54,268 nucleotides of DNA from a virus. Lineage: Duplodnaviria > Caudoviricetes. The stretch is from IMG/VR virus record IMGVR_UViG_3300032884_000021, positions 1-54,268 of that record, one strand, 5' to 3'. A program made the translations under genes and the position numbers. Below, piece by piece: positions 1-54,268 of this stretch; positions within the stretch are counted from its first letter, which is position 1; every line of letters starts with the position of its first letter. The notes under the pieces were generated by a model that did no database searches, had not been told where the DNA came from, and saw only the letters and a program-made list of their open reading frames with translations.

Positions 1-30
1 AGCTTGATGCAGAGCAGGCCCTTGTGCTGG

Positions 31-237
31 CTATGCATGGCGCTTATTTTTTTTCTTCGCTATAGGCTTTGTATTCCAAATATTTCTAACCTTATCACAT
101 GCCTCCTCTATCTCTTTGTCGAACTGATAAGCACAATCCTCACATGATTTGCGCGTCGTGAAAAGAACAAGACCACGCACTGAGTATTTTTGCTTCCCGC
201 AAAATCCGCACACATACTTTTCTTTATTTTTTTCCAT
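31..237 (-). CDS. Small CxxC...CxxC zinc-finger-like protein, paralogue of 279..518
   Basis: VCGFCGK...RKSCEDC; AGAAGGAA RBS upstream; aligns by eye with the neighbouring ORF. Confidence 0.7.
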   Translation of the reverse strand: MEKNKEKYVCGFCGKQKYSVRGLVLFTTRKSCEDCAYQFDKEIEEACDKVRNIWNTKPIAKKKNKRHA

Positions 238-278
238 AATTTCCTTCTTTCCTTAGGTATAGCAGTCCCTTGTGCTGG

Positions 279-518
279 CTATACATTGCCGTCACTTGGA
301 CAGTCTTCTTTAATCATTCCCATAGGCTCCTCCGTTACCACTACCGGCCTTTTCATCCAGCGGTGATGAACCGCATCCACTGCATCTTCCACCTCGCGCA
401 CATACTGAGATTCACACTCCCAGCACGATTTACGGCTAGCGAATTGAAAAGCCCTATCTGCCGGAATTGTTTTCCCGCAAAAGCTGCATACTACGGATTC
501 GGCTTTCATGCTATCCAT
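279..518 (-). CDS. Small CxxC...CxxC zinc-finger-like protein
   Basis: VCSFCGK...RKSCWEC; start overlaps the stop of the upstream gene (track ORF 279..524). Confidence 0.7.
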   Translation of the reverse strand: MDSMKAESVVCSFCGKTIPADRAFQFASRKSCWECESQYVREVEDAVDAVHHRWMKRPVVVTEEPMGMIKEDCPSDGNV

Positions 519-726
519 TCGCATCGCTCGCTTTCTTTGGCTTGTGCTCCCCGCACCAGTCGAGCATATCGGTTGCAGGCCATTCGCAGGTGCGCTCGTG
601 ATCTAGCCCGTTCAAATCGTAAATCCTGGCAGGATGAGGTGGATTCCTCCGGCAGAGCCCATCGCCAAGAGATGGTTTTGCACTTGTCCAATAAAAGCAG
701 TTCTTGCACGTCTGATTACTACCCAT
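511..726 (-). CDS. Small Cys-rich phage protein (CxxCxYW...CRRxPP...WCGEH)
   Basis: Motif in translation; ATG at 726 overlaps the stop of the upstream paralogue. Confidence 0.7.
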   Translation of the reverse strand: MGSNQTCKNCFYWTSAKPSLGDGLCRRNPPHPARIYDLNGLDHERTCEWPATDMLDWCGEHKPKKASDANG

Positions 727-766
727 TAACGTCACTCGCTTTCTTTGGCTTGTGCTCCCCGCACCA
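527..766. repeat. 32-bp perfect direct repeat (527-558 and 735-766)
   Basis: CTCGCTTTCTTTGGCTTGTGCTCCCCGCACCA occurs twice, at the 3' ends of the two paralogues. Confidence 0.9.
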
Positions 767-898
767 CCACTCCGGGAATGTTTCCGGGAATAGTGACGTT
801 CCCTCGCCAGCTAATTTCACTATCACCGGCGGATATCGCTGGCAATAGAGTTCGTCCTTCCAGTAAACACAGTTTTCGCACCTCTGATTCTTGCTCAT
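719..898 (-). CDS. Small Cys-rich phage protein, 59 aa, paralogue of 511..726 (absent from the ORF track)
   Basis: Manual translation MSKNQRCENCVYWKDELYCQRYPP...WWCGEHKPKKASDVNG*; ATGA overlap with the upstream stop. Confidence 0.7.
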   Translation of the reverse strand: MSKNQRCENCVYWKDELYCQRYPPVIVKLAGEGTSLFPETFPEWWCGEHKPKKASDVNG

Positions 899-1479
899 AA
901 TCCCATCACCTTCCGCAAGTCCGGAGGCGTGTAATTCTGGCTTTTTAGGATCTTGCCGTCATTCCTGTAGATTGGCTTTCCCTCGTGGTTCAGCTTTGAC
1001 ATGTTTGAATTCATCACAGACCGAAAACATTCATCAATTGGCACGCCTAACGCGTGAGCCATGCCATACACAACTACAAGCAAATCAGTAAGTGCATCCG
1101 CCGTGGCAACCATATCCCGCCGCCAAACCGCCACAAGCAGCTCTCGGAACTCTTCCCATATCAGCCGGACCCGCATCCACAAAATCTTGCGTTCCGGAAA
1201 AGCCGGTTTCGCTTTCACCTCCTGCCCGAACGACAACATGAACACTTTCACAAGCAGGGAGTTCTTGTTGTGCCGAATTGGCCGCGTGGAATTCCTCTTG
1301 CGCTCCTCATATGGCGGCCTATCAGGCACCTCCCGGATCTCCACCTGGCCCACCGGCATCGGCCCCGGCTCCGAGACCAACGGCCATGGAGAATGTTTTG
1401 CATCCACGTAGCCCTGTTTAAACAAATCGTCTTGAATCATCGCTTTGATCATTGGTTGTCCCTTTCTGAATTGGGCCAC
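895..1479 (-). CDS. MazG-like/PRA-PH family all-alpha NTP pyrophosphohydrolase
   Basis: LIWEEFREL...ADALTDLLVVVYG...SNMSKL...GKPIYRNDGKILK motifs; start uncertain. Confidence 0.85.
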   Translation of the reverse strand: MAQFRKGQPMIKAMIQDDLFKQGYVDAKHSPWPLVSEPGPMPVGQVEIREVPDRPPYEERKRNSTRPIRHNKNSLLVKVFMLSFGQEVKAKPAFPERKILWMRVRLIWEEFRELLVAVWRRDMVATADALTDLLVVVYGMAHALGVPIDECFRSVMNSNMSKLNHEGKPIYRNDGKILKSQNYTPPDLRKVMGL

Positions 1480-1801
1480 GTTCTGGAAAACAATAATCCC
1501 GTGGCAATAAATTAAATCTGGTTATTCTCGCATTTAACAATTCAATCGCCGTGATCGTGCTGAGCATCCCGAGGCCCAGCAGGTAACGCACCGCGCCGGG
1601 TTGCAGCATCAAATCACATTTCACCGGATATCCGCCCCGCCTGGATGCTTTTCTATTCCGCCTGATGCGCGGTGGCCGGCGGCGCTCGTTGCCCGTAATC
1701 CTACAGGCCGCGGAACAGTATTTTTTCCGGTTCCCGGTCAGTGACGGTACTACTGCATCTCCGCATATCGGACATGTGGCGGTCATGCCGAGTGCTGGCA
1801 C
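1418..1801 (-). CDS. Hypothetical zinc-finger protein
   Basis: CPICG...KKYCSAAC followed by a basic stretch; lies within the operon. Confidence 0.55.
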   Translation of the reverse strand: MPALGMTATCPICGDAVVPSLTGNRKKYCSAACRITGNERRRPPRIRRNRKASRRGGYPVKCDLMLQPGAVRYLLGLGMLSTITAIELLNARITRFNLLPRDYCFPERGPIQKGTTNDQSDDSRRFV

Positions 1802-1977
1802 GATGGCACCTTGATATCTTTACCAGTGGTACTGGATTTATCAATATTCCGGGTAGCTTCAAAATACATCTGTTTCAACACATCGGCGTTTTCCTGTGCT
1901 TGCACATATGCCTTTTGTAACCATTCAAAATCGGCTATGCTGCGCTGGCGACTGCCTGATTCTTTTTTGTTCTCCAA
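1783..1977 (-). CDS. Hypothetical protein
   Basis: GGAGGA RBS upstream of a TTG start; fills the gap after dnaB. Confidence 0.45.
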   Translation of the reverse strand: MENKKESGSRQRSIADFEWLQKAYVQAQENADVLKQMYFEATRNIDKSSTTGKDIKVPSCQHSA

Positions 1978-3272
1978 TCTTCCTCCGTCAACGTCATGTG
2001 TTCACCGTCTAAAAATAATGGAACCGTACCAGTCAACCCATTCCTGTTTTTCGATACTCGAATCATGCGCTCGATATTCCTGGATTCGTCTGTTTTACCG
2101 GGTTCCCAAATCATCAAAACAACATCGGCATCCGCTTCCAAACCGCCGGATTCCCGCAAGTCCGAAAGCTGAGGCCGGCCACCTTTGCGCTTTTCAATTT
2201 CCCGGTTCAGTTGGCTCATAGCAAAAACAGGCACGTTGTAATTGCGGGCCATGCCTTTCAGGCGCTTGGTAATCATCGATATCTCACGATCCCGGCTGGT
2301 GTTCTTGGAAAATCTTTCCGCCTGGTCCGTGTTGGCGAGTTGCACATAATCCAAAATTACCAGGTTGGGTTTCCATCGGTGAATCTCGCCCTGAATCATC
2401 CCGCAGTCCTGGTCACCACCATCGAAAATTTGAGCAAGATTTTTCCGCTGCTCAATCCACCCGGCAGCCTCTTTTAACGTTCTCGCATTGGCACCAAATA
2501 CCGATCCAGACTGGATATCACCGTATGAGATTTGCGACCTCTTGGCGAGCCATCGCTGAATGATTTCTTCCCGTCCCATTTCCAAACTATGGAAATTAAC
2601 CCTCATCCCGTGTTGTACGGCAGCGTCCATCGCTTGCAGCCCAAGAATCGATTTGCCGCTCCCAGGCCGCCCTGCCCCAATGTAGAGCCGCCCCGGATGC
2701 AATCCGCCGTTTAAAAGGTGGTTTACGGCGATAATGCCAGTACCTATAACACCCTCGGCCTTTCGCTGAGACAAGGCCAATTCAACCACCCGGGAAACAA
2801 TCGCCGCCGGATCACAACCGGCGTTTTCAGTCCCGGCATAAAGATTGGCCAACGACTTCTCAATCAGCCCGATAATCTCACCACGATCCGCCTCCGGATT
2901 CGACGCCGTATCCGTCAGCTTTTGGCCCAAAAGCATCACCGCCCTCATCTCCGCGCTTTCCCGAACCCGGGCCGCGTGCCAGAAAGCTATGCGCTCGGAC
3001 CTGACGGCACCATCCAGGCAGGAAGAAACGTGTGATATGGCCTCTCTGTCTCCGGAAAGCATTGAAATAACCATCGTCGCATCTACCCCCGCTCCAGGGG
3101 CAGACAGGCGCTTTTCAATCGCTTGCCAGATTTTCCTATGGGCCGGGACGTGAAAACTATCAGGTTTCAACCCGGTTTGATGGTAGTACCCAGCCCCGCC
3201 ATCCATGAGCAAGTAGGCTAAAACCGCTCTTTCGTCCGTCACTCTTGACGGTATTACTGTGTCTGATTGCAT
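1935..3272 (-). CDS. dnaB: DnaB-like replicative helicase
   Basis: Walker A GRPGSGKS, SLEM, ILDYVQL, SQLNR, DLRESGGLEADAD, KNRNG. Confidence 0.97.
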   Translation of the reverse strand: MQSDTVIPSRVTDERAVLAYLLMDGGAGYYHQTGLKPDSFHVPAHRKIWQAIEKRLSAPGAGVDATMVISMLSGDREAISHVSSCLDGAVRSERIAFWHAARVRESAEMRAVMLLGQKLTDTASNPEADRGEIIGLIEKSLANLYAGTENAGCDPAAIVSRVVELALSQRKAEGVIGTGIIAVNHLLNGGLHPGRLYIGAGRPGSGKSILGLQAMDAAVQHGMRVNFHSLEMGREEIIQRWLAKRSQISYGDIQSGSVFGANARTLKEAAGWIEQRKNLAQIFDGGDQDCGMIQGEIHRWKPNLVILDYVQLANTDQAERFSKNTSRDREISMITKRLKGMARNYNVPVFAMSQLNREIEKRKGGRPQLSDLRESGGLEADADVVLMIWEPGKTDESRNIERMIRVSKNRNGLTGTVPLFLDGEHMTLTEEDWRTKKNQAVASAA

Positions 3273-4150
3273 TTCATCTCCTCATCCCTCAATTTCCTAT
3301 TGCGTTCTTGGGTTGCCAGGTGATCACGCGTTTGTTTTAAATCGGCCTCAAGTTGGCGTTTTGCTTTAAGCTCTTCCGCATCTTCCGAAGTTGAACCATT
3401 GCTATTGCCATTAGGTGAACCGAATTCGCTCCAGTGCTTTAACAACGCCTCAGGGCTACAAGGCAAAGTTTTCCAGGACTTGATCGCTCTGGCATACCTG
3501 ATTGGTATTTCGGATGGATCAATTTCGGCATCTTTGAACTCCACAGCATTCTTTCCGAATCTACCTTGTTCAGCTCTGGTAACTGGGGGTCCCCAAACCG
3601 CCACCATCGAATCCCAATATGGGTTCTTTGGCCTCGGAATTGGTTGCGTTTTATCCCGTTTTCCAGGTGGTTGTGTATCCTCTTCTTTCTTTAATGAAGA
3701 TGAAGATGAAGATACCCGTGACATTTGCGTGACAACAGGCGTGACAACAGGGGGGTTGTCACGCTCTATGTCACGCTCTGTAACTTGTAGATTGTAAGGC
3801 GTTTGTTTCGTTCTATGCCTTTTTTGGCGGGTATTCCAAGCCTTGCGCTTCGCTTCGTCACGTACCATCCGGCGAGAAAAAATCGTTCCATTTTTTGTTC
3901 GGGAGAATACGGAAAAACGCTCAAGGTTCGCAAGTAAAAGGGTATACTCGTCAACCTGGTATCCGACTACGCGGGCTGCCTCGGCATCGGTAGGTGTTTG
4001 GTCTCCGATAACTAAGTAGCCCCGCTTCGTTGCGAGGTGCATGAAACAAAGCAAGTCTATCCACAATCCTCTAGCCGCTGGAGTACAAGCTCTTAGTCCC
4101 GGATCTTTCATCCAGTCTCCAGCGTAAAAGTTGAAATACGGTAGATTCAT
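3254..4150 (-). CDS. Phage replication initiator (YdaU/DUF1376-like N-terminus)
   Basis: PYFNFYAGDW...ARGLWIDLLC N-terminus; directly upstream of dnaB; internal iteron-like repeats. Confidence 0.75.
   Translation of the reverse strand: MNLPYFNFYAGDWMKDPGLRACTPAARGLWIDLLCFMHLATKRGYLVIGDQTPTDAEAARVVGYQVDEYTLLLANLERFSVFSRTKNGTIFSRRMVRDEAKRKAWNTRQKRHRTKQTPYNLQVTERDIERDNPPVVTPVVTQMSRVSSSSSSLKKEEDTQPPGKRDKTQPIPRPKNPYWDSMVAVWGPPVTRAEQGRFGKNAVEFKDAEIDPSEIPIRYARAIKSWKTLPCSPEALLKHWSEFGSPNGNSNGSTSEDAEELKAKRQLEADLKQTRDHLATQERNRKLRDEEMKCNQTQ
3717..3775. repeat. Iteron-like cluster, candidate replication origin
   Basis: CGTGACA at 3717, 3728, 3740 and inverted TGTCACG at 3757, 3769, inside the initiator gene. 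Confidence 0.55.
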
Positions 4151-4239
4151 TTAATACAGCTATTGTTTAACCTGATGCTATTGCCTTAAAATTGCCTATC
4201 GCGGATGGTAACCTTGCGATCATGGCAGCCATAATCCAC

Positions 4240-4650
4240 CTAAAAAGGGATATCATCTTCGTTTGGGTCGGTGGCCGCCGGGTAGGCGGTGGCTGGCTGC
4301 GACTGCGCGGCGTCCTTCCGGCTGTCGAGCATGATAATTTCACGGGCCACGATTTCAAAGGCTTTACGCTTGACTCCCTGCTTGTCCTCATATTCGCGGG
4401 ATTGGATACGGCCTTCCACGTAAACCAGAGAGCCTTTTTTCAGGTACGATCCGACTATGTCGGCCAGCTTTTCCCAGGCGATTATGGAGTGCCATTCGGT
4501 CCGGCTGGTGTCCTCACCCGTCTGCTTGTTGGCGTACCCTTCAGAGGTCGCCAAGCTGAAATTGACAACATTCTTCCCGCCTTGCGTGGATCTGATTTCC
4601 GGGTCCTTGCCGAGGTGCCCTATCAACGAAACCTTGTTGAGTGATTTCAT
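4240..4650 (-). CDS. ssb: Single-stranded DNA-binding protein
   Basis: LNKVSLIGHLGKDPE, TEWH, KGSLVYVEGRI, acidic tail DDIPF. Confidence 0.97.
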   Translation of the reverse strand: MKSLNKVSLIGHLGKDPEIRSTQGGKNVVNFSLATSEGYANKQTGEDTSRTEWHSIIAWEKLADIVGSYLKKGSLVYVEGRIQSREYEDKQGVKRKAFEIVAREIIMLDSRKDAAQSQPATAYPAATDPNEDDIPF

Positions 4651-4652
4651 GA

Positions 4653-5339
4653 TTACCATCCTCTCGCGGCGACTTGCTGAGTCTCATACACCCGGATACC
4701 TGCGATGTTGGCAGCGCTTTTCATGGCGTCTACCACCTTGGAGATTTTCTTTGTGTCAACAGTCATAAAAACTCTGGGTATTTTGTCCTCATCCACGATC
4801 TCCCAGTCCCAGGTGGTACGCATCGATATCCCGGCGGTAGGCGCGGCCTTGGGAACGAAAACAAAAGGAGCCGGCGCGGCTACCGCCTCGGCTAGCACCT
4901 CGGTTGCCGCTTCCATTTCACCACGGGATTCCAGGATTGCCGCCTCTTCCAATCGTCGGGTTTCCTCTGCCTTGCGGGCCGCCTCCTCCAGGCGCCGCTG
5001 CTCGGCTTTTCTCACCAGCTCCTGCTGAGTCGCATATTCCGAGATTTTGGTTTTCACGATTATTTCCGCCTGTTCCAGCGGTTGCATGAGCTTTTTCTGT
5101 CCGGCGGTTAATGCCTTGTGCGCCTCGTAGGCGGTCTTAATTTCCGGTTCCAGTTCTTCTTTGATCGCCTTTTGCAGCGTCTTCAGTCCGCGCAGGAAAT
5201 AGCCTGCGCTTTCGTTGTCCTTGTCGTTGGCAATGTTTAACACACGCGCCAGCGATAATTGCTCTTCCGTATTCCAGTTATTGTTATAGGATTTAATGTT
5301 TTCCATTTCAGTTTGTCTTTCCGTTGATTTCCAGTTCAC
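4653..5339 (-). CDS. Coiled-coil hypothetical protein of the recombination module
   Basis: Long ORF between the exonuclease and ssb; Glu/Ala/Lys-rich helix; likely start 5306. Confidence 0.7.
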   Translation of the reverse strand: MNWKSTERQTEMENIKSYNNNWNTEEQLSLARVLNIANDKDNESAGYFLRGLKTLQKAIKEELEPEIKTAYEAHKALTAGQKKLMQPLEQAEIIVKTKISEYATQQELVRKAEQRRLEEAARKAEETRRLEEAAILESRGEMEAATEVLAEAVAAPAPFVFVPKAAPTAGISMRTTWDWEIVDEDKIPRVFMTVDTKKISKVVDAMKSAANIAGIRVYETQQVAARGW

Positions 5340-5925
5340 GTTTCAGGTTGAAAAAGTCCAAACACACCTTGAACCGTTTCCAGTGTATGTGTCCGTCCAG
5401 CTTGTAGTATCGGTAATTTCCATCAGGGAGGAGGTGAACTACCGCTCGGGTTTTTGGTGCGCAGTCCGGCTTTGCAGCCTCCGCATAGGCTGCGAGTTGC
5501 ATTCCCCACTTGTCCGGCGTTGGTATTCTCTGCGTCTTGATATCCAGCAGCGCAGTATCCCCCGATGGGAACGTCCCAACCATGTCAAATCGCCCACAAA
5601 ACATGAGGGCGTCATGGTATACCAGGGCTTCGCGCAGTGTGGGTTTAAAACCAGTATCTTGTCGAAACAGTATCCATGCCGACAAGTACGGCAGGATCAG
5701 AGGGTCAACGGTGGCCTCGTCTAGGTCGCCCTCGTCGTGGAGTTGCGCCGCCAAGTGGACAGCCGTACCACGGTCGGCGGCGTACTGTAAGACAGCCGGG
5801 CTGATACCCTCGTATCCGCCCAGCACTCCGGGTATTTGGGACACCGACGGGAGTATCATTCCCGTCGGCTTGTGGGTGTAGGTATGGAGATCGTCTCGGT
5901 ATGCGATGCAGTCCGGATTAAGCAC
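5308..5925 (-). CDS. PD-(D/E)XK RecB-type exonuclease
   Basis: RGTAVH, GRFD...LLDIKT, QLAAY motifs; adjacent to ERF. Confidence 0.85.
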   Translation of the reverse strand: MLNPDCIAYRDDLHTYTHKPTGMILPSVSQIPGVLGGYEGISPAVLQYAADRGTAVHLAAQLHDEGDLDEATVDPLILPYLSAWILFRQDTGFKPTLREALVYHDALMFCGRFDMVGTFPSGDTALLDIKTQRIPTPDKWGMQLAAYAEAAKPDCAPKTRAVVHLLPDGNYRYYKLDGHIHWKRFKVCLDFFNLKRELEINGKTN

Positions 5926-6634
5926 TGATGGCCTCCGGTTCCGGATCTGGGCTCATGGTCTCGATGTCCTTGATAATGGAATCGTACTCATGTTTTTTGA
6001 TTTGGTAGCTGTGTTCCGTGTTGTAAAAGGTTTTTAGCAGGGTTTTCAGAGCATCGTTGCTCCATCCAGCGCCTTTGGCGATAGCGAACATCCGCTTTCC
6101 CTGGGCTTCGGTAATAAAGTCGCCATTGGTGTCTTTCGAGCCGACCGGCGCGGAAGCGGGAGACTGCTCGCTTTTGCGCTGCGGTTGCATAATGGGCGGC
6201 TTGGCGCTGGGGTGGTTCCCGGACATGGCCGTGGAGGATACCGCGGCGTTACCGTCATCATCCTCTGGGGCCACGCCGAGCAGGCTGAGCGAGTACCGGC
6301 GGGCGTAGGTCAACGCCGATCCGTATCCTTGGGCGTCGGCCTTGGTCACCGGCAGTGCCAGGACGCCGAGCGAAAACGATTCGCCGGATTCGTGGAATAG
6401 GATCGTTTCCACTTTGACTTCGTCCTTGGCGCTCTCCTCCACGCGCTGGAGGTAGGAAAGGCCGTACTTGGCGAACGGGGCGCGGATCGCCTCGACCACC
6501 GATGCCAGGTCCGCGTATTTGCTCTTAAAAAACGGATTGGCGCTGTCTTTCGCGGCATTCTTCATTTCGCCTTGGGCCTTGGCGAGAGCCGTAGCCAGCT
6601 CTTTAATATTTCCTTGACTTGAATTATTTTCCAT
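5918..6634 (-). CDS. erf: ERF-family ssDNA annealing protein
   Basis: ALAKAQ...NPFFKSKYADL...AQGYGSALTYARRYSL...EDDDGN; AAGGAG RBS before ATG 6634. Confidence 0.93.
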   Translation of the reverse strand: MENNSSQGNIKELATALAKAQGEMKNAAKDSANPFFKSKYADLASVVEAIRAPFAKYGLSYLQRVEESAKDEVKVETILFHESGESFSLGVLALPVTKADAQGYGSALTYARRYSLSLLGVAPEDDDGNAAVSSTAMSGNHPSAKPPIMQPQRKSEQSPASAPVGSKDTNGDFITEAQGKRMFAIAKGAGWSNDALKTLLKTFYNTEHSYQIKKHEYDSIIKDIETMSPDPEPEAISA

Positions 6635-6668
6635 GGTAGGATCTCCTTTAGTTATTGTTATTTCAGTT

Positions 6669-6705
6669 AAGAGCCGCTGCGGGTTACCTCCCAAAGCGGC
6701 TTTTT
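6669..6705. terminator. Intergenic hairpin, possible terminator
   Basis: AGCCGCT...AGCGGCT stem with T-run on the + side. Confidence 0.4.
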
Positions 6706-6853
6706 AATTTATGGGCGCGTCTTTTTCTTTTTCAGTTGCGCTCGCATCTTCCTCCTGACTCTCTTCCGATTTTTTAGCCGGAGGTGGTTGGTACCGCTTG
6801 CACCAGGCGGCGTACTGGTCCGCCTCGGTCCTTTGGTCAGAGCCAAATCTCAT
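6704..6853 (-). CDS. Hypothetical 49-aa protein (absent from the ORF track)
   Basis: ATGA overlap with the upstream stop, GGAG RBS, open to TAA at 6704. Confidence 0.4.
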   Translation of the reverse strand: MRFGSDQRTEADQYAAWCKRYQPPPAKKSEESQEEDASATEKEKDAPIN

Positions 6854-7170
6854 ATTGTCTCCTGCTGCTGATGAGCCAGCGCCGGAATGTTTTCGACTAG
6901 CCGAGCGGCCAGCGTCGCAGCGGTGCAGTCATCTGTGAGGTCGGGAACCACGTTCCCTAATTCGTCGCGCCAGTTAAGGATCTGGGCCTCGGCATCTAAG
7001 ACGGCATCATTCCACGCCGTCAAGGATAAACCTGCATTGCGTCCCAAATGATAGATGAGGTGTCCGGCAAGGCTCTTAGCCTCGGTCATGTCAATGTACT
7101 CGGCATTCGGCAGGCTACGTTTGGCGTAGGCCCTAATCGCATCTTTCGTTTTTTCCACGTTAATTCCCAT
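6850..7170 (-). CDS. Hypothetical protein
   Basis: Operon strand, AAAGGAAG upstream. Confidence 0.6.
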   Translation of the reverse strand: MGINVEKTKDAIRAYAKRSLPNAEYIDMTEAKSLAGHLIYHLGRNAGLSLTAWNDAVLDAEAQILNWRDELGNVVPDLTDDCTAATLAARLVENIPALAHQQQETI

Positions 7171-7194
7171 TTCAGTTTCTGCTTCCTTTCTTAA

Positions 7195-7221
7195 TAGGCC
7201 GGGTGCGTCCCACCCGGCCTA
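7195..7221. promoter_or_regulatory. Perfect 11-bp inverted repeat (hairpin)
   Basis: TAGGCCGGGTG-CGTCC-CACCCGGCCTA, intergenic. Confidence 0.5.
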
Positions 7222-7455
7222 CCCTATACTTTTAAACATTGTTGGGACACTCACACCGCCACCCGGCAACACACCGGATAGCGCGGACTTGGGATCATCA
7301 TCGAGCCATCTCTGGTACACGGCCATACCCAAGGGCATGAGGCCCACGATACCCACACCCCAACTCCGGTCACTGTACTCAAGCGCCGGAGATTTACGGC
7401 TGCCCCAGGCTGGCCCCGGGGTCTTACGGCTGGTGGTGGGCATCGTGCGGCTCAT
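7219..7455 (-). CDS. Hypothetical protein
   Basis: ATGA overlap with the upstream gene; no motif recognised. Confidence 0.35.
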   Translation of the reverse strand: MSRTMPTTSRKTPGPAWGSRKSPALEYSDRSWGVGIVGLMPLGMAVYQRWLDDDPKSALSGVLPGGGVSVPTMFKSIG

Positions 7456-8075
7456 GCGGTTTGTCTCTTCAACATTCCATCGTCATCCAACACATCAAAA
7501 AGGCTCCGCATTCCTGTACCCTTCTTCATTAACAACTGGTGCAATTCCTTTCCGATCTCCTCCATATTCCGAATAGCCATATCCACCTTTTCACTACTGT
7601 TTGGCCTTAAAATACAAGATGAATATTTCTTGGCATGATCATCGGGAAGTAAGTACCCTTTGGACGTTTTTAGATTTATCTCGACTTCTCTATACCTATT
7701 CCCTTTATGCAATGCCCGCAATAAAACCTTGGAGAAAATAAAGACAGTATCGTAGTCTCCAATGATGTAAAGCCATGTATTATCTTCGCGATATATTCCA
7801 GATGGGACATAGTCTCCCGCGCGAGGTCTGGCCTTCTCTGCCGTCTCTATGTAAAGGTTCCCCGTTTCCGCATATTTCATGTCGTGCTTGATCTCAACGC
7901 CTGTTCTGCTTTCCCCTACGTTGAATTGATAGGCTTTCGAAACGTATTGGCATATCGCTAAGCCGATTGTCTGCCAGCAAAGATCGACGATGAAATCTTG
8001 ATATACAAACCCAGCTTCCATCTTGTTTTTCCGATAGTCGGCAAAATCTTTATTGGGCCTAATCATTGCTTTCAT
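7452..8075 (-). CDS. Putative PD-(D/E)XK-like endonuclease
   Basis: GVEIKHD...TGNLYIE (ExK) motif; overlaps the end of the MT-A70 gene. Confidence 0.5.
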   Translation of the reverse strand: MKAMIRPNKDFADYRKNKMEAGFVYQDFIVDLCWQTIGLAICQYVSKAYQFNVGESRTGVEIKHDMKYAETGNLYIETAEKARPRAGDYVPSGIYREDNTWLYIIGDYDTVFIFSKVLLRALHKGNRYREVEINLKTSKGYLLPDDHAKKYSSCILRPNSSEKVDMAIRNMEEIGKELHQLLMKKGTGMRSLFDVLDDDGMLKRQTA

Positions 8076-9240
8076 TACCCCACGTGTCCCATCCGTTTAC
8101 CTGTTTCCGCGCGAAGAGTTCAACTCGTTTACCGCTGGGATATAGGGTGTCGATGATGTCTCTGAATTCCTCCGGCTTTTCGCTGTGCTTCTTGGTTCTC
8201 TCTATGCTTTGAACCGAGTCGAATAGCTCTACGTTTTCAGGTGTGCAACTTCCTTTCGTGGCTATCAAAAGGAATTCATGCCGCACGCTGTTGTAATGGC
8301 CCATGTTGTGGCGCACCTTGTCCCAGATAAAAGACGCTTTGTATCTGAAACCCCACGCCGACAACACATCCAGCGCTTCCGGTAAGAGTGGAGACGTGGC
8401 CCATAGGAAGAGAGCGGCGTCATCGTGCGTCATCGATCTGATATCCAGCGCTTTCAGTTCGCTTATGGACATCGATGGATAGTGCTTCTCAGCAGCACCA
8501 TAGCTTTCCGATATGCTTCCGGACTGCTTGTCGTTGTAGGCCCATGGTGGATCTGCGTAAATGATTCGGTATTTGTCGGAGGGTAGAGCAGCCACCTTTT
8601 CGGAAACGGAGTCTCTCTTCATTTGGCGGTGCGCTTCCGATGGCTTCATTTCTCCGGTGCGCACCTTTTCGCTTAAGTCAGGTCGTTTCTCGTCTAGCTG
8701 GTCCCCGCGCTGCACCGCTCCGGGGTTCGTCTTGGACGCTTTAGACTTGGAGGCTGCGCCTTTGTGTGCGTTGGGCTTCGGGGTGGGTTCTTCAGAAAGT
8801 AGTGCATCACTATGGTGCACAACCTTCTCCTTGCGTTCTCCACCTTTGGGCGCATAAGGGATACCTTGCATAGCCTCGCTGCGCTTCCGGTTGGCTTCCT
8901 CCGCGATCCGCCGCTTCTCCGCAAGAAACGCCTCGCCCTTTTTGTGGCAGAACTTCCAAATCAGATACCGTTGCTCAGCCACCAGGTCCCGCCGCTCCCC
9001 GTTCAGGCTCCAAACGTAGGCCCACGGATCACCGTCAAACGATCGGATCTTCGGTGGTATCCCAAGATCGGATAGCGCCTTGTACCGGTTCCGCCCGTCC
9101 AGCACCATCCCGTCACAGGTGGTGATCGGCTCGATCTGTCCCTGGCGCTCAATATCCGCTTTGAGTTCTTCAAAGCGCTTCGCGTCCATCATTGGGAAAG
9201 AGTTCGCTGCCGGGTGGAATTCTAGAGCCTCAATATTCAT
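8059..9240 (-). CDS. ParB-like N-domain fused to MT-A70 N6-adenine methyltransferase
   Basis: N-terminal IERQGQIEPI...LDGRNRY (ParB/Srx); C-terminal IIYADPPW, LFLWAT, HEFLLIA, HSEKP, VELFAR, GWDTWGNE. Confidence 0.92.
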   Translation of the reverse strand: MNIEALEFHPAANSFPMMDAKRFEELKADIERQGQIEPITTCDGMVLDGRNRYKALSDLGIPPKIRSFDGDPWAYVWSLNGERRDLVAEQRYLIWKFCHKKGEAFLAEKRRIAEEANRKRSEAMQGIPYAPKGGERKEKVVHHSDALLSEEPTPKPNAHKGAASKSKASKTNPGAVQRGDQLDEKRPDLSEKVRTGEMKPSEAHRQMKRDSVSEKVAALPSDKYRIIYADPPWAYNDKQSGSISESYGAAEKHYPSMSISELKALDIRSMTHDDAALFLWATSPLLPEALDVLSAWGFRYKASFIWDKVRHNMGHYNSVRHEFLLIATKGSCTPENVELFDSVQSIERTKKHSEKPEEFRDIIDTLYPSGKRVELFARKQVNGWDTWGNESND

Positions 9241-9437
9241 TTATTTTCCCCTTGCGGATCTTGAGATTCGAGAGCCTTAACTCGTTCGAATTCCTGCCGA
9301 ATAAGCCTTCTGATGATGGTGGAATGGCCGACGCCGTCGCCGGTGCGGGAGTTCTCTTCCAGCTCGAGTCGGAGAATGAAAAGGTACAAATCCTCCGGCA
9401 ACCAGGTTGTGCAGTGGTAGAGCTTCTTCTCGCTCAA
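9237..9437 (-). CDS. Small DNA-binding protein (ribbon-helix-helix-like)
   Basis: TTWLPEDLY...STIIRRLI pattern; coupled to both neighbours. Confidence 0.5.
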   Translation of the reverse strand: MSEKKLYHCTTWLPEDLYLFILRLELEENSRTGDGVGHSTIIRRLIRQEFERVKALESQDPQGENK

Positions 9438-9643
9438 GCTAATTTCCTGTTTTCGGGGTAGAGCAGGATCATTTTAGGTATACCAATTTCAGTTTCAATC
9501 TTTTCAGCCAAATCAATCGAAATGCGCCGTCTGCCGTGTTTTATGTCACTCAAAAAAGAAGGCGATATTTCAAGCCTGGCGGCCAATTCAGTCTGATTTG
9601 GTTTCACACCATCAAGGAATTCTCTAAACGATCTGTACATCAT
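9434..9643 (-). CDS. Cro-like XRE HTH regulator
   Basis: QTELAARLEISPSFLSDIKHGRR; first gene of the lytic-direction operon, divergent from a second HTH gene. Confidence 0.88.
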   Translation of the reverse strand: MMYRSFREFLDGVKPNQTELAARLEISPSFLSDIKHGRRRISIDLAEKIETEIGIPKMILLYPENRKLA

Positions 9644-9651
9644 AATTATTC

Positions 9652-9681
9652 ATTATACGCGCATCGCGAACCGTTTGTCAA
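9652..9681 (-). promoter_or_regulatory. Sigma70-type early promoter
   Basis: TTGACA (9681-9676), 18-bp spacer, TATAAT (9657-9652). Confidence 0.8.
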
Positions 9682-9703
9682 CCTTTTTTACGCAATGCGC
9701 GAA
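9656..9703. promoter_or_regulatory. Two operator-like pseudo-palindromes TACGC-N5-GCGAA
   Basis: Copies at 9656-9670 and 9689-9703 between the divergent HTH genes. Confidence 0.65.
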
Positions 9704-9718
9704 AATATTTAATTTAAT

Positions 9719-10015
9719 ATGTTTATCGTGGGAAAAAAGACAATAAGGGAAGCGATTCTCGAGGTTTATAACCGGCTGAATTCCGATGGTGTGATTGACC
9801 AAACCACTCTCGCCAAAATGATAGGCAAGTCTGATGGTGCTGTATCGGATTATTTAAACGGGAGAAGGCGCATGCATGAGGACACCATCCTCCGCCTTTG
9901 CCGGGCGCTAGGCGTCCGCTGGCAGGATCTGGACGTATCCATCGACCTACCGCAGGACCCCACCGCGATAGCACGCCTCACCTACAGTACCGTTATTGCA
10001 GGAAAGAGAAAATAG
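9719..10015 (+). CDS. CI-like XRE HTH repressor (short, no S24 peptidase domain)
   Basis: QTTLAKMIGKSDGAVSDYLNGRR...LCRALGV; divergent from the Cro-like gene. Confidence 0.82.
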   Translation: MFIVGKKTIREAILEVYNRLNSDGVIDQTTLAKMIGKSDGAVSDYLNGRRRMHEDTILRLCRALGVRWQDLDVSIDLPQDPTAIARLTYSTVIAGKRK

Positions 10016-10506
10016 AATGTCAGAAGTACCAATTCTTTCGCCTACGGGATGAAATCATTTGGGATGCCATAAGCAAAGGAAAGAAATCATCCATTTCGCC
10101 AACTTACGAAAGGGTTAATTGGGCCATTAAAAACTTTAAGGGGTTAGGCCTGAACTTCTTTTCCGATCTACTAGGTCATACTTTATGGGAAGTTTTTGAA
10201 GAAGCCAAAAGGCATGGGTTCAAAGACAAGGATTCCATCAGAAAAGCACTTGAAAAAAAACTCCCCGATGAGTTTTACTTCCAATATCTTAGAATAGTTC
10301 TTCTAACCGCCCAAAAAAATAGCATTCCGTTACGACTTGCGATGACCGATCCCGGAACTAAATTTTTCGCTATCTGGCATGTTATTAAGTTTTATTTCAA
10401 AGCCAAGGGCACCATGAAAACCAGCACAATCAATGATTTTTCCGTGTCCCAGGTTCAAGCGATTGAATGCTATTCACTGCTTAATCTTGCCGCTTCCAGA
10501 CCGTAG
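9898..10506 (+). CDS. Hypothetical ORF with no good start, possibly a frameshifted extension of the repressor
   Basis: About 200 open codons, mostly AT-rich; in the -1 frame relative to the repressor. Confidence 0.4.
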   Translation: MPGARRPLAGSGRIHRPTAGPHRDSTPHLQYRYCRKEKIECQKYQFFRLRDEIIWDAISKGKKSSISPTYERVNWAIKNFKGLGLNFFSDLLGHTLWEVFEEAKRHGFKDKDSIRKALEKKLPDEFYFQYLRIVLLTAQKNSIPLRLAMTDPGTKFFAIWHVIKFYFKAKGTMKTSTINDFSVSQVQAIECYSLLNLAASRP

Positions 10507-10663
10507 CCGATCCCAAACACAAAACACGCCGAATCAAGGCGGAGGATATCAATCTCCAGGGCGTGGTACTCCGGCTAATTCGCCGGGACTTGATTTGATG
10601 CCCATTGCCGCCGGGCTCCGTATCGGGTAGAATCCGAGGAGATTATAATTAAGGAAGGAAGCG

Positions 10664-10993
10664 ATGAAAATCGTAAGGCTGAACATTAATAACCTACAAT
10701 GGAAACTGCTGCGAGACGTCCCGTCCGGGAACTGGGTCGCCGTTTGTGACCAGCTCGGTATAACCATGGGCGGAGAGACCTTCACGGAACTTCAGGAATG
10801 CATTGGTGAGGGGCTAAACGCTCTGTTTCTCGATCTACTCCGCGATAACCAGATGGATGAGTTCTTTAGGGAAAGAGGATGGTCCTTGGTTCCGCTTAAA
10901 CCGGATGACGCGGAAGGACAGGATATTAAATTCGACGTTCCATGGTTCCTAACGCAAGCGACTGAAAATGATTCCGCGAACAGCTTTCATTAA
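10664..10993 (+). CDS. hicB: HicB-like antitoxin
   Basis: WVAVCDQLGITMGGETFTELQECIGEGL pattern; AAGGAAGG RBS; TATAAT at 10644. Confidence 0.65.
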   Translation: MKIVRLNINNLQWKLLRDVPSGNWVAVCDQLGITMGGETFTELQECIGEGLNALFLDLLRDNQMDEFFRERGWSLVPLKPDDAEGQDIKFDVPWFLTQATENDSANSFH

Positions 10994-11189
10994 TAAGCTG
11001 AAGGAGCTGGGATACGTTTTCAAAGCGGAAACCGTCCGCGTCCAGATTTGGAAGAAAACGGGAGGAACCCACCGCGTGGAATTCCACAAAAAAGACTATT
11101 ACGATCAAACCTTTGTGTCCAATGTCCTCCGCCAATGCGGAGTCGATAAGCCCGCCATTGACGCCTTCCTGAAATCGTTCATCCAATGA
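10968..11189 (+). CDS. hicA: HicA-like toxin (divergent)
   Basis: FINKLKELGYVF...VSNVLRQCGV size and pattern; overlaps hicB; canonical GSH motif absent. Confidence 0.55.
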   Translation: MIPRTAFINKLKELGYVFKAETVRVQIWKKTGGTHRVEFHKKDYYDQTFVSNVLRQCGVDKPAIDAFLKSFIQ

Positions 11190-11192
11190 CAT

Positions 11193-11229
11193 AAAAAAGC
11201 CCGGATCGCTCCGGGCCTTTCTTTTTTTT
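11193..11229. terminator. Bidirectional intrinsic terminator
   Basis: A6-GCCCGGA-TCGC-TCCGGGC then T-rich tail, between convergent genes. Confidence 0.85.
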
Positions 11230-11256
11230 CGGTGTGGTTCGTCGACCGGCGGCTGC

Positions 11257-11442
11257 TCAGCTCGCCCGCCGCTCCGCCCCGTCATACGGCTTGTGGCCGA
11301 CACGGATCGGATCGACGCCGACTACCACCCAGCCGGATCGCCGCTTGAACTTGCTCACCTGGTTCTGCGCCAGCATCCGGCCAAGCATCGTGGTCTTGAC
11401 CACGTCAAACTTGGCGTTCGGATATTGGATTTGAATTGTCAT
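11257..11442 (-). CDS. GSU3473-family-like small protein
   Basis: IQIQY...FDVVK...L...KFKRRSGWVVVGVDPIR...YDGAERR resembles the Geobacter GSU3473 family (from recall); GAGGGA RBS. Confidence 0.65.
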   Translation of the reverse strand: MTIQIQYPNAKFDVVKTTMLGRMLAQNQVSKFKRRSGWVVVGVDPIRVGHKPYDGAERRAS

Positions 11443-11483
11443 TGTTCCCTCGCCTTTTCTTTTGCTTTCCATTATGAATCGTT

Positions 11484-11512
11484 ATTTTATTAGGTTTTGG
11501 CTGGATTGTCAA
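11484..11512 (-). promoter_or_regulatory. Sigma70-type promoter for the GSU3473-like gene
   Basis: TTGACA-17 bp-TAAAAT. Confidence 0.75.
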
Positions 11513-11707
11513 GAAGGGAAGCGGCGGAGGGGCGAATCTCCGCCGCCCGGAGGGGCGCGGGGGAAAGGTTAAGCCCGCGCCAGGTGAAAATGGGAACGGT
11601 TAAAGGAGGTTTAAAGTGGTTCGAATGGACTGCATATTGTCCACCGAATACCCATGAGATTATTACACTTGCGCCATTTTATGCTTGCAGGATGTCCGGA
11701 TAGTTGG

Positions 11708-11757
11708 ACACGCTTAAACACGCTTAAAACACGCTTAAACACGCTTAAACACGCTTA
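11708..11757. repeat. Tandem 10-bp repeat ACACGCTTAA x5
   Basis: Copies start at 11708, 11718, 11729, 11739, 11749 (last is 9 bp). Confidence 0.95.
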
Positions 11758-11881
11758 TTGCTAATATTGCGATATTTGTTTGATCGGTAGCAATAAAAAG
11801 TTGCAAAAAAGTCCATAAGTCCTTTGTTTTCAACGAAACTTTGCTTGCAAATTAGCCATTATTAGCAATAAATTAGCAATA
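11756..11881. repeat. ATTAGCAATA motif family in AT-rich non-coding DNA
   Basis: Inverted copy 11756-11765, partial 11788-11795, tandem 11851 (degenerate), 11861, 11872. Confidence 0.8.
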
Positions 11882-11916
11882 TAAGATCAATAATATCATA
11901 ACTAGATGATATCCTC

Positions 11917-12225
11917 CTACGTAAATTTACTCTTTGAGACGGTGAACGTCCCCTCCACCGCCGCCTGCCCGGTGCCGGTCGAATACCATTTGTAATACCA
12001 AGTCCCAACGGTGTCCGCGCTCAGGTCCACGTAATAGGCCCCGGTCGCCGTCTTAACCACAGTCCCAGCGCCATAGAGCGTCGTAGTATCCACCCCGCCC
12101 GGCTTGCGGTAGGTAAAGCCCACCACCGTCGGATCGACAGCCACCCCGGCGGCGCTCGCAAACCCGGCTGCCATGTGGATCAATGCGCCCTTATAAAATG
12201 CCTCTGATATGGTTGCTGTACTCAT
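11917..12225 (-). CDS. Small Ig-like/BppU-N-like virion protein
   Basis: All-beta pattern DPT...KPGG...TGAYYVD...GTWYYKW...EGTFTV. Confidence 0.55.
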   Translation of the reverse strand: MSTATISEAFYKGALIHMAAGFASAAGVAVDPTVVGFTYRKPGGVDTTTLYGAGTVVKTATGAYYVDLSADTVGTWYYKWYSTGTGQAAVEGTFTVSKSKFT

Positions 12226-12257
12226 TATTTATCCTCTGCATCCTTATTATATGCCGG

Positions 12258-12443
12258 TTATATGCCGGTATTGTCGGTTGCGGTGACGATTATGGAGTAG
12301 GACTCGGAGCCGGAGGCTGTGATGACGTAGGCCTCGGCCCCGGTCCCCGTGATATGGCAATGGATGTGTTGGTACACCCGCGCCAGGTACGAGCGGATTG
12401 CGCCAGGAAAGCCCAGCGCTGATAAAAACGATCTCAATGCCAT
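12258..12443 (-). CDS. Hypothetical protein
   Basis: Operon position, GGGGG RBS-like sequence. Confidence 0.5.
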   Translation of the reverse strand: MALRSFLSALGFPGAIRSYLARVYQHIHCHITGTGAEAYVITASGSESYSIIVTATDNTGI

Positions 12444-12451
12444 GATACCCC

Positions 12452-15163
12452 CTAGAAAATAAAGAACGCGTCAGAATGGCTTGGAGCGAGCGGTAAAGCT
12501 ACAACGGTAAAATGGCCTTTCCCGCCCGCCAGCGCATAGTCGGTTATCTCGGTAGCAATGCCGGACAGCGCCCCGCTGGTAAATTTTAGGTAATTCCCAT
12601 TGTAAGAATCCGCCACGGCTGCGGTGATATCCGACTCAAATGCCGTAACCGTCGCCGAGAAAGCCGCCGTATCCACCGTGCCGCGCACCGCCGACGCCGC
12701 AATGGCTGCCAGATCGGTCGCCGCCTCCACGCTGGCCGCGATGCTCCCCACGTCCGCCGATACCCGCCCGGATACCAGCGCCGCTGGTAGCCGTGATTGA
12801 ATGTTGATAACGTTGGTTGCTATCCCATCAGCCACGGTGTCCACCGTTGCGAGGTTGGTAGCCGTGGCCAGGCCGCTTTGAATTGCTGTGATTGCCGTGG
12901 CATTTGGTGCTGCCACCAGATCCATCTGGCTCCCGACCGCTGCCGGGCTTGCCGGTATCAGGTCCGTCTTGAGTTTGATGGCGTCAACTATCCCGTCAAC
13001 CGTGCCAAGGTTGGTCGCCGTCGCCAGAGCGGCGTCGGTTATCGCCGTATCGCAGGCGGCGTTGACATCAGCATCAGTCGGCAACCCGGCTATCTGGGTG
13101 TCAAGGTTTGCGCTTGCCATGCCGACAGCCGTCCGGACCCCCGCCGCGTCGAGCTGGCTTGCAGTTTTTGCGAGGTCATAGGCGGAGGTTAAAGCATAAC
13201 CGGTTTTGCTGGCGGCCACCACGACAACTCCATCCGTGCCGGTATCAGCAAGGATCGCGGCGGTATCACCCTTGACTGCCGGTAGGTCGGTCCCGTGGAT
13301 ATCATCCACGATCCCGTCAACGGTCGCCAGGTTGGTCAGCACCGTCCCGACATCGGTATGGATGTCGGCAAGCCCACCCGCCGCGTCATCAAGCAGATCA
13401 ATCGCGGCCTTTTCCGTTGTCCCGTAGTCAGCGGTAATGTGCCCGTCAATGGTTCCCACATGGACATGGACAGCCGCGATATCCGCGATTGCCGTCCCCA
13501 CGTCGGTATGCAGGTCAGAGAGGTCCGCATTAACTAGGTCGGTCAATTTCTTTCCGGCTGTCCCGCCGGTGCTATGCCCGCTCAATGCCTCGTCCCAGAT
13601 TGCATCCGCCAGCACAGACGGATCGACGCCACCGCTGGACGCCGTGGCCAGCGCCAGGCCCGATGTCCCGGCTCCGGTGTGTCCGCTCAATGCCTCGTCC
13701 CAAACCGCATCGGCCACCGTCGCAGCGCTTGGAGCAGTCGCCCCGGTGAGTGCCGCGCCTGCCGATCCGCCGGTCGCGTGTCCGGATAGCGCCTCATCCC
13801 AGACGGCATCAGCGACCGCCGCAGCCGTCGGAGCAGAAGCCGCGTCAAGGATAAGATCTAGCCTCCCGCCATTGGCCCAGTCGGTTTGTAGTTCGTTCGT
13901 ATCGGCCAGGATTGCGGCCACCTCGGTATCAAGGTATCCGGAAATCGTTGACAATGTCCCCGGTAGAGTCGTGCCGGTATCCTCCAGGATCAGCGCAAGC
14001 GACGATCCCGCCGCCTCAATAGTCGTCTTAATAGTTGCCGCTGATGGAGGAGCCCCATATCCATCAATAGCGACAATCCGCTCGTTAATGCTGTCGGCTG
14101 TCGGGCTGCCCGGTATCGCGGTATTGAGAGCGGCGTCAACCTCGGCATTGATCGCCGCAAGTGCCGTAGAATTGAACGAAACCGAGCCGTCAGATTTAGG
14201 AACTTTGGCAAGATTGGTGCCAAGCGTATCCACCTTAGTATTGACACCAGCCGTGTCATCATGGATATGCTCTAACTGATCCAAGTACCCCGCCCTTGTT
14301 GCCGTTAATCGTGTGACTAATGTATCGACTTCCCCATCAATATGCGCGTTGCCTATCGTAGCACTGTTGACAATTGCGTAAGAATCGCCGGTCTGCACCG
14401 TGCCGAGGTCGGCAACCTTAACGAGCGTTGCACCCGGATCATGGCCCGCCAATGTGTTAATGGCTGTGACGTTCAAAGCGCCCAGGTCTTTAGCTGTCTG
14501 CGCTGTGCCGTTTATTTTGGTCACATTGACAGCCTGGTCGGCGGCGAGGGTGACAGCGTTGGTAAGATTGGTGACGGTTGTAATCACGCCCGCCGTGATA
14601 TTGGTTGGCGTAGCAAGCCCGGCCTGAATTTTGGTGACCGCATCAGCCTTGACGCCCGTTGCATTGATAGCATCAGCAGCTATGCTTGTAGCAGTAATTC
14701 CGTTTGCGGCCACGCTCCCGACTGCACCAGTAACCGAGCCCACTGCACCCGATACCGCCCCGGTGATGTTCCCGGTGATATTAGCAGTCAAAGCCGTGGT
14801 GATGCTGGTAGCCGCGTTGGTCCCGGCAATAAACATCCCGCCCGCCGCGCCTGCCACCGCCGCAGGAACCGCCCCCGCCGTTGTGAATCCTATAATCGGT
14901 TCAATCCTTACATTTGCCGTGCTAGACTTGGCGTAAAGCGCAAAACTGTCGCAGTTCGTTTCCGCTGCCGTCAAATCAAAAGCGTATATTCCCGGCATAT
15001 TCGTGGCGTCCACCTGCGCAGGATTTGTATCGTCGATTGCGTTGGCCGTCCCATCCAAGGACACATACCCCGTTATTTGCGCTTGGTCATTTGCCACCGC
15101 CGCCCCGGTCGTGGAGTTGTAAGCGTAAATGTGGATTTTTTGAACTGCATTTTTAAATAGCAT
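12452..15163 (-). CDS. Large Ala/Thr/Asp-rich repeat protein, putative fibre
   Basis: 903 aa; repeats ADA(V/I)WDEALSGH x3, D(L/I)HTDVGT x2, LATATNL x2; GGAG RBS. Confidence 0.7.
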   Translation of the reverse strand: MLFKNAVQKIHIYAYNSTTGAAVANDQAQITGYVSLDGTANAIDDTNPAQVDATNMPGIYAFDLTAAETNCDSFALYAKSSTANVRIEPIIGFTTAGAVPAAVAGAAGGMFIAGTNAATSITTALTANITGNITGAVSGAVGSVTGAVGSVAANGITATSIAADAINATGVKADAVTKIQAGLATPTNITAGVITTVTNLTNAVTLAADQAVNVTKINGTAQTAKDLGALNVTAINTLAGHDPGATLVKVADLGTVQTGDSYAIVNSATIGNAHIDGEVDTLVTRLTATRAGYLDQLEHIHDDTAGVNTKVDTLGTNLAKVPKSDGSVSFNSTALAAINAEVDAALNTAIPGSPTADSINERIVAIDGYGAPPSAATIKTTIEAAGSSLALILEDTGTTLPGTLSTISGYLDTEVAAILADTNELQTDWANGGRLDLILDAASAPTAAAVADAVWDEALSGHATGGSAGAALTGATAPSAATVADAVWDEALSGHTGAGTSGLALATASSGGVDPSVLADAIWDEALSGHSTGGTAGKKLTDLVNADLSDLHTDVGTAIADIAAVHVHVGTIDGHITADYGTTEKAAIDLLDDAAGGLADIHTDVGTVLTNLATVDGIVDDIHGTDLPAVKGDTAAILADTGTDGVVVVAASKTGYALTSAYDLAKTASQLDAAGVRTAVGMASANLDTQIAGLPTDADVNAACDTAITDAALATATNLGTVDGIVDAIKLKTDLIPASPAAVGSQMDLVAAPNATAITAIQSGLATATNLATVDTVADGIATNVINIQSRLPAALVSGRVSADVGSIAASVEAATDLAAIAASAVRGTVDTAAFSATVTAFESDITAAVADSYNGNYLKFTSGALSGIATEITDYALAGGKGHFTVVALPLAPSHSDAFFIF

Positions 15164-15171
15164 TTTTGCTC

Positions 15172-17373
15172 CTATATTCCTATTTGTCTTGCGCTAGGCA
15201 TGAATATTCCACCGCCGCCGCCTGCGTATGTTCCCGCCGCTCCGTTGACCGTATCGGTAGTAATCACGCTGCTTGCAGCCGGTAAATCCACCGTATCGAA
15301 AAAAGCAAAAGCATTTCCGCTGGCACGCTTGGCGCAGCATCTCAGCAATAACGGCATGTTGTGAGTGCGTGTGTAGGTTAAAACGTGCGTTTGCTCAGAT
15401 GTGGAGTCCGCTGCGATCCATTCGTCAAGTGCTGAATACGCACCGCAGAACGGATCTTGCATCGGATCGATTATCTGCCAGTGCAATCGCTCATCAGCGG
15501 CTAATCCGCTTGCTTCCAATTTTGCGTAAACCGGGATGTAAATCACTAAATCGGTTACACCGCCAAGCTCCCATTCCATCACGTTCCAAAATGCCGAATC
15601 ATTGTATGTAAATTTGTGAGTCCATGGCTTACTGTAGATCCGCTCCCCTTCCGTCGATGGTGCCATACTCCCGCCCGCTGACCATGCGCGGGTATCGTTT
15701 GCACCTGCTGCATACCGGAAACAACGGCCTTTCAGCAATTGGCCGCCCGTAATGCCAAAATGTAATACAGGCGTTGTATTACCAGTCAGCACCATACCGT
15801 AACCGGTAAATCCAGCGTAGTAGACGCCGTTGGTGCATCCGCTGACCGTGCCGCTTATTGTGTGCCCACTGCCGTAGTAGACGCCGTAGGTGCATCCGCT
15901 GACCGTGCCGCTTATTGTGTGCCCACTGCCGGAGTAGACGCCGTTGGAGCATCCGCTGACCGTGCCGCTTATTGTGTGCCCACTGCCGTAGTAGACGCCG
16001 GAGGTGCATCCGCTGACCGTGCCGCTTATCGTGTGCCCACTGCCGTAGTAGACGCCGGAGGTATATTTATTTGCGCTAGTGCTACTTGTATTGACTATCT
16101 CGCATCCATAATTACTCCCCGTATGCCCCGCATCGGTCGTCACATAGTCCACAATTGGCTGTGCCGTTGTTGTAGTCGCAGCCCTTATGGATATATTCCT
16201 GGATGACAGCCATATCCTAGCGCCGGGTAGTTTGGCCGCGATGACTTCCGCTCCCTCCATTTGCAAAACTATTTGAGTAGAGCTTACAGTGGTAATCGTG
16301 GCGTTTATTTGGCAATCCGCATCGGATGGTGCATAATCGTCAGATATCGCTACCCGATTATGACCCGTTGCATTAACCCAACAGGACGACGCACCGGATA
16401 TATCATCCAGAACGTTGAGCGTAGGCGTATTTGACGTGGCCGCGTATCCTGCATAAGCTTCTATCGTGCCAGTTCCATCGGTGGTTAAATCAATTACCAA
16501 ACCCCCGGAATAAGCAGCCAACTGAAAGGTATTGGTAGCCGTCCCAACAACATAATACGTGGTATTCGGTTGTAATGGTGCTGGTAACGTTCCGGCTGTC
16601 ACCATCAGATGCAATGGCGTTGCATTGGCCCAACCGTGGCTATTATTAGTTAAAGTATCATTTGCTGCCGACCCTGTCACCGTCTTTTTTGTGCCATACG
16701 TCCGAACCGACGTAAGAGAAGGAGCAGCACAGCGCAAATTAAAATCCAGTAACCGTGCATCTATTTTAGCTGTGCCTGCCAAATCAATAATTGCTTTTGA
16801 GGCAAACTCCAAAGCTGTAGTCGTAGCATACACGCCGTCTGAATTAGCGCATACCCGGCCCCGGTTGGTTACATTTGTCCCGAGCAGCGTTGTCCCGGTT
16901 TTGATCTTCAGGTTTCCAATGGGATGAACGTTGGTTGTCGATGTCCCATTCTGCGTAGTCAAATCCAAAGCAGATCCACCGCTTGACATTGCCAATTGAA
17001 AAGTGTTAGTAGTTCGTCCCACTACAAAGTATTTGGTGTTAATCGCAAGCGGACTCGGTAGCGTTCCGCTGGTTGTTACAAACAACGTCTGCCCGTCCGC
17101 TAATCCATGACCGTTTTTTGTAAGCGTTTCCGCCGTAGTATCCACCGTGCAACCGGTTAATGCGCTATCTTTCCAGTATAGCAATCCCGGCGTGGCTCCA
17201 CCTGTGACCGTAACCTGTGCGCAGCCGTCCGCCCACGCGGATTGATCCACGTCCATTTGTATTTCGTGGCCAGCAGCGATAACCACCACGCCGTTATTTA
17301 CGGGTATCCCTTGCGCGTCCCAAGTGGCGGCATCGCTCCATTTTCCACTTTGCGCTGTCGTATGTGTAGCCAT
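15172..17373 (-). CDS. Multi-domain virion/receptor-binding-like protein (G8-like N-terminus, two FCCH-like HGL...YFV...TFQLA repeats, beta-helix repeats)
   Basis: SGKWSDAATW...AAGHEI; duplicated ~60-aa module; 19-aa tandem repeats. Confidence 0.7.
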   Translation of the reverse strand: MATHTTAQSGKWSDAATWDAQGIPVNNGVVVIAAGHEIQMDVDQSAWADGCAQVTVTGGATPGLLYWKDSALTGCTVDTTAETLTKNGHGLADGQTLFVTTSGTLPSPLAINTKYFVVGRTTNTFQLAMSSGGSALDLTTQNGTSTTNVHPIGNLKIKTGTTLLGTNVTNRGRVCANSDGVYATTTALEFASKAIIDLAGTAKIDARLLDFNLRCAAPSLTSVRTYGTKKTVTGSAANDTLTNNSHGWANATPLHLMVTAGTLPAPLQPNTTYYVVGTATNTFQLAAYSGGLVIDLTTDGTGTIEAYAGYAATSNTPTLNVLDDISGASSCWVNATGHNRVAISDDYAPSDADCQINATITTVSSTQIVLQMEGAEVIAAKLPGARIWLSSRNISIRAATTTTAQPIVDYVTTDAGHTGSNYGCEIVNTSSTSANKYTSGVYYGSGHTISGTVSGCTSGVYYGSGHTISGTVSGCSNGVYSGSGHTISGTVSGCTYGVYYGSGHTISGTVSGCTNGVYYAGFTGYGMVLTGNTTPVLHFGITGGQLLKGRCFRYAAGANDTRAWSAGGSMAPSTEGERIYSKPWTHKFTYNDSAFWNVMEWELGGVTDLVIYIPVYAKLEASGLAADERLHWQIIDPMQDPFCGAYSALDEWIAADSTSEQTHVLTYTRTHNMPLLLRCCAKRASGNAFAFFDTVDLPAASSVITTDTVNGAAGTYAGGGGGIFMPSARQIGI
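15817..16062. repeat. 57-bp coding tandem repeat, about 4.3 copies
   Basis: Units start at 15817, 15874, 15931, 15988, partial 16045; encodes GVYYGSGHTISGTVSGCxx. Confidence 0.97.
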
Positions 17374-17609
17374 TACTGACCCCCTTGTTGGTCGAGTTCT
17401 TCACGCGCTTCCTGCTCCGCCAGCTCCGCCGCAATCATGGCTTGCACGTCAGCGAGTATCGCTGCCTCGTCATACTCTTCACGATAGAACGCCCCGCGTA
17501 CTTTTTCGCCGTCCCATATCCAAACCAGATGTTCGTTTGGCAAATGATCATGTTGCACCACGGCGGGCGGCGTTAAAGTCCCTGCTCTGTATTCTTCCCA
17601 TCGGTTCAT
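17373..17609 (-). CDS. Hypothetical acidic protein
   Basis: TAATG coupling to the next gene; GGGGGA RBS. Confidence 0.65.
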   Translation of the reverse strand: MNRWEEYRAGTLTPPAVVQHDHLPNEHLVWIWDGEKVRGAFYREEYDEAAILADVQAMIAAELAEQEAREELDQQGGQ

Positions 17610-17621
17610 AATGCGTTCCCC

Positions 17622-17990
17622 CTACGGTATCGTAATCGTCACTGAAATCCTGATCCCGCCAGGCGCACCCGGCAATGCTGGTAATATCACCTCATTGCTG
17701 TTTGGTGACTCACCCCGGATATTGACAGCACGGGCCACGTACTTCTTAGCACCCGGCGTCACGTCAATAACCACCGCCTGAGTGACGTTCCCCGCCACCT
17801 CTGCCACCTTAACCGGCGCCGCAGGCGCGGTCACGTCGTACACCCGGACAAACTGCCATGGGTCGGTTGCTTGATTGGGATTCGTATCCCACATAAACGT
17901 TACCGAGTCGGCAGCGTATGATGGCACGGATAGCGCCAATCCGGCAGCGATGATCAGCAGCAGGAATGCTTTCATTTTGATACGGTTCAT
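17622..17990 (-). CDS. Exported fibronectin type III-like protein
   Basis: Signal peptide KAFLLLIIAAGLALSVPSYA; VTFMWD...YVARAVN..GESPNSNEV FN3 pattern. Confidence 0.75.
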   Translation of the reverse strand: MNRIKMKAFLLLIIAAGLALSVPSYAADSVTFMWDTNPNQATDPWQFVRVYDVTAPAAPVKVAEVAGNVTQAVVIDVTPGAKKYVARAVNIRGESPNSNEVILPALPGAPGGIRISVTITIP

Positions 17991-18010
17991 TTATTCGGTC
18001 CTTTCGTCTG

Positions 18011-18466
18011 TTATGCAGTTTGGTTAAGGCCCAGGATACCCCAGGCTTCCTCAATCCAATTGACGCCGTGGCGGTCACCCAAGACGACGTTGATAAGTAG
18101 CCGAAGCACCGGGCCATCCACCGCTTCGACCAGCTTCCCGATTACCCCTGTAAAGGTAATTGCGTCATCAATTATTTCGACCGCCGCCTGCGCCAGCATG
18201 GCCCCTGATATCAACGTTCCCTCCGGCTGCCCTTTAAGCAGTTCAGCCCTGGCGACTTCCAACGAGGCCATCACGGTATTAAACACAGCGACAATATTCC
18301 TCCAGAAAGTAGGGATATCATTCCAGTTAAACTTCGCCAACTGCTTGACGGACAACCAAACCGCGCTGGCATTCAGTAGCCGGTTTGCCTCCGATTTGAG
18401 TTTGTACTTGTCGATGGTTATGCCGATAACGGCATTCCTGCTTGTCGATTGCGTCACTTTTACCAT
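18011..18466 (-). CDS. Hypothetical lysis-region protein
   Basis: AAGGAG RBS; amphipathic helical composition. Confidence 0.65.
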   Translation of the reverse strand: MVKVTQSTSRNAVIGITIDKYKLKSEANRLLNASAVWLSVKQLAKFNWNDIPTFWRNIVAVFNTVMASLEVARAELLKGQPEGTLISGAMLAQAAVEIIDDAITFTGVIGKLVEAVDGPVLRLLINVVLGDRHGVNWIEEAWGILGLNQTA

Positions 18467-18532
18467 AAATCTCCTTTGTTTATCAGTTATGATTACGTCA
18501 CAATTACGTTATTATTGCGTCCGGTTACACCA

Positions 18533-18763
18533 TTAATAAGCCGCAGGAGGCTTAGCATCAGGCGTTCCCGCAACGGGTGCCGTGTGGGTTGCGTTAAAGT
18601 CTTTGGCCAAGAGCAGCCCCAGCCCAAGCGTGATTTCCGGCATCATCCGGGCCACGTCCAGCGGTGTCCCTGCCTGGTACGCGGTGATCGCGTTGATGAT
18701 TACATTCAGCAGGGTCAACACCCCGAAAAGACTTGTTTTCCATGATCTCAGTGTTAGCGACAT
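18533..18763 (-). CDS. Putative holin
   Basis: SWKTSLFG start, two hydrophobic segments, AKD tail; RBS before ATG 18763 (track ORF extends to 18874). Confidence 0.6.
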   Translation of the reverse strand: MSLTLRSWKTSLFGVLTLLNVIINAITAYQAGTPLDVARMMPEITLGLGLLLAKDFNATHTAPVAGTPDAKPPAAY

Positions 18764-18874
18764 TATGGATTCCCTCTTCCTCTCTATCGGTTCCGATGGT
18801 TTATAATATGTCAGGTATGGCGTTGGCTTGAAAGCCCACGATTCACTGTAATTTGTGCCGTTTACGTTGTTCAT

Positions 18875-19567
18875 TTAGAATATCTTCCTTATGCCTTTCC
18901 CGATTTTCTTTAACCCGCCGCCGATCCACGCCAATGGCCGGGTCAACTTCTCCACCCGCCGTGCGGTCAACGCGCTGTCCTCCGCCGCCTGTTGCACGTG
19001 GAACATGGTCGCAGTGAGTTGCGGGGAGGTTGTCCGTGCCTCCAGCGCCTCAATGGCCCGCTTGGACGCCGCAAGGTTTTCATTAACCTCCTGGGTTAAT
19101 AATTCCCCGTGCACAGATATTTGCTCTACTGCGTCAATCGTGGCTTCCAAGGCACGATCCGTGTTATCGAGCGTGTTATGGATATCACCGGAAACTTCTT
19201 CAATAGCCACCAGAGCAGCGGGAACCAGTCGGCTATTGATATTTTCGGATGTATCTCGAATTGCATCGCGGGTGTCGTCCAAAAGTACGTTTGCCTTTTT
19301 CACGGTTCTTGCCAGGTCATCCCCGCTACGCAGTAATAACCCGACGCCGCGTCTCACCTGCGGATCGTCAAATTGAACCCGTGCCGCCCTGGAATACTCC
19401 TTCCACTCCGCCACCGCCGCCCGTGTCTCCATCAGGGCCTGCTCCGCTTGCAGGCTTGCCCGTATTATGGCTTCCTGCGCCGGGCCTATGGTGAGGTAAG
19501 CCTTGACGCCAATCGCACAAAGGATCGTCAGCAGGAGGCAGTGAAGCGCCTGTTTTACGCTATTCAT
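18875..19567 (-). CDS. Membrane-anchored coiled-coil protein, possible spanin-like
   Basis: N-terminal TM segment, long heptad region, basic amphipathic C-terminus; downstream of the endolysin. Confidence 0.5.
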   Translation of the reverse strand: MNSVKQALHCLLLTILCAIGVKAYLTIGPAQEAIIRASLQAEQALMETRAAVAEWKEYSRAARVQFDDPQVRRGVGLLLRSGDDLARTVKKANVLLDDTRDAIRDTSENINSRLVPAALVAIEEVSGDIHNTLDNTDRALEATIDAVEQISVHGELLTQEVNENLAASKRAIEALEARTTSPQLTATMFHVQQAAEDSALTARRVEKLTRPLAWIGGGLKKIGKGIRKIF

Positions 19568-19772
19568 CGGGCGGTGTCTCTTCCGGAGGAGGCTTTTTCT
19601 GCCTGAATTTCCCATCAATGGCCTGACGCATGATTGCATCGGTAGAAAACAGCTTTTCCATCACTTCCCGTTCCGTCATTCCGTTTCTAAGCATGGTATC
19701 AATGGCACGCCTAATTCCTTCCGACACGGCGGCCCCCACCATGTAGCGAAATACTTCTCCGTTGGCTTCCAT
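19560..19772 (-). CDS. Hypothetical protein
   Basis: TAATG coupling to the endolysin. Confidence 0.6.
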   Translation of the reverse strand: MEANGEVFRYMVGAAVSEGIRRAIDTMLRNGMTEREVMEKLFSTDAIMRQAIDGKFRQKKPPPEETPPDE

Positions 19773-20218
19773 TAAGCCTTCCTCTGAAAATGCGGACGGT
19801 CTCTAATGGTCTTATACCTGCCGCCCCAATCCAGTCCAACGCTCTCACCTATCGCGCCTATCTTCTCCCATAAAGCATTATCACTCCAAATAGCATCGCC
19901 ATTCTCCACAGGTACGGCGTCGTAGGCAATCCCCAGCACGTGCGGACATTCCGGCCCGTGACAATGGGTAACAATATTCCCCGGTCCAGTGTGCGCCCCG
20001 TGGCTCTCCCATTCCCGGATTTCCTCGGCTATCAGTTGCGCGACGCTATCGGGTAATTCATCGAGCAGGCGGCCATTCGCATACAACAGGGCCTGTTCCT
20101 TCTCGGTTCTCCGGGTGTTGTAGACTACCAGGGTAATATCCGCCGCCGCGCACGCCGCGATGTGGGCATTGCACATCCGGATCATGTTAGGTTCCAAGGT
20201 TGATATTAGGTGGCTCAT
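19772..20218 (-). CDS. Endolysin, peptidase M15 (L-Ala-D-Glu peptidase-like)
   Basis: RTEKEQALLYANGR, CPHVLGIAYD (SxH...AxD with S replaced by C), WGGRY..IRDRPHFQ. Confidence 0.88.
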   Translation of the reverse strand: MSHLISTLEPNMIRMCNAHIAACAAADITLVVYNTRRTEKEQALLYANGRLLDELPDSVAQLIAEEIREWESHGAHTGPGNIVTHCHGPECPHVLGIAYDAVPVENGDAIWSDNALWEKIGAIGESVGLDWGGRYKTIRDRPHFQRKA

Positions 20219-22209
20219 TTGCTTACGCCTCCCAGGAATAGCCGTTCTTTAAGTGCCGTTTTTCCCTCGCACGTTGGCCGCTGTGAAAAGCCTTCTTCCT
20301 TAACCATCAGCGCTGCCCGGCTGTAAACGTCGTGTACTTTCGCCTGGGTTCCTACGACCCGCAAACTCCGTAAAATCGCCCAGCTCCACGCCCCATTATA
20401 CCGCCCGCCAATATAGGCATCGGCGCTGGTTTGATCGTGCTGTGACCCAGCTAACAAGATGTGGTTCATACTTGCACAGGACATCCCGTAACCTTTCAAC
20501 TGTTTTAGGCCCAGCCGATTGACAGGCAGATCGGCGGATACTTTGCCAAGCGAGATCGGTGCATTCCGGAATTTGCTTTTATGCTGGAGTCCCGGAGGAT
20601 GAATACCGTTTCCATTCCTCGTCCCGGTCCCTGAAAAACAGTTATGAACAAATATTCCTTGCTTGACAGCAAAGTTATGATATTTTTCAACTGTAATGTC
20701 GTATACAGTCTCAATCCTACCCGTTTTTTCTACACTTACCACTTTGTGATTATTCTGGGCAATCATATCTTTAGCCCATTCTTTAAAAGGTGTGGTTTCT
20801 CTGGAAATAATCCCATGCCTTGTCAGTTTACCGTATTGACCCATTAGGCGTAGTGATTGCTTTCGATCCTCAGTTCTCAGTGATTGATAGAGTTTACTGC
20901 CAGGATCGAGAAATTGAATTCTTCTCTTTTCTTGAATTGCGGCCTTTATCTCTGGGTCTTTAGCGATGGTTCGCAGCCTTTCTATGTTCTCGGGACTCCT
21001 CACGATCTCATACAGATCTCCGCCTTGTTTTTGTCTGTTAGCTGTACTTTCTCTATTCGCCTCTGAATAATTGTAAGCCTTGAACTTTTCAGACAAACCA
21101 TCCCTCTCGAACCTGAGCAGCCCGGCCTCTACCCTTTGTTTCTTTTGAACTGGATCGTTCCATACCTTTGTCAATCGTTCTGATTGCTGATGCCGATACT
21201 CTTCTGATTTGCGCCATTTTCTAAACTCAGGGTCCGCCCATGTTTTATTCAAATTTCTGCGCCCAACCTCACCATGAGCATGGAGGTGTTGTTCCCATGT
21301 TAGAATGTCAAGGTTTTCAGGTCGGTTATCCCGCTTATCAAAGTTCTTGTGATGGGAGACTTTCCCGGATTCGTTTATGCCTAATAACCCCACGGCATCA
21401 CAAACTAATCGGTGTGTTTGCCTCCATCTCCCCCGGCCCCTCATATCTTTTGTCAGCTCGTATCCCTTTAAGTACCCCGCATCTCCTATTTTCCGGTAAA
21501 GAGGCATGAGCGATTCCCCGGGTATTAAGTCGATTGCTTTTTTATACGTCCCATCTCGCATCATTATTAAGTGGTTATCCGTACACTCAACAACCTCTCC
21601 ATTATCCAGTGTTACCTTTACAATCTCCGCCTCCCTTGTGGCTTTGGGATTGAATGCTTTGCCAGGAACAATTGCACCTTCCGGAGTGGATGAATATAGC
21701 CAATACTCACCGCCCTTGTCCGCCATTTCCTTAATCGTTATTTCGGTTCCATCCAGAAGTGGAATTATCGTATTGCCGGATAAACACGAGTCAAGGATAA
21801 CCGTCAGGTAATGGAGCTTAGATTTTAGTTTGAAAATATCCCGCAAAACGTTATCCGTCAGCGGGTCATCCCAGTAATCATCCACGTCGTAAGGGCATAT
21901 AATTTCCGACAGATGATCCCCATCCGACGCGTCTTCCGGTGCCGACCTTACTTGGCTCCCGTGACCGCTATAACTAAAGAACAATTCTGCCGGTTCATTC
22001 TTTTCGGCAATCCCCATAAGCCAGTGCAGGCCGTCGATAATATTATGCTTCGTGGCGAACTTGTTAATTAGCGTAACGTTTTTGTTCAGGGACCAACCTA
22101 TGCGTTGCAGATATTCCGACATATCCTCGACATCGTTTTCGCAGCCGAATAGGTCATTACCCGGCGTTTTATACGTGTTAATCCCAACAAGAAGAGCGTG
22201 TTTTTGCAT
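20215..22209 (-). CDS. Metacaspase (peptidase C14) precursor containing an intein
   Basis: ALLVGINTY, LFGCENDV, YSGHGSQ (catalytic His), ICPYD, ILDS|intein|CFSG (catalytic Cys), p10-like LLAGSQHDQTSADA...GAWSWA...QRP. Confidence 0.92.
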   Translation of the reverse strand: MQKHALLVGINTYKTPGNDLFGCENDVEDMSEYLQRIGWSLNKNVTLINKFATKHNIIDGLHWLMGIAEKNEPAELFFSYSGHGSQVRSAPEDASDGDHLSEIICPYDVDDYWDDPLTDNVLRDIFKLKSKLHYLTVILDSCLSGNTIIPLLDGTEITIKEMADKGGEYWLYSSTPEGAIVPGKAFNPKATREAEIVKVTLDNGEVVECTDNHLIMMRDGTYKKAIDLIPGESLMPLYRKIGDAGYLKGYELTKDMRGRGRWRQTHRLVCDAVGLLGINESGKVSHHKNFDKRDNRPENLDILTWEQHLHAHGEVGRRNLNKTWADPEFRKWRKSEEYRHQQSERLTKVWNDPVQKKQRVEAGLLRFERDGLSEKFKAYNYSEANRESTANRQKQGGDLYEIVRSPENIERLRTIAKDPEIKAAIQEKRRIQFLDPGSKLYQSLRTEDRKQSLRLMGQYGKLTRHGIISRETTPFKEWAKDMIAQNNHKVVSVEKTGRIETVYDITVEKYHNFAVKQGIFVHNCFSGTGTRNGNGIHPPGLQHKSKFRNAPISLGKVSADLPVNRLGLKQLKGYGMSCASMNHILLAGSQHDQTSADAYIGGRYNGAWSWAILRSLRVVGTQAKVHDVYSRAALMVKEEGFSQRPTCEGKTALKERLFLGGVSK
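20641..21786 (-). mobile_element. Intein (382 aa) with HNH homing endonuclease
   Basis: Block A CLSGNT, block B VECTDNH, HNH THRLV...HHKNFDKRDNRPENL, block F/G VYDITVEKYHNF...VHN followed by Cys+1. Confidence 0.93.
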
Positions 22210-22248
22210 GATAAAAATCCTTATAGCCTTATGCCTGTTGCCTTGCGC

Positions 22249-22806
22249 CTACGGTATCGCGGCATGAAACAATTTCATTATCAAGTACCCTAGCGCCGAA
22301 AAGACTACCGGCAGAATCCCCGCAATCCATTTAAAGGTGTGGACCGTGGACATCATTTCTTCTTTCGCCAAAAACAGTTCGTTTATCCTTTTGGCCAGTT
22401 CGGCGTTCGCGGCCTCGGCGTTTCGCATATTCACGAAGATGTTGTTGAGGTCTTTGGCGATCCGTTCCTGGTCCAGTTTGAAATCGTGAGTAATCTTTTC
22501 CCGCACCAACTTGAACTCGTTCAAGGCATCCTTGATCTCTCGAACGTCTTTCCAAACTTCATCCACTTCGGTTCTGAGTTGAGCGCGGGTAACGTCATTA
22601 ACCGCACTGGTTTGCACCAGTTTCGTGATTACCTCCGTAAGGTTGTCAATCGCGGTTTTCAAGGACTCATTCTGAGAATTGAAGGCGGCTCGCATCCCTC
22701 CGATATCATCGGTGATTTTTCCGATGGCCGCTTCCCGGTTCTTATAAATGATATCGTGCAAGTAACATTGCCCGTGGGCAATCGGCGGTTGACGTGGGTT
22801 AGCCAT
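22249..22806 (-). CDS. Coiled-coil protein with C-terminal TM helix (holin/XhlA-like position)
   Basis: Heptad repeats then WIAGILPVVFSALGYLIM; first gene of the lysis block; AAGGAG RBS. Confidence 0.6.
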   Translation of the reverse strand: MANPRQPPIAHGQCYLHDIIYKNREAAIGKITDDIGGMRAAFNSQNESLKTAIDNLTEVITKLVQTSAVNDVTRAQLRTEVDEVWKDVREIKDALNEFKLVREKITHDFKLDQERIAKDLNNIFVNMRNAEAANAELAKRINELFLAKEEMMSTVHTFKWIAGILPVVFSALGYLIMKLFHAAIP

Positions 22807-22819
22807 TCAGGCTCCTTTT

Positions 22820-25540
22820 TTACGGGGTAATCAGCCCGTGGGTTCTGAGTTTGGCCATGAGGTCGTTCAACTGGGTTTGCAGAGAGTTGATCATGGTGAC
22901 TTCGTTCGCTGAGTAGGTTGCGTCCGCGGTCCCGGTCACATCCGCTACCGCCGCTTGCCGGATTCCTACTACCTGAGTTCCGTTGATCTTCAGCACCCCC
23001 GCCGCCGCACGGATATCAACCAGATTGGTGTCGAGCCATAGGCCCTGTTGGACAGGCGTGGCGGTGCTATCGTAAGAGCCGATGATGTTGTAGTCGGTTC
23101 CTGCCGCCGTGACGCTGAACACCTTCAGGTTCAGCCTGGCTTTGTACGTGCCGCCGTCTATGAAATGAATCTGCGCCCCGGTGGCGAGTATGGCTCCGAG
23201 GTTATTGGCGGCTACTCTCCGGAACCCCATCGTTTTATCGTTCAAAAAGGAGTACGCCGGTTCGGTGCTGGTTCCATCGGTGGCGAGTAGTTGATTCGTG
23301 TCGAAAAAAGTATCCTGAAGAACGGCGTCGCTCCCCTCTGAGCGAATCACGTTGTAATTGGTTCCCGTCGTAGCCGCATAGTTACCACGTAAGTTGATCT
23401 GGGCGCGGTTGGTTATGTTTTGGAGTAGCAGTTCCGCATCCCCCACAGTGAACCCCAGGATGTTACCGGATAATCTGAACATTCCTATACCTAATGCATT
23501 GGCAAAAGTAAACATTGGTATAGCCGAGGTTCCATCCATCCCTGATATAACTTGATTAGCATTAAATGCTAATGACCCCAAGACACTTGTGGTCGCATAA
23601 TTCTTATACGCCATTATATTCGCTACGTTGTTACCGCTCATCTCCAAGCTAAGGACAGCCGTGGGACCTGTCCTCACTCTCATCGTATTTGCCGGAGCGT
23701 TTATAACCGTCGAGGGGCCGGTTGAGTCGTACCACATCCCCGCAGCGGTGCTGTTGGTGAAGGAATAACTGGGGGCAACGGCAGTGCCATTTGCTAAGCG
23801 TAGTAGGGTGGCATTGATCGTATCAACATTAAGAGCCGTGGCATCAATGTTTAAACCGGTGAGTACGCCATCTCTGTTTTCAGCCCGGATAGTAGGGTTC
23901 AACACGTTTACGCTTGAGGTTCCATTTCGTATGGTGAATCGGGGATGAGAGCTAGCAATATTATCAAAATAATACGCTGTATAAAGTGCCACTTGTAAGC
24001 CAAGTTTTCCCGCAGACATCCGGTACATGCCCATTTCAGGGTCATTTACAAAAGAATACGCTGGTAAATATATTGTTCCGTCAACGTTCATCTTTATTTG
24101 AGTAACGTCAAAAATAATGGGTTGAACTACGTTTACTGAACTAAGTGTTCGTATTATAGGAGTGTAGGCCCCTACAGTTGACGTGGAGTTCTGGAGTGTA
24201 AATCTTGGCTGATAAATTGTTGGGATATCAAACGTAAATTTTGTGCTCGAACTCCCAACAGAAATACCGAGCAGATTAGTTCCCCCTCTGTATATGCCCA
24301 TAGCGGGGTCACTTACGAAAGTATACGCCGGTGAAGAAACTAGCCCATCCGTAATCATCCTAATCGATGCTGCATCTATGGTGAGCGGCAATAGCGTTGT
24401 TGTATTTTGTGCGTCAACTCGGATAGACGGTGAAAGTGCCGTCGATGCTGTTCCGTACGTTCTTAAAATAATTCTTGGCTGGTAGTTTGTAGGGTTATCA
24501 AAGAAGATTATTCCAGAATATTGCCCTGGCGTAAATGCAAGGATTTTTACTCCTGCCCGATACATGCCCATAACAGGGTCACTCACGAAAGTATACGCCG
24601 GGCCACTAAACGCTCCATCCGTAATAATCCTAATCGATGCTGCATCTATGGTGAGCGGCAATAGCGTTGTTGTATTTTGTGCGTCAACTCGGATAGACGG
24701 TGAAAGCGTTTGAAGGGTCGTCCCTTGAGTTCTCAGAATAATTCTTGGCTGATAATTTACGGTACTATCGAATAGTACCGCTCCGGAGTTTATTCCTGGA
24801 GCGAAGCCGAGCGTCTTTGCGCCAAGCCGATACATACCCATAGTCGTCTCGCTTGCAAACGAATACGTTGGAGCAGCTAACGTGCCGTCAGTTAATCTAA
24901 GCGGGTCAGGAATCCCCGATCCAGTAGCGCACGCCCCCCACGTTGACCCTCCGGTAGAATTCGCAATCAAGCATTGGTTATTCGTTCCAGCCGTAGTCGG
25001 CAACGAATATTCCGTTGTTCCTCCGAAATTCAAGTAAACCTTGGAAGCTTGTAGCTTTAAATCTACTAGGGTTCCATCGAACGCCGCAGAACGAATCCAG
25101 TTTTGATACCCAGTACCGGAACCATCCGTACCCCTACGCAAACGTATTCCCCCATCTTGGCTATTGAACCCGCTAAAATCCACGTAGTTGTAATTTACAA
25201 TGCCGAAACCAGTCTTAGCTTGATGGACAACATACCCATCGGCATGTCTATACCACCCCACATAAGGATCGCTGGTGTAGGCCAAGGAAGGTTCCGTAAT
25301 CGCACCATCGGCTAAAAGCACCCTGTCGGTAACAACCGCAGAGGAACAGGCCGACCACGCCAACACGCCCGATCCGTCGTTCGTTAGGCACGATCCGGAT
25401 GAACCTTGCGCCGTCGGCCAAGTTACCGTATATTCACCGATGTTAATCTGCCGCCACTTTACCAATTGTTCCTGCGCGGGACAGCCAACGGTTCCGACCA
25501 AAAGTATCAGTAATACAACCTTTTTCCAGCTACTTTTCAT
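22820..25540 (-). CDS. Fibre-like repeat protein with N-terminal signal peptide
   Basis: WPTAQGSSG.CLTNDGSGVLAW fibre motif; about 8 DG...P.Y(S/T)F....G(M/I)YR repeats; C-terminal LNDLMAKLRTHGLI; starts MKSSWKKVVLLILLVGTVGC. Confidence 0.75.
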   Translation of the reverse strand: MKSSWKKVVLLILLVGTVGCPAQEQLVKWRQINIGEYTVTWPTAQGSSGSCLTNDGSGVLAWSACSSAVVTDRVLLADGAITEPSLAYTSDPYVGWYRHADGYVVHQAKTGFGIVNYNYVDFSGFNSQDGGIRLRRGTDGSGTGYQNWIRSAAFDGTLVDLKLQASKVYLNFGGTTEYSLPTTAGTNNQCLIANSTGGSTWGACATGSGIPDPLRLTDGTLAAPTYSFASETTMGMYRLGAKTLGFAPGINSGAVLFDSTVNYQPRIILRTQGTTLQTLSPSIRVDAQNTTTLLPLTIDAASIRIITDGAFSGPAYTFVSDPVMGMYRAGVKILAFTPGQYSGIIFFDNPTNYQPRIILRTYGTASTALSPSIRVDAQNTTTLLPLTIDAASIRMITDGLVSSPAYTFVSDPAMGIYRGGTNLLGISVGSSSTKFTFDIPTIYQPRFTLQNSTSTVGAYTPIIRTLSSVNVVQPIIFDVTQIKMNVDGTIYLPAYSFVNDPEMGMYRMSAGKLGLQVALYTAYYFDNIASSHPRFTIRNGTSSVNVLNPTIRAENRDGVLTGLNIDATALNVDTINATLLRLANGTAVAPSYSFTNSTAAGMWYDSTGPSTVINAPANTMRVRTGPTAVLSLEMSGNNVANIMAYKNYATTSVLGSLAFNANQVISGMDGTSAIPMFTFANALGIGMFRLSGNILGFTVGDAELLLQNITNRAQINLRGNYAATTGTNYNVIRSEGSDAVLQDTFFDTNQLLATDGTSTEPAYSFLNDKTMGFRRVAANNLGAILATGAQIHFIDGGTYKARLNLKVFSVTAAGTDYNIIGSYDSTATPVQQGLWLDTNLVDIRAAAGVLKINGTQVVGIRQAAVADVTGTADATYSANEVTMINSLQTQLNDLMAKLRTHGLITP
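24357..24706. repeat. 80-bp perfect direct repeat at 270-bp spacing (24357-24436, 24627-24706)
   Basis: Identical DNA encoding LSPSIRVDAQNTTTLLPLTIDAASIR. Confidence 0.9.
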
Positions 25541-25925
25541 TGGATACTCCTTCCTTGGGTTTGGCCCCCACTTCGCCGGTTTCCATATTAAGGGTGTCGT
25601 CCTTGCCGATATCGTACTTTTCGGAAATGGCCTTGAACTTGGCCTGCAATGCCGTTTCCAATTCCTTCATTTTCTTTTCCGCGATAGACGCTTGCATTTT
25701 CAGAGCGTCCACCTGGTGAATCAGATCGCGGATTTCCAGCAAATCAAGCCGGTCGATCTTCTTCGGCGCTTTCGTGGCATCCACCTTCGGAACATCTACT
25801 TTTATTGCGTCCACTTTCGGGGCTTCGGGTTTGGAGGCGGCCTGCGCAAAGGCGGGAACACAGGAAGCGATTGAAACCACCTCAGCAAACAACACAACCA
25901 GCAAACACAGATTCTTGAAATTCAT
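25530..25925 (-). CDS. Exported coiled-coil protein
   Basis: Signal-like N-terminus LCLLVVLFAEVVSIASCVPAFA; AAGGAG RBS. Confidence 0.65.
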   Translation of the reverse strand: MNFKNLCLLVVLFAEVVSIASCVPAFAQAASKPEAPKVDAIKVDVPKVDATKAPKKIDRLDLLEIRDLIHQVDALKMQASIAEKKMKELETALQAKFKAISEKYDIGKDDTLNMETGEVGAKPKEGVSNEK

Positions 25926-25934
25926 GCTTTCTCC

Positions 25935-26654
25935 TTAAATAGATCGAGTTTGGAATGAGAGATAAACTGTGTCACCAACTTCCGGGGCTGCATTAAACAC
26001 AACTACATTAACGGACCCCACACCTTCAGTAACCGTATAATGTGTATTGGGGTATTGAAGAACACCGTTCAGAAACACCAATAGGGAGGTGTAAACCACA
26101 GGATATCCGCAGGTGAATTCGGTGATAACCCCATCCACCTGATATCCGGAAAAGAGCGCCCGCAGGATATCCCCGCCTCCCCCGCCGCTACTTCCACTGA
26201 CAGCGGATACAATCGCAATCGTTCGCCGGTCATGGGTGGCAAAATCTCCCGTAAATTGCGCGTTCAGAGCGGTTACTTCCGCAATTGGGAAGCTACGAAC
26301 GGGAAAGCCTACGGTCGAAGAGGTCACGATAGCCGCATCCCAATCGTAGTAGACATAACTGGTGGCACTGTCGGGCAGGGCAATATACCCATCCGCCACC
26401 GTGCGGACTACGTTTCCGCCAACCACCCGGCCCCCGTGATACGCCCACTGCAAGCCCGACGTAGCTGATTTCCTTTCGGCAAAGGTATTGAGGGCCACCG
26501 GGCGAGGCCCCAGGGCGGTCTGGATTGCTTCAATCTCGTCATCTCGCGGGTTCAACGTGGCCGCCTTGATGTCGATCCCGGTTCCTGGCATGGCGGGGTT
26601 ATCATCGACCCAATCGGTGAAAGCCACTATGCTATCTGGGTATGAGACTGCCAT
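25935..26654 (-). CDS. Putative tail/fibre-associated protein
   Basis: SYPDSI...DEIEAIQTALG N-terminus; C-terminal VFLNGVLQ...YTV...FNAAPEVGD module typical of phage tail proteins. Confidence 0.65.
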   Translation of the reverse strand: MAVSYPDSIVAFTDWVDDNPAMPGTGIDIKAATLNPRDDEIEAIQTALGPRPVALNTFAERKSATSGLQWAYHGGRVVGGNVVRTVADGYIALPDSATSYVYYDWDAAIVTSSTVGFPVRSFPIAEVTALNAQFTGDFATHDRRTIAIVSAVSGSSGGGGGDILRALFSGYQVDGVITEFTCGYPVVYTSLLVFLNGVLQYPNTHYTVTEGVGSVNVVVFNAAPEVGDTVYLSFQTRSI

Positions 26655-26670
26655 TTTGTTCCCTTAAATG

Positions 26671-26691
26671 AAAAAGCCTCCCGAAGGAGGC
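26671..26691 (-). terminator. Intrinsic terminator
   Basis: GCCTCC-TTCG-GGAGGC-TTTTT on the minus strand. Confidence 0.85.
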
Positions 26692-26717
26692 CTTGGTTTT
26701 AGGCGATTCCGCTATTC

Positions 26718-27179
26718 CTACTCTTCCAAGATCGGCATCAGAGCGTTCAAAAGCCCGGTGGGAATATCCATACCGGTCCCGTCCGCCTTCTTGAAAATGT
26801 TCAATTTCAGCTTCGGGAACTCGGTTCCGTCGTAGGGGGATTCCAAGAAAGCCCTGGCATCCTGGATCACCGGAGCGTACTCCTCGAATAGTTTCCCCAT
26901 CAGAGCGCTATCCTTGCTCTGGGCTGCTCCCATGGCCTTCTGCTCATACTCAATATAGGGCTTTAGGGATTCACGCAGGATTTTGGCCTCCTCGGCCACG
27001 TAGCGCAGGGTCTTGATGATCCGGTAGGAGGATTCCACCGCCATTTTCTCATCCAAGGCAACCAGGCGCCCAAGCGCCCCCTCAATCTGGATCAATTCGC
27101 CGTTGGAGATATTCATTTTCTCGGCGGGTTTTTCAAACTTCTTAATCGATGCCATTTCAGTCAGTCCTTTCTTAAACAA
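26718..27179 (-). CDS. Hypothetical protein (possible fibre chaperone)
   Basis: Helical protein downstream of the tail tip gene; likely start 27155. Confidence 0.6.
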   Translation of the reverse strand: MFKKGLTEMASIKKFEKPAEKMNISNGELIQIEGALGRLVALDEKMAVESSYRIIKTLRYVAEEAKILRESLKPYIEYEQKAMGAAQSKDSALMGKLFEEYAPVIQDARAFLESPYDGTEFPKLKLNIFKKADGTGMDIPTGLLNALMPILEE

Positions 27180-27462
27180 TTAATGATAGTGCGGCAGTCA
27201 GGCCGCTGACGGTAGACAACAGTACCGAATCCGATACCGTACTCGGATCGGACATAGCCGCGATTGTGGGATTCGACAGAACCATTAAGGTCACATTATG
27301 TATGCTCAGTCTATTTTCCAAGATCGCCCTAACTAGCCGTTGGCGAGTGTCCGTGAGAGGGTCTTCCGCCGCAATCGTTACCGCATTCTTGACCAGATAA
27401 TACTGAATACGGGTCTGTAAACTCTCCGTCGATGCTACTGTGTATGAGTCACTTACTTCCAT
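27172..27462 (-). CDS. Hypothetical protein
   Basis: AGGGGTGG RBS; follows the tail tip gene. Confidence 0.6.
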   Translation of the reverse strand: MEVSDSYTVASTESLQTRIQYYLVKNAVTIAAEDPLTDTRQRLVRAILENRLSIHNVTLMVLSNPTIAAMSDPSTVSDSVLLSTVSGLTAALSLIV

Positions 27463-27483
27463 ATCGCCACCCCTTTGCTTTAT

Positions 27484-30400
27484 TTACGCCCATACCAAAT
27501 TAGCCACGTCACCGGTAAGCGATGCAATCTTCAGCGAATTACCGGCTATCCCTTGCGTGGAGGGCCATAAATAATTTATATTTTTAATCACAGATATATC
27601 GCCATCATGTAAAACTCTAAAGCGGTACGAAGAATTAGAAATTACGTGTATAGCTGTACCGTCTGTTTGGAAAAATCCCAATTGGGCACCTGCACCATAA
27701 TTCGTCCGTAAAACAATGGCACCTTTATACACGCCACCCGTAGCCGCTCCGTAAGCACCGACTGATCCCAAACTCGTAGGCGTACCACTATTCCACGGTC
27801 CTCCAAGTAACACCATCTCTGTACTACTATCTGAACTGTTGTACCAAGGAGCAAAATTAATCATCGTCCGATGCCCAGTTGAGCCCGTTTTGCCAATATA
27901 CAAATAACCATTATCAAGGACTTGGAAAGGTGCGATATCTCTACTGGCAAACGATGCCCCTGCATATATGCGCACTCCAGAACCTCCAGCGTATAACCCC
28001 ATATTACCGGTGGATATCCCCCAATCAGCAATAGTCCATCCACCGATAATCCCAGACCATGCGCCAAATTGCCCTGCTAAAATATTAAGAGATACACCTT
28101 GCACGTAAACGGCCTGATTCTCAGTCGCGAGGATAAACCCCACATTATCATGTTGTCCAAATTGCCCTAAAACTCCAGTGATGCCGCTATGCGCGATAAC
28201 CACTGATGAACCAGTATCCCCGATTAAACTCAAAGTGCCCTCTACAGTGCTGTCCCCGATGATATGCACCTGTGATCGAATCCGTAAACTGCCAGGAGCG
28301 ATAGTCCCCACCGACGGTTGGAATATTATGTACGGGACATCGCCGGGCCAATAGGCCCGTTTAACATCCGTTGAAATGCAAAAGTCTCCGGCCAGAAAAG
28401 TAGGGTGGACCGCATCGCCATCAAAGCCCTGAGCTGCAAGCAGGAAAACCACGGGATTCGGATCGGTGTCTACTCCTGAATCCCTTCTCCCCACCAAAGC
28501 GACGGATGACATAAATATTCCGTACCAATCGTCCTCATAATCCCCGGTCATCGACCCGGCATACACCAGATTAGAACTGTTGGGAGCTCCACCTACCCGA
28601 ACCTTTACCGAATGAAAAACAGCAGTTCCATCATCGTTGATGCAATACCCGGTCGTACCTCCGTCCGTGTAGGCGGAGCTATACAGGCGATTGTGGGCGA
28701 TCTTAACCCCTGCTATTCTCCCAAGCCATGCCCCGAACTCACCGGCTTCCAGGTCGGCGTAAACATCTTGCCCGGAATCTGTTGGGTGCTTGTATACCAA
28801 AACATTTTGAGCCACATTGGTCATCACAAACATCAAAGTACCTGCGGGGTCGTGACCGTAAATGCCATTCGCATCCAAGTGGATGTGGCCGGTAGTTCCA
28901 TCCAAAACGGAACCATTAAGCGTAACGTCCGCTTTGATTTGCAAACCCCCGGTGATTGTTGCTTTCAGATACCAAGCGGCAAGTTCCGGGTGCTCATAGG
29001 CTGTCTTGACGTTGTCGGAGATGCAGAAATCACCTTGAATGAAGGCAGGATGAACGGCATCGCCACCGAAATCATCAGCCGCGAGTAGGAAAACTACAGG
29101 ATTCGGATTTCCGACACCTGCATCATGCCGCCCGACCAGGGCGTTTTCTGACATGAATATCCCGTACCAATCGTTGACATATCCAGCCCCGTCAGTCATT
29201 ACCCCGGCATACACCAGATTAGAACTGTTGGGCGCCCCACTTACCCTAACCGACACCTTCTGGAACTCCGCCGATCCGTCTGTGTTTAATTTGAACCCCG
29301 CACCGGTCGGCCCTTCAATGTAATTTCCGCTGGTGATGGAGGTAGGATTAATTTCAATAAGACTGCTCCCCGCCGTTCCCATTCCTATCCATGCACGGCA
29401 GATCCACATGTCACCGGCTGAAGCACCCCAATCAGGAAAAGCATCCGCGAAAAATGCAAACGTCAAGTTGGCCAAATCGGAGGTTACGGCTCCTTTCCAT
29501 CCACTTATTCCCAGCGCGTTCATCGCCAGGTGTGAACCCCCAACGGCTCCAACTCCGATTCCAGTATCCCAAATACTTCCCGTAGGTGAAACAACAGACA
29601 GAATACCTTCAATGGTGCTGTCGCCGGTGATGTGAACCTGTGACCGAATCCGTAACCGGCCAAATGTATCGTCATCATTCGGGAAACTCGGCTGAAAAAT
29701 CAGGTACGGAACATCCCCTATCTCATAGGCCCGTTGAACATCGGTGGAGACACAAAAATCACCAGCCTTGACAGTTGGATGAATCGGATCGGTTCCTTTG
29801 GTGTAATCCTGAGCTGCAAGAAAGAACACGGCTGGATTTCTATCGCCGTCCCCCAATTCACCAACCTTCTGCCTGCCCACAATCCCCGAAGCGCTCATAA
29901 ACACGCCGTACCAGTCGTCTTCATAATCCCCGATAATTGAACCGGCGTATATAAGACCATTGGTGGAGGTTCCCGGAATAGCACCGGTTCTGATAAACAC
30001 CTCGTTGAATTCCGCGCTGCCGTCCGAATTGATCTCAAAACCACAAGGAAAGGTTGTCGGAGCCGCAGGATTCGGAAACAGCCTCCCAGATAGGAATCCG
30101 TAAGAGTAAAGGCGGAACTGTTCCATGATAATTTGCCCGATTACATACCAGGATTTCACAGGTGTCCGCAAAGAGGCGTTGGTATTGCACCCTGTAGCAC
30201 CGAAGTAGGTCCACGGGGTGTACATGCCGTCTTTTCGCTTGGCGCGGATCGCAAAGTAACAGGTTTTTCCAGGATCAGACCGGTAATACTCCCTCATAGT
30301 CCGGTCGAGGCCATTGACGTAAACTACAGCGGTGTCTCCCTCACCGGGAACGTTCGCATTGAATCCTTGCATGGTGCTATAGGCAAAATCGAATGAGTCG

Positions 30401-33030
30401 ATAATAGCACCGTCAATATTGTCAGGAATCTTCCAATAGGACGAAAACGCATCACATAGAATTCCTGTCTGACTGCTTCGCCCACCAGCCAGCGCGGTAA
30501 CAAAGAAATCCTCAACATACCACACAGCATTTGCCGGGGTAAGGTCCAGAACCACTCTCGGATAATAGAAGGTGTAATTCCTGAAAATGGCATCACGAGA
30601 GGTATCAATCGTCCATACACCCGCCGCCTTTGTCGCCCATTGACCGATCTCATAAAAGGTGCCGGGGGTGGAATAGGCGAGGCTCACCAACGATACACCT
30701 GTCTCGAATTCAGCGGCATAAGTGCCGGTTGGCTCCAAGACCAACCAGTATTTCGCTGGTGAAGCCGACAGGGAGGCAGGGGTCGAAAAGCTGAATTTGA
30801 CCCACACCCCAGCGGAGGCCACATCGATTCCGGCGCAAAGAATATCGCCGGAAGTGGCGACCACAGAAGATTCATCAGGACCATCGACGGAATCGTTCAC
30901 TACTCGCAATCGGAGCGTGGCGGCTGCCGTGAACAGGTTTCCTGTCCGTTTCATCCACAGGTCCCACCGGGCAATGCTTCTACTCTCATCCAGTACAAAG
31001 GACTGGGCAAACATGCCGGTGCCACCCAGTTCCGCCCAGGACCTTGTTTCCTGGTAATTGGCGGCATCCAGCCAAAGCGAATCGACTCTCCCCTCTACAC
31101 CCACGTTGTTCACAACCCCGGTGGACACCGCAGCAAATACGGAGGTTTCCGCCCACGGTTCCAGGATAACCATAGAACTCTCGGTAAGGTCGGCTACAAC
31201 ATCAAACTGTGTCGTTGCCCCTCCAACCGTTGCTCCTTGATCCCCGATAGGTGTTCCTGGATCGGCTTGTACCAGCTTGCCACGATATATTTTCGCAGTT
31301 TTCCAATATCCGTTCGGATCAGCGGTGTTGTTCGGAGGAACGAAGACGATGGATGCTTGGCTTTTCAAAGACCCGTTGGCGTCTACGACCATAGCCTGTT
31401 CCGTTACCGAAAAACCTGTTACTTTGGCCGGTTGATCGTAGGTGGGGAGGTCTGGGCCGGGGCCTGCGCCACCGGTGGAATCCACATGGCCTTGTGCGCT
31501 GGACGCTCCGTCATTCGCTTCATTTGCTGCTGACTTGGTAAGCGCCTGCACGAAATAGTAATACTCAACGTCCGGGGTGATGTCGTTGTCGATAAATTCG
31601 TTTGAGGTGATATTATCGGCAATCCGAACGGCATAGGGGTTTTCCGCCGAGGCTGGCGCGTCATCCGTCCGTAACACGTTCTGAATATTGCGCCACACCC
31701 AATAATTGCGCAATTTCCCATTGACAATCGCTGTCCAGGATAGCGTGATTTTGTTTATTCCAGCCGTCCCAGGCGTAGCAACCAAATCCTCAACGCTCGC
31801 AAGGCGTCTCCGGTTTCCACTTGCCAAAGTCAGCAATGGACTGGTGGACAATTTCCCCAATACTCCTGTTGAGGATTCCGAAGCCAAAACCACATCCAGG
31901 GCGTCCGCTTCCTCGGTTGCCGGGAATCCCGGAAGGAAGGTAATAGTTCCGATACTTGGATCGTCGGTAAGGTCTACAAAGGCAGCAAACCGCAGGCTCG
32001 ATATCGGTTCCGTGTGCCGCTTGTAATAGGCCCATACATAGGCAGGATCGTTCTCGCCACCAACCAGGGACCAGGTCGCGGTCAATTCGCTGGTGGTATT
32101 GCTCTCGGTAACGGTTCCGGGAACGACGTTAGCCGCCGGTTCACCGTAAGCGTAGCTGTGATCGTTGGCTTGAAACACCACACCCGATACCCGTAGGATA
32201 GGCGTGCCATTCAACTGGTACTGCATATCCAGCACCTTGACGGGAACATTTACCCACCCCGTTCCGGAGGATTGCGGCCCTGCGTAGTGGGTTACCAAAA
32301 CTATGCCGGCCAATTCAACAGCATCGGTGATCGTGGGAGCTGAAAGCACCAGGGTTACCAACTGCCGCTGTTCGTCACTCCAGAAAAGGCGGATTCCGCC
32401 CACCAACTGCGCGGTGTGATCGTCCCCGACCAGGCAGAGATCCAGGCTTTCCGTGAACTTCCCGATGATATCCGAACTGGCCAGGTTCTCCAGGTTTTCC
32501 ATCGTCTTCCCGTACTCCCCGCTTACCGGGTTGTACGAGTGACGGATCGCCATCTCATTGACCACGTCCTGGTTGTATGCCAGGGAGAAACCGCCTTTAA
32601 GGATTTGACCGCCGACATCGCTAAGGGACTGCCCTGGTGTCATCGCCTCATATCGGTTGTATCCAATGCAGATTTTCCCGGCGGTAGTGATCCAGAAATC
32701 TAAGGAAAAATTCGAACAGAACCAGGCGATAACCTGCTCGTGGGTTGCGGGTTCCGTTATTACTCCGGATATTTTGATTCCCGCCGTATTCAGCTTATCG
32801 ACTGTTGCCGATACGATACCATCGTCGAAATCTCCAAGCACGAATCCTGCATAGGTTACCAAGTAATGGCGTAGTGCCGTGGCCGGGTTCTCAATCAGAC
32901 CTGCGGGAGTCCCATGCTTGTACCCCAGCACGTCGGCACTGATAATAATCTCGCTGCCGGGTTTCTCCGGGTCTTCCTGGTCAACATCGAAAAGCAGGAA
33001 TGTCCAGCCGAGGTCGCTATCCACAACCAC
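27484..33030 (-). CDS. Tail tip/central fibre (host-specificity) protein, C-terminal part
   Basis: ENPA..LRHYL hub motif, FN3-like LSW...YYYFVQA, three internal GF.(I/L)N.DG.A.F repeats; in frame with 33085..33669. Confidence 0.8.
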   Translation of the reverse strand: MVVDSDLGWTFLLFDVDQEDPEKPGSEIIISADVLGYKHGTPAGLIENPATALRHYLVTYAGFVLGDFDDGIVSATVDKLNTAGIKISGVITEPATHEQVIAWFCSNFSLDFWITTAGKICIGYNRYEAMTPGQSLSDVGGQILKGGFSLAYNQDVVNEMAIRHSYNPVSGEYGKTMENLENLASSDIIGKFTESLDLCLVGDDHTAQLVGGIRLFWSDEQRQLVTLVLSAPTITDAVELAGIVLVTHYAGPQSSGTGWVNVPVKVLDMQYQLNGTPILRVSGVVFQANDHSYAYGEPAANVVPGTVTESNTTSELTATWSLVGGENDPAYVWAYYKRHTEPISSLRFAAFVDLTDDPSIGTITFLPGFPATEEADALDVVLASESSTGVLGKLSTSPLLTLASGNRRRLASVEDLVATPGTAGINKITLSWTAIVNGKLRNYWVWRNIQNVLRTDDAPASAENPYAVRIADNITSNEFIDNDITPDVEYYYFVQALTKSAANEANDGASSAQGHVDSTGGAGPGPDLPTYDQPAKVTGFSVTEQAMVVDANGSLKSQASIVFVPPNNTADPNGYWKTAKIYRGKLVQADPGTPIGDQGATVGGATTQFDVVADLTESSMVILEPWAETSVFAAVSTGVVNNVGVEGRVDSLWLDAANYQETRSWAELGGTGMFAQSFVLDESRSIARWDLWMKRTGNLFTAAATLRLRVVNDSVDGPDESSVVATSGDILCAGIDVASAGVWVKFSFSTPASLSASPAKYWLVLEPTGTYAAEFETGVSLVSLAYSTPGTFYEIGQWATKAAGVWTIDTSRDAIFRNYTFYYPRVVLDLTPANAVWYVEDFFVTALAGGRSSQTGILCDAFSSYWKIPDNIDGAIIDSFDFAYSTMQGFNANVPGEGDTAVVYVNGLDRTMREYYRSDPGKTCYFAIRAKRKDGMYTPWTYFGATGCNTNASLRTPVKSWYVIGQIIMEQFRLYSYGFLSGRLFPNPAAPTTFPCGFEINSDGSAEFNEVFIRTGAIPGTSTNGLIYAGSIIGDYEDDWYGVFMSASGIVGRQKVGELGDGDRNPAVFFLAAQDYTKGTDPIHPTVKAGDFCVSTDVQRAYEIGDVPYLIFQPSFPNDDDTFGRLRIRSQVHITGDSTIEGILSVVSPTGSIWDTGIGVGAVGGSHLAMNALGISGWKGAVTSDLANLTFAFFADAFPDWGASAGDMWICRAWIGMGTAGSSLIEINPTSITSGNYIEGPTGAGFKLNTDGSAEFQKVSVRVSGAPNSSNLVYAGVMTDGAGYVNDWYGIFMSENALVGRHDAGVGNPNPVVFLLAADDFGGDAVHPAFIQGDFCISDNVKTAYEHPELAAWYLKATITGGLQIKADVTLNGSVLDGTTGHIHLDANGIYGHDPAGTLMFVMTNVAQNVLVYKHPTDSGQDVYADLEAGEFGAWLGRIAGVKIAHNRLYSSAYTDGGTTGYCINDDGTAVFHSVKVRVGGAPNSSNLVYAGSMTGDYEDDWYGIFMSSVALVGRRDSGVDTDPNPVVFLLAAQGFDGDAVHPTFLAGDFCISTDVKRAYWPGDVPYIIFQPSVGTIAPGSLRIRSQVHIIGDSTVEGTLSLIGDTGSSVVIAHSGITGVLGQFGQHDNVGFILATENQAVYVQGVSLNILAGQFGAWSGIIGGWTIADWGISTGNMGLYAGGSGVRIYAGASFASRDIAPFQVLDNGYLYIGKTGSTGHRTMINFAPWYNSSDSSTEMVLLGGPWNSGTPTSLGSVGAYGAATGGVYKGAIVLRTNYGAGAQLGFFQTDGTAIHVISNSSYRFRVLHDGDISVIKNINYLWPSTQGIAGNSLKIASLTGDVANLVWA

Positions 33031-33084
33031 GGAATAATCAATGGTCTCCCCTTCCAGAGCCGTCAGCTTGTAAACCTGAATAAC

Positions 33085-33669
33085 CTACACCTCGTGCTGG
33101 GCAACCACGTATTGATGCTTCCCGTCCGATCCCTGCCCCACGTATTGACAAGGCACCCTGCCACCGGTAATGGGGTCCTGGCAATCTCCATAAACTATCG
33201 GAGCGCTGGGCACCAATATCGACTCAAGCATTCCCAGTGCTGGGAATAACGAAGAGTTGATCTCGCAGTGAAGCGTCTCCTTGAGTTTGTCAACGATGAA
33301 ATCTTTAATTTGGAGGGTACAAGCCGGACCGGTCAACTGGACATTGACAATCTTTCCATAGAAGATCTGCTGAAAGGAGGAGTAAGAGGTATCCTCCCTC
33401 CCAATCTTGATAACTGCGACCTTCCCGCGAAGGTCCACCGTGGCGAGTAGTTTGGAAAACTCAAGCGTGGTGTTGGCGAGGGTGATGGAAATGTCTGAAA
33501 CGGAAGGTAATCCTGGCTTTAGGGGAATGCTCCGGGTAAGGGAGCCAAAGTCCACAACAAGAGGCTCGTAAAAGCAGTCCGGCACGGAAACACCCAAAGA
33601 GGAATAATGTTTCCATGTGTCCAGCGTGGCGTCCGTCTGGATAGCGAGTAGGGTAATCCAGCGCATCAT
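33085..33669 (-). CDS. Tail hub protein, N-terminal part (ends at an in-frame TAG)
   Basis: SITLANT...PIVYGD motifs; follows the distal tail gene. Confidence 0.7.
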   Translation of the reverse strand: MMRWITLLAIQTDATLDTWKHYSSLGVSVPDCFYEPLVVDFGSLTRSIPLKPGLPSVSDISITLANTTLEFSKLLATVDLRGKVAVIKIGREDTSYSSFQQIFYGKIVNVQLTGPACTLQIKDFIVDKLKETLHCEINSSLFPALGMLESILVPSAPIVYGDCQDPITGGRVPCQYVGQGSDGKHQYVVAQHEV

Positions 33670-34370
33670 GACAGGAAGGCCCCCATAGGATCTTCACCGA
33701 ACTCCAGAATGGAGGTATTTCTCCCAAGGGTCGTGTAAGTCGTGGTGAAATTGTTCCTAAAGCGGCCAAAATAGCAAGGTCCCAATGTCGAATCCAGCAC
33801 CAGCAATAGCGGCGTGTAATTCCCCCGGCACGTTTGGTATAGCGCTCGCAAGGCACTCACGTCAATCGAACTCATGTTCTGGAAAGACAATTGGATTACG
33901 CCGGTGTTCCATTTCTCGTAAATTAATTGCACCCCATATTCAGTTTCATGGACATCGTTCATATAGGTGCGGCTCTCATTCCACCCATAGCTGAAATTAC
34001 TGCCAAACTCCGTAACCACGCCCATCACGATTTCCCCGATGCCCACCTTGGCAACACCGCTGCTCCCTATGGCAATCACGGCTGAATTCGTGGCGGACGG
34101 GAACTTGTACCAGATGGATTGACCTTCATGTACCGTAACCGAAACTGAATTAATGGTGCAGGTGGCCCCGGCTTTCAGGTTGTGGCCACAGATCCCGATA
34201 CCCGTACAGTTCCCGGAGGCGGTAACGGTTATGGTAATCGTTGCGGCGTTCCACCGGCATGGCTTCGATGCGTTACCATCGTGCAGGTTCGCTTCCGGGA
34301 AAGCGGTTTCCGGGGTCGTGCCTGTCATTCCGGTCACAAGGTTTGCCGTGATGTAGCCGCCGTTTGCCAT
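33666..34370 (-). CDS. Distal tail protein-like
   Basis: Immediately after the tape measure gene; NL.DG...W, GHNL, IGEIVMG pattern. Confidence 0.65.
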   Translation of the reverse strand: MANGGYITANLVTGMTGTTPETAFPEANLHDGNASKPCRWNAATITITVTASGNCTGIGICGHNLKAGATCTINSVSVTVHEGQSIWYKFPSATNSAVIAIGSSGVAKVGIGEIVMGVVTEFGSNFSYGWNESRTYMNDVHETEYGVQLIYEKWNTGVIQLSFQNMSSIDVSALRALYQTCRGNYTPLLLVLDSTLGPCYFGRFRNNFTTTYTTLGRNTSILEFGEDPMGAFLS

Positions 34371-37300
34371 TAGGTTAGCACCTGGGTAAGCTGTTGCCGG
34401 GAAGAAGCCGTGTTGTTTTTGAGCATGTCAATGAACGCGGGAAAAAGTTTATCCCTCATTACACGGGTGACATCCGCCCCGTCAACTGCGTTTATCGTTG
34501 GGGAAAAGATTATCTGTTGTGGTACCGGTCGCGCCGTGGGTGTGATGATCGGCGACGGGGTTACCGGTGCAACCGGGGTTGTGGTGATCGGTCGGTTAAT
34601 CGGCAATCTTACCGGACTGGTAGAACTACCTGCGGCGCCGGAAGCGGCTAAAACGTTTCTCCAATCGGGGAGGTTCTGCTGAAGCGCCTGGCTGGTAGCA
34701 AAGGCACTCGTGAACGCCTTGTTTAGGGCATCGGAATTGCCGGTCTTAACCCATGCTTCAAACGCTGTACGAAAGTTGAACGTCCCCCAAGCCGTGGACA
34801 CCGCTTCCAGGCTTTTTAAGAATTCGGTCATTTTGCCCTGTTGTTGGGCGAGCGGGTAGGCGATTTCCGTCAGGAACTTCGGAGAGGATGTCAGGTCTTT
34901 CCTGATTCCTTCATACTGTCTTTTTCCCAGTCCAAGCGACGCGGCGAACTGCTCAAATGTCTTCGTGGTCATATTGATTCCGCCGAAGTCATTGTGGGTT
35001 TCTTGCGCGGCGCGGTCGGCTGGGGATTTGTAGAGGTGGTTTATAAGTGCGGCGGCGGCGATTGCTGCAACTATCGGAGCCAGAACTACCGTACCGCCCA
35101 TCGCAGCCAAAAGACCAGACATACTCGCCGTTCCTATTCCCATTGCCCCAGCAATACCAGCTCCGGCAAAAGCTCCACCAATCCCGCCTGCGGCCATTCC
35201 CAGGATTGATCCGGCGGTCCCTCCGCCCATGACGCCGCCCAGATAGTTACCACCCAACGAAGCGCCCATAGTCCCGCCAAAAATACCGTATGGCCCAAGG
35301 GCACCTCCCAGCGCGGACATGCGTCCACCAGAACCCGCTCCACCGGCGGTATAAACACCATTCACCAAAGACGGCCCGCCCATGGATTGCGATCCGATGA
35401 TTCCCCCACCGTATGCGCCCATGGGATATCCACCCGTAGCTCCGCCACCCATTACCATCGAAGGGATCATCGACGCCATGCCGCCCGCCAGCGATCCGGT
35501 CCCGGTCGCCTGTCCCCTGATTTGGGTGAGAATGGGCGTCAAAAAGCGCATCATGAATGCCGATACCATCGCCCCCAGCATGTCGGTAAACGAACGCTTG
35601 ATCGAATCCCATATTCCGGCCAATGCGTCCTTCAGCGTCTTGGCGTGCGAAAGCATGTCGCTGAACGCCCCGGATATGCTCGTTTCGATGGTCTTGCCGA
35701 TGTTCTTCCACCCATCATTGATGATGGAAAGCATCTTGCCCTGTTCCAGTATTTTCGTGGTGGCCTTGCTCAGCATTTCAGGCTGGTTTTCGAGTACGCC
35801 CCCGAACTGCTCATAAATTAAGCGCAGGTCTTCACCGTCTACCGCCAACTGGTTTATAGTTCCAATCGTTAAGGTCAGCTCATTGCGGTAATTCTTGAAA
35901 TTGGCAACGTTGTCATAAAGCGCTTCGGCAAATTTACCTTGGGCCGCTGTGGTCTTCTCCATCTGCTCGGCTTGCCATTCTTCCAGAGACGGAACATAGA
36001 GGGTTTTCGGTCCAGGAACGTCAAACTTTGCTTGCCCCCGGTTTAGGAATATTGACTGTATCTTCCCTTCGGCTTCTGCCAATTTTACGGACAGCTCATA
36101 GGCTTCTTTACCGGTCCCCATGGCGGCTTTCATTTCCAGCAGCTTCTTAATGAGCGGATCGGAACTTTCCGTGATCTTGTCCATCTTGGCGGACACCATC
36201 TCGTACATTTTCCACACTGGAACTCCCTGGGCCTCCAGCACTTTCATGGCTCCCAGCTCTGTTTCCGTTATGACTTGGCTTTCCTTGAAGGACTTTACCT
36301 TCTCATCCCTTGCTTTTGTACTCTCCGAATCGGCCTGTAATTCTGCGAGAGTTTTTCTTATAAGTGCAGTCTTGGCGTTGCTGAGCGCACCATGGGCCTG
36401 GGCAAGTTCCATCGTTGTTCCGGTAAGCTGCTTATGGGCACTAGACAATAACTGAACCTTTGGGACAGTTTTTACATAAGCAGCATAAATTTTGTTGATC
36501 AACACTTCATAGTTGTCCATGTCGGCCATGGTCGCGCCGATGGCTGGGCTGGGGATGGGAACACCCACGCTATTCAAGTATTTTATGTTGGCATTAAGAG
36601 TTTTCTCTCTACCGGCAATTCCGGCAGCTAAACTGGCCTTGGCTTCTTCAATTGCCTTGGCATTCTCAGCCCGATCCTGCCATTTGGTAACACCAAGGAA
36701 AGCGGCTGTGCTCAGCGTAACGCCGAGAAGAACTATGGGGTGAGCGGCAGCGGCAACAGCGAGGACCTTTAGAGCCGCCGCCAGTTTCAAAACACCGACA
36801 ATCCAAAATCCAAACATTGGGGCCCCGACAGCCAGCGCACTCGCAACTGCACCAAAGGCAATAACACCATCCTTTACTCCGCCAGGAAGCGCATTGAATC
36901 CAGCAACCAAATTAACAATAGTTGCCGCCATATCCCGCATTAATGGTATAAAAGTTGCATTTAACCTGACATTCAATTCCGCTCCGAGAGGGATAAATGC
37001 AGCCTCCACGGCATTTTTCATTTCAGTCAGCCTATCCGTGAAAGTTTTAGTCTCCTCTTTGGCTTTCGCAATGGTGTCCGTGCTTGCGGCTAGAAGTTTC
37101 AGGAGGGGTTCAAGGTCAAGCCGCCCTTCACGGGCCGCTCCGGCAAAGTTCTCCGCTACTCCAGGACGCCCACCCACCAACTTCTTGGCCAGGTCCGTGG
37201 CTTGCTTCAACGTCCCTGTTTTCATATCTGCAATCGCTTGTTGTAGGCCCTCTCCCGGTTTAATTCCCATTCTATTAAAGGCGCTAAGTGACCTGCCGAG

Positions 37301-38014
37301 GCTGGCCACAACCATCTCGACATTCACGCCTTCACGCTCGAATTTTCCAAACATGATAGCGGTCTGCTCGAAGGTCAGCCCCAACATGCGCATAGGGACT
37401 CCGAAGTCGGTCATCAACTGGCTCAAATGGCCCATGTCAATCCTGGTGAGCTGAGATACCCGTAGTAGGGTATTTAGGGCATCGGATTGTTTTTCGGTGG
37501 CAATTGACCAATCACCAAAAAGGCGGGATGTGAGCCGGATCGCTGATCCAACATCCATTCCAGAAACGTCTGCAAACTCCAGCATGGTAATGGTCATCGC
37601 TTTCAGGGCTTCTCCAGCCAGACCAGATCTCTGCTTCATTTCCCCGAAAGCAATCGCCACATCCTGCAAACTCTCATCCTCTTTGGAGAAAATATCCCGG
37701 ACTATGGCTCCATAGTTTTTAAGGTCTTGGCCCGTCGCGCCGGTAGTGACACGGACGATATTCATGGCCTTTTTGAATTCGCTCGCAGCATTCATGGCAT
37801 AGCCACCGATAAGGACAAACGGAGCGGCTATGACGGCACTGTATTTCCCCACCTGCATGGCGGCATCTTCCATGCCTTTCATGGCCTTCACGAACCCGGA
37901 GGCGCTCTTCTGAGACTTCACCGCAAGCTCATCAAGATTCGTCTGGATCTTCACGAGTTCGGTTGCCACTTTCCCGCGATCATCCATTTTGGTTACGAAT
38001 ACAAGCTCAGGCAC
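34370..38014 (-). CDS. Tail tape measure protein
   Basis: 1214 aa, Ala/Gly-rich helical, TGATG motif, central hydrophobic segment; follows the chaperone genes. Confidence 0.93.
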   Translation of the reverse strand: MPELVFVTKMDDRGKVATELVKIQTNLDELAVKSQKSASGFVKAMKGMEDAAMQVGKYSAVIAAPFVLIGGYAMNAASEFKKAMNIVRVTTGATGQDLKNYGAIVRDIFSKEDESLQDVAIAFGEMKQRSGLAGEALKAMTITMLEFADVSGMDVGSAIRLTSRLFGDWSIATEKQSDALNTLLRVSQLTRIDMGHLSQLMTDFGVPMRMLGLTFEQTAIMFGKFEREGVNVEMVVASLGRSLSAFNRMGIKPGEGLQQAIADMKTGTLKQATDLAKKLVGGRPGVAENFAGAAREGRLDLEPLLKLLAASTDTIAKAKEETKTFTDRLTEMKNAVEAAFIPLGAELNVRLNATFIPLMRDMAATIVNLVAGFNALPGGVKDGVIAFGAVASALAVGAPMFGFWIVGVLKLAAALKVLAVAAAAHPIVLLGVTLSTAAFLGVTKWQDRAENAKAIEEAKASLAAGIAGREKTLNANIKYLNSVGVPIPSPAIGATMADMDNYEVLINKIYAAYVKTVPKVQLLSSAHKQLTGTTMELAQAHGALSNAKTALIRKTLAELQADSESTKARDEKVKSFKESQVITETELGAMKVLEAQGVPVWKMYEMVSAKMDKITESSDPLIKKLLEMKAAMGTGKEAYELSVKLAEAEGKIQSIFLNRGQAKFDVPGPKTLYVPSLEEWQAEQMEKTTAAQGKFAEALYDNVANFKNYRNELTLTIGTINQLAVDGEDLRLIYEQFGGVLENQPEMLSKATTKILEQGKMLSIINDGWKNIGKTIETSISGAFSDMLSHAKTLKDALAGIWDSIKRSFTDMLGAMVSAFMMRFLTPILTQIRGQATGTGSLAGGMASMIPSMVMGGGATGGYPMGAYGGGIIGSQSMGGPSLVNGVYTAGGAGSGGRMSALGGALGPYGIFGGTMGASLGGNYLGGVMGGGTAGSILGMAAGGIGGAFAGAGIAGAMGIGTASMSGLLAAMGGTVVLAPIVAAIAAAALINHLYKSPADRAAQETHNDFGGINMTTKTFEQFAASLGLGKRQYEGIRKDLTSSPKFLTEIAYPLAQQQGKMTEFLKSLEAVSTAWGTFNFRTAFEAWVKTGNSDALNKAFTSAFATSQALQQNLPDWRNVLAASGAAGSSTSPVRLPINRPITTTPVAPVTPSPIITPTARPVPQQIIFSPTINAVDGADVTRVMRDKLFPAFIDMLKNNTASSRQQLTQVLT

Positions 38015-38027
38015 GTTATTCTCCCTC

Positions 38028-38489
38028 TTACTCCGTAGGTGTTAAAGGATTGGAAGCCATTGTTTTCTGACGTTCCGATTCCCACCAATAAACCCGCAAA
38101 AGCTGGAACTCCATAGCGTCCAGCAGGGAAAGGCTCTGAATGAGACCCATCTTTACGGCATCGTAAATGAAGGCAATCCTGTCAATCTCCAATCGCCATT
38201 GTTCTACCAGCTCTGACGATTCTTCCGGTTGCTCTTTTTGGGGATTCTTTTCGCAGCCATAGCAGGCGGAAGGAACCACCATGAGCTTTAAACACGTAAT
38301 TCCTTCTTGCCGAAGGCGCTTAATTTTCGTTTCCTGCTCCCCAGGGGTATCCAAGCTCGGATTAATTACAAACGGCCATAATTCCGCCCATCTAGGCTCG
38401 TCGGGGCAATCCTGGCTTTGGCCGCTCATTCCTGTAAGCCATAGCTTTACTGCCTGCCGGAACTGCTCGATACCCTCTATTCGTTTTTT
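38028..38489 (-). CDS. Tail assembly chaperone frameshift extension (gpT-like)
   Basis: Open in the -1 frame from the slippery site through track ORF 38028..38429. Confidence 0.75.
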   Translation of the reverse strand, partial: KKRIEGIEQFRQAVKLWLTGMSGQSQDCPDEPRWAELWPFVINPSLDTPGEQETKIKRLRQEGITCLKLMVVPSACYGCEKNPQKEQPEESSELVEQWRLEIDRIAFIYDAVKMGLIQSLSLLDAMEFQLLRVYWWESERQKTMASNPLTPTE

Positions 38490-39241
38490 GAGAGAAGTTC
38501 ATTGTCGAAAAGAGACCCGATAGCCAGGGCTTTGTGGATATAGGGAATAACCCCTATCCACTCGGATTTGTTCCCCTGTGCGACATCGTTTCCATTGATG
38601 GTGTACCCGTCCACCTTTTCAATCATGGAATTGTATAAATCGTTGACGCGTCGGTGGTCTTCGGGAACGCTCATGACCCCTTTGTCGGCCATGCCGATTG
38701 ACATCCGTTTATCATACTTTCGGACATCATTGGCCGTAGGGTTTCGAAAGCTATGCGCAGTGCGAATAACATTTTCACCCCACTGATCATCGCAAGCAGT
38801 AACCATAACCACGATTTCGTTTCCGCCAAGCAGGTCATCCAGAGTGACTTGGTCGCCGGTTTCGACTGAAGATTCCGCCTTTTCCACTCTGGCGCAACCA
38901 TACCCGAAAGCCCCAACGATCCTTTCCCTGATCCTCAGTTTTGCGTCAGCTTTCTCCACAACATCCAGGCCACCAGCATCCCCGTTGCCAACGCGAATGG
39001 AAACAAAATGCTGATTAAATAGATCGTTAATCAGCTCCGGGTTGTTCCCATTGTCCTTGTAGAACCGTTCCCCACGACGGACCTCCCAGCGACCCTGGAT
39101 GGCGTTTCGGAACGATATCATTTTCTCGTTATCCACCCGTTTCATGGTGATAAAGATGGGAACAGTTACGTCCCCACCCTTGGTTGTATGCTTTACATCG
39201 ATCCGGAATCTTAATTCCGATTGTAATTCATATTTCATCAA
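38477..39241 (-). CDS. Tail assembly chaperone (gpG-like)
   Basis: Between tail tube and tape measure genes; ends at a slippery site. Confidence 0.75.
   Translation of the reverse strand: MMKYELQSELRFRIDVKHTTKGGDVTVPIFITMKRVDNEKMISFRNAIQGRWEVRRGERFYKDNGNNPELINDLFNQHFVSIRVGNGDAGGLDVVEKADAKLRIRERIVGAFGYGCARVEKAESSVETGDQVTLDDLLGGNEIVVMVTACDDQWGENVIRTAHSFRNPTANDVRKYDKRMSIGMADKGVMSVPEDHRRVNDLYNSMIEKVDGYTINGNDVAQGNKSEWIGVIPYIHKALAIGSLFDNELLSKNE
38483..38489 (-). other. Programmed -1 frameshift slippery heptamer A AAA AAC
   Basis: TCA AAA AAC GAA TAG at the end of the chaperone; the -1 frame reads KKRIEGIEQFRQAVKLWLTGMSG. Confidence 0.8.
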
Positions 39242-39248
39242 ATATTTC

Positions 39249-40283
39249 CTATCCAGAGACCAGTAATTCGGTTCCAGCGGTAGCGGTCTGCACCGTAAAA
39301 GACACGACAGAATCGGTGAGGTGTTTCAGTACGGTTTGCTCGTTGAATGCCAGCGTAAGCGCCACCATTTGGCCCTCTTCGCTTTGTTCCCCCGAGGCGA
39401 TTATCAGATGGGGAATCTCAATCTTCACTTGATATTTGTAGATGGTAGCCCCAATCGTAGAACCGCCCAAGGTGATCGTCAACCCACATTCGGTTCCGTT
39501 GACAAACAGAGCCAGAAGAGTTGAATCAATCAATACCCTCAAGTTGCCGGTCACGCCCTGCTGACCTCGGAAAAAGTAGGTCGGTTTCCCAATATCAGCG
39601 GAAAGCTCCCCGGGCACCCAGAAAGGCTCCGGGTTCTGGGTTACCTGTATTTGTCCGCCAATTACGCTGGTGCTGATGTTCTGCTCAGCACCGGAAACTC
39701 CAAAGGTAAACGTTCCTGCCAGGGTTTTAAAGAAGCAAGGTTCAGAATCCAAATCCGGCATGGCTAAAACGCAAGTCGCCACATCGCGGGCCTGGCCCTC
39801 AGTAGTGATTTTTACATGGTCTTTGGTCCCCAGCTCCAAGCTGAAACTATTCAGAACAGCGCCCAGAATGTAGCGCTTGAAGGACGCTCCGCCTTCCTCG
39901 ATGAGAGTGGTATAAATGCACTCCTGAGCTGTGGCCTTGTTCTCAAACTCGATTTTATGGGAATATGCCCCGGCTATCAATGTGCTTGAGGTTACTTTTC
40001 CCATCACCATCAGAGGAATGTAAAGCGCCGACAATGGACTGAGACTGTATCCACGGGAGGGAATTCGCCACAACCTGGTAATCCTGTCATACCACGTGGC
40101 AAAATCATGCCCCTTTCCATAGCGGTCCCGGTCACTCACGGCATTCGGGAATTCAATGGTGGTAGGCGCGAACCCCTCCATCGGCAAACTATGAATCAGC
40201 TTCGCGTCGGCAATCTTGGTTTTGATGTCCGACTGCTTATTCGTGGTGAACGCATATCGGTACGCTTTGGATGCAATAGGCAT
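39249..40283 (-). CDS. Major tail tube protein
   Basis: Position, size and beta-rich composition; GGAGGG RBS. Confidence 0.75.
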   Translation of the reverse strand: MPIASKAYRYAFTTNKQSDIKTKIADAKLIHSLPMEGFAPTTIEFPNAVSDRDRYGKGHDFATWYDRITRLWRIPSRGYSLSPLSALYIPLMVMGKVTSSTLIAGAYSHKIEFENKATAQECIYTTLIEEGGASFKRYILGAVLNSFSLELGTKDHVKITTEGQARDVATCVLAMPDLDSEPCFFKTLAGTFTFGVSGAEQNISTSVIGGQIQVTQNPEPFWVPGELSADIGKPTYFFRGQQGVTGNLRVLIDSTLLALFVNGTECGLTITLGGSTIGATIYKYQVKIEIPHLIIASGEQSEEGQMVALTLAFNEQTVLKHLTDSVVSFTVQTATAGTELLVSG

Positions 40284-40291
40284 AAGCCCTC

Positions 40292-40804
40292 CTATGGGTT
40301 AGTTTGTAATTCGATTGATTCTAAAAATTGTTTTGTCCAGCCGGACATGCTCCTGACCATCGTACCACGAAGAACGGCGACCTTCTCTTCCCAGCCTTTA
40401 CGGTAATCATGATATTGCGAGTCTTCCATCGGGGCACCGGCGATAGCGATGTCATCGTACCCAGCCCAAATTCCACACATAACAGCGAACAGGACTGTAG
40501 TGCCACTTACCGTCGGGGCCTTCATTACCAGAGCCGGTCGCCCCTCTAAAAGTAATTCTCCAACCATCCAATTAGAAATGATTTGGTAGTTGTTATTCGT
40601 GTAATTGATAGCCGCCCTTCGCTGCACCCACTCTTTCCCAAAATACAGATTGTCGGGATGGAGCGTTACCAGAACATCTATATGCTGGCTATACATTACC
40701 GCCGCTTCATTGCAGGCGTATACGTCGTATTTATGGTAATCATCCAGAGAATGAATATCGTCCCACATGCGTTCATGGGAACCGATAATCAGGAGCTTCT
40801 TCAT
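40292..40804 (-). CDS. Rossmann-like protein resembling MAF_flag10/sialyltransferase-like glycosyltransferases
   Basis: LLIIGS...VYACN...TLHP...SGTTVLFAV...GYDDIAIAGAPM pattern. Confidence 0.5.
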   Translation of the reverse strand: MKKLLIIGSHERMWDDIHSLDDYHKYDVYACNEAAVMYSQHIDVLVTLHPDNLYFGKEWVQRRAAINYTNNNYQIISNWMVGELLLEGRPALVMKAPTVSGTTVLFAVMCGIWAGYDDIAIAGAPMEDSQYHDYRKGWEEKVAVLRGTMVRSMSGWTKQFLESIELQTNP

Positions 40805-41208
40805 TGACCTTCGTACCCCTCAACTACAATCGTAGCCATGGCTGCTGCCCACCGGGCATCCTCATGAAACTGCGTCATTATGTTACTCACATAATAGGAT
40901 GCCCCCGTAGATGTTGTGGTCAGAGCTGTTACCATGGCAATCACTTCCTCAATCATGTCGGTCAGTTCCAGGGTGAGGTGATTCGTATAGGTCTTAACCA
41001 CAATTAAAGCCGAAAACTGCGCTCGTGTGTTGGTCGGGTGAATTCGCTTCAGGTCAGAACAGTCCCGGCTAACGCTATCCAGGGAAATGGAAAAAAAAGA
41101 ATCGCTGGAAATAAAGTCCGGCTGGCGCGGGGTAAGCACAACGGCAGGAAGAGTTGTACTTTCCAAGAAGGCATCTCTCAAGGCGATTGTTACATCTCGT
41201 AATGTCAT
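40801..41208 (-). CDS. Tail terminator-like protein
   Basis: Position and size only. Confidence 0.5.
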   Translation of the reverse strand: MTLRDVTIALRDAFLESTTLPAVVLTPRQPDFISSDSFFSISLDSVSRDCSDLKRIHPTNTRAQFSALIVVKTYTNHLTLELTDMIEEVIAMVTALTTTSTGASYYVSNIMTQFHEDARWAAAMATIVVEGYEGQ

Positions 41209-41211
41209 AAT

Positions 41212-41703
41212 TTAAATCGGAATCACATATCGTTCTTTAAATGCTGCATTCAGCCACCCCTGGTATGCAGTCTCAGCCGTAACCGTAAAAACACCCTGAA
41301 GTTTATGCAACGTGGGGCGCAGGAACGGACGAGCTTTCTGTGCCGGTAAAACCACCCGCTTGGAGAAGGCATATATCCTGCCCTTTGGGCCTTTAATTAC
41401 TGCCCCGCCTTTGCCGGTCATTTGACCAATGGGCCACGCCAAGGCTTTCTTATTTTTTGGGACAATGATGGTTTCTTTGTCCCATCCAAGTTCCCATGCT
41501 ATTCCATAATCAACAGAGGTGCCGAATTCGAATCCGTCTTTTTCGGGTGTCAGCCTGGAAAAGATGCGGTTTACCAGATTCCCAGTGCGCCGTTTAAGCA
41601 CTTGCCCATTAAGAAATTCTTTACGGCACACCGTAACACAGCGAATGCCGCTCTCCATGGCCCACTTGGCCCTGATCTTATTAAAACTGTCGTATAAATC
41701 CAT
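41212..41703 (-). CDS. Neck protein (HK97 gp10-like)
   Basis: RTGNL...GTSVDYG..WELG...PKNKKALAW...ARPFLRP. Confidence 0.75.
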   Translation of the reverse strand: MDLYDSFNKIRAKWAMESGIRCVTVCRKEFLNGQVLKRRTGNLVNRIFSRLTPEKDGFEFGTSVDYGIAWELGWDKETIIVPKNKKALAWPIGQMTGKGGAVIKGPKGRIYAFSKRVVLPAQKARPFLRPTLHKLQGVFTVTAETAYQGWLNAAFKERYVIPI

Positions 41704-41713
41704 AACAGCCCTG

Positions 41714-42082
41714 CTAGAAACTTATCCTGGTTACCGGTATACCTGTCGAGAGAAGAACCCCCTCAACGTTTGAAATTTGAGGAGTAGACCCGTCAGGGAA
41801 TGTAAATTTATCCTGCATTTGGATAGTAATCGGCTCCATGATCGTAATCGTCGGGGTAAGAGCCTGCCCCCCTGCGCTTTGCAATCCAAAGGCGATACCA
41901 GCCGCCGAGATGAATGATTTCCGGTATTCGGACATCACCTTCAGCGTGGCTTTGGTTCCATACTGCAAATTGCCATAAGCATCGACAGAGGTAAATGGCT
42001 CGTGGGTTACCTCAATCAGGAAGCCCAGGTTATTGACGATATTTTTTGCCGTGGCAACCAGACTATTCAGGTTTAGAGCCAT
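41714..42082 (-). CDS. Head closure-like protein
   Basis: Position after the adaptor; DAYGN motif. Confidence 0.55.
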   Translation of the reverse strand: MALNLNSLVATAKNIVNNLGFLIEVTHEPFTSVDAYGNLQYGTKATLKVMSEYRKSFISAAGIAFGLQSAGGQALTPTITIMEPITIQMQDKFTFPDGSTPQISNVEGVLLSTGIPVTRISF

Positions 42083-42585
42083 TAGGACCTCACCAGCTTA
42101 ACCAGCCCGCCACTTGATTGGGCAACCTGCCCCTTGAGACGCCCCCAAAGATGCAGCATTTCCACTACCCTATCCGGGATAGGCTTCCTGGTGGTCTGCT
42201 TATCTTTGAAGTTAAGACTCACCGATCCAAGACTCAAACTGGCAAGGTTGTCAGAATCGGAATCCAGGGTTCTATCTGTCCCCAACAAATCCATGGCAAG
42301 CTCTGCCGTCGCTTCTTTCAATAAGGTGGGAATCGTATAATCAACGACCTCTCCAGTAGGCCCAAACAATCCAAGTCGCGGCCATTGCTTGAGTTGTCCT
42401 ATCGTTACCGGGCCCCCTTCAAAAATAAAGGATGTATCAATCAGCCGCGTGGACATCACCAGGGCGATGTTTTGGTCGCCGATATCAGCATCCGACCAAA
42501 CGGTAGAATGCAGTCGGGCAGCGAAATAGGTATCCGCATCAGCCTTAGTGCAATACGAATTGTTGCCGTCCGCTATTGTAGCCAT
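42082..42585 (-). CDS. Head-tail adaptor (DnaT-like phage family)
   Basis: NSYCT..DADTYF...W...AL..STR.ID...Q.KQWPR...LKEATAELA. Confidence 0.8.
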   Translation of the reverse strand: MATIADGNNSYCTKADADTYFAARLHSTVWSDADIGDQNIALVMSTRLIDTSFIFEGGPVTIGQLKQWPRLGLFGPTGEVVDYTIPTLLKEATAELAMDLLGTDRTLDSDSDNLASLSLGSVSLNFKDKQTTRKPIPDRVVEMLHLWGRLKGQVAQSSGGLVKLVRS

Positions 42586-42839
42586 TGTTCACCGCCGGTT
42601 AAAGCCTTCGGTTTACGCGGTCGCCCGCGACCTCGCCGATGACTGATTTCTTTTGAACTGGCCCGTTCGTCAAGAACGGTATCTGAAAGTGCAAGATTTC
42701 TTATGGGGGTGGAGGTTTCAACAAACCGCTCTTCCCATAAGATGTGCTTCTCATGGTTGAAATCGGTGGCGTTGATAATCAAATAATCACCGGGTTTGTC
42801 GGGGTCACATATCGTTATCGTGGGTATTGATTTATCCAT
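42573..42839 (-). CDS. Small post-capsid protein with AT-hook-like RGRGRPRK
   Basis: ATG 42839 follows the hairpin; YLIINATDF motif; basic tail. Confidence 0.55.
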   Translation of the reverse strand: MDKSIPTITICDPDKPGDYLIINATDFNHEKHILWEERFVETSTPIRNLALSDTVLDERASSKEISHRRGRGRPRKPKALTGGEQWLQ

Positions 42840-42855
42840 GAGACTCGCGGATTTC

Positions 42856-42886
42856 GGGCGCTGCTCCTCAAGATAGAGCAGCGCCC
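42856..42886 (-). terminator. Hairpin downstream of the capsid gene
   Basis: GGGCGCTGCTC-N9-GAGCAGCGCCC; no clear U-tract. Confidence 0.45.
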
Positions 42887-42904
42887 CGGGGGATAAGAAC
42901 CGAA

Positions 42905-44065
42905 TTATCCGCGAATACGACAAGCCATGTTGGGCACCAAGCACTTGAACCCGAACAGGATGTCGAAAGCAGAGATTAGGCAGCTATAATCCCCATCGTA
43001 GTATAGCCGGTTGCGGATTGACAGGTTGGTTATGGGGTCGGATACGGACGCGATCTTAACGCCTAGGCCAAGACCATCAGCAATGTCAGGAAGAGGAGCC
43101 GTAGCCAAACAGAAAGCGTTGCGGTGAAACATCAGATTGGCAACGTGATCGTCAAGGTATACCGTCACTACCGCGTTATTGGCGGCTTCCTTTTGCAGGA
43201 CGGGCCAAATACTAACGGAAGCAAAGGCATTGGCGCTAGCCGTTGCGGTGGCGGTGACTGCGTATTTCTGGGAATCTCCGGCAATAGAGAAGACATCGCC
43301 AGAAACCAGGGTTCCAGTGACGGAAACGGCGTCAAGCGCAATAGTCGAAGACCCAACGGCAGTAAGCAGATTTACAGCCAAGGTGCTGACACTACAGGTT
43401 CCCTTGACGTGACTGATGACATTTTGATTGGCAAAAATCTCCGCCCCGAACCTGGTCCCGATGGTTCCGCGAAGCTGCGTCTCGACTCCGGCTTGCCCGG
43501 CCCCGTTCGACGTGTTGAACGCAGCCAGATTCAGAAGATTGGCTTCCATGTCGGAATTGACCATCATATGGATATCTCCACCGTTCACGTCCACCTTGTT
43601 GTCAAAAAGGATTTTGCGAGCGTTGGTGATATCTTTGGTGGAAGTGGTTCCTTCGGCGTCAACAAACCAGGGGACCTTCAGAGCCAGATCACACAGATAC
43701 AGGTCGATTGCATCCGCCAGGCCGTAGACGGCCCGGGGCAGGTGATGTTGCATCACGAGATCGATATTTCCACCCATGTGGCTGATTTCTTTATCCGTGA
43801 TGGCGATTTTAACTTCCTTCCAGTAGTCCAGGCTTACCTGGACTTCGCTGGGCGTCAGGTTGGTGATTGCGGCAGGGGCATCTCCAGCCGTAAAGGACTG
43901 CGGGCTGGGGATCGAGATCAACTTGCCTTTTTCGGATTTCTGAGCGCTATACCCCCGGTGAACCCGAGCTGCCATACCAAGGGCTTTTTGCAAGAAAGGC
44001 AAAGCGTCCAAAGCATAACGGACGGGATCATAAGACGATAAAAAAACATTACTAGGTGAAGCCAT
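42905..44065 (-). CDS. Major capsid protein (P22 coat-like, HK97 fold with insertion domain)
   Basis: 386 aa after the scaffold; LADAID, GTIGTRFG, NLMFHRNAFCLA, FDILFG motifs; AAGGAG RBS. Confidence 0.88.
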   Translation of the reverse strand: MASPSNVFLSSYDPVRYALDALPFLQKALGMAARVHRGYSAQKSEKGKLISIPSPQSFTAGDAPAAITNLTPSEVQVSLDYWKEVKIAITDKEISHMGGNIDLVMQHHLPRAVYGLADAIDLYLCDLALKVPWFVDAEGTTSTKDITNARKILFDNKVDVNGGDIHMMVNSDMEANLLNLAAFNTSNGAGQAGVETQLRGTIGTRFGAEIFANQNVISHVKGTCSVSTLAVNLLTAVGSSTIALDAVSVTGTLVSGDVFSIAGDSQKYAVTATATASANAFASVSIWPVLQKEAANNAVVTVYLDDHVANLMFHRNAFCLATAPLPDIADGLGLGVKIASVSDPITNLSIRNRLYYDGDYSCLISAFDILFGFKCLVPNMACRIRG

Positions 44066-44102
44066 AATTAAACTCCTTCAATCGATTCACCGGGGATGGT
44101 GG

Positions 44103-44903
44103 TTATTCGACAAGCTCAAGCCTGGCCCCGGCTTTTTCTGCTTGAGCCTTAGCCGCGTTATATTGCTGTGGGTTTTCCTTAGCAATTTGGCGTGACATGG
44201 TTACGATCCCAGGGTTAGAGCCTGCCGGACGATTGGTGGCCCCACCTCCCTGAGATGGAGGAAAGAAAATTCGTGTAGATGCGTCGGCGCGCTTCTTTTC
44301 GATCCAAGCGCGGGGAGACAAAGGCCGCGCATCCGGGCCGAGCATGATATCTCCGTTTTCCATTGGCACCAGTTCGTTGGCATCATTGAGTTGCCATGTG
44401 CTCTTAGCGACGCCGTTCATGAAAATAGGGATTGCATCAGGAATCATTCCTGCACTGGAAAACTCGCTTTGAAGTTTGGCCTCCAGAAGAGTTTCCTTGA
44501 GTTTGGCGGAGGTCTTGTCGCGCTCGGCCAACAGTCCATCAAGGCTTTTCTGCATGACTGCCATCTTTGCCTCATGATCCTTGGCAAGCCGTTCCAGTTG
44601 GCGCTTGTTCAGCTCTTCGTACTGCTTAGCATCCATCAGCCGCTTGTCATCCAGCTCTTGAACCTTCTTCATCGCCTCACGCGCTGATTCAGGGTCAAGG
44701 TCAGAATACTTTTCGGAGTATTCCTTGAGCTTCTTGGATGCTTCTTTGGCGTTCCTGCGTTCCGCTTCCAGGGCCTTCTTTAGGCCCGAGGTGTCTTCTA
44801 TCCCTTCGGCGTCCAGCCAATAGGCTCCGTCATGCTCTGTGTAAAGTTCACGGAACTTCTCAGGGATTTCGTTGATGTCTTCTACTTTGGACTTGAGCTT
44901 CAT
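44103..44903 (-). CDS. Capsid scaffolding protein
   Basis: IPEKFRELY...LD.EG...GLKKALEAER coiled coil, FPPSQGGGA; GGGAGG RBS. Confidence 0.8.
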   Translation of the reverse strand: MKLKSKVEDINEIPEKFRELYTEHDGAYWLDAEGIEDTSGLKKALEAERRNAKEASKKLKEYSEKYSDLDPESAREAMKKVQELDDKRLMDAKQYEELNKRQLERLAKDHEAKMAVMQKSLDGLLAERDKTSAKLKETLLEAKLQSEFSSAGMIPDAIPIFMNGVAKSTWQLNDANELVPMENGDIMLGPDARPLSPRAWIEKKRADASTRIFFPPSQGGGATNRPAGSNPGIVTMSRQIAKENPQQYNAAKAQAEKAGARLELVE

Positions 44904-44998
44904 GTTTCCTCCCGAAACAAAAACGGCCCCCATCGCGAGAGCCGAAATAGAAAAGGCCGCTCGATATCAACCCTCGCGGCTGAATCAGCGGCCTAAAT

Positions 44999-45020
44999 AA
45001 AAATGGCTCCCGTAGGAGCC
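44999..45020 (-). terminator. Intrinsic terminator
   Basis: GGCTCC-TACG-GGAGCC-ATTTTT after 45035..45523. Confidence 0.7.
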
Positions 45021-45034
45021 CTATGCGGTGCTAA

Positions 45035-45523
45035 TTAAAACTTGGTACAAATATCATAAATGGCCAATATGCCCAATAGGATTGGGAGAAGTCCGTCATA
45101 GATCAACCCCCAAACGAACAGGTATTTGTAGATAGACCACTTGGCAATCTTTTCCTGATAGAACCTTACCTGCGACGGAACGATAATCGGGCTATCCTCT
45201 GTAGGTTTCTGGTTTACTTCGTTGTGTTCCTTAATTTTATCCCGGTAGAACCTGGTCCGATTCTCTACAAAATCGACAATCGCATAATAAAGAAACCCGG
45301 CCAGAAGATAGGCGATAACAGCCGCAAGGATAACCAGAATTTGGAGATGGTTTTCCTTGGGAAGCGCTATCCCGAATCCCTCCAGCTTTTCAGGGTAGAC
45401 ATTGAAGCGTACCATCGCCATGGCAATCAGCCCGATAATTAAAGTGGCGCGTCCCTTTTGCTTTGTTTCCGCTCTGAGCGGAACCTGGAAGGTACTGGGT
45501 ATCGATGATTTTGAGTATTCCAT
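45035..45523 (-). CDS. Membrane protein (about 3 TM segments), moron-like
   Basis: Hydrophobic segments; bracketed by terminators within the head operon. Confidence 0.65.
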   Translation of the reverse strand: MEYSKSSIPSTFQVPLRAETKQKGRATLIIGLIAMAMVRFNVYPEKLEGFGIALPKENHLQILVILAAVIAYLLAGFLYYAIVDFVENRTRFYRDKIKEHNEVNQKPTEDSPIIVPSQVRFYQEKIAKWSIYKYLFVWGLIYDGLLPILLGILAIYDICTKF

Positions 45524-45569
45524 TGTGAACCGTAAACCGGAAATGATTCGTTAAACTGTCCTGAAACTG

Positions 45570-45592
45570 AAAAGCCCGCACTCGGCGGGCTT
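45570..45592 (-). terminator. Intrinsic terminator
   Basis: AAGCCCGC-CGAGT-GCGGGC-TTTT. Confidence 0.7.
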
Positions 45593-45622
45593 GGGTGGAT
45601 GATTCCATCGATGGGGTTATGC

Positions 45623-45814
45623 TTATTTATCCTTCGCCTTGAACTGGATTCCATTATCGCCCGGATACGAGTCATTGTGCGGATGTGCCATAAAATATAT
45701 TTCGTCTGGGATAGCATCTGGGAAGGCTTCGCACTTAGCCTTTTCTCCGACATGATCTGGCTGTTCACGTAGGTTCGAACATTCCAGGCATTGAGGTGGT
45801 AGATATTTACTCAT
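45623..45814 (-). CDS. Small Cys/His protein coupled to MuF (candidate immunity or partner)
   Basis: CLEC...KCEAFPDAIPDEI...H...YPGDNGIQF; ATGA overlap. Confidence 0.7.
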   Translation of the reverse strand: MSKYLPPQCLECSNLREQPDHVGEKAKCEAFPDAIPDEIYFMAHPHNDSYPGDNGIQFKAKDK

Positions 45815-47520
45815 TTTATTCCCAAATATTTATACGTTTTATCTCTTTCATCTCTAAACTTACTCCAATCTTCAGCAGCCCATGTTGTGGTATCGGACAA
45901 AGAATGATTAGTGCCAAACGATTGTTTTGCTATTTCCATCAACTTTTCGAAAGACCTTAAAAATTTCGGTTTTTTACTATTTGGTGTATGATACATCATA
46001 GCAAAAGATTCTGCAAATAACTCCGAATCATTTTTCGCAGCATAATTACAAACGTCAGCACTGCCAGGTTTAAAGTAATCTATTATTTTGTAGTAGACGT
46101 CTTTAACCCTTCCGAAATCAAAAAGGACAGACCTTGCACTAAAAATCCTTTCTTCTGTATTACTGTTGACATGGTGACCGAATTCATGGGTAACAAGATA
46201 TTCAATTGTGTCACAACCTTTCGGGTTCCATCCGCCTTTCTCCATTATCCCCAGTCGATTCAACAGGAGGTCAGGAGCATTGAATTTTAAAGGATTAATC
46301 CCTATCTCTGATCCAACAGCTATAGCTAATTCGTCGACCCAGGGATACTTATTCATAGTTCCTAAATATGTAATTTTATTAGATACTTCCGGCCATAGTT
46401 TAGACAGTTTTGCGAATTGCGCCATCGTCGGATTAATCGCGTCAATGTGTGCCCCCGTAAACTCGAAATCCATGTGCGGAAATAATTCCTTAGCGTGGGT
46501 TTCCGCTTCAGCTATCGTCAATTGATTCGTATATGTATCCGGTTTTTTCACAACAGGCGTAACCGGTGCCGATACGGAGGCCGTAGGTTGATTAGGTGGC
46601 TGTGTAGGCGCAGCCGGCTTCGGCTTAACCCTCTTCGGCTTCGGCGTTGCCGCCGGTGGTTGCCTCGTAGCCCCCGGAGTGAACGTCTTCGCCGGCCCGG
46701 CCGTTTCCCGCTCAATAACCGATTCCACGCATCTACAATTCGGATGCAGGGTGGGCATTTCTACTCCATTCGAATAGACCCCGTCAATTTCACGGATCAT
46801 CCCATCCATGTCAATACATTCAGAGCAAGCATCATTCGACGCCGTACTCCATTCCACAACAAACTGTTCTTTATCCAGGAGCCCGTCTGCAACCGCAGAG
46901 GCCCAATAGAACTGCTGTCCTGCTGCCGCTGCGTTTATCGTCTCCGTCCTGGCTATGGTATTCGCCCGGTATTGCAGTGATCGGTATTCGTAAAGTTTTA
47001 CGGTTTTGTCGATCCTCGCCGGGTCCATGCCCAGCTTTTCCAAGTCGGCACGGTAGTTCTCGGATGCTGCTACCTGCCTGGAAAGCAGTCCGATATGACT
47101 GATTACCTCGTCAGCAATAATCCTTGGGCCTTTGCCCTTGTCATAAGCATAGGTAACAGCCGTCTTGATAGCCTCCTTGGTGTTTTCTGTGACTTCCTTT
47201 ACCAGCTTGGCCCCGCGAGCGTCAATCCACTCATAAACCCTCGAATTGGTGATGTCAAAAGAAACCGCATCCTTCAAAGCCAGCCGGTCGGCTTCATAGC
47301 GAACAATGTCAAGAACAACTCCTTTTACCTGATTCAGGTCGCCATTCAAGCTGGTCCATGGGATAGCCGACATCAAGGAGACTAAATCCCGTTTCCCGAG
47401 GGCTTCCATAACGGCACGCAACGGAGTTTTGTCTTGCAACCCCTTCATCGCCAAAACGATTATCCGCTTCATCTTTGAGGCGAACCATTTGAATTTCTCC
47501 TCACTGATCCCGCCGGGCAT
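45811..47520 (-). CDS. MuF/SPP1 gp7-like head morphogenesis protein with C-terminal zincin metallopeptidase
   Basis: RANTIARTET...CSEC...LHPNCRC; Pro-rich linker; THEFGHH and YAAKNDSELFAESF. Confidence 0.88.
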   Translation of the reverse strand: MPGGISEEKFKWFASKMKRIIVLAMKGLQDKTPLRAVMEALGKRDLVSLMSAIPWTSLNGDLNQVKGVVLDIVRYEADRLALKDAVSFDITNSRVYEWIDARGAKLVKEVTENTKEAIKTAVTYAYDKGKGPRIIADEVISHIGLLSRQVAASENYRADLEKLGMDPARIDKTVKLYEYRSLQYRANTIARTETINAAAAGQQFYWASAVADGLLDKEQFVVEWSTASNDACSECIDMDGMIREIDGVYSNGVEMPTLHPNCRCVESVIERETAGPAKTFTPGATRQPPAATPKPKRVKPKPAAPTQPPNQPTASVSAPVTPVVKKPDTYTNQLTIAEAETHAKELFPHMDFEFTGAHIDAINPTMAQFAKLSKLWPEVSNKITYLGTMNKYPWVDELAIAVGSEIGINPLKFNAPDLLLNRLGIMEKGGWNPKGCDTIEYLVTHEFGHHVNSNTEERIFSARSVLFDFGRVKDVYYKIIDYFKPGSADVCNYAAKNDSELFAESFAMMYHTPNSKKPKFLRSFEKLMEIAKQSFGTNHSLSDTTTWAAEDWSKFRDERDKTYKYLGIK

Positions 47521-48893
47521 TACAACACCTCAACGGCGGCCAACTCCTGGACCTCCTGCTGGTAGTCTGTGCCGGGCGGCAATAACCCCATTTTGGACAT
47601 CTGGTAAATAACGGTCTCTTTACGCATGGCACCTGCTTGCATCGCCCTGATCAAGGCATCCAGTAGGGCAGTATCCGGCCCGATGGAAACCAATTCGGTG
47701 TTTAACAACACCTCAACGGTATCTAGCGTTTCCTCTGAGGATACACCGGACATCCGCATAATCCACTTAGCACATTGGGTAAGCCCAAGGCTTACATCGT
47801 TGGCTAACGCCTGAATAACCCCCTGCTCTCCGGCGTGGCGCATGGATACGGCTGTTGCTGTCTCCGCCGGTCCTGCGCCTTCCAGCATACGGGAAAACAA
47901 GGAGGACATTTTCTTTTCTTTTTCCTCCTGGGCACGTTCCAGGCTCGCCAGTCCTGCCCCGGAGAACTCCAGAAACCCAGCCCGCGCGGACGGGTCGGAG
48001 CTTACCCAAGCGACAGAACTGCCAATGTGATATTCATCCTGCGTTGGAAATCCGACCGCCCATGGAGTAGGCAGCGCCGTGAAATGGCGGCCATGTTCCA
48101 GGTCGGCGGAAGTCCTGTAATGCGATAAATTAAGATCCACCATATCAAGTATCGTTGGGATTTCAACGGTAGGATTACCTCCGGAACCGCCAAAGAATTG
48201 AAACGGTAACGATTTGAAAGGAACTCCCATAACATTCGGGACAATGTCCTTTACCACGACAAGCTCAGTCTTCCCGTGAGGGAGCGCTTGTACCTCCTCC
48301 CATACCTGTTGTCTGTAAATGCCGTTATCCAGGAACAGGACGCGATACCTTACTTTCTCAATCGACGTAAACAGATCAGGCCCATCCACGTCATACCTTT
48401 CCTCCAAAACAACCATAGACGTAACCGGCTCGCCGTTGACCATGGTCCATTTCCAATTGATGATGTCTTCGGCCTGGTAAGGGATAAGGTATGGATTCGA
48501 TATCCCATTGATGGGCTTTTTCGGCATGTCCACCAAAAGACCGAAGCGGCTCAATGCTACTACCTCGTAAAATGCCAGGCGACACACGTCAACAAAGCGC
48601 CCAACAGAACCGGAAGCCCGATCAATAATTTCTTGCGTTTGGTCCGGACCTCCGATGGTGGGATTCTTGCGGAAAACCATTCCGCAAACTCCATCCACGC
48701 TTCTACTGGTTGCCCCGTAGAAGTTGGCCCTCGTCTTATATGCCTGGTATTCGACCTCCTTTTGAAGTCCAAGCCGGGGCAGATAATCAATATTCCTGTT
48801 TTTTACGGTATCGGAGCCCTCCAAAACATCACGGACCCGTCGCCATAGTGGTGCCATGGATAGGTATTGTTTATGTCGGTTTGTTACTGGCAT
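47520..48893 (-). CDS. Portal protein (DUF4055-like)
   Basis: YLPR...Y..Y..RA.FY, YQAEDIINW, LNLSHYRTSAD, AETATA; follows terL. Confidence 0.9.
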   Translation of the reverse strand: MPVTNRHKQYLSMAPLWRRVRDVLEGSDTVKNRNIDYLPRLGLQKEVEYQAYKTRANFYGATSRSVDGVCGMVFRKNPTIGGPDQTQEIIDRASGSVGRFVDVCRLAFYEVVALSRFGLLVDMPKKPINGISNPYLIPYQAEDIINWKWTMVNGEPVTSMVVLEERYDVDGPDLFTSIEKVRYRVLFLDNGIYRQQVWEEVQALPHGKTELVVVKDIVPNVMGVPFKSLPFQFFGGSGGNPTVEIPTILDMVDLNLSHYRTSADLEHGRHFTALPTPWAVGFPTQDEYHIGSSVAWVSSDPSARAGFLEFSGAGLASLERAQEEKEKKMSSLFSRMLEGAGPAETATAVSMRHAGEQGVIQALANDVSLGLTQCAKWIMRMSGVSSEETLDTVEVLLNTELVSIGPDTALLDALIRAMQAGAMRKETVIYQMSKMGLLPPGTDYQQEVQELAAVEVL

Positions 48894-48922
48894 GTGAATA
48901 TCGTTTTTTTTGCTTTTGCTTA

Positions 48923-50239
48923 TCAGAACCCGGATACCTGCCGCAAGCCCCCAGTGACCCCGGATGTCAGCTCGTTGAATGCTATCGCTGCGCCGTCGGC
49001 GGCGTCATCGTTGGCGTGTTCGTCATCCGCTGTTAGGCTGTGCAATTCATCAAGAAATGCCCCGTTCCAGGCCCCCCGAACTAGAACTACGTTACCGGCT
49101 TCAGCCTGCGCCGCGAGTGGCCGCCACCTGCTCAGCTTCGAGCCTGTTGCCGGAATCGGCTTCACATCATACCCGGCCATGAGCCGCACATAATCGAAGG
49201 CAACCTTTTTCCCGGACGCCCCGCCTTCTTGCTCAAAGCGGATCCTCACCTTGCGCCCGTCAGCATCGCTAGCAGTCTTGAAGACTCGATCGACGTTACC
49301 CGGTGACCATTGGCCCCGGATAACGTCGTGAATATAATAAATCCCGTCCTTGCCTTTGGATATCTTAACGCCCGCTGTGTAATCGCCGCCGTCCTGAGTC
49401 GCCGCAAAGTCCCAACCTCGGCACGTGGAAAGCAGGTCAGCTGGCGCGGAATCCACAATCCGAAACCATGAGCGGTCGAATACCTTCCCGCCGCCGCTGA
49501 TTTCCCAGTTGCCTTCTAAGAGCTGCGCCCGCGTTATCGGGTCCAGCTCGTTTAGTGATTGCAGGTAGGCGTCTTGATCCAGGGATGGATTGTCCTCCAG
49601 CCGTGCCGGCACGAATACCCGCTCGGCAGAACTGCCGGTTATGAATCGCTGCTTTACCCACTCATGGCCGATACCGCCTGGATTCGACGCGGCCCGCATT
49701 CGGAGCGGAACGTTTACCCCCGTTTCCCGCCTGATACGTGAAAACATGTACCTGTAGGATTCCTCCCGATGTTGCGTGAGCTCATCCGTTCCAATCATCT
49801 GGAAGGCTGGCCCTTGATACCGGTATTTGTCGGCGTCCGATTCCAGGTATCCAAATGTCAACGTGGCCCCGGATGGGAACTCATAGCGATGATCGATGCC
49901 GTTCCAATGCGCATCAGTCCCGCGTAGCCAGGCGTGAGCCTCGTCCATGATACCGCCCGGCATAGCCAGTTCCCGGTATGTCCGGCGAAGGAGTAGAGCG
50001 TTGTAGCCCGACACGTCCGCGAACTGAAGCGCAGCGGATAGCAAGGCCAGCGTTTTACCACCGCCTGCACTGCCACCGTACAGCGCCTCCCGGCATGGTA
50101 ATGCCAGGAATACGGCTTGCTTGGGGTGCGGCTTCTTAACGATCCATTTGTTGTTGAAAACCGTCTCCGATAGCATTTGCCACGCCATTTGAGTAAGCGA
50201 CGGGGAATGCTTCGGAAAATGCCCTTGCGAAATCGTCAT
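48923..50239 (-). CDS. terL: Terminase large subunit
   Basis: YGGSAGGGKT Walker A, IGTDE Walker B, ASNPGG, RNase H-like WDFAAT...DDAAD; exact start uncertain. Confidence 0.95.
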   Translation of the reverse strand: MTISQGHFPKHSPSLTQMAWQMLSETVFNNKWIVKKPHPKQAVFLALPCREALYGGSAGGGKTLALLSAALQFADVSGYNALLLRRTYRELAMPGGIMDEAHAWLRGTDAHWNGIDHRYEFPSGATLTFGYLESDADKYRYQGPAFQMIGTDELTQHREESYRYMFSRIRRETGVNVPLRMRAASNPGGIGHEWVKQRFITGSSAERVFVPARLEDNPSLDQDAYLQSLNELDPITRAQLLEGNWEISGGGKVFDRSWFRIVDSAPADLLSTCRGWDFAATQDGGDYTAGVKISKGKDGIYYIHDVIRGQWSPGNVDRVFKTASDADGRKVRIRFEQEGGASGKKVAFDYVRLMAGYDVKPIPATGSKLSRWRPLAAQAEAGNVVLVRGAWNGAFLDELHSLTADDEHANDDAADGAAIAFNELTSGVTGGLRQVSGF

Positions 50240-50747
50240 AATTTAGAGCCGCCGTGATGGAATCCCCATTTGCCGACGCCATGGCGGAAGCTGATACGTT
50301 AATTTGTGGCGGCTGGTAAGGCATGTCAATGCCCCATGCTTTTCGCTCGCCCGCCTGCTTTATGGCGGTGACCTCGCTGGTAATCTTGACTAGCCTCATG
50401 CACTCGAATGACTCCGGCACGCTCTTCTCCTTGATGTAACCCAAAGCCATATAGCGGAGACCTGCAACTTCCGTCCATTCCTTGCGGTGACCGGTGATAA
50501 TGTCCACCCGCTTCTGCGCCTCAACGTCAAGCGCAACGGCTGTTTGATGTGGGTTGCCACCTGCCAGTAAACCTGCAAGTTTTGCCTCTACCCTCTGGTT
50601 GAGCGATTTGGAGATATCCTGCTGCCAGCCCTCGGCCTTGATATGCAACTGGATAGCCGTCCGGCTTACTTTAAACTTTCGGGCCAACTCGCTTTGCGTT
50701 GCGCCCGCCTCGTACTTGGCGCGGATGTTTACCCAGTCGTGTCGCAT
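50136..50747 (-). CDS. terS: Terminase small subunit
   Basis: N-terminal HTH DWVNIRAKYEAG...ELARKF...EGW; upstream of terL. Confidence 0.75.
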   Translation of the reverse strand: MRHDWVNIRAKYEAGATQSELARKFKVSRTAIQLHIKAEGWQQDISKSLNQRVEAKLAGLLAGGNPHQTAVALDVEAQKRVDIITGHRKEWTEVAGLRYMALGYIKEKSVPESFECMRLVKITSEVTAIKQAGERKAWGIDMPYQPPQINVSASAMASANGDSITAALNYDDFARAFSEAFPVAYSNGVANAIGDGFQQQMDR

Positions 50748-52072
50748 CGTGATATCTCAAGGTTTGGAAACGCGTCTTTCATTCGTTGGAGGATGACAGC
50801 GCAGAAGTTTTCACTTTTCTCAATAATCCTTGAGACCCTATTGGTGTTTTCTGCTGCTATCATTGTCGTCCCTGATCCACCGAACATATCAACCACAATG
50901 TCCCCAACATCGGTATGATTAAGGATCGCGTTGGTTGGCAACTCCACAGGCTTCATCGTGGGGTGCTCTTTGTTTTTCATGGGCTTATCGACATGCCATA
51001 AAGATGATTTAAACATTCCCTCTTTTTTGCTTTTATGTGTTTTCATCCATGTGAAAAGAATGGGTTCATGCTGGTAATCATAATCCAATCTCCCCATGCT
51101 AAATGTGGGTGCATTTTTCGCCCAGTTGACGATGTGCTTAACGGTTAGGCCACATTCTTGCATCATCATCATCATCATCATCCCTAAACCACCTCCCTGC
51201 GGACTACAAACAAAAACAGAGCAATCGTCCGAAAAGTATGGCTTCCAAGACTTAAATGAATTTAGGAGCATCACCTTAAGATCGTCTGGTTGCATGTCAT
51301 CCAACTCTAAGTCGGCTAAACACCTTCCAGAAGGCTGGAAGGTGTTTAGCATTGCATTCTTTTTGCCGATGCTCACTCCATAGGGTGGATCGGTAAAAAC
51401 AAGGGTGGCATTGTCTTGATCCATAACTCTGGAAACGTCCTCGGCCTTGGTAGAGTCTCCGCAAAGCAGCCGGTGAGAACCGATCTGCCAAAGGTCGCCG
51501 GTCTTTACCTGCCAAACCTTATTAAGCTCTTCTGCCCTGTCGATCTGCGGTTCAGCGTCGGCCATTTCAGCCGCCGCCGCGTTGATCCCCATAAAGTCCA
51601 GGTGGCTCTCCTGCGCCAGCCCCGCCAGGAACGTCTGCACGTCGGCGTTATCCGAATTAAACGACCGCAGCAATTCATCCATGTTGACTTTGTCGGTTTC
51701 AGCCATGGCGGCGATAAAGTCCAGACTGAGCAGCGCCTGGGATTCCTCCTCCGGCGTCAAGTCCACCTGGATGTAAGGCACCTCGGCGTTATCGGCGGCC
51801 AGCGCCTGCCAGATCCGCTCGTGGCCATCGATGATAAATCCAGAATTGACCGACTCGATAACCGGCGCCACCCAGCCGAGGGTATCAAGCGAGCCTCGCA
51901 AGGCGTCCCTCTGAGATTGTGGATGCTTTCTCGGGTTATTCGGGTGTCCGGTGAATTGATCCGCCGGTTTGGAGCCGTGCCCGACTATGCGATTGCGCCA
52001 GCGTCCGGCGGCGGTATCTGCATCGGCTTTTGCTTGCGCCGGTTCTTTTGGCTTGCTTTTTGTTTTTCTCAT
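50729..52072 (-). CDS. ParB-like N-domain fused to N6/N4 DNA methyltransferase
   Basis: NPRKH...IIDGHER; HRLLCGDS, VFTDPPY, HPTMKP, DMFGGSGTT. Confidence 0.93.
   Translation of the reverse strand: MRKTKSKPKEPAQAKADADTAAGRWRNRIVGHGSKPADQFTGHPNNPRKHPQSQRDALRGSLDTLGWVAPVIESVNSGFIIDGHERIWQALAADNAEVPYIQVDLTPEEESQALLSLDFIAAMAETDKVNMDELLRSFNSDNADVQTFLAGLAQESHLDFMGINAAAAEMADAEPQIDRAEELNKVWQVKTGDLWQIGSHRLLCGDSTKAEDVSRVMDQDNATLVFTDPPYGVSIGKKNAMLNTFQPSGRCLADLELDDMQPDDLKVMLLNSFKSWKPYFSDDCSVFVCSPQGGGLGMMMMMMMQECGLTVKHIVNWAKNAPTFSMGRLDYDYQHEPILFTWMKTHKSKKEGMFKSSLWHVDKPMKNKEHPTMKPVELPTNAILNHTDVGDIVVDMFGGSGTTMIAAENTNRVSRIIEKSENFCAVILQRMKDAFPNLEISRCDTTG
51161..51181 (-). repeat. (ATG)7 microsatellite encoding poly-Met
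   Basis: (CAT)7 on the + strand, in frame. Confidence 0.95.
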
Positions 52073-52104
52073 CTGTTTTAATTATACACATTCAACCCGT
52101 TGAA

Positions 52105-52590
52105 CTATTTAGCTTTACCGCTGAAAGGTGCGCCGTTGTTGGATAGTTCGGTATAAACATTTTGGGGCACCCCATTTTCGAGGTATGCAGTTATCGGCCA
52201 TAAACCGGTGTTCTCCAGGAAATGGCCCATCTTCTCAGCAATCATTGATTTGTAGCCTACCAGAGTATTATAAGATCCCAATTCCATTTGAAAAATGATA
52301 TCTCGCTCCGATATCCCCAGGCACATATGCAGCGTGAATATCCGCTCCTCAATCTCCGGGAGCCGCGTTTGGCCGCACAGGTGGAAATCGGCCCGCCAGC
52401 GTGCCCAACACTCCCAAGCGGGATCATGCGGCCCGCCGGTCTGGGTATAACAACCGTCCGGTAGATTGGCAGGCACGGATGCATCGGCGTGAGATTGGAA
52501 CAGGTTGTAGGCTGCCCAGAAAATGTTGCGGTAATAATCCCGCTCCAGGCGGATCGGATCAAGCTCTATGGCTGCTGATTTGGTTTGCAA
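52105..52590 (-). CDS. Putative late transcription regulator (C-terminal HTH-like region)
   Basis: ERIFTLH..LG.SERDI...ELGS pattern; between RusA and the packaging operon. Confidence 0.45.
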   Translation of the reverse strand: MQTKSAAIELDPIRLERDYYRNIFWAAYNLFQSHADASVPANLPDGCYTQTGGPHDPAWECWARWRADFHLCGQTRLPEIEERIFTLHMCLGISERDIIFQMELGSYNTLVGYKSMIAEKMGHFLENTGLWPITAYLENGVPQNVYTELSNNGAPFSGKAK

Positions 52591-52633
52591 TAGGCGCTCC
52601 TTGGGTTATGCCGTTATCCGTTACTTTTACCAC

Positions 52634-53104
52634 TCATAGCTCCCTCACCGTAACCAGCACCCGCCCGCCGGAACCGTCCGGCCCCGGCATCCCGTCCGGA
52701 ACCATGCGCTCGGCGGAGTCCTGCCACACCATGCAATCATCCTCAAACACCACGTTCTTTAAGGCGTCATAAAGCACCTTCCGGGCATTATCGATATCCA
52801 AACACTTGACGCTCATATCCCAGCCTAACGGGTCCGCTGTCTGGCGCTTTTTCCAGTCCAGCGGACGCTTCGGGTAAAGCTGGAGGTGTACGGACACCTT
52901 ACCGCAAAGCGGGCGCAAGATACCGGCCCGGCGAGCTAGGAGCAGCACCTGGTTCTTGTAGGCTTTGGCCTCCTTGGAAACTACCGTAACAACAGACTTG
53001 AATCCCCATGGCTGATAGGTACGCCAATATCGATTCGCCGAAACCGGCCACGGGAGGGTTAGGGTGATTTCTGCCCGGCCTATTTGGTGTTGGGTGGTCA
53101 CCAC
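52634..53104 (-). CDS. rusA: RusA Holliday junction resolvase
   Basis: LPWPVSANRYWR, DIDNARKVLYDAL, DDCMV. Confidence 0.92.
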   Translation of the reverse strand: MVTTQHQIGRAEITLTLPWPVSANRYWRTYQPWGFKSVVTVVSKEAKAYKNQVLLLARRAGILRPLCGKVSVHLQLYPKRPLDWKKRQTADPLGWDMSVKCLDIDNARKVLYDALKNVVFEDDCMVWQDSAERMVPDGMPGPDGSGGRVLVTVREL

Positions 53105-53448
53105 AGCCCCCCCGTAAAACCACCACCCATACCCACGCCCGCCACGGGTGTAACCTTTTCCTCATCACTCCGCCCAACATTCGCCGAGATGCATTTCGCC
53201 AACTGCCGCGCCAGCCGCTCATCCGTCAAATCCACCTTGGTATTGTTTTGAATGTTCGCCCACTGCCGGATTATCTTGGCCGATTCCATCACTCTCCCCA
53301 GCTCAACACCACACCCCGCCCTCACAATCTTTCCCGCCAGTTCAACGGAGTTCCGCACAGTCGCAACGTCCGCCAGCCAGGGGGTAAAAGCGCCGCCCCA
53401 TTTGATAATCACATCCACCATGATCTTTTCCGCCGTGTGCTTATTCAT
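53098..53448 (-). CDS. Hypothetical protein
   Basis: Overlaps both neighbours in the operon. Confidence 0.55.
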   Translation of the reverse strand: MNKHTAEKIMVDVIIKWGGAFTPWLADVATVRNSVELAGKIVRAGCGVELGRVMESAKIIRQWANIQNNTKVDLTDERLARQLAKCISANVGRSDEEKVTPVAGVGMGGGFTGGLW

Positions 53449-53659
53449 TGCTTTTCACCTCTGCGTAATCCTTTACAGCCGTCCACAAATCATGGGATAT
53501 CTCTGCATAATCCTTTATGGCTGCCCACAGATCACGGGTTATAGTTGCCTGATGCTTTCCACCGCCCACCCAATCTTTATCTGCCAATAAGTAATCAAGG
53601 TGCTTATACTTTTCATAAACTTCAATTATCGGGTCACATTTATCTTTTGCCGTGTTCAT
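53441..53659 (-). CDS. Hypothetical protein with a duplicated 14-aa unit
   Basis: DLW(A/T)A(I/V)KDYAE twice; ATGA overlap. Confidence 0.55.
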   Translation of the reverse strand: MNTAKDKCDPIIEVYEKYKHLDYLLADKDWVGGGKHQATITRDLWAAIKDYAEISHDLWTAVKDYAEVKSNE

Positions 53660-53949
53660 TTCTCCGCGTCCCCTATCAGCGTTCTCATGCTGTCCAAATC
53701 CGACTCCAATTCCCGGATAATTCCAGACATATCGTTTACGTTGTGCCTGATGGCCTCATTTTCCGTTTGAGTTTTTAAAACCATACTCTCTATCCTCCGA
53801 ACGTCTTGCATGAGAGCAATGGACACCCAGAACGACAGGACTAACAACGCAGACAGAACCAAGAACTTTCTTTGGGCATTTCCGAAAGACGTCACCATCA
53901 CCATGATCTTTTCCAAAGACGTCACCATATTTTTTGTGCCTTGTTCCAT
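53656..53949 (-). CDS. Small membrane-anchored coiled-coil protein
   Basis: AAGGAG RBS; one TM segment then heptads. Confidence 0.6.
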   Translation of the reverse strand: MEQGTKNMVTSLEKIMVMVTSFGNAQRKFLVLSALLVLSFWVSIALMQDVRRIESMVLKTQTENEAIRHNVNDMSGIIRELESDLDSMRTLIGDAEK

Positions 53950-54031
53950 TTCACTCCTTTTTGAATAAAGAGCCGGGTGTTTTGTGCCCGGTTCGATGTT
54001 TAACCGTGACCCCGGCCCTTTACTAGATTAT

Positions 54032-54179
54032 TGGACAGCACCCCCGCGCCGGGTAACCCCAGTCACGCGTTGAGTCCTCGCGACTTAAGATGCTGTCCAT
54101 GACTGCCAATGGTTAGCCTTTCCCCATTCATACGCCTTGCAGCAGGGTTAGAGGCAGCGGCTACTAATTGGCAGTCATG
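54032..54179. ncRNA. Candidate structured RNA (two adjacent long stems)
   Basis: TGGACAGCA/TGCTGTCCA and CATGACTGCCAAT/ATTGGCAGTCATG inverted repeats with nested hairpins; no ORF in the track. Confidence 0.35.
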
Positions 54180-54268
54180 CACAGCACCGACTTCACTCTC
54201 AATCGCTCCTCCGCACCAATATGCGTTTTTGGAAATATGCCATTCACAGGCGGTAATTTGAACTATAA

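Follow-up and report, generated by a model that had tools for sequence, protein, structure and literature searches.

An intein-interrupted metacaspase-like gene coupled to a phage endolysin gene is a candidate component of the lysis module

Results

A metacaspase-like protease split by an intein at its catalytic cysteine

We analyzed a 54,268-nt stretch of DNA from an uncultured phage (hereafter, the window), which spans positions 1 to 54,268 of IMG/VR record IMGVR_UViG_3300032884_000021 (Caudoviricetes). On its minus strand, the ORF at 20215..22209 is a metacaspase-like C14 protease with an intein of probable HNH type, which confirms an earlier observation. Based on its sequence and genomic setting, we place about even confidence in the reading that its product is a genuine metacaspase-like (C14B) cysteine protease and belongs to the phage lysis module.

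The precursor ORF (20215..22209, minus strand; 664 aa) has AAGGA 9 nt before its ATG and consists of an N-extein, an intein, and a C-extein. In Pfam, it matched Peptidase_C14 (PF00656) in two stretches, with an E-value of 7.3e-22 and a score of 78.6 bits (cut-off 21.4). The N-extein (21787..22209, minus strand; residues 1-141) is p20-like and contains the catalytic His83 within SGHG as well as Asp140, which is two residues before the catalytic Cys; on its own, the N-extein is 56-58% identical to homologues P0001-P0003. The C-extein (20215..20640, minus strand; residues 524-664 plus the stop codon) begins with Cys524, followed by an Arg/Lys-rich linker and a p10-like part with QTSADA.

Between the exteins, and directly before the catalytic Cys, lies a class-1 intein that probably includes an HNH homing endonuclease (20641..21786, minus strand; 382 aa, residues 142-523). 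It starts with CLSGNT at residue 142, has TDNH at residues 210-213, and ends with VHN at residues 521-523; with Cys524 as the +1 residue, all class-1 splicing residues (Cys1, block-B TxxH, terminal His-Asn, and +1) are present. Cys524 thus has a double role as catalytic Cys and intein +1 nucleophile. Pfam identified Intein_splicing (PF14890) in the ORF at 8.2e-21, and the NCBIfam models for intein N and C termini (TIGR01443 and TIGR01445) both scored above their cut-offs. PHROG HNH families matched the intein at up to 1.2e-8, and the Pfam HNH_3 match (5.6e-5, 23.1 bits) fell just below its cut-off of 24.8. Because the intein separates Asp140 from Cys524, the precursor is presumably inactive until spliced.

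We joined the exteins in silico, which yielded a 282-aa protein containing SGHG (His83) and LDS-C-FSG. Homologues of ~272 aa that lack the intein align colinearly with it, leaving no gap at the junction. The motif LTVILDSCFSG is identical in P0001-P0004, and the His, the Cys, and the Asp at Cys-2 are invariant in an alignment of 10 sequences from the clade. The original observation of a C14 peptidase with an SGHG His, a DS-C-FSG Cys restored by splicing, and a p10-like region is therefore borne out by both the Pfam match and the alignment to intein-free homologues. A profile built from the clade matched metacaspase structures in the PDB (7qp0, 2e-36; Yca1, 4f6o, 5e-34), with further matches to AtMC4, AtMC9, and TbMCA2. 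Asp140, at Cys-2, aligns with the FDSCHSG motif of Yca1 and may belong to an acidic S1 pocket, which would confer Arg/Lys specificity.

Type I metacaspases and prokaryotic orthocaspases (MEROPS C14B; for example, yeast Yca1, TbMCA2, and Microcystis MaOC1) belong to the same fold family as the phage protein. Like metacaspases, the phage protein combines p20-like and p10-like parts in one chain and has a His-Cys dyad, an Asp at Cys-2, and QTSADA. It differs from cellular metacaspases in being phage-encoded, in lacking an N-terminal prodomain, in its interruption by an intein at the catalytic Cys, and in its translational coupling to an endolysin. We know of no cellular metacaspase in such an intein-split, endolysin-coupled setting. 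Cleavage after basic residues is expected of metacaspases and orthocaspases (PMC6426788). The caspase lacks a signal peptide and is therefore made in the cytoplasm. At the N terminus, many phage homologues have either an amphipathic helix or a transmembrane (TM) segment with KKK behind it, and a Pro-rich linker comes next; these N termini would place the protease at the inner membrane face.

Within the caspase family, inteins occupy three insertion sites, located at active-site motifs, and related inteins were found in portal, RecA, RtcB, ThyX, and DnaB-type proteins. The window's intein resembles those in phage terminase, portal, helicase, and ribonucleotide reductase proteins in being class-1, in probably carrying HNH, and in sitting at a conserved active-site residue, whereas its host protein is a caspase-family protease. 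A literature search identified no published intein in a metacaspase.

Coupling to the endolysin and neighboring genes

Downstream of the caspase is a 148-aa M15_4 endolysin without a signal peptide (19772..20218, minus strand), identified by Pfam as Peptidase_M15_4 (7.6e-11) and by PHROG as phrog_465 endolysin (2e-17). The caspase stop codon overlaps the endolysin start codon in an ATGA, an overlap that had been noted before and that we read directly in the sequence. The endolysin ribosome-binding site, GGGAGG, is 9 nt upstream of the ATG and falls in the last caspase codons (..L-G-G..). Because this site lies within the 3' end of the caspase gene and the stop and start codons overlap, the two proteins are probably co-produced. 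The caspase gene shares its transcriptional direction with the late genes.

Immediately upstream of the caspase gene, a 185-aa coiled-coil protein (22249..22806, minus strand) has one C-terminal hydrophobic anchor (residues 161-179); the caspase gene thus sits where it had been placed, between a TM coiled-coil gene and the M15 endolysin. The 185-aa protein had generic coiled-coil matches only in Pfam, PADLOC, and NCBIfam, and its homologues (27-30% identity) occupy the same position in contigs L083 and L082. We take it to resemble an XhlA-like lysis membrane protein in form. As an identification, XhlA was not supported: the match to PHROG 1193 "hemolysin" was weak (E 0.0046, with no stretch passing alone), and no XhlA family was found in Pfam at E up to 1. 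A complex prediction for the L083 caspase and its coiled-coil neighbor (residues 1-145) scored 0.00, which gave no answer and is neutral on binding.

Three ORFs without any family match follow the endolysin on the minus strand. One is orf70 (19560..19772; 70 aa), which has no hydrophobic segment. In the next (18875..19639), whose likely start is an internal ATG at 19567 (230 aa), a hydrophobic segment at the N terminus precedes a long coiled coil, and the C-terminal tail is basic and amphipathic; by its form, this protein is a candidate i-spanin. We found no homologue of it in any of the loci compared and no lipoprotein partner within or after it. The third is a 113-aa membrane ORF (18533..18874), a candidate holin; aligned by BLASTP with the 64-aa two-segment ORF at the same position in L082, it gave no significant match. 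Based on Pfam and PHROG, no holin or spanin family was recognized in the window, including the 113-aa and 185-aa membrane ORFs.

The conserved orf151 (18011..18466, minus strand; 151 aa) closes a block common to L082 and L083 (52-57% identity). Its look-alikes in the Atlas are viral hypothetical proteins, with a weak, sub-threshold lead to Phage_holin_6_1. Fibre-like genes flank the block, upstream at 22820-25540 and downstream at 15172-17373 (PHROG tail fibre, 9.6e-8). A scan for promoters and terminators across 12000-27500 found the region no richer in them than shuffled sequence. Among sequencing runs, a search listed a single DNA run (word share 0.05) and none of RNA.

Recurrent pairing of caspase and endolysin genes

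We identified 10 contigs (9 distinct sequences) in which a caspase directly abuts an endolysin. The paired lysins represent four Pfam hydrolase families plus one endolysin recognized by PHROG only, and the pairing occurs at three separate places in the caspase tree (SH-like support 0.988 for the M15 clade and 1.0 for group B, with L059 far from both). Within group B, the lysin type swaps while the caspase position remains constant. The caspase adjoins Amidase_2 in L006 (2.8e-16), Phage_lysozyme in L013 (1.2e-11), Amidase_3 in L059 (8.5e-31), M15_4 in L008 (2.9e-13), and the phrog_465 endolysin in L005 (1.3e-15). Most junctions overlap by 1-8 nt: the overlap is ATGA in the window and L059, TGATG in L082, TAGTG in L163, TAATG in L006, and 8 nt long in L008 and L013; L083 has a 2-nt gap.

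The order of caspase then M15 is kept in three related contigs (L082, L083, and L163) and reversed in L008. In L083, a fibre (906 aa, shared with the window) is followed by the coiled-coil TM protein, the caspase, M15, a few ORFs, and an orf151 homologue; L082 has the coiled-coil TM protein, caspase, M15, and orf151 homologue in common with the window. The window endolysin is 65-69% identical to the caspase-adjoining endolysins of L083 and L082, and caspase identity in L082, L083, and L163 is only 44-49%. Every one of the five close M15 homologues detected (identity of at least 49%; window, L082, L083, L163, and L008) adjoins a caspase. The gene order shared by L082, L083, and L163 may be inherited, since these contigs are related to the window; L005, L006, and L013 form another set of relatives.

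Four caspase-hydrolase adjacencies were seen versus ~0.15 expected (rough Poisson P ~2e-5), based on seven hydrolase matches from three families in 48 viral records (4.30 Mb), with the L008 M15_4 match among the seven coming from a partly different 48-record set. No hydrolase was found at the second position from the caspase in these records. In L004-L007, L009, L013, and L059, the caspase has lipoprotein genes and genes for small membrane proteins with one or two segments on its flanks, as expected of lysis cassettes. For the group B lipoprotein, the predicted structure (pLDDT 68, pTM 0.69) had no matches in a fold search of the PDB at E <= 0.001. Cargo also enters this region: in L083 and L163, the endolysin is closely followed by a PIN/AbrB pair.

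Homologues in other genomic contexts

The caspase-lysis link is clade-specific rather than general. In group A, the largest viral synteny group (16 loci), Hsp20, ClpS, and a SufBD-like gene are beside the caspase. Outside group A, 4 of 108 direct neighbors had a hydrolase Pfam among the best 25 of 40 families. None was found for second neighbors (105 of 106, with one 1990-aa ORF left out) among the best 25 of 56 families, a comparison that reaches only ~5e-15 and is not a clean control. An amidase is ~6 kb from the caspase in L003, and in L010 and L033 the hydrolase is >100 kb away, such that jumbo-phage copies are far from any lysin; further distant viral homologues sit among T4-like genes. 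In a second set of records, an adjacent hydrolase was found in 0 of 13 that were searchable, with Amidase_2 ~4.8 kb away in one record and ~120 kb away in one other.

The family is common in bacterial metagenome-assembled genomes (MAGs), with 561 of 600 candidate stretches confirmed. These bacterial loci have no conserved partner: the largest neighbor cluster covered 7 of the 65 loci with a called caspase ORF, although ORF calling is crude for DNA of high GC content, and no caspase ORF was obtained in 15 of the 80 loci. Among GenBank phages, a homologue was found in only 1 of 50,697 records, and megablast of positions 17000-26000 against GenBank phages returned no match. When the N-extein or the C-extein was used as a single-sequence query against viral contigs, no close relative was detected, and we found no published description of a phage caspase-endolysin pairing.

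The original prediction of a role in the lysis module, under which C14 genes were expected to recur beside endolysins and not at random positions, thus holds in part. The survey supports a non-random adjacency to endolysins, with recurrent pairing in 10 contigs at three places in the tree; however, more distant viral homologues occur elsewhere, in Hsp20/ClpS, T4-like, and jumbo-phage contexts, and the bacterial MAG copies have no conserved neighbor. Processing of a pore-former or spanin, timing of lysis, maturation of fibres, and cleavage of a defence protein are candidate roles put forward with that prediction.

Discussion

Phage lysis is understood to proceed in three steps, carried out by holin, endolysin, and spanin. 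In the best reading, to which we give roughly half of our confidence, the caspase is a late protease of the lysis module; after splicing, it would be Arg/Lys-directed and would act at the envelope around the time of lysis. In the version that we prefer, it would cut a membrane-associated target from the cytoplasmic side, such that lysis is set or accelerated; candidate targets are the upstream tail-anchored coiled-coil protein or a host inner-membrane protein. In an alternative version, the protease would leave the cytoplasm together with the endolysin by way of the holin lesion and cut protein links of the envelope, a role that would resemble that of mycobacteriophage LysB as a second lytic enzyme beside the endolysin. 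Within the lysis cassette, LysB is an additional hydrolase whose gene adjoins that of the endolysin LysA. It is a serine esterase that targets a lipid-sugar link; the phage caspase is instead a cysteine protease with no sequence relation to LysB.

The main rival to a late lysis protease, possible but clearly less probable, is a late host-takeover or counter-defence protease that sits in the lysis operon for late strong expression and cargo uptake; it would cut host proteins, for example effectors of defence, factors involved in stress or proteostasis, or receptors on debris. The Hsp20 and ClpS genes beside the caspase in group A, the bacterial homologues without fixed context (as is typical of conflict genes), and the PIN/AbrB insertion beside the endolysin in L083 and L163 are all consistent with this explanation. 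Moreover, caspase-like proteases are known effectors of bacterial immunity, as reported for type IV Thoeris (PMC13243611) and for CARD/gasdermin systems (10.1101/2023.05.28.542683). The phage protein shares a clan CD caspase-like domain with gasdermin-activating, type IV Thoeris, and CRISPR-associated Craspase proteases, which serve in phage-host conflict, and the generic "caspase" model of PADLOC matches it at 3.6e-19. However, that generic model is all that PADLOC gives, and the protein differs from immunity caspases in being phage- rather than host-encoded and a small single domain; no gasdermin, TIR, CARD, TPR, CRISPR, or sensor partner was found among nine neighbors using Pfam, PADLOC, and NCBIfam. 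Cargo usually has its own signals, whereas the caspase overlaps the endolysin, in both gene orders and with four unrelated lysin families.

The remaining explanations are far less probable. A cell-death or exclusion gene, killing or disabling the host under certain conditions such as superinfection, is unlikely: two more distant viral records are classed as proviruses, and metacaspase-like proteins are generally discussed in relation to prokaryotic cell death (PMC9612521 and PMC4669768), but the gene is within a late structural/lysis unit and has no terminator-like site close by, the nearest on the minus strand being at 26694-26673. Slightly less likely still is a virion-maturation protease processing the tail fibres encoded on either side of the cassette; although the flanking fibre-like genes and the fibre shared with L083 would fit, the constant direct neighbor is the endolysin, and no fibre gene is next to the caspase in L006, L013, or L059. 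To our knowledge, there is also no caspase-type virion-maturation protease. We regard it as very improbable that the caspase is inactive or decaying and is the mere host of a selfish intein. The intein does interrupt the active site, and the family has been invaded at three sites; however, the frame is open, with every splicing residue and the dyad preserved, and functional proteins typically host inteins at their conserved sites.

More tentatively, and with well under even confidence, caspase-like proteases may constitute an unrecognized recurrent class of phage lysis proteins besides holin, endolysin, and spanin, acting as a proteolytic trigger or helper that would here also be gated by splicing; such a protease would be made in step with the endolysin and would cut a membrane or envelope protein to cause lysis. 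The caspase family is unusually rich in inteins and may thus provide natural splice-dependent protease switches. If the lysis reading is true, a protease kept by the endolysin despite exchange of the lysin type would be a new part of the lysis system, and this would be the first defined role for a phage-borne metacaspase, metacaspases being otherwise discussed as host cell-death or defence enzymes.

Caspase gene, intein, and coupling to the endolysin

The 664-aa ORF on the minus strand of the window (20215-22209) matched Peptidase_C14 in two stretches, together with Intein_splicing and, weakly, HNH_3, in agreement with its original prediction as a caspase. The intein comprises residues 142-523, and Cys1, TDNH, the terminal HN, and Cys+1 are all present. 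Joining the exteins by script yielded the expected spliced caspase of 282 aa, which aligned end to end with proteins of 270-315 aa that have no intein. The junction (LTVILDS-CFSG) is exactly that of the intein-free proteins P0001-P0004; therefore, the intein and the protease share one residue, as +1 Cys and catalytic Cys, respectively. A profile built from the closest caspase relatives matched solved metacaspases (2e-36 to 1e-21), and the match spans the p20-like part and a p10-like part with QTSADA, which bears out the p10-like region noticed earlier. Based on these sequence features, the gene is complete, apparently functional, and metacaspase-like.

The stop/start coupling noted earlier was also confirmed: the caspase stop codon overlaps the start codon of the M15 endolysin (Peptidase_M15_4) as ATGA, and GGGAGG lies inside the last caspase codons, 9 nt upstream of the endolysin start. 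The endolysin ribosome-binding site, GGAGG, is supplied by conserved C-terminal caspase codons, ..(F/L)-x-G-G, in four of four relatives (window, 20219-20240; L082:8805-8835; L083:6155-6185; L163:815-840).

Of 120 proteins listed, at least 38 have PF00656 together with PF14890. The inteins of phage caspases (P0266-P0363) occupy three conserved insertion sites. The first, which is the one used in the window, precedes the catalytic Cys; the second immediately follows SGHG; and the third is a conserved EI(I/V)C-P motif. Within the M15 clade, the caspase clade of the window, an intein was present only in the window among the sequences seen. The window intein shares 58-59% identity with the inteins of P0266 and P0267, whereas the exteins share only ~33%, which suggests intein homing between divergent caspase genes. 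We found no published report of an intein in a caspase or of a lysis cassette that contains a phage caspase, in searches with subscription journals mostly outside their scope. PMC4853749 describes many metacaspases, as well as inteins in other genes; the words caspase and endolysin are absent from PMC7824862.

Genomic context in the window

The window, a linear IMG/VR virus record of 54,268 bp, has an estimated completeness of ~61% (CheckV), and its long ORFs are nearly all encoded by the minus strand. Based on PHROG matches, its late region is siphovirus-like, with a large terminase (48923-50239), portal (47520-48893), major head protein (42905-44065), and tape measure protein (34370-38014). 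Fibre-like genes lie on both sides of the caspase block. In transcription order, the block begins with a 906-aa fibre-like gene (22820-25540), followed by cc185, which encodes a coiled-coil, C-terminally anchored membrane protein of 185 aa (22249-22806), the caspase, and the M15 endolysin (19772-20218). These are followed by a 70-aa ORF, a transmembrane plus coiled-coil ORF (18875-19639), a 113-aa membrane ORF, a 151-aa ORF (orf151), a secreted 122-aa ORF, a 78-aa ORF, a 733-aa fibre-like ORF with a weak tail-fibre match (15172-17373, minus strand), and a 903-aa ORF (12452-15163, minus strand). In translation, the 733-aa protein contains an 18-residue unit in tandem copies (..GVYYGSGHTISGTVSGC..), and the 903-aa protein has a repeated unit with AVWDEALSGH. 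Upstream of the 906-aa fibre-like gene, a 131-aa ORF (orf131; 25530-25925, minus strand) encodes a protein with a coiled coil and a signal sequence in which IASC resembles a lipobox. The product of orf131, which has a homologue in L083, could be a lipoprotein of the envelope-disruption step.

Relatives of the window

Three contigs share the arrangement of the window: L082 and L083, which are binned in one MAG, and the metagenome contig L163. Their caspases are intein-free, with 44-49% identity to the window N-extein, and each is directly followed by an M15 endolysin (59-69% identity). The window and L083 have in common the 906-aa fibre-like gene, orf131, a 239-aa ORF, the coiled-coil protein (30% identity), and orf151; the window and L082 have in common the coiled-coil protein (27% identity) and orf151. 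The coiled-coil gene in L082 (7477-7914) stops short of the hydrophobic anchor found in L083 and the window; the gene may be genuinely truncated, or the difference may stem from a frameshift or a mistake in assembly. In L082, a 64-aa ORF with two hydrophobic segments is all that separates the endolysin from the orf151 homologue; in the window, the corresponding position is held by the 70-aa ORF and the transmembrane plus coiled-coil ORF. Just after the M15 endolysin, L083 (6676-7379) and L163 (1345-1925) carry on the opposite (minus) strand a pair of genes that, judging by the appearance of their translations, encode PIN-domain and AbrB/SpoVT-type proteins. In L008, the order is reversed, with M15 preceding the caspase and overlapping it by 8 nt. 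Searches returned five M15 proteins with ≥49% identity, and all of them adjoin a caspase; no caspase was found with the six weaker M15 matches, which are on contigs of 1-7 kb.

Survey of caspase loci in viral records

We aligned the closest proteins that lack an intein and used them to scan IMG/VR, which confirmed 163 of 183 candidate stretches and gave 80 loci among the matches listed; ORFs were called by a simple script, and neighbours were then clustered. Hsp20, ClpS, and a SufBD-like gene come after the caspase in 16 loci (group A), based on a scan of one representative (L023). The setting of L023 and the 15 further loci is one of protein quality control rather than lysis.

Outside group A, 108 of 110 dereplicated ORFs directly neighbouring a caspase were scanned with Pfam, leaving out ORFs of 2114 and 1849 aa. 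Among the 25 of 40 families listed, the hydrolases were Amidase_3, Amidase_2, M15_4, and Phage_lysozyme, with one member each, and the remaining matches were RecA, gp32, Gp23, T4 gp15, glycosyltransferases, and similar families. Whole-record searches, confirmed by direct scans, placed the four hydrolases: Amidase_3 follows the caspase with an ATGA overlap in L059, and the caspase is preceded by Amidase_2 in L006, by lysozyme in L013 (duplicate L014), and by M15_4 in L008. PHROGs added a fifth case, in which 39 nt separate the L005 caspase from a preceding phrog_465 endolysin. Other hydrolases were non-adjacent, at 6 kb from the caspase in L003 and >100 kb in L010 and L033 (records of 244 and 273 kb). 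Four adjacencies were seen versus ~0.15 expected (rough Poisson P ~2e-5, ignoring the kinship of the L006 and L013 phages). This estimate used seven hydrolase matches, comprising three families in 48 records (4.30 Mb) and the L008 M15_4 match, which was drawn from a partly different set of 48 records.

A second scan, seeded with group B (L005, L006, L007, L009, and L013) and L059-type caspases, identified 34 further distinct loci. No hydrolase adjoined the caspase in any of the 13 records searched; Amidase_2 occurred ~4.8 kb upstream in one record and ~120 kb away in another. The proposed link to lysis is partly supported: caspase-lysin pairing recurs in several lineages, but other loci have Hsp20/ClpS beside the caspase or a distant hydrolase.

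Caspase phylogeny and distribution

FastTree was applied to 155 caspase sequences, which were crudely called ORFs of 200-420 aa with identical ones dropped. The M15 clade (window, L083, P0001-P0005, P0007, P0008, and L008) had SH-like support of 0.988, and group B had support of 1.0; L059, together with L058, was placed among bacterial sequences, far from both. Based on these positions, endolysin adjacency is found in three separate parts of the tree, in either gene order and with lysins that are unrelated. Among the close relatives that make up group B, the lysin type varies and the position of the caspase is constant.

In an exhaustive protein search, 5476 representatives passed a threshold of E ≤ 0.001, and 480 passed E ≤ 1e-10. 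With one genome per species, at least 561 caspase stretches were confirmed among 600 candidates; MAG hosts among the matches listed were mostly Desulfobacterota-type, Acidobacteriota, Nitrospirota, and spirochaete. No conserved partner was common to more than 7 of the 65 bacterial loci with a called caspase ORF. In GenBank phages, only 1 of 50,697 records, an uncultured 485-kb phage, had a homologue. Giant-virus (GVMAG) contigs (L062, L065, L069, L072, L076, and L081) also carry caspase homologues, with eukaryote-type neighbours such as PI3/PI4 kinase, cullin, eIF4E, and topoisomerase I.

Membrane and lipoprotein features near lysis-linked caspases

Group B loci encode a conserved lipoprotein of ~125 mature residues with lipobox LFxGC; its gene either immediately follows the caspase or lies two genes ahead of it. 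In the alignment of this protein (A7; L006:8902-9351 and homologues), the C-terminus has an invariant ATPR and, after it, a basic tail of a few residues; its predicted fold had no PDB match. Group B loci also have ORFs of 61-79 aa with one or two hydrophobic segments, and in L059 and L004, unrelated lipoprotein genes lie directly upstream of the caspase.

Outside the M15 clade, the N-terminus of many phage caspases is a short aromatic amphipathic helix or a transmembrane segment plus KKK, joined to the caspase domain by a Pro/Asp/Glu-rich linker. Group B caspases start with MCK(L/I/F)... Aromatic amphipathic N-terminal peptides such as MCKLC.., MGCKC.., and MKAFWIWLL.., followed by the linker, were seen in L005, L006, L007, L009, L013, L010, L011, L017, L018, L060, and L061; a true transmembrane segment plus KKK takes their place in L003, P0011, and P0014. 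These N-termini may target the proteases to the cytoplasmic side of the membrane.

Possible role in lysis

The main rival to a role in lysis is that the caspase is a late protease aimed at the host or at its defences, with the lysis operon serving to express it. The group A setting of Hsp20, ClpS, and a SufBD-like gene fits such a protease, as do the bacterial distribution of the caspase family and the presence of cargo genes at the same spot in relatives.

The coupling of caspase and endolysin is tight in the window, and their pairing recurs in several lineages. We infer that the caspase works in or around lysis. It might be a second lytic enzyme that would escape together with the endolysin; in the version that we favour, the caspase would act at the membrane's inner face.
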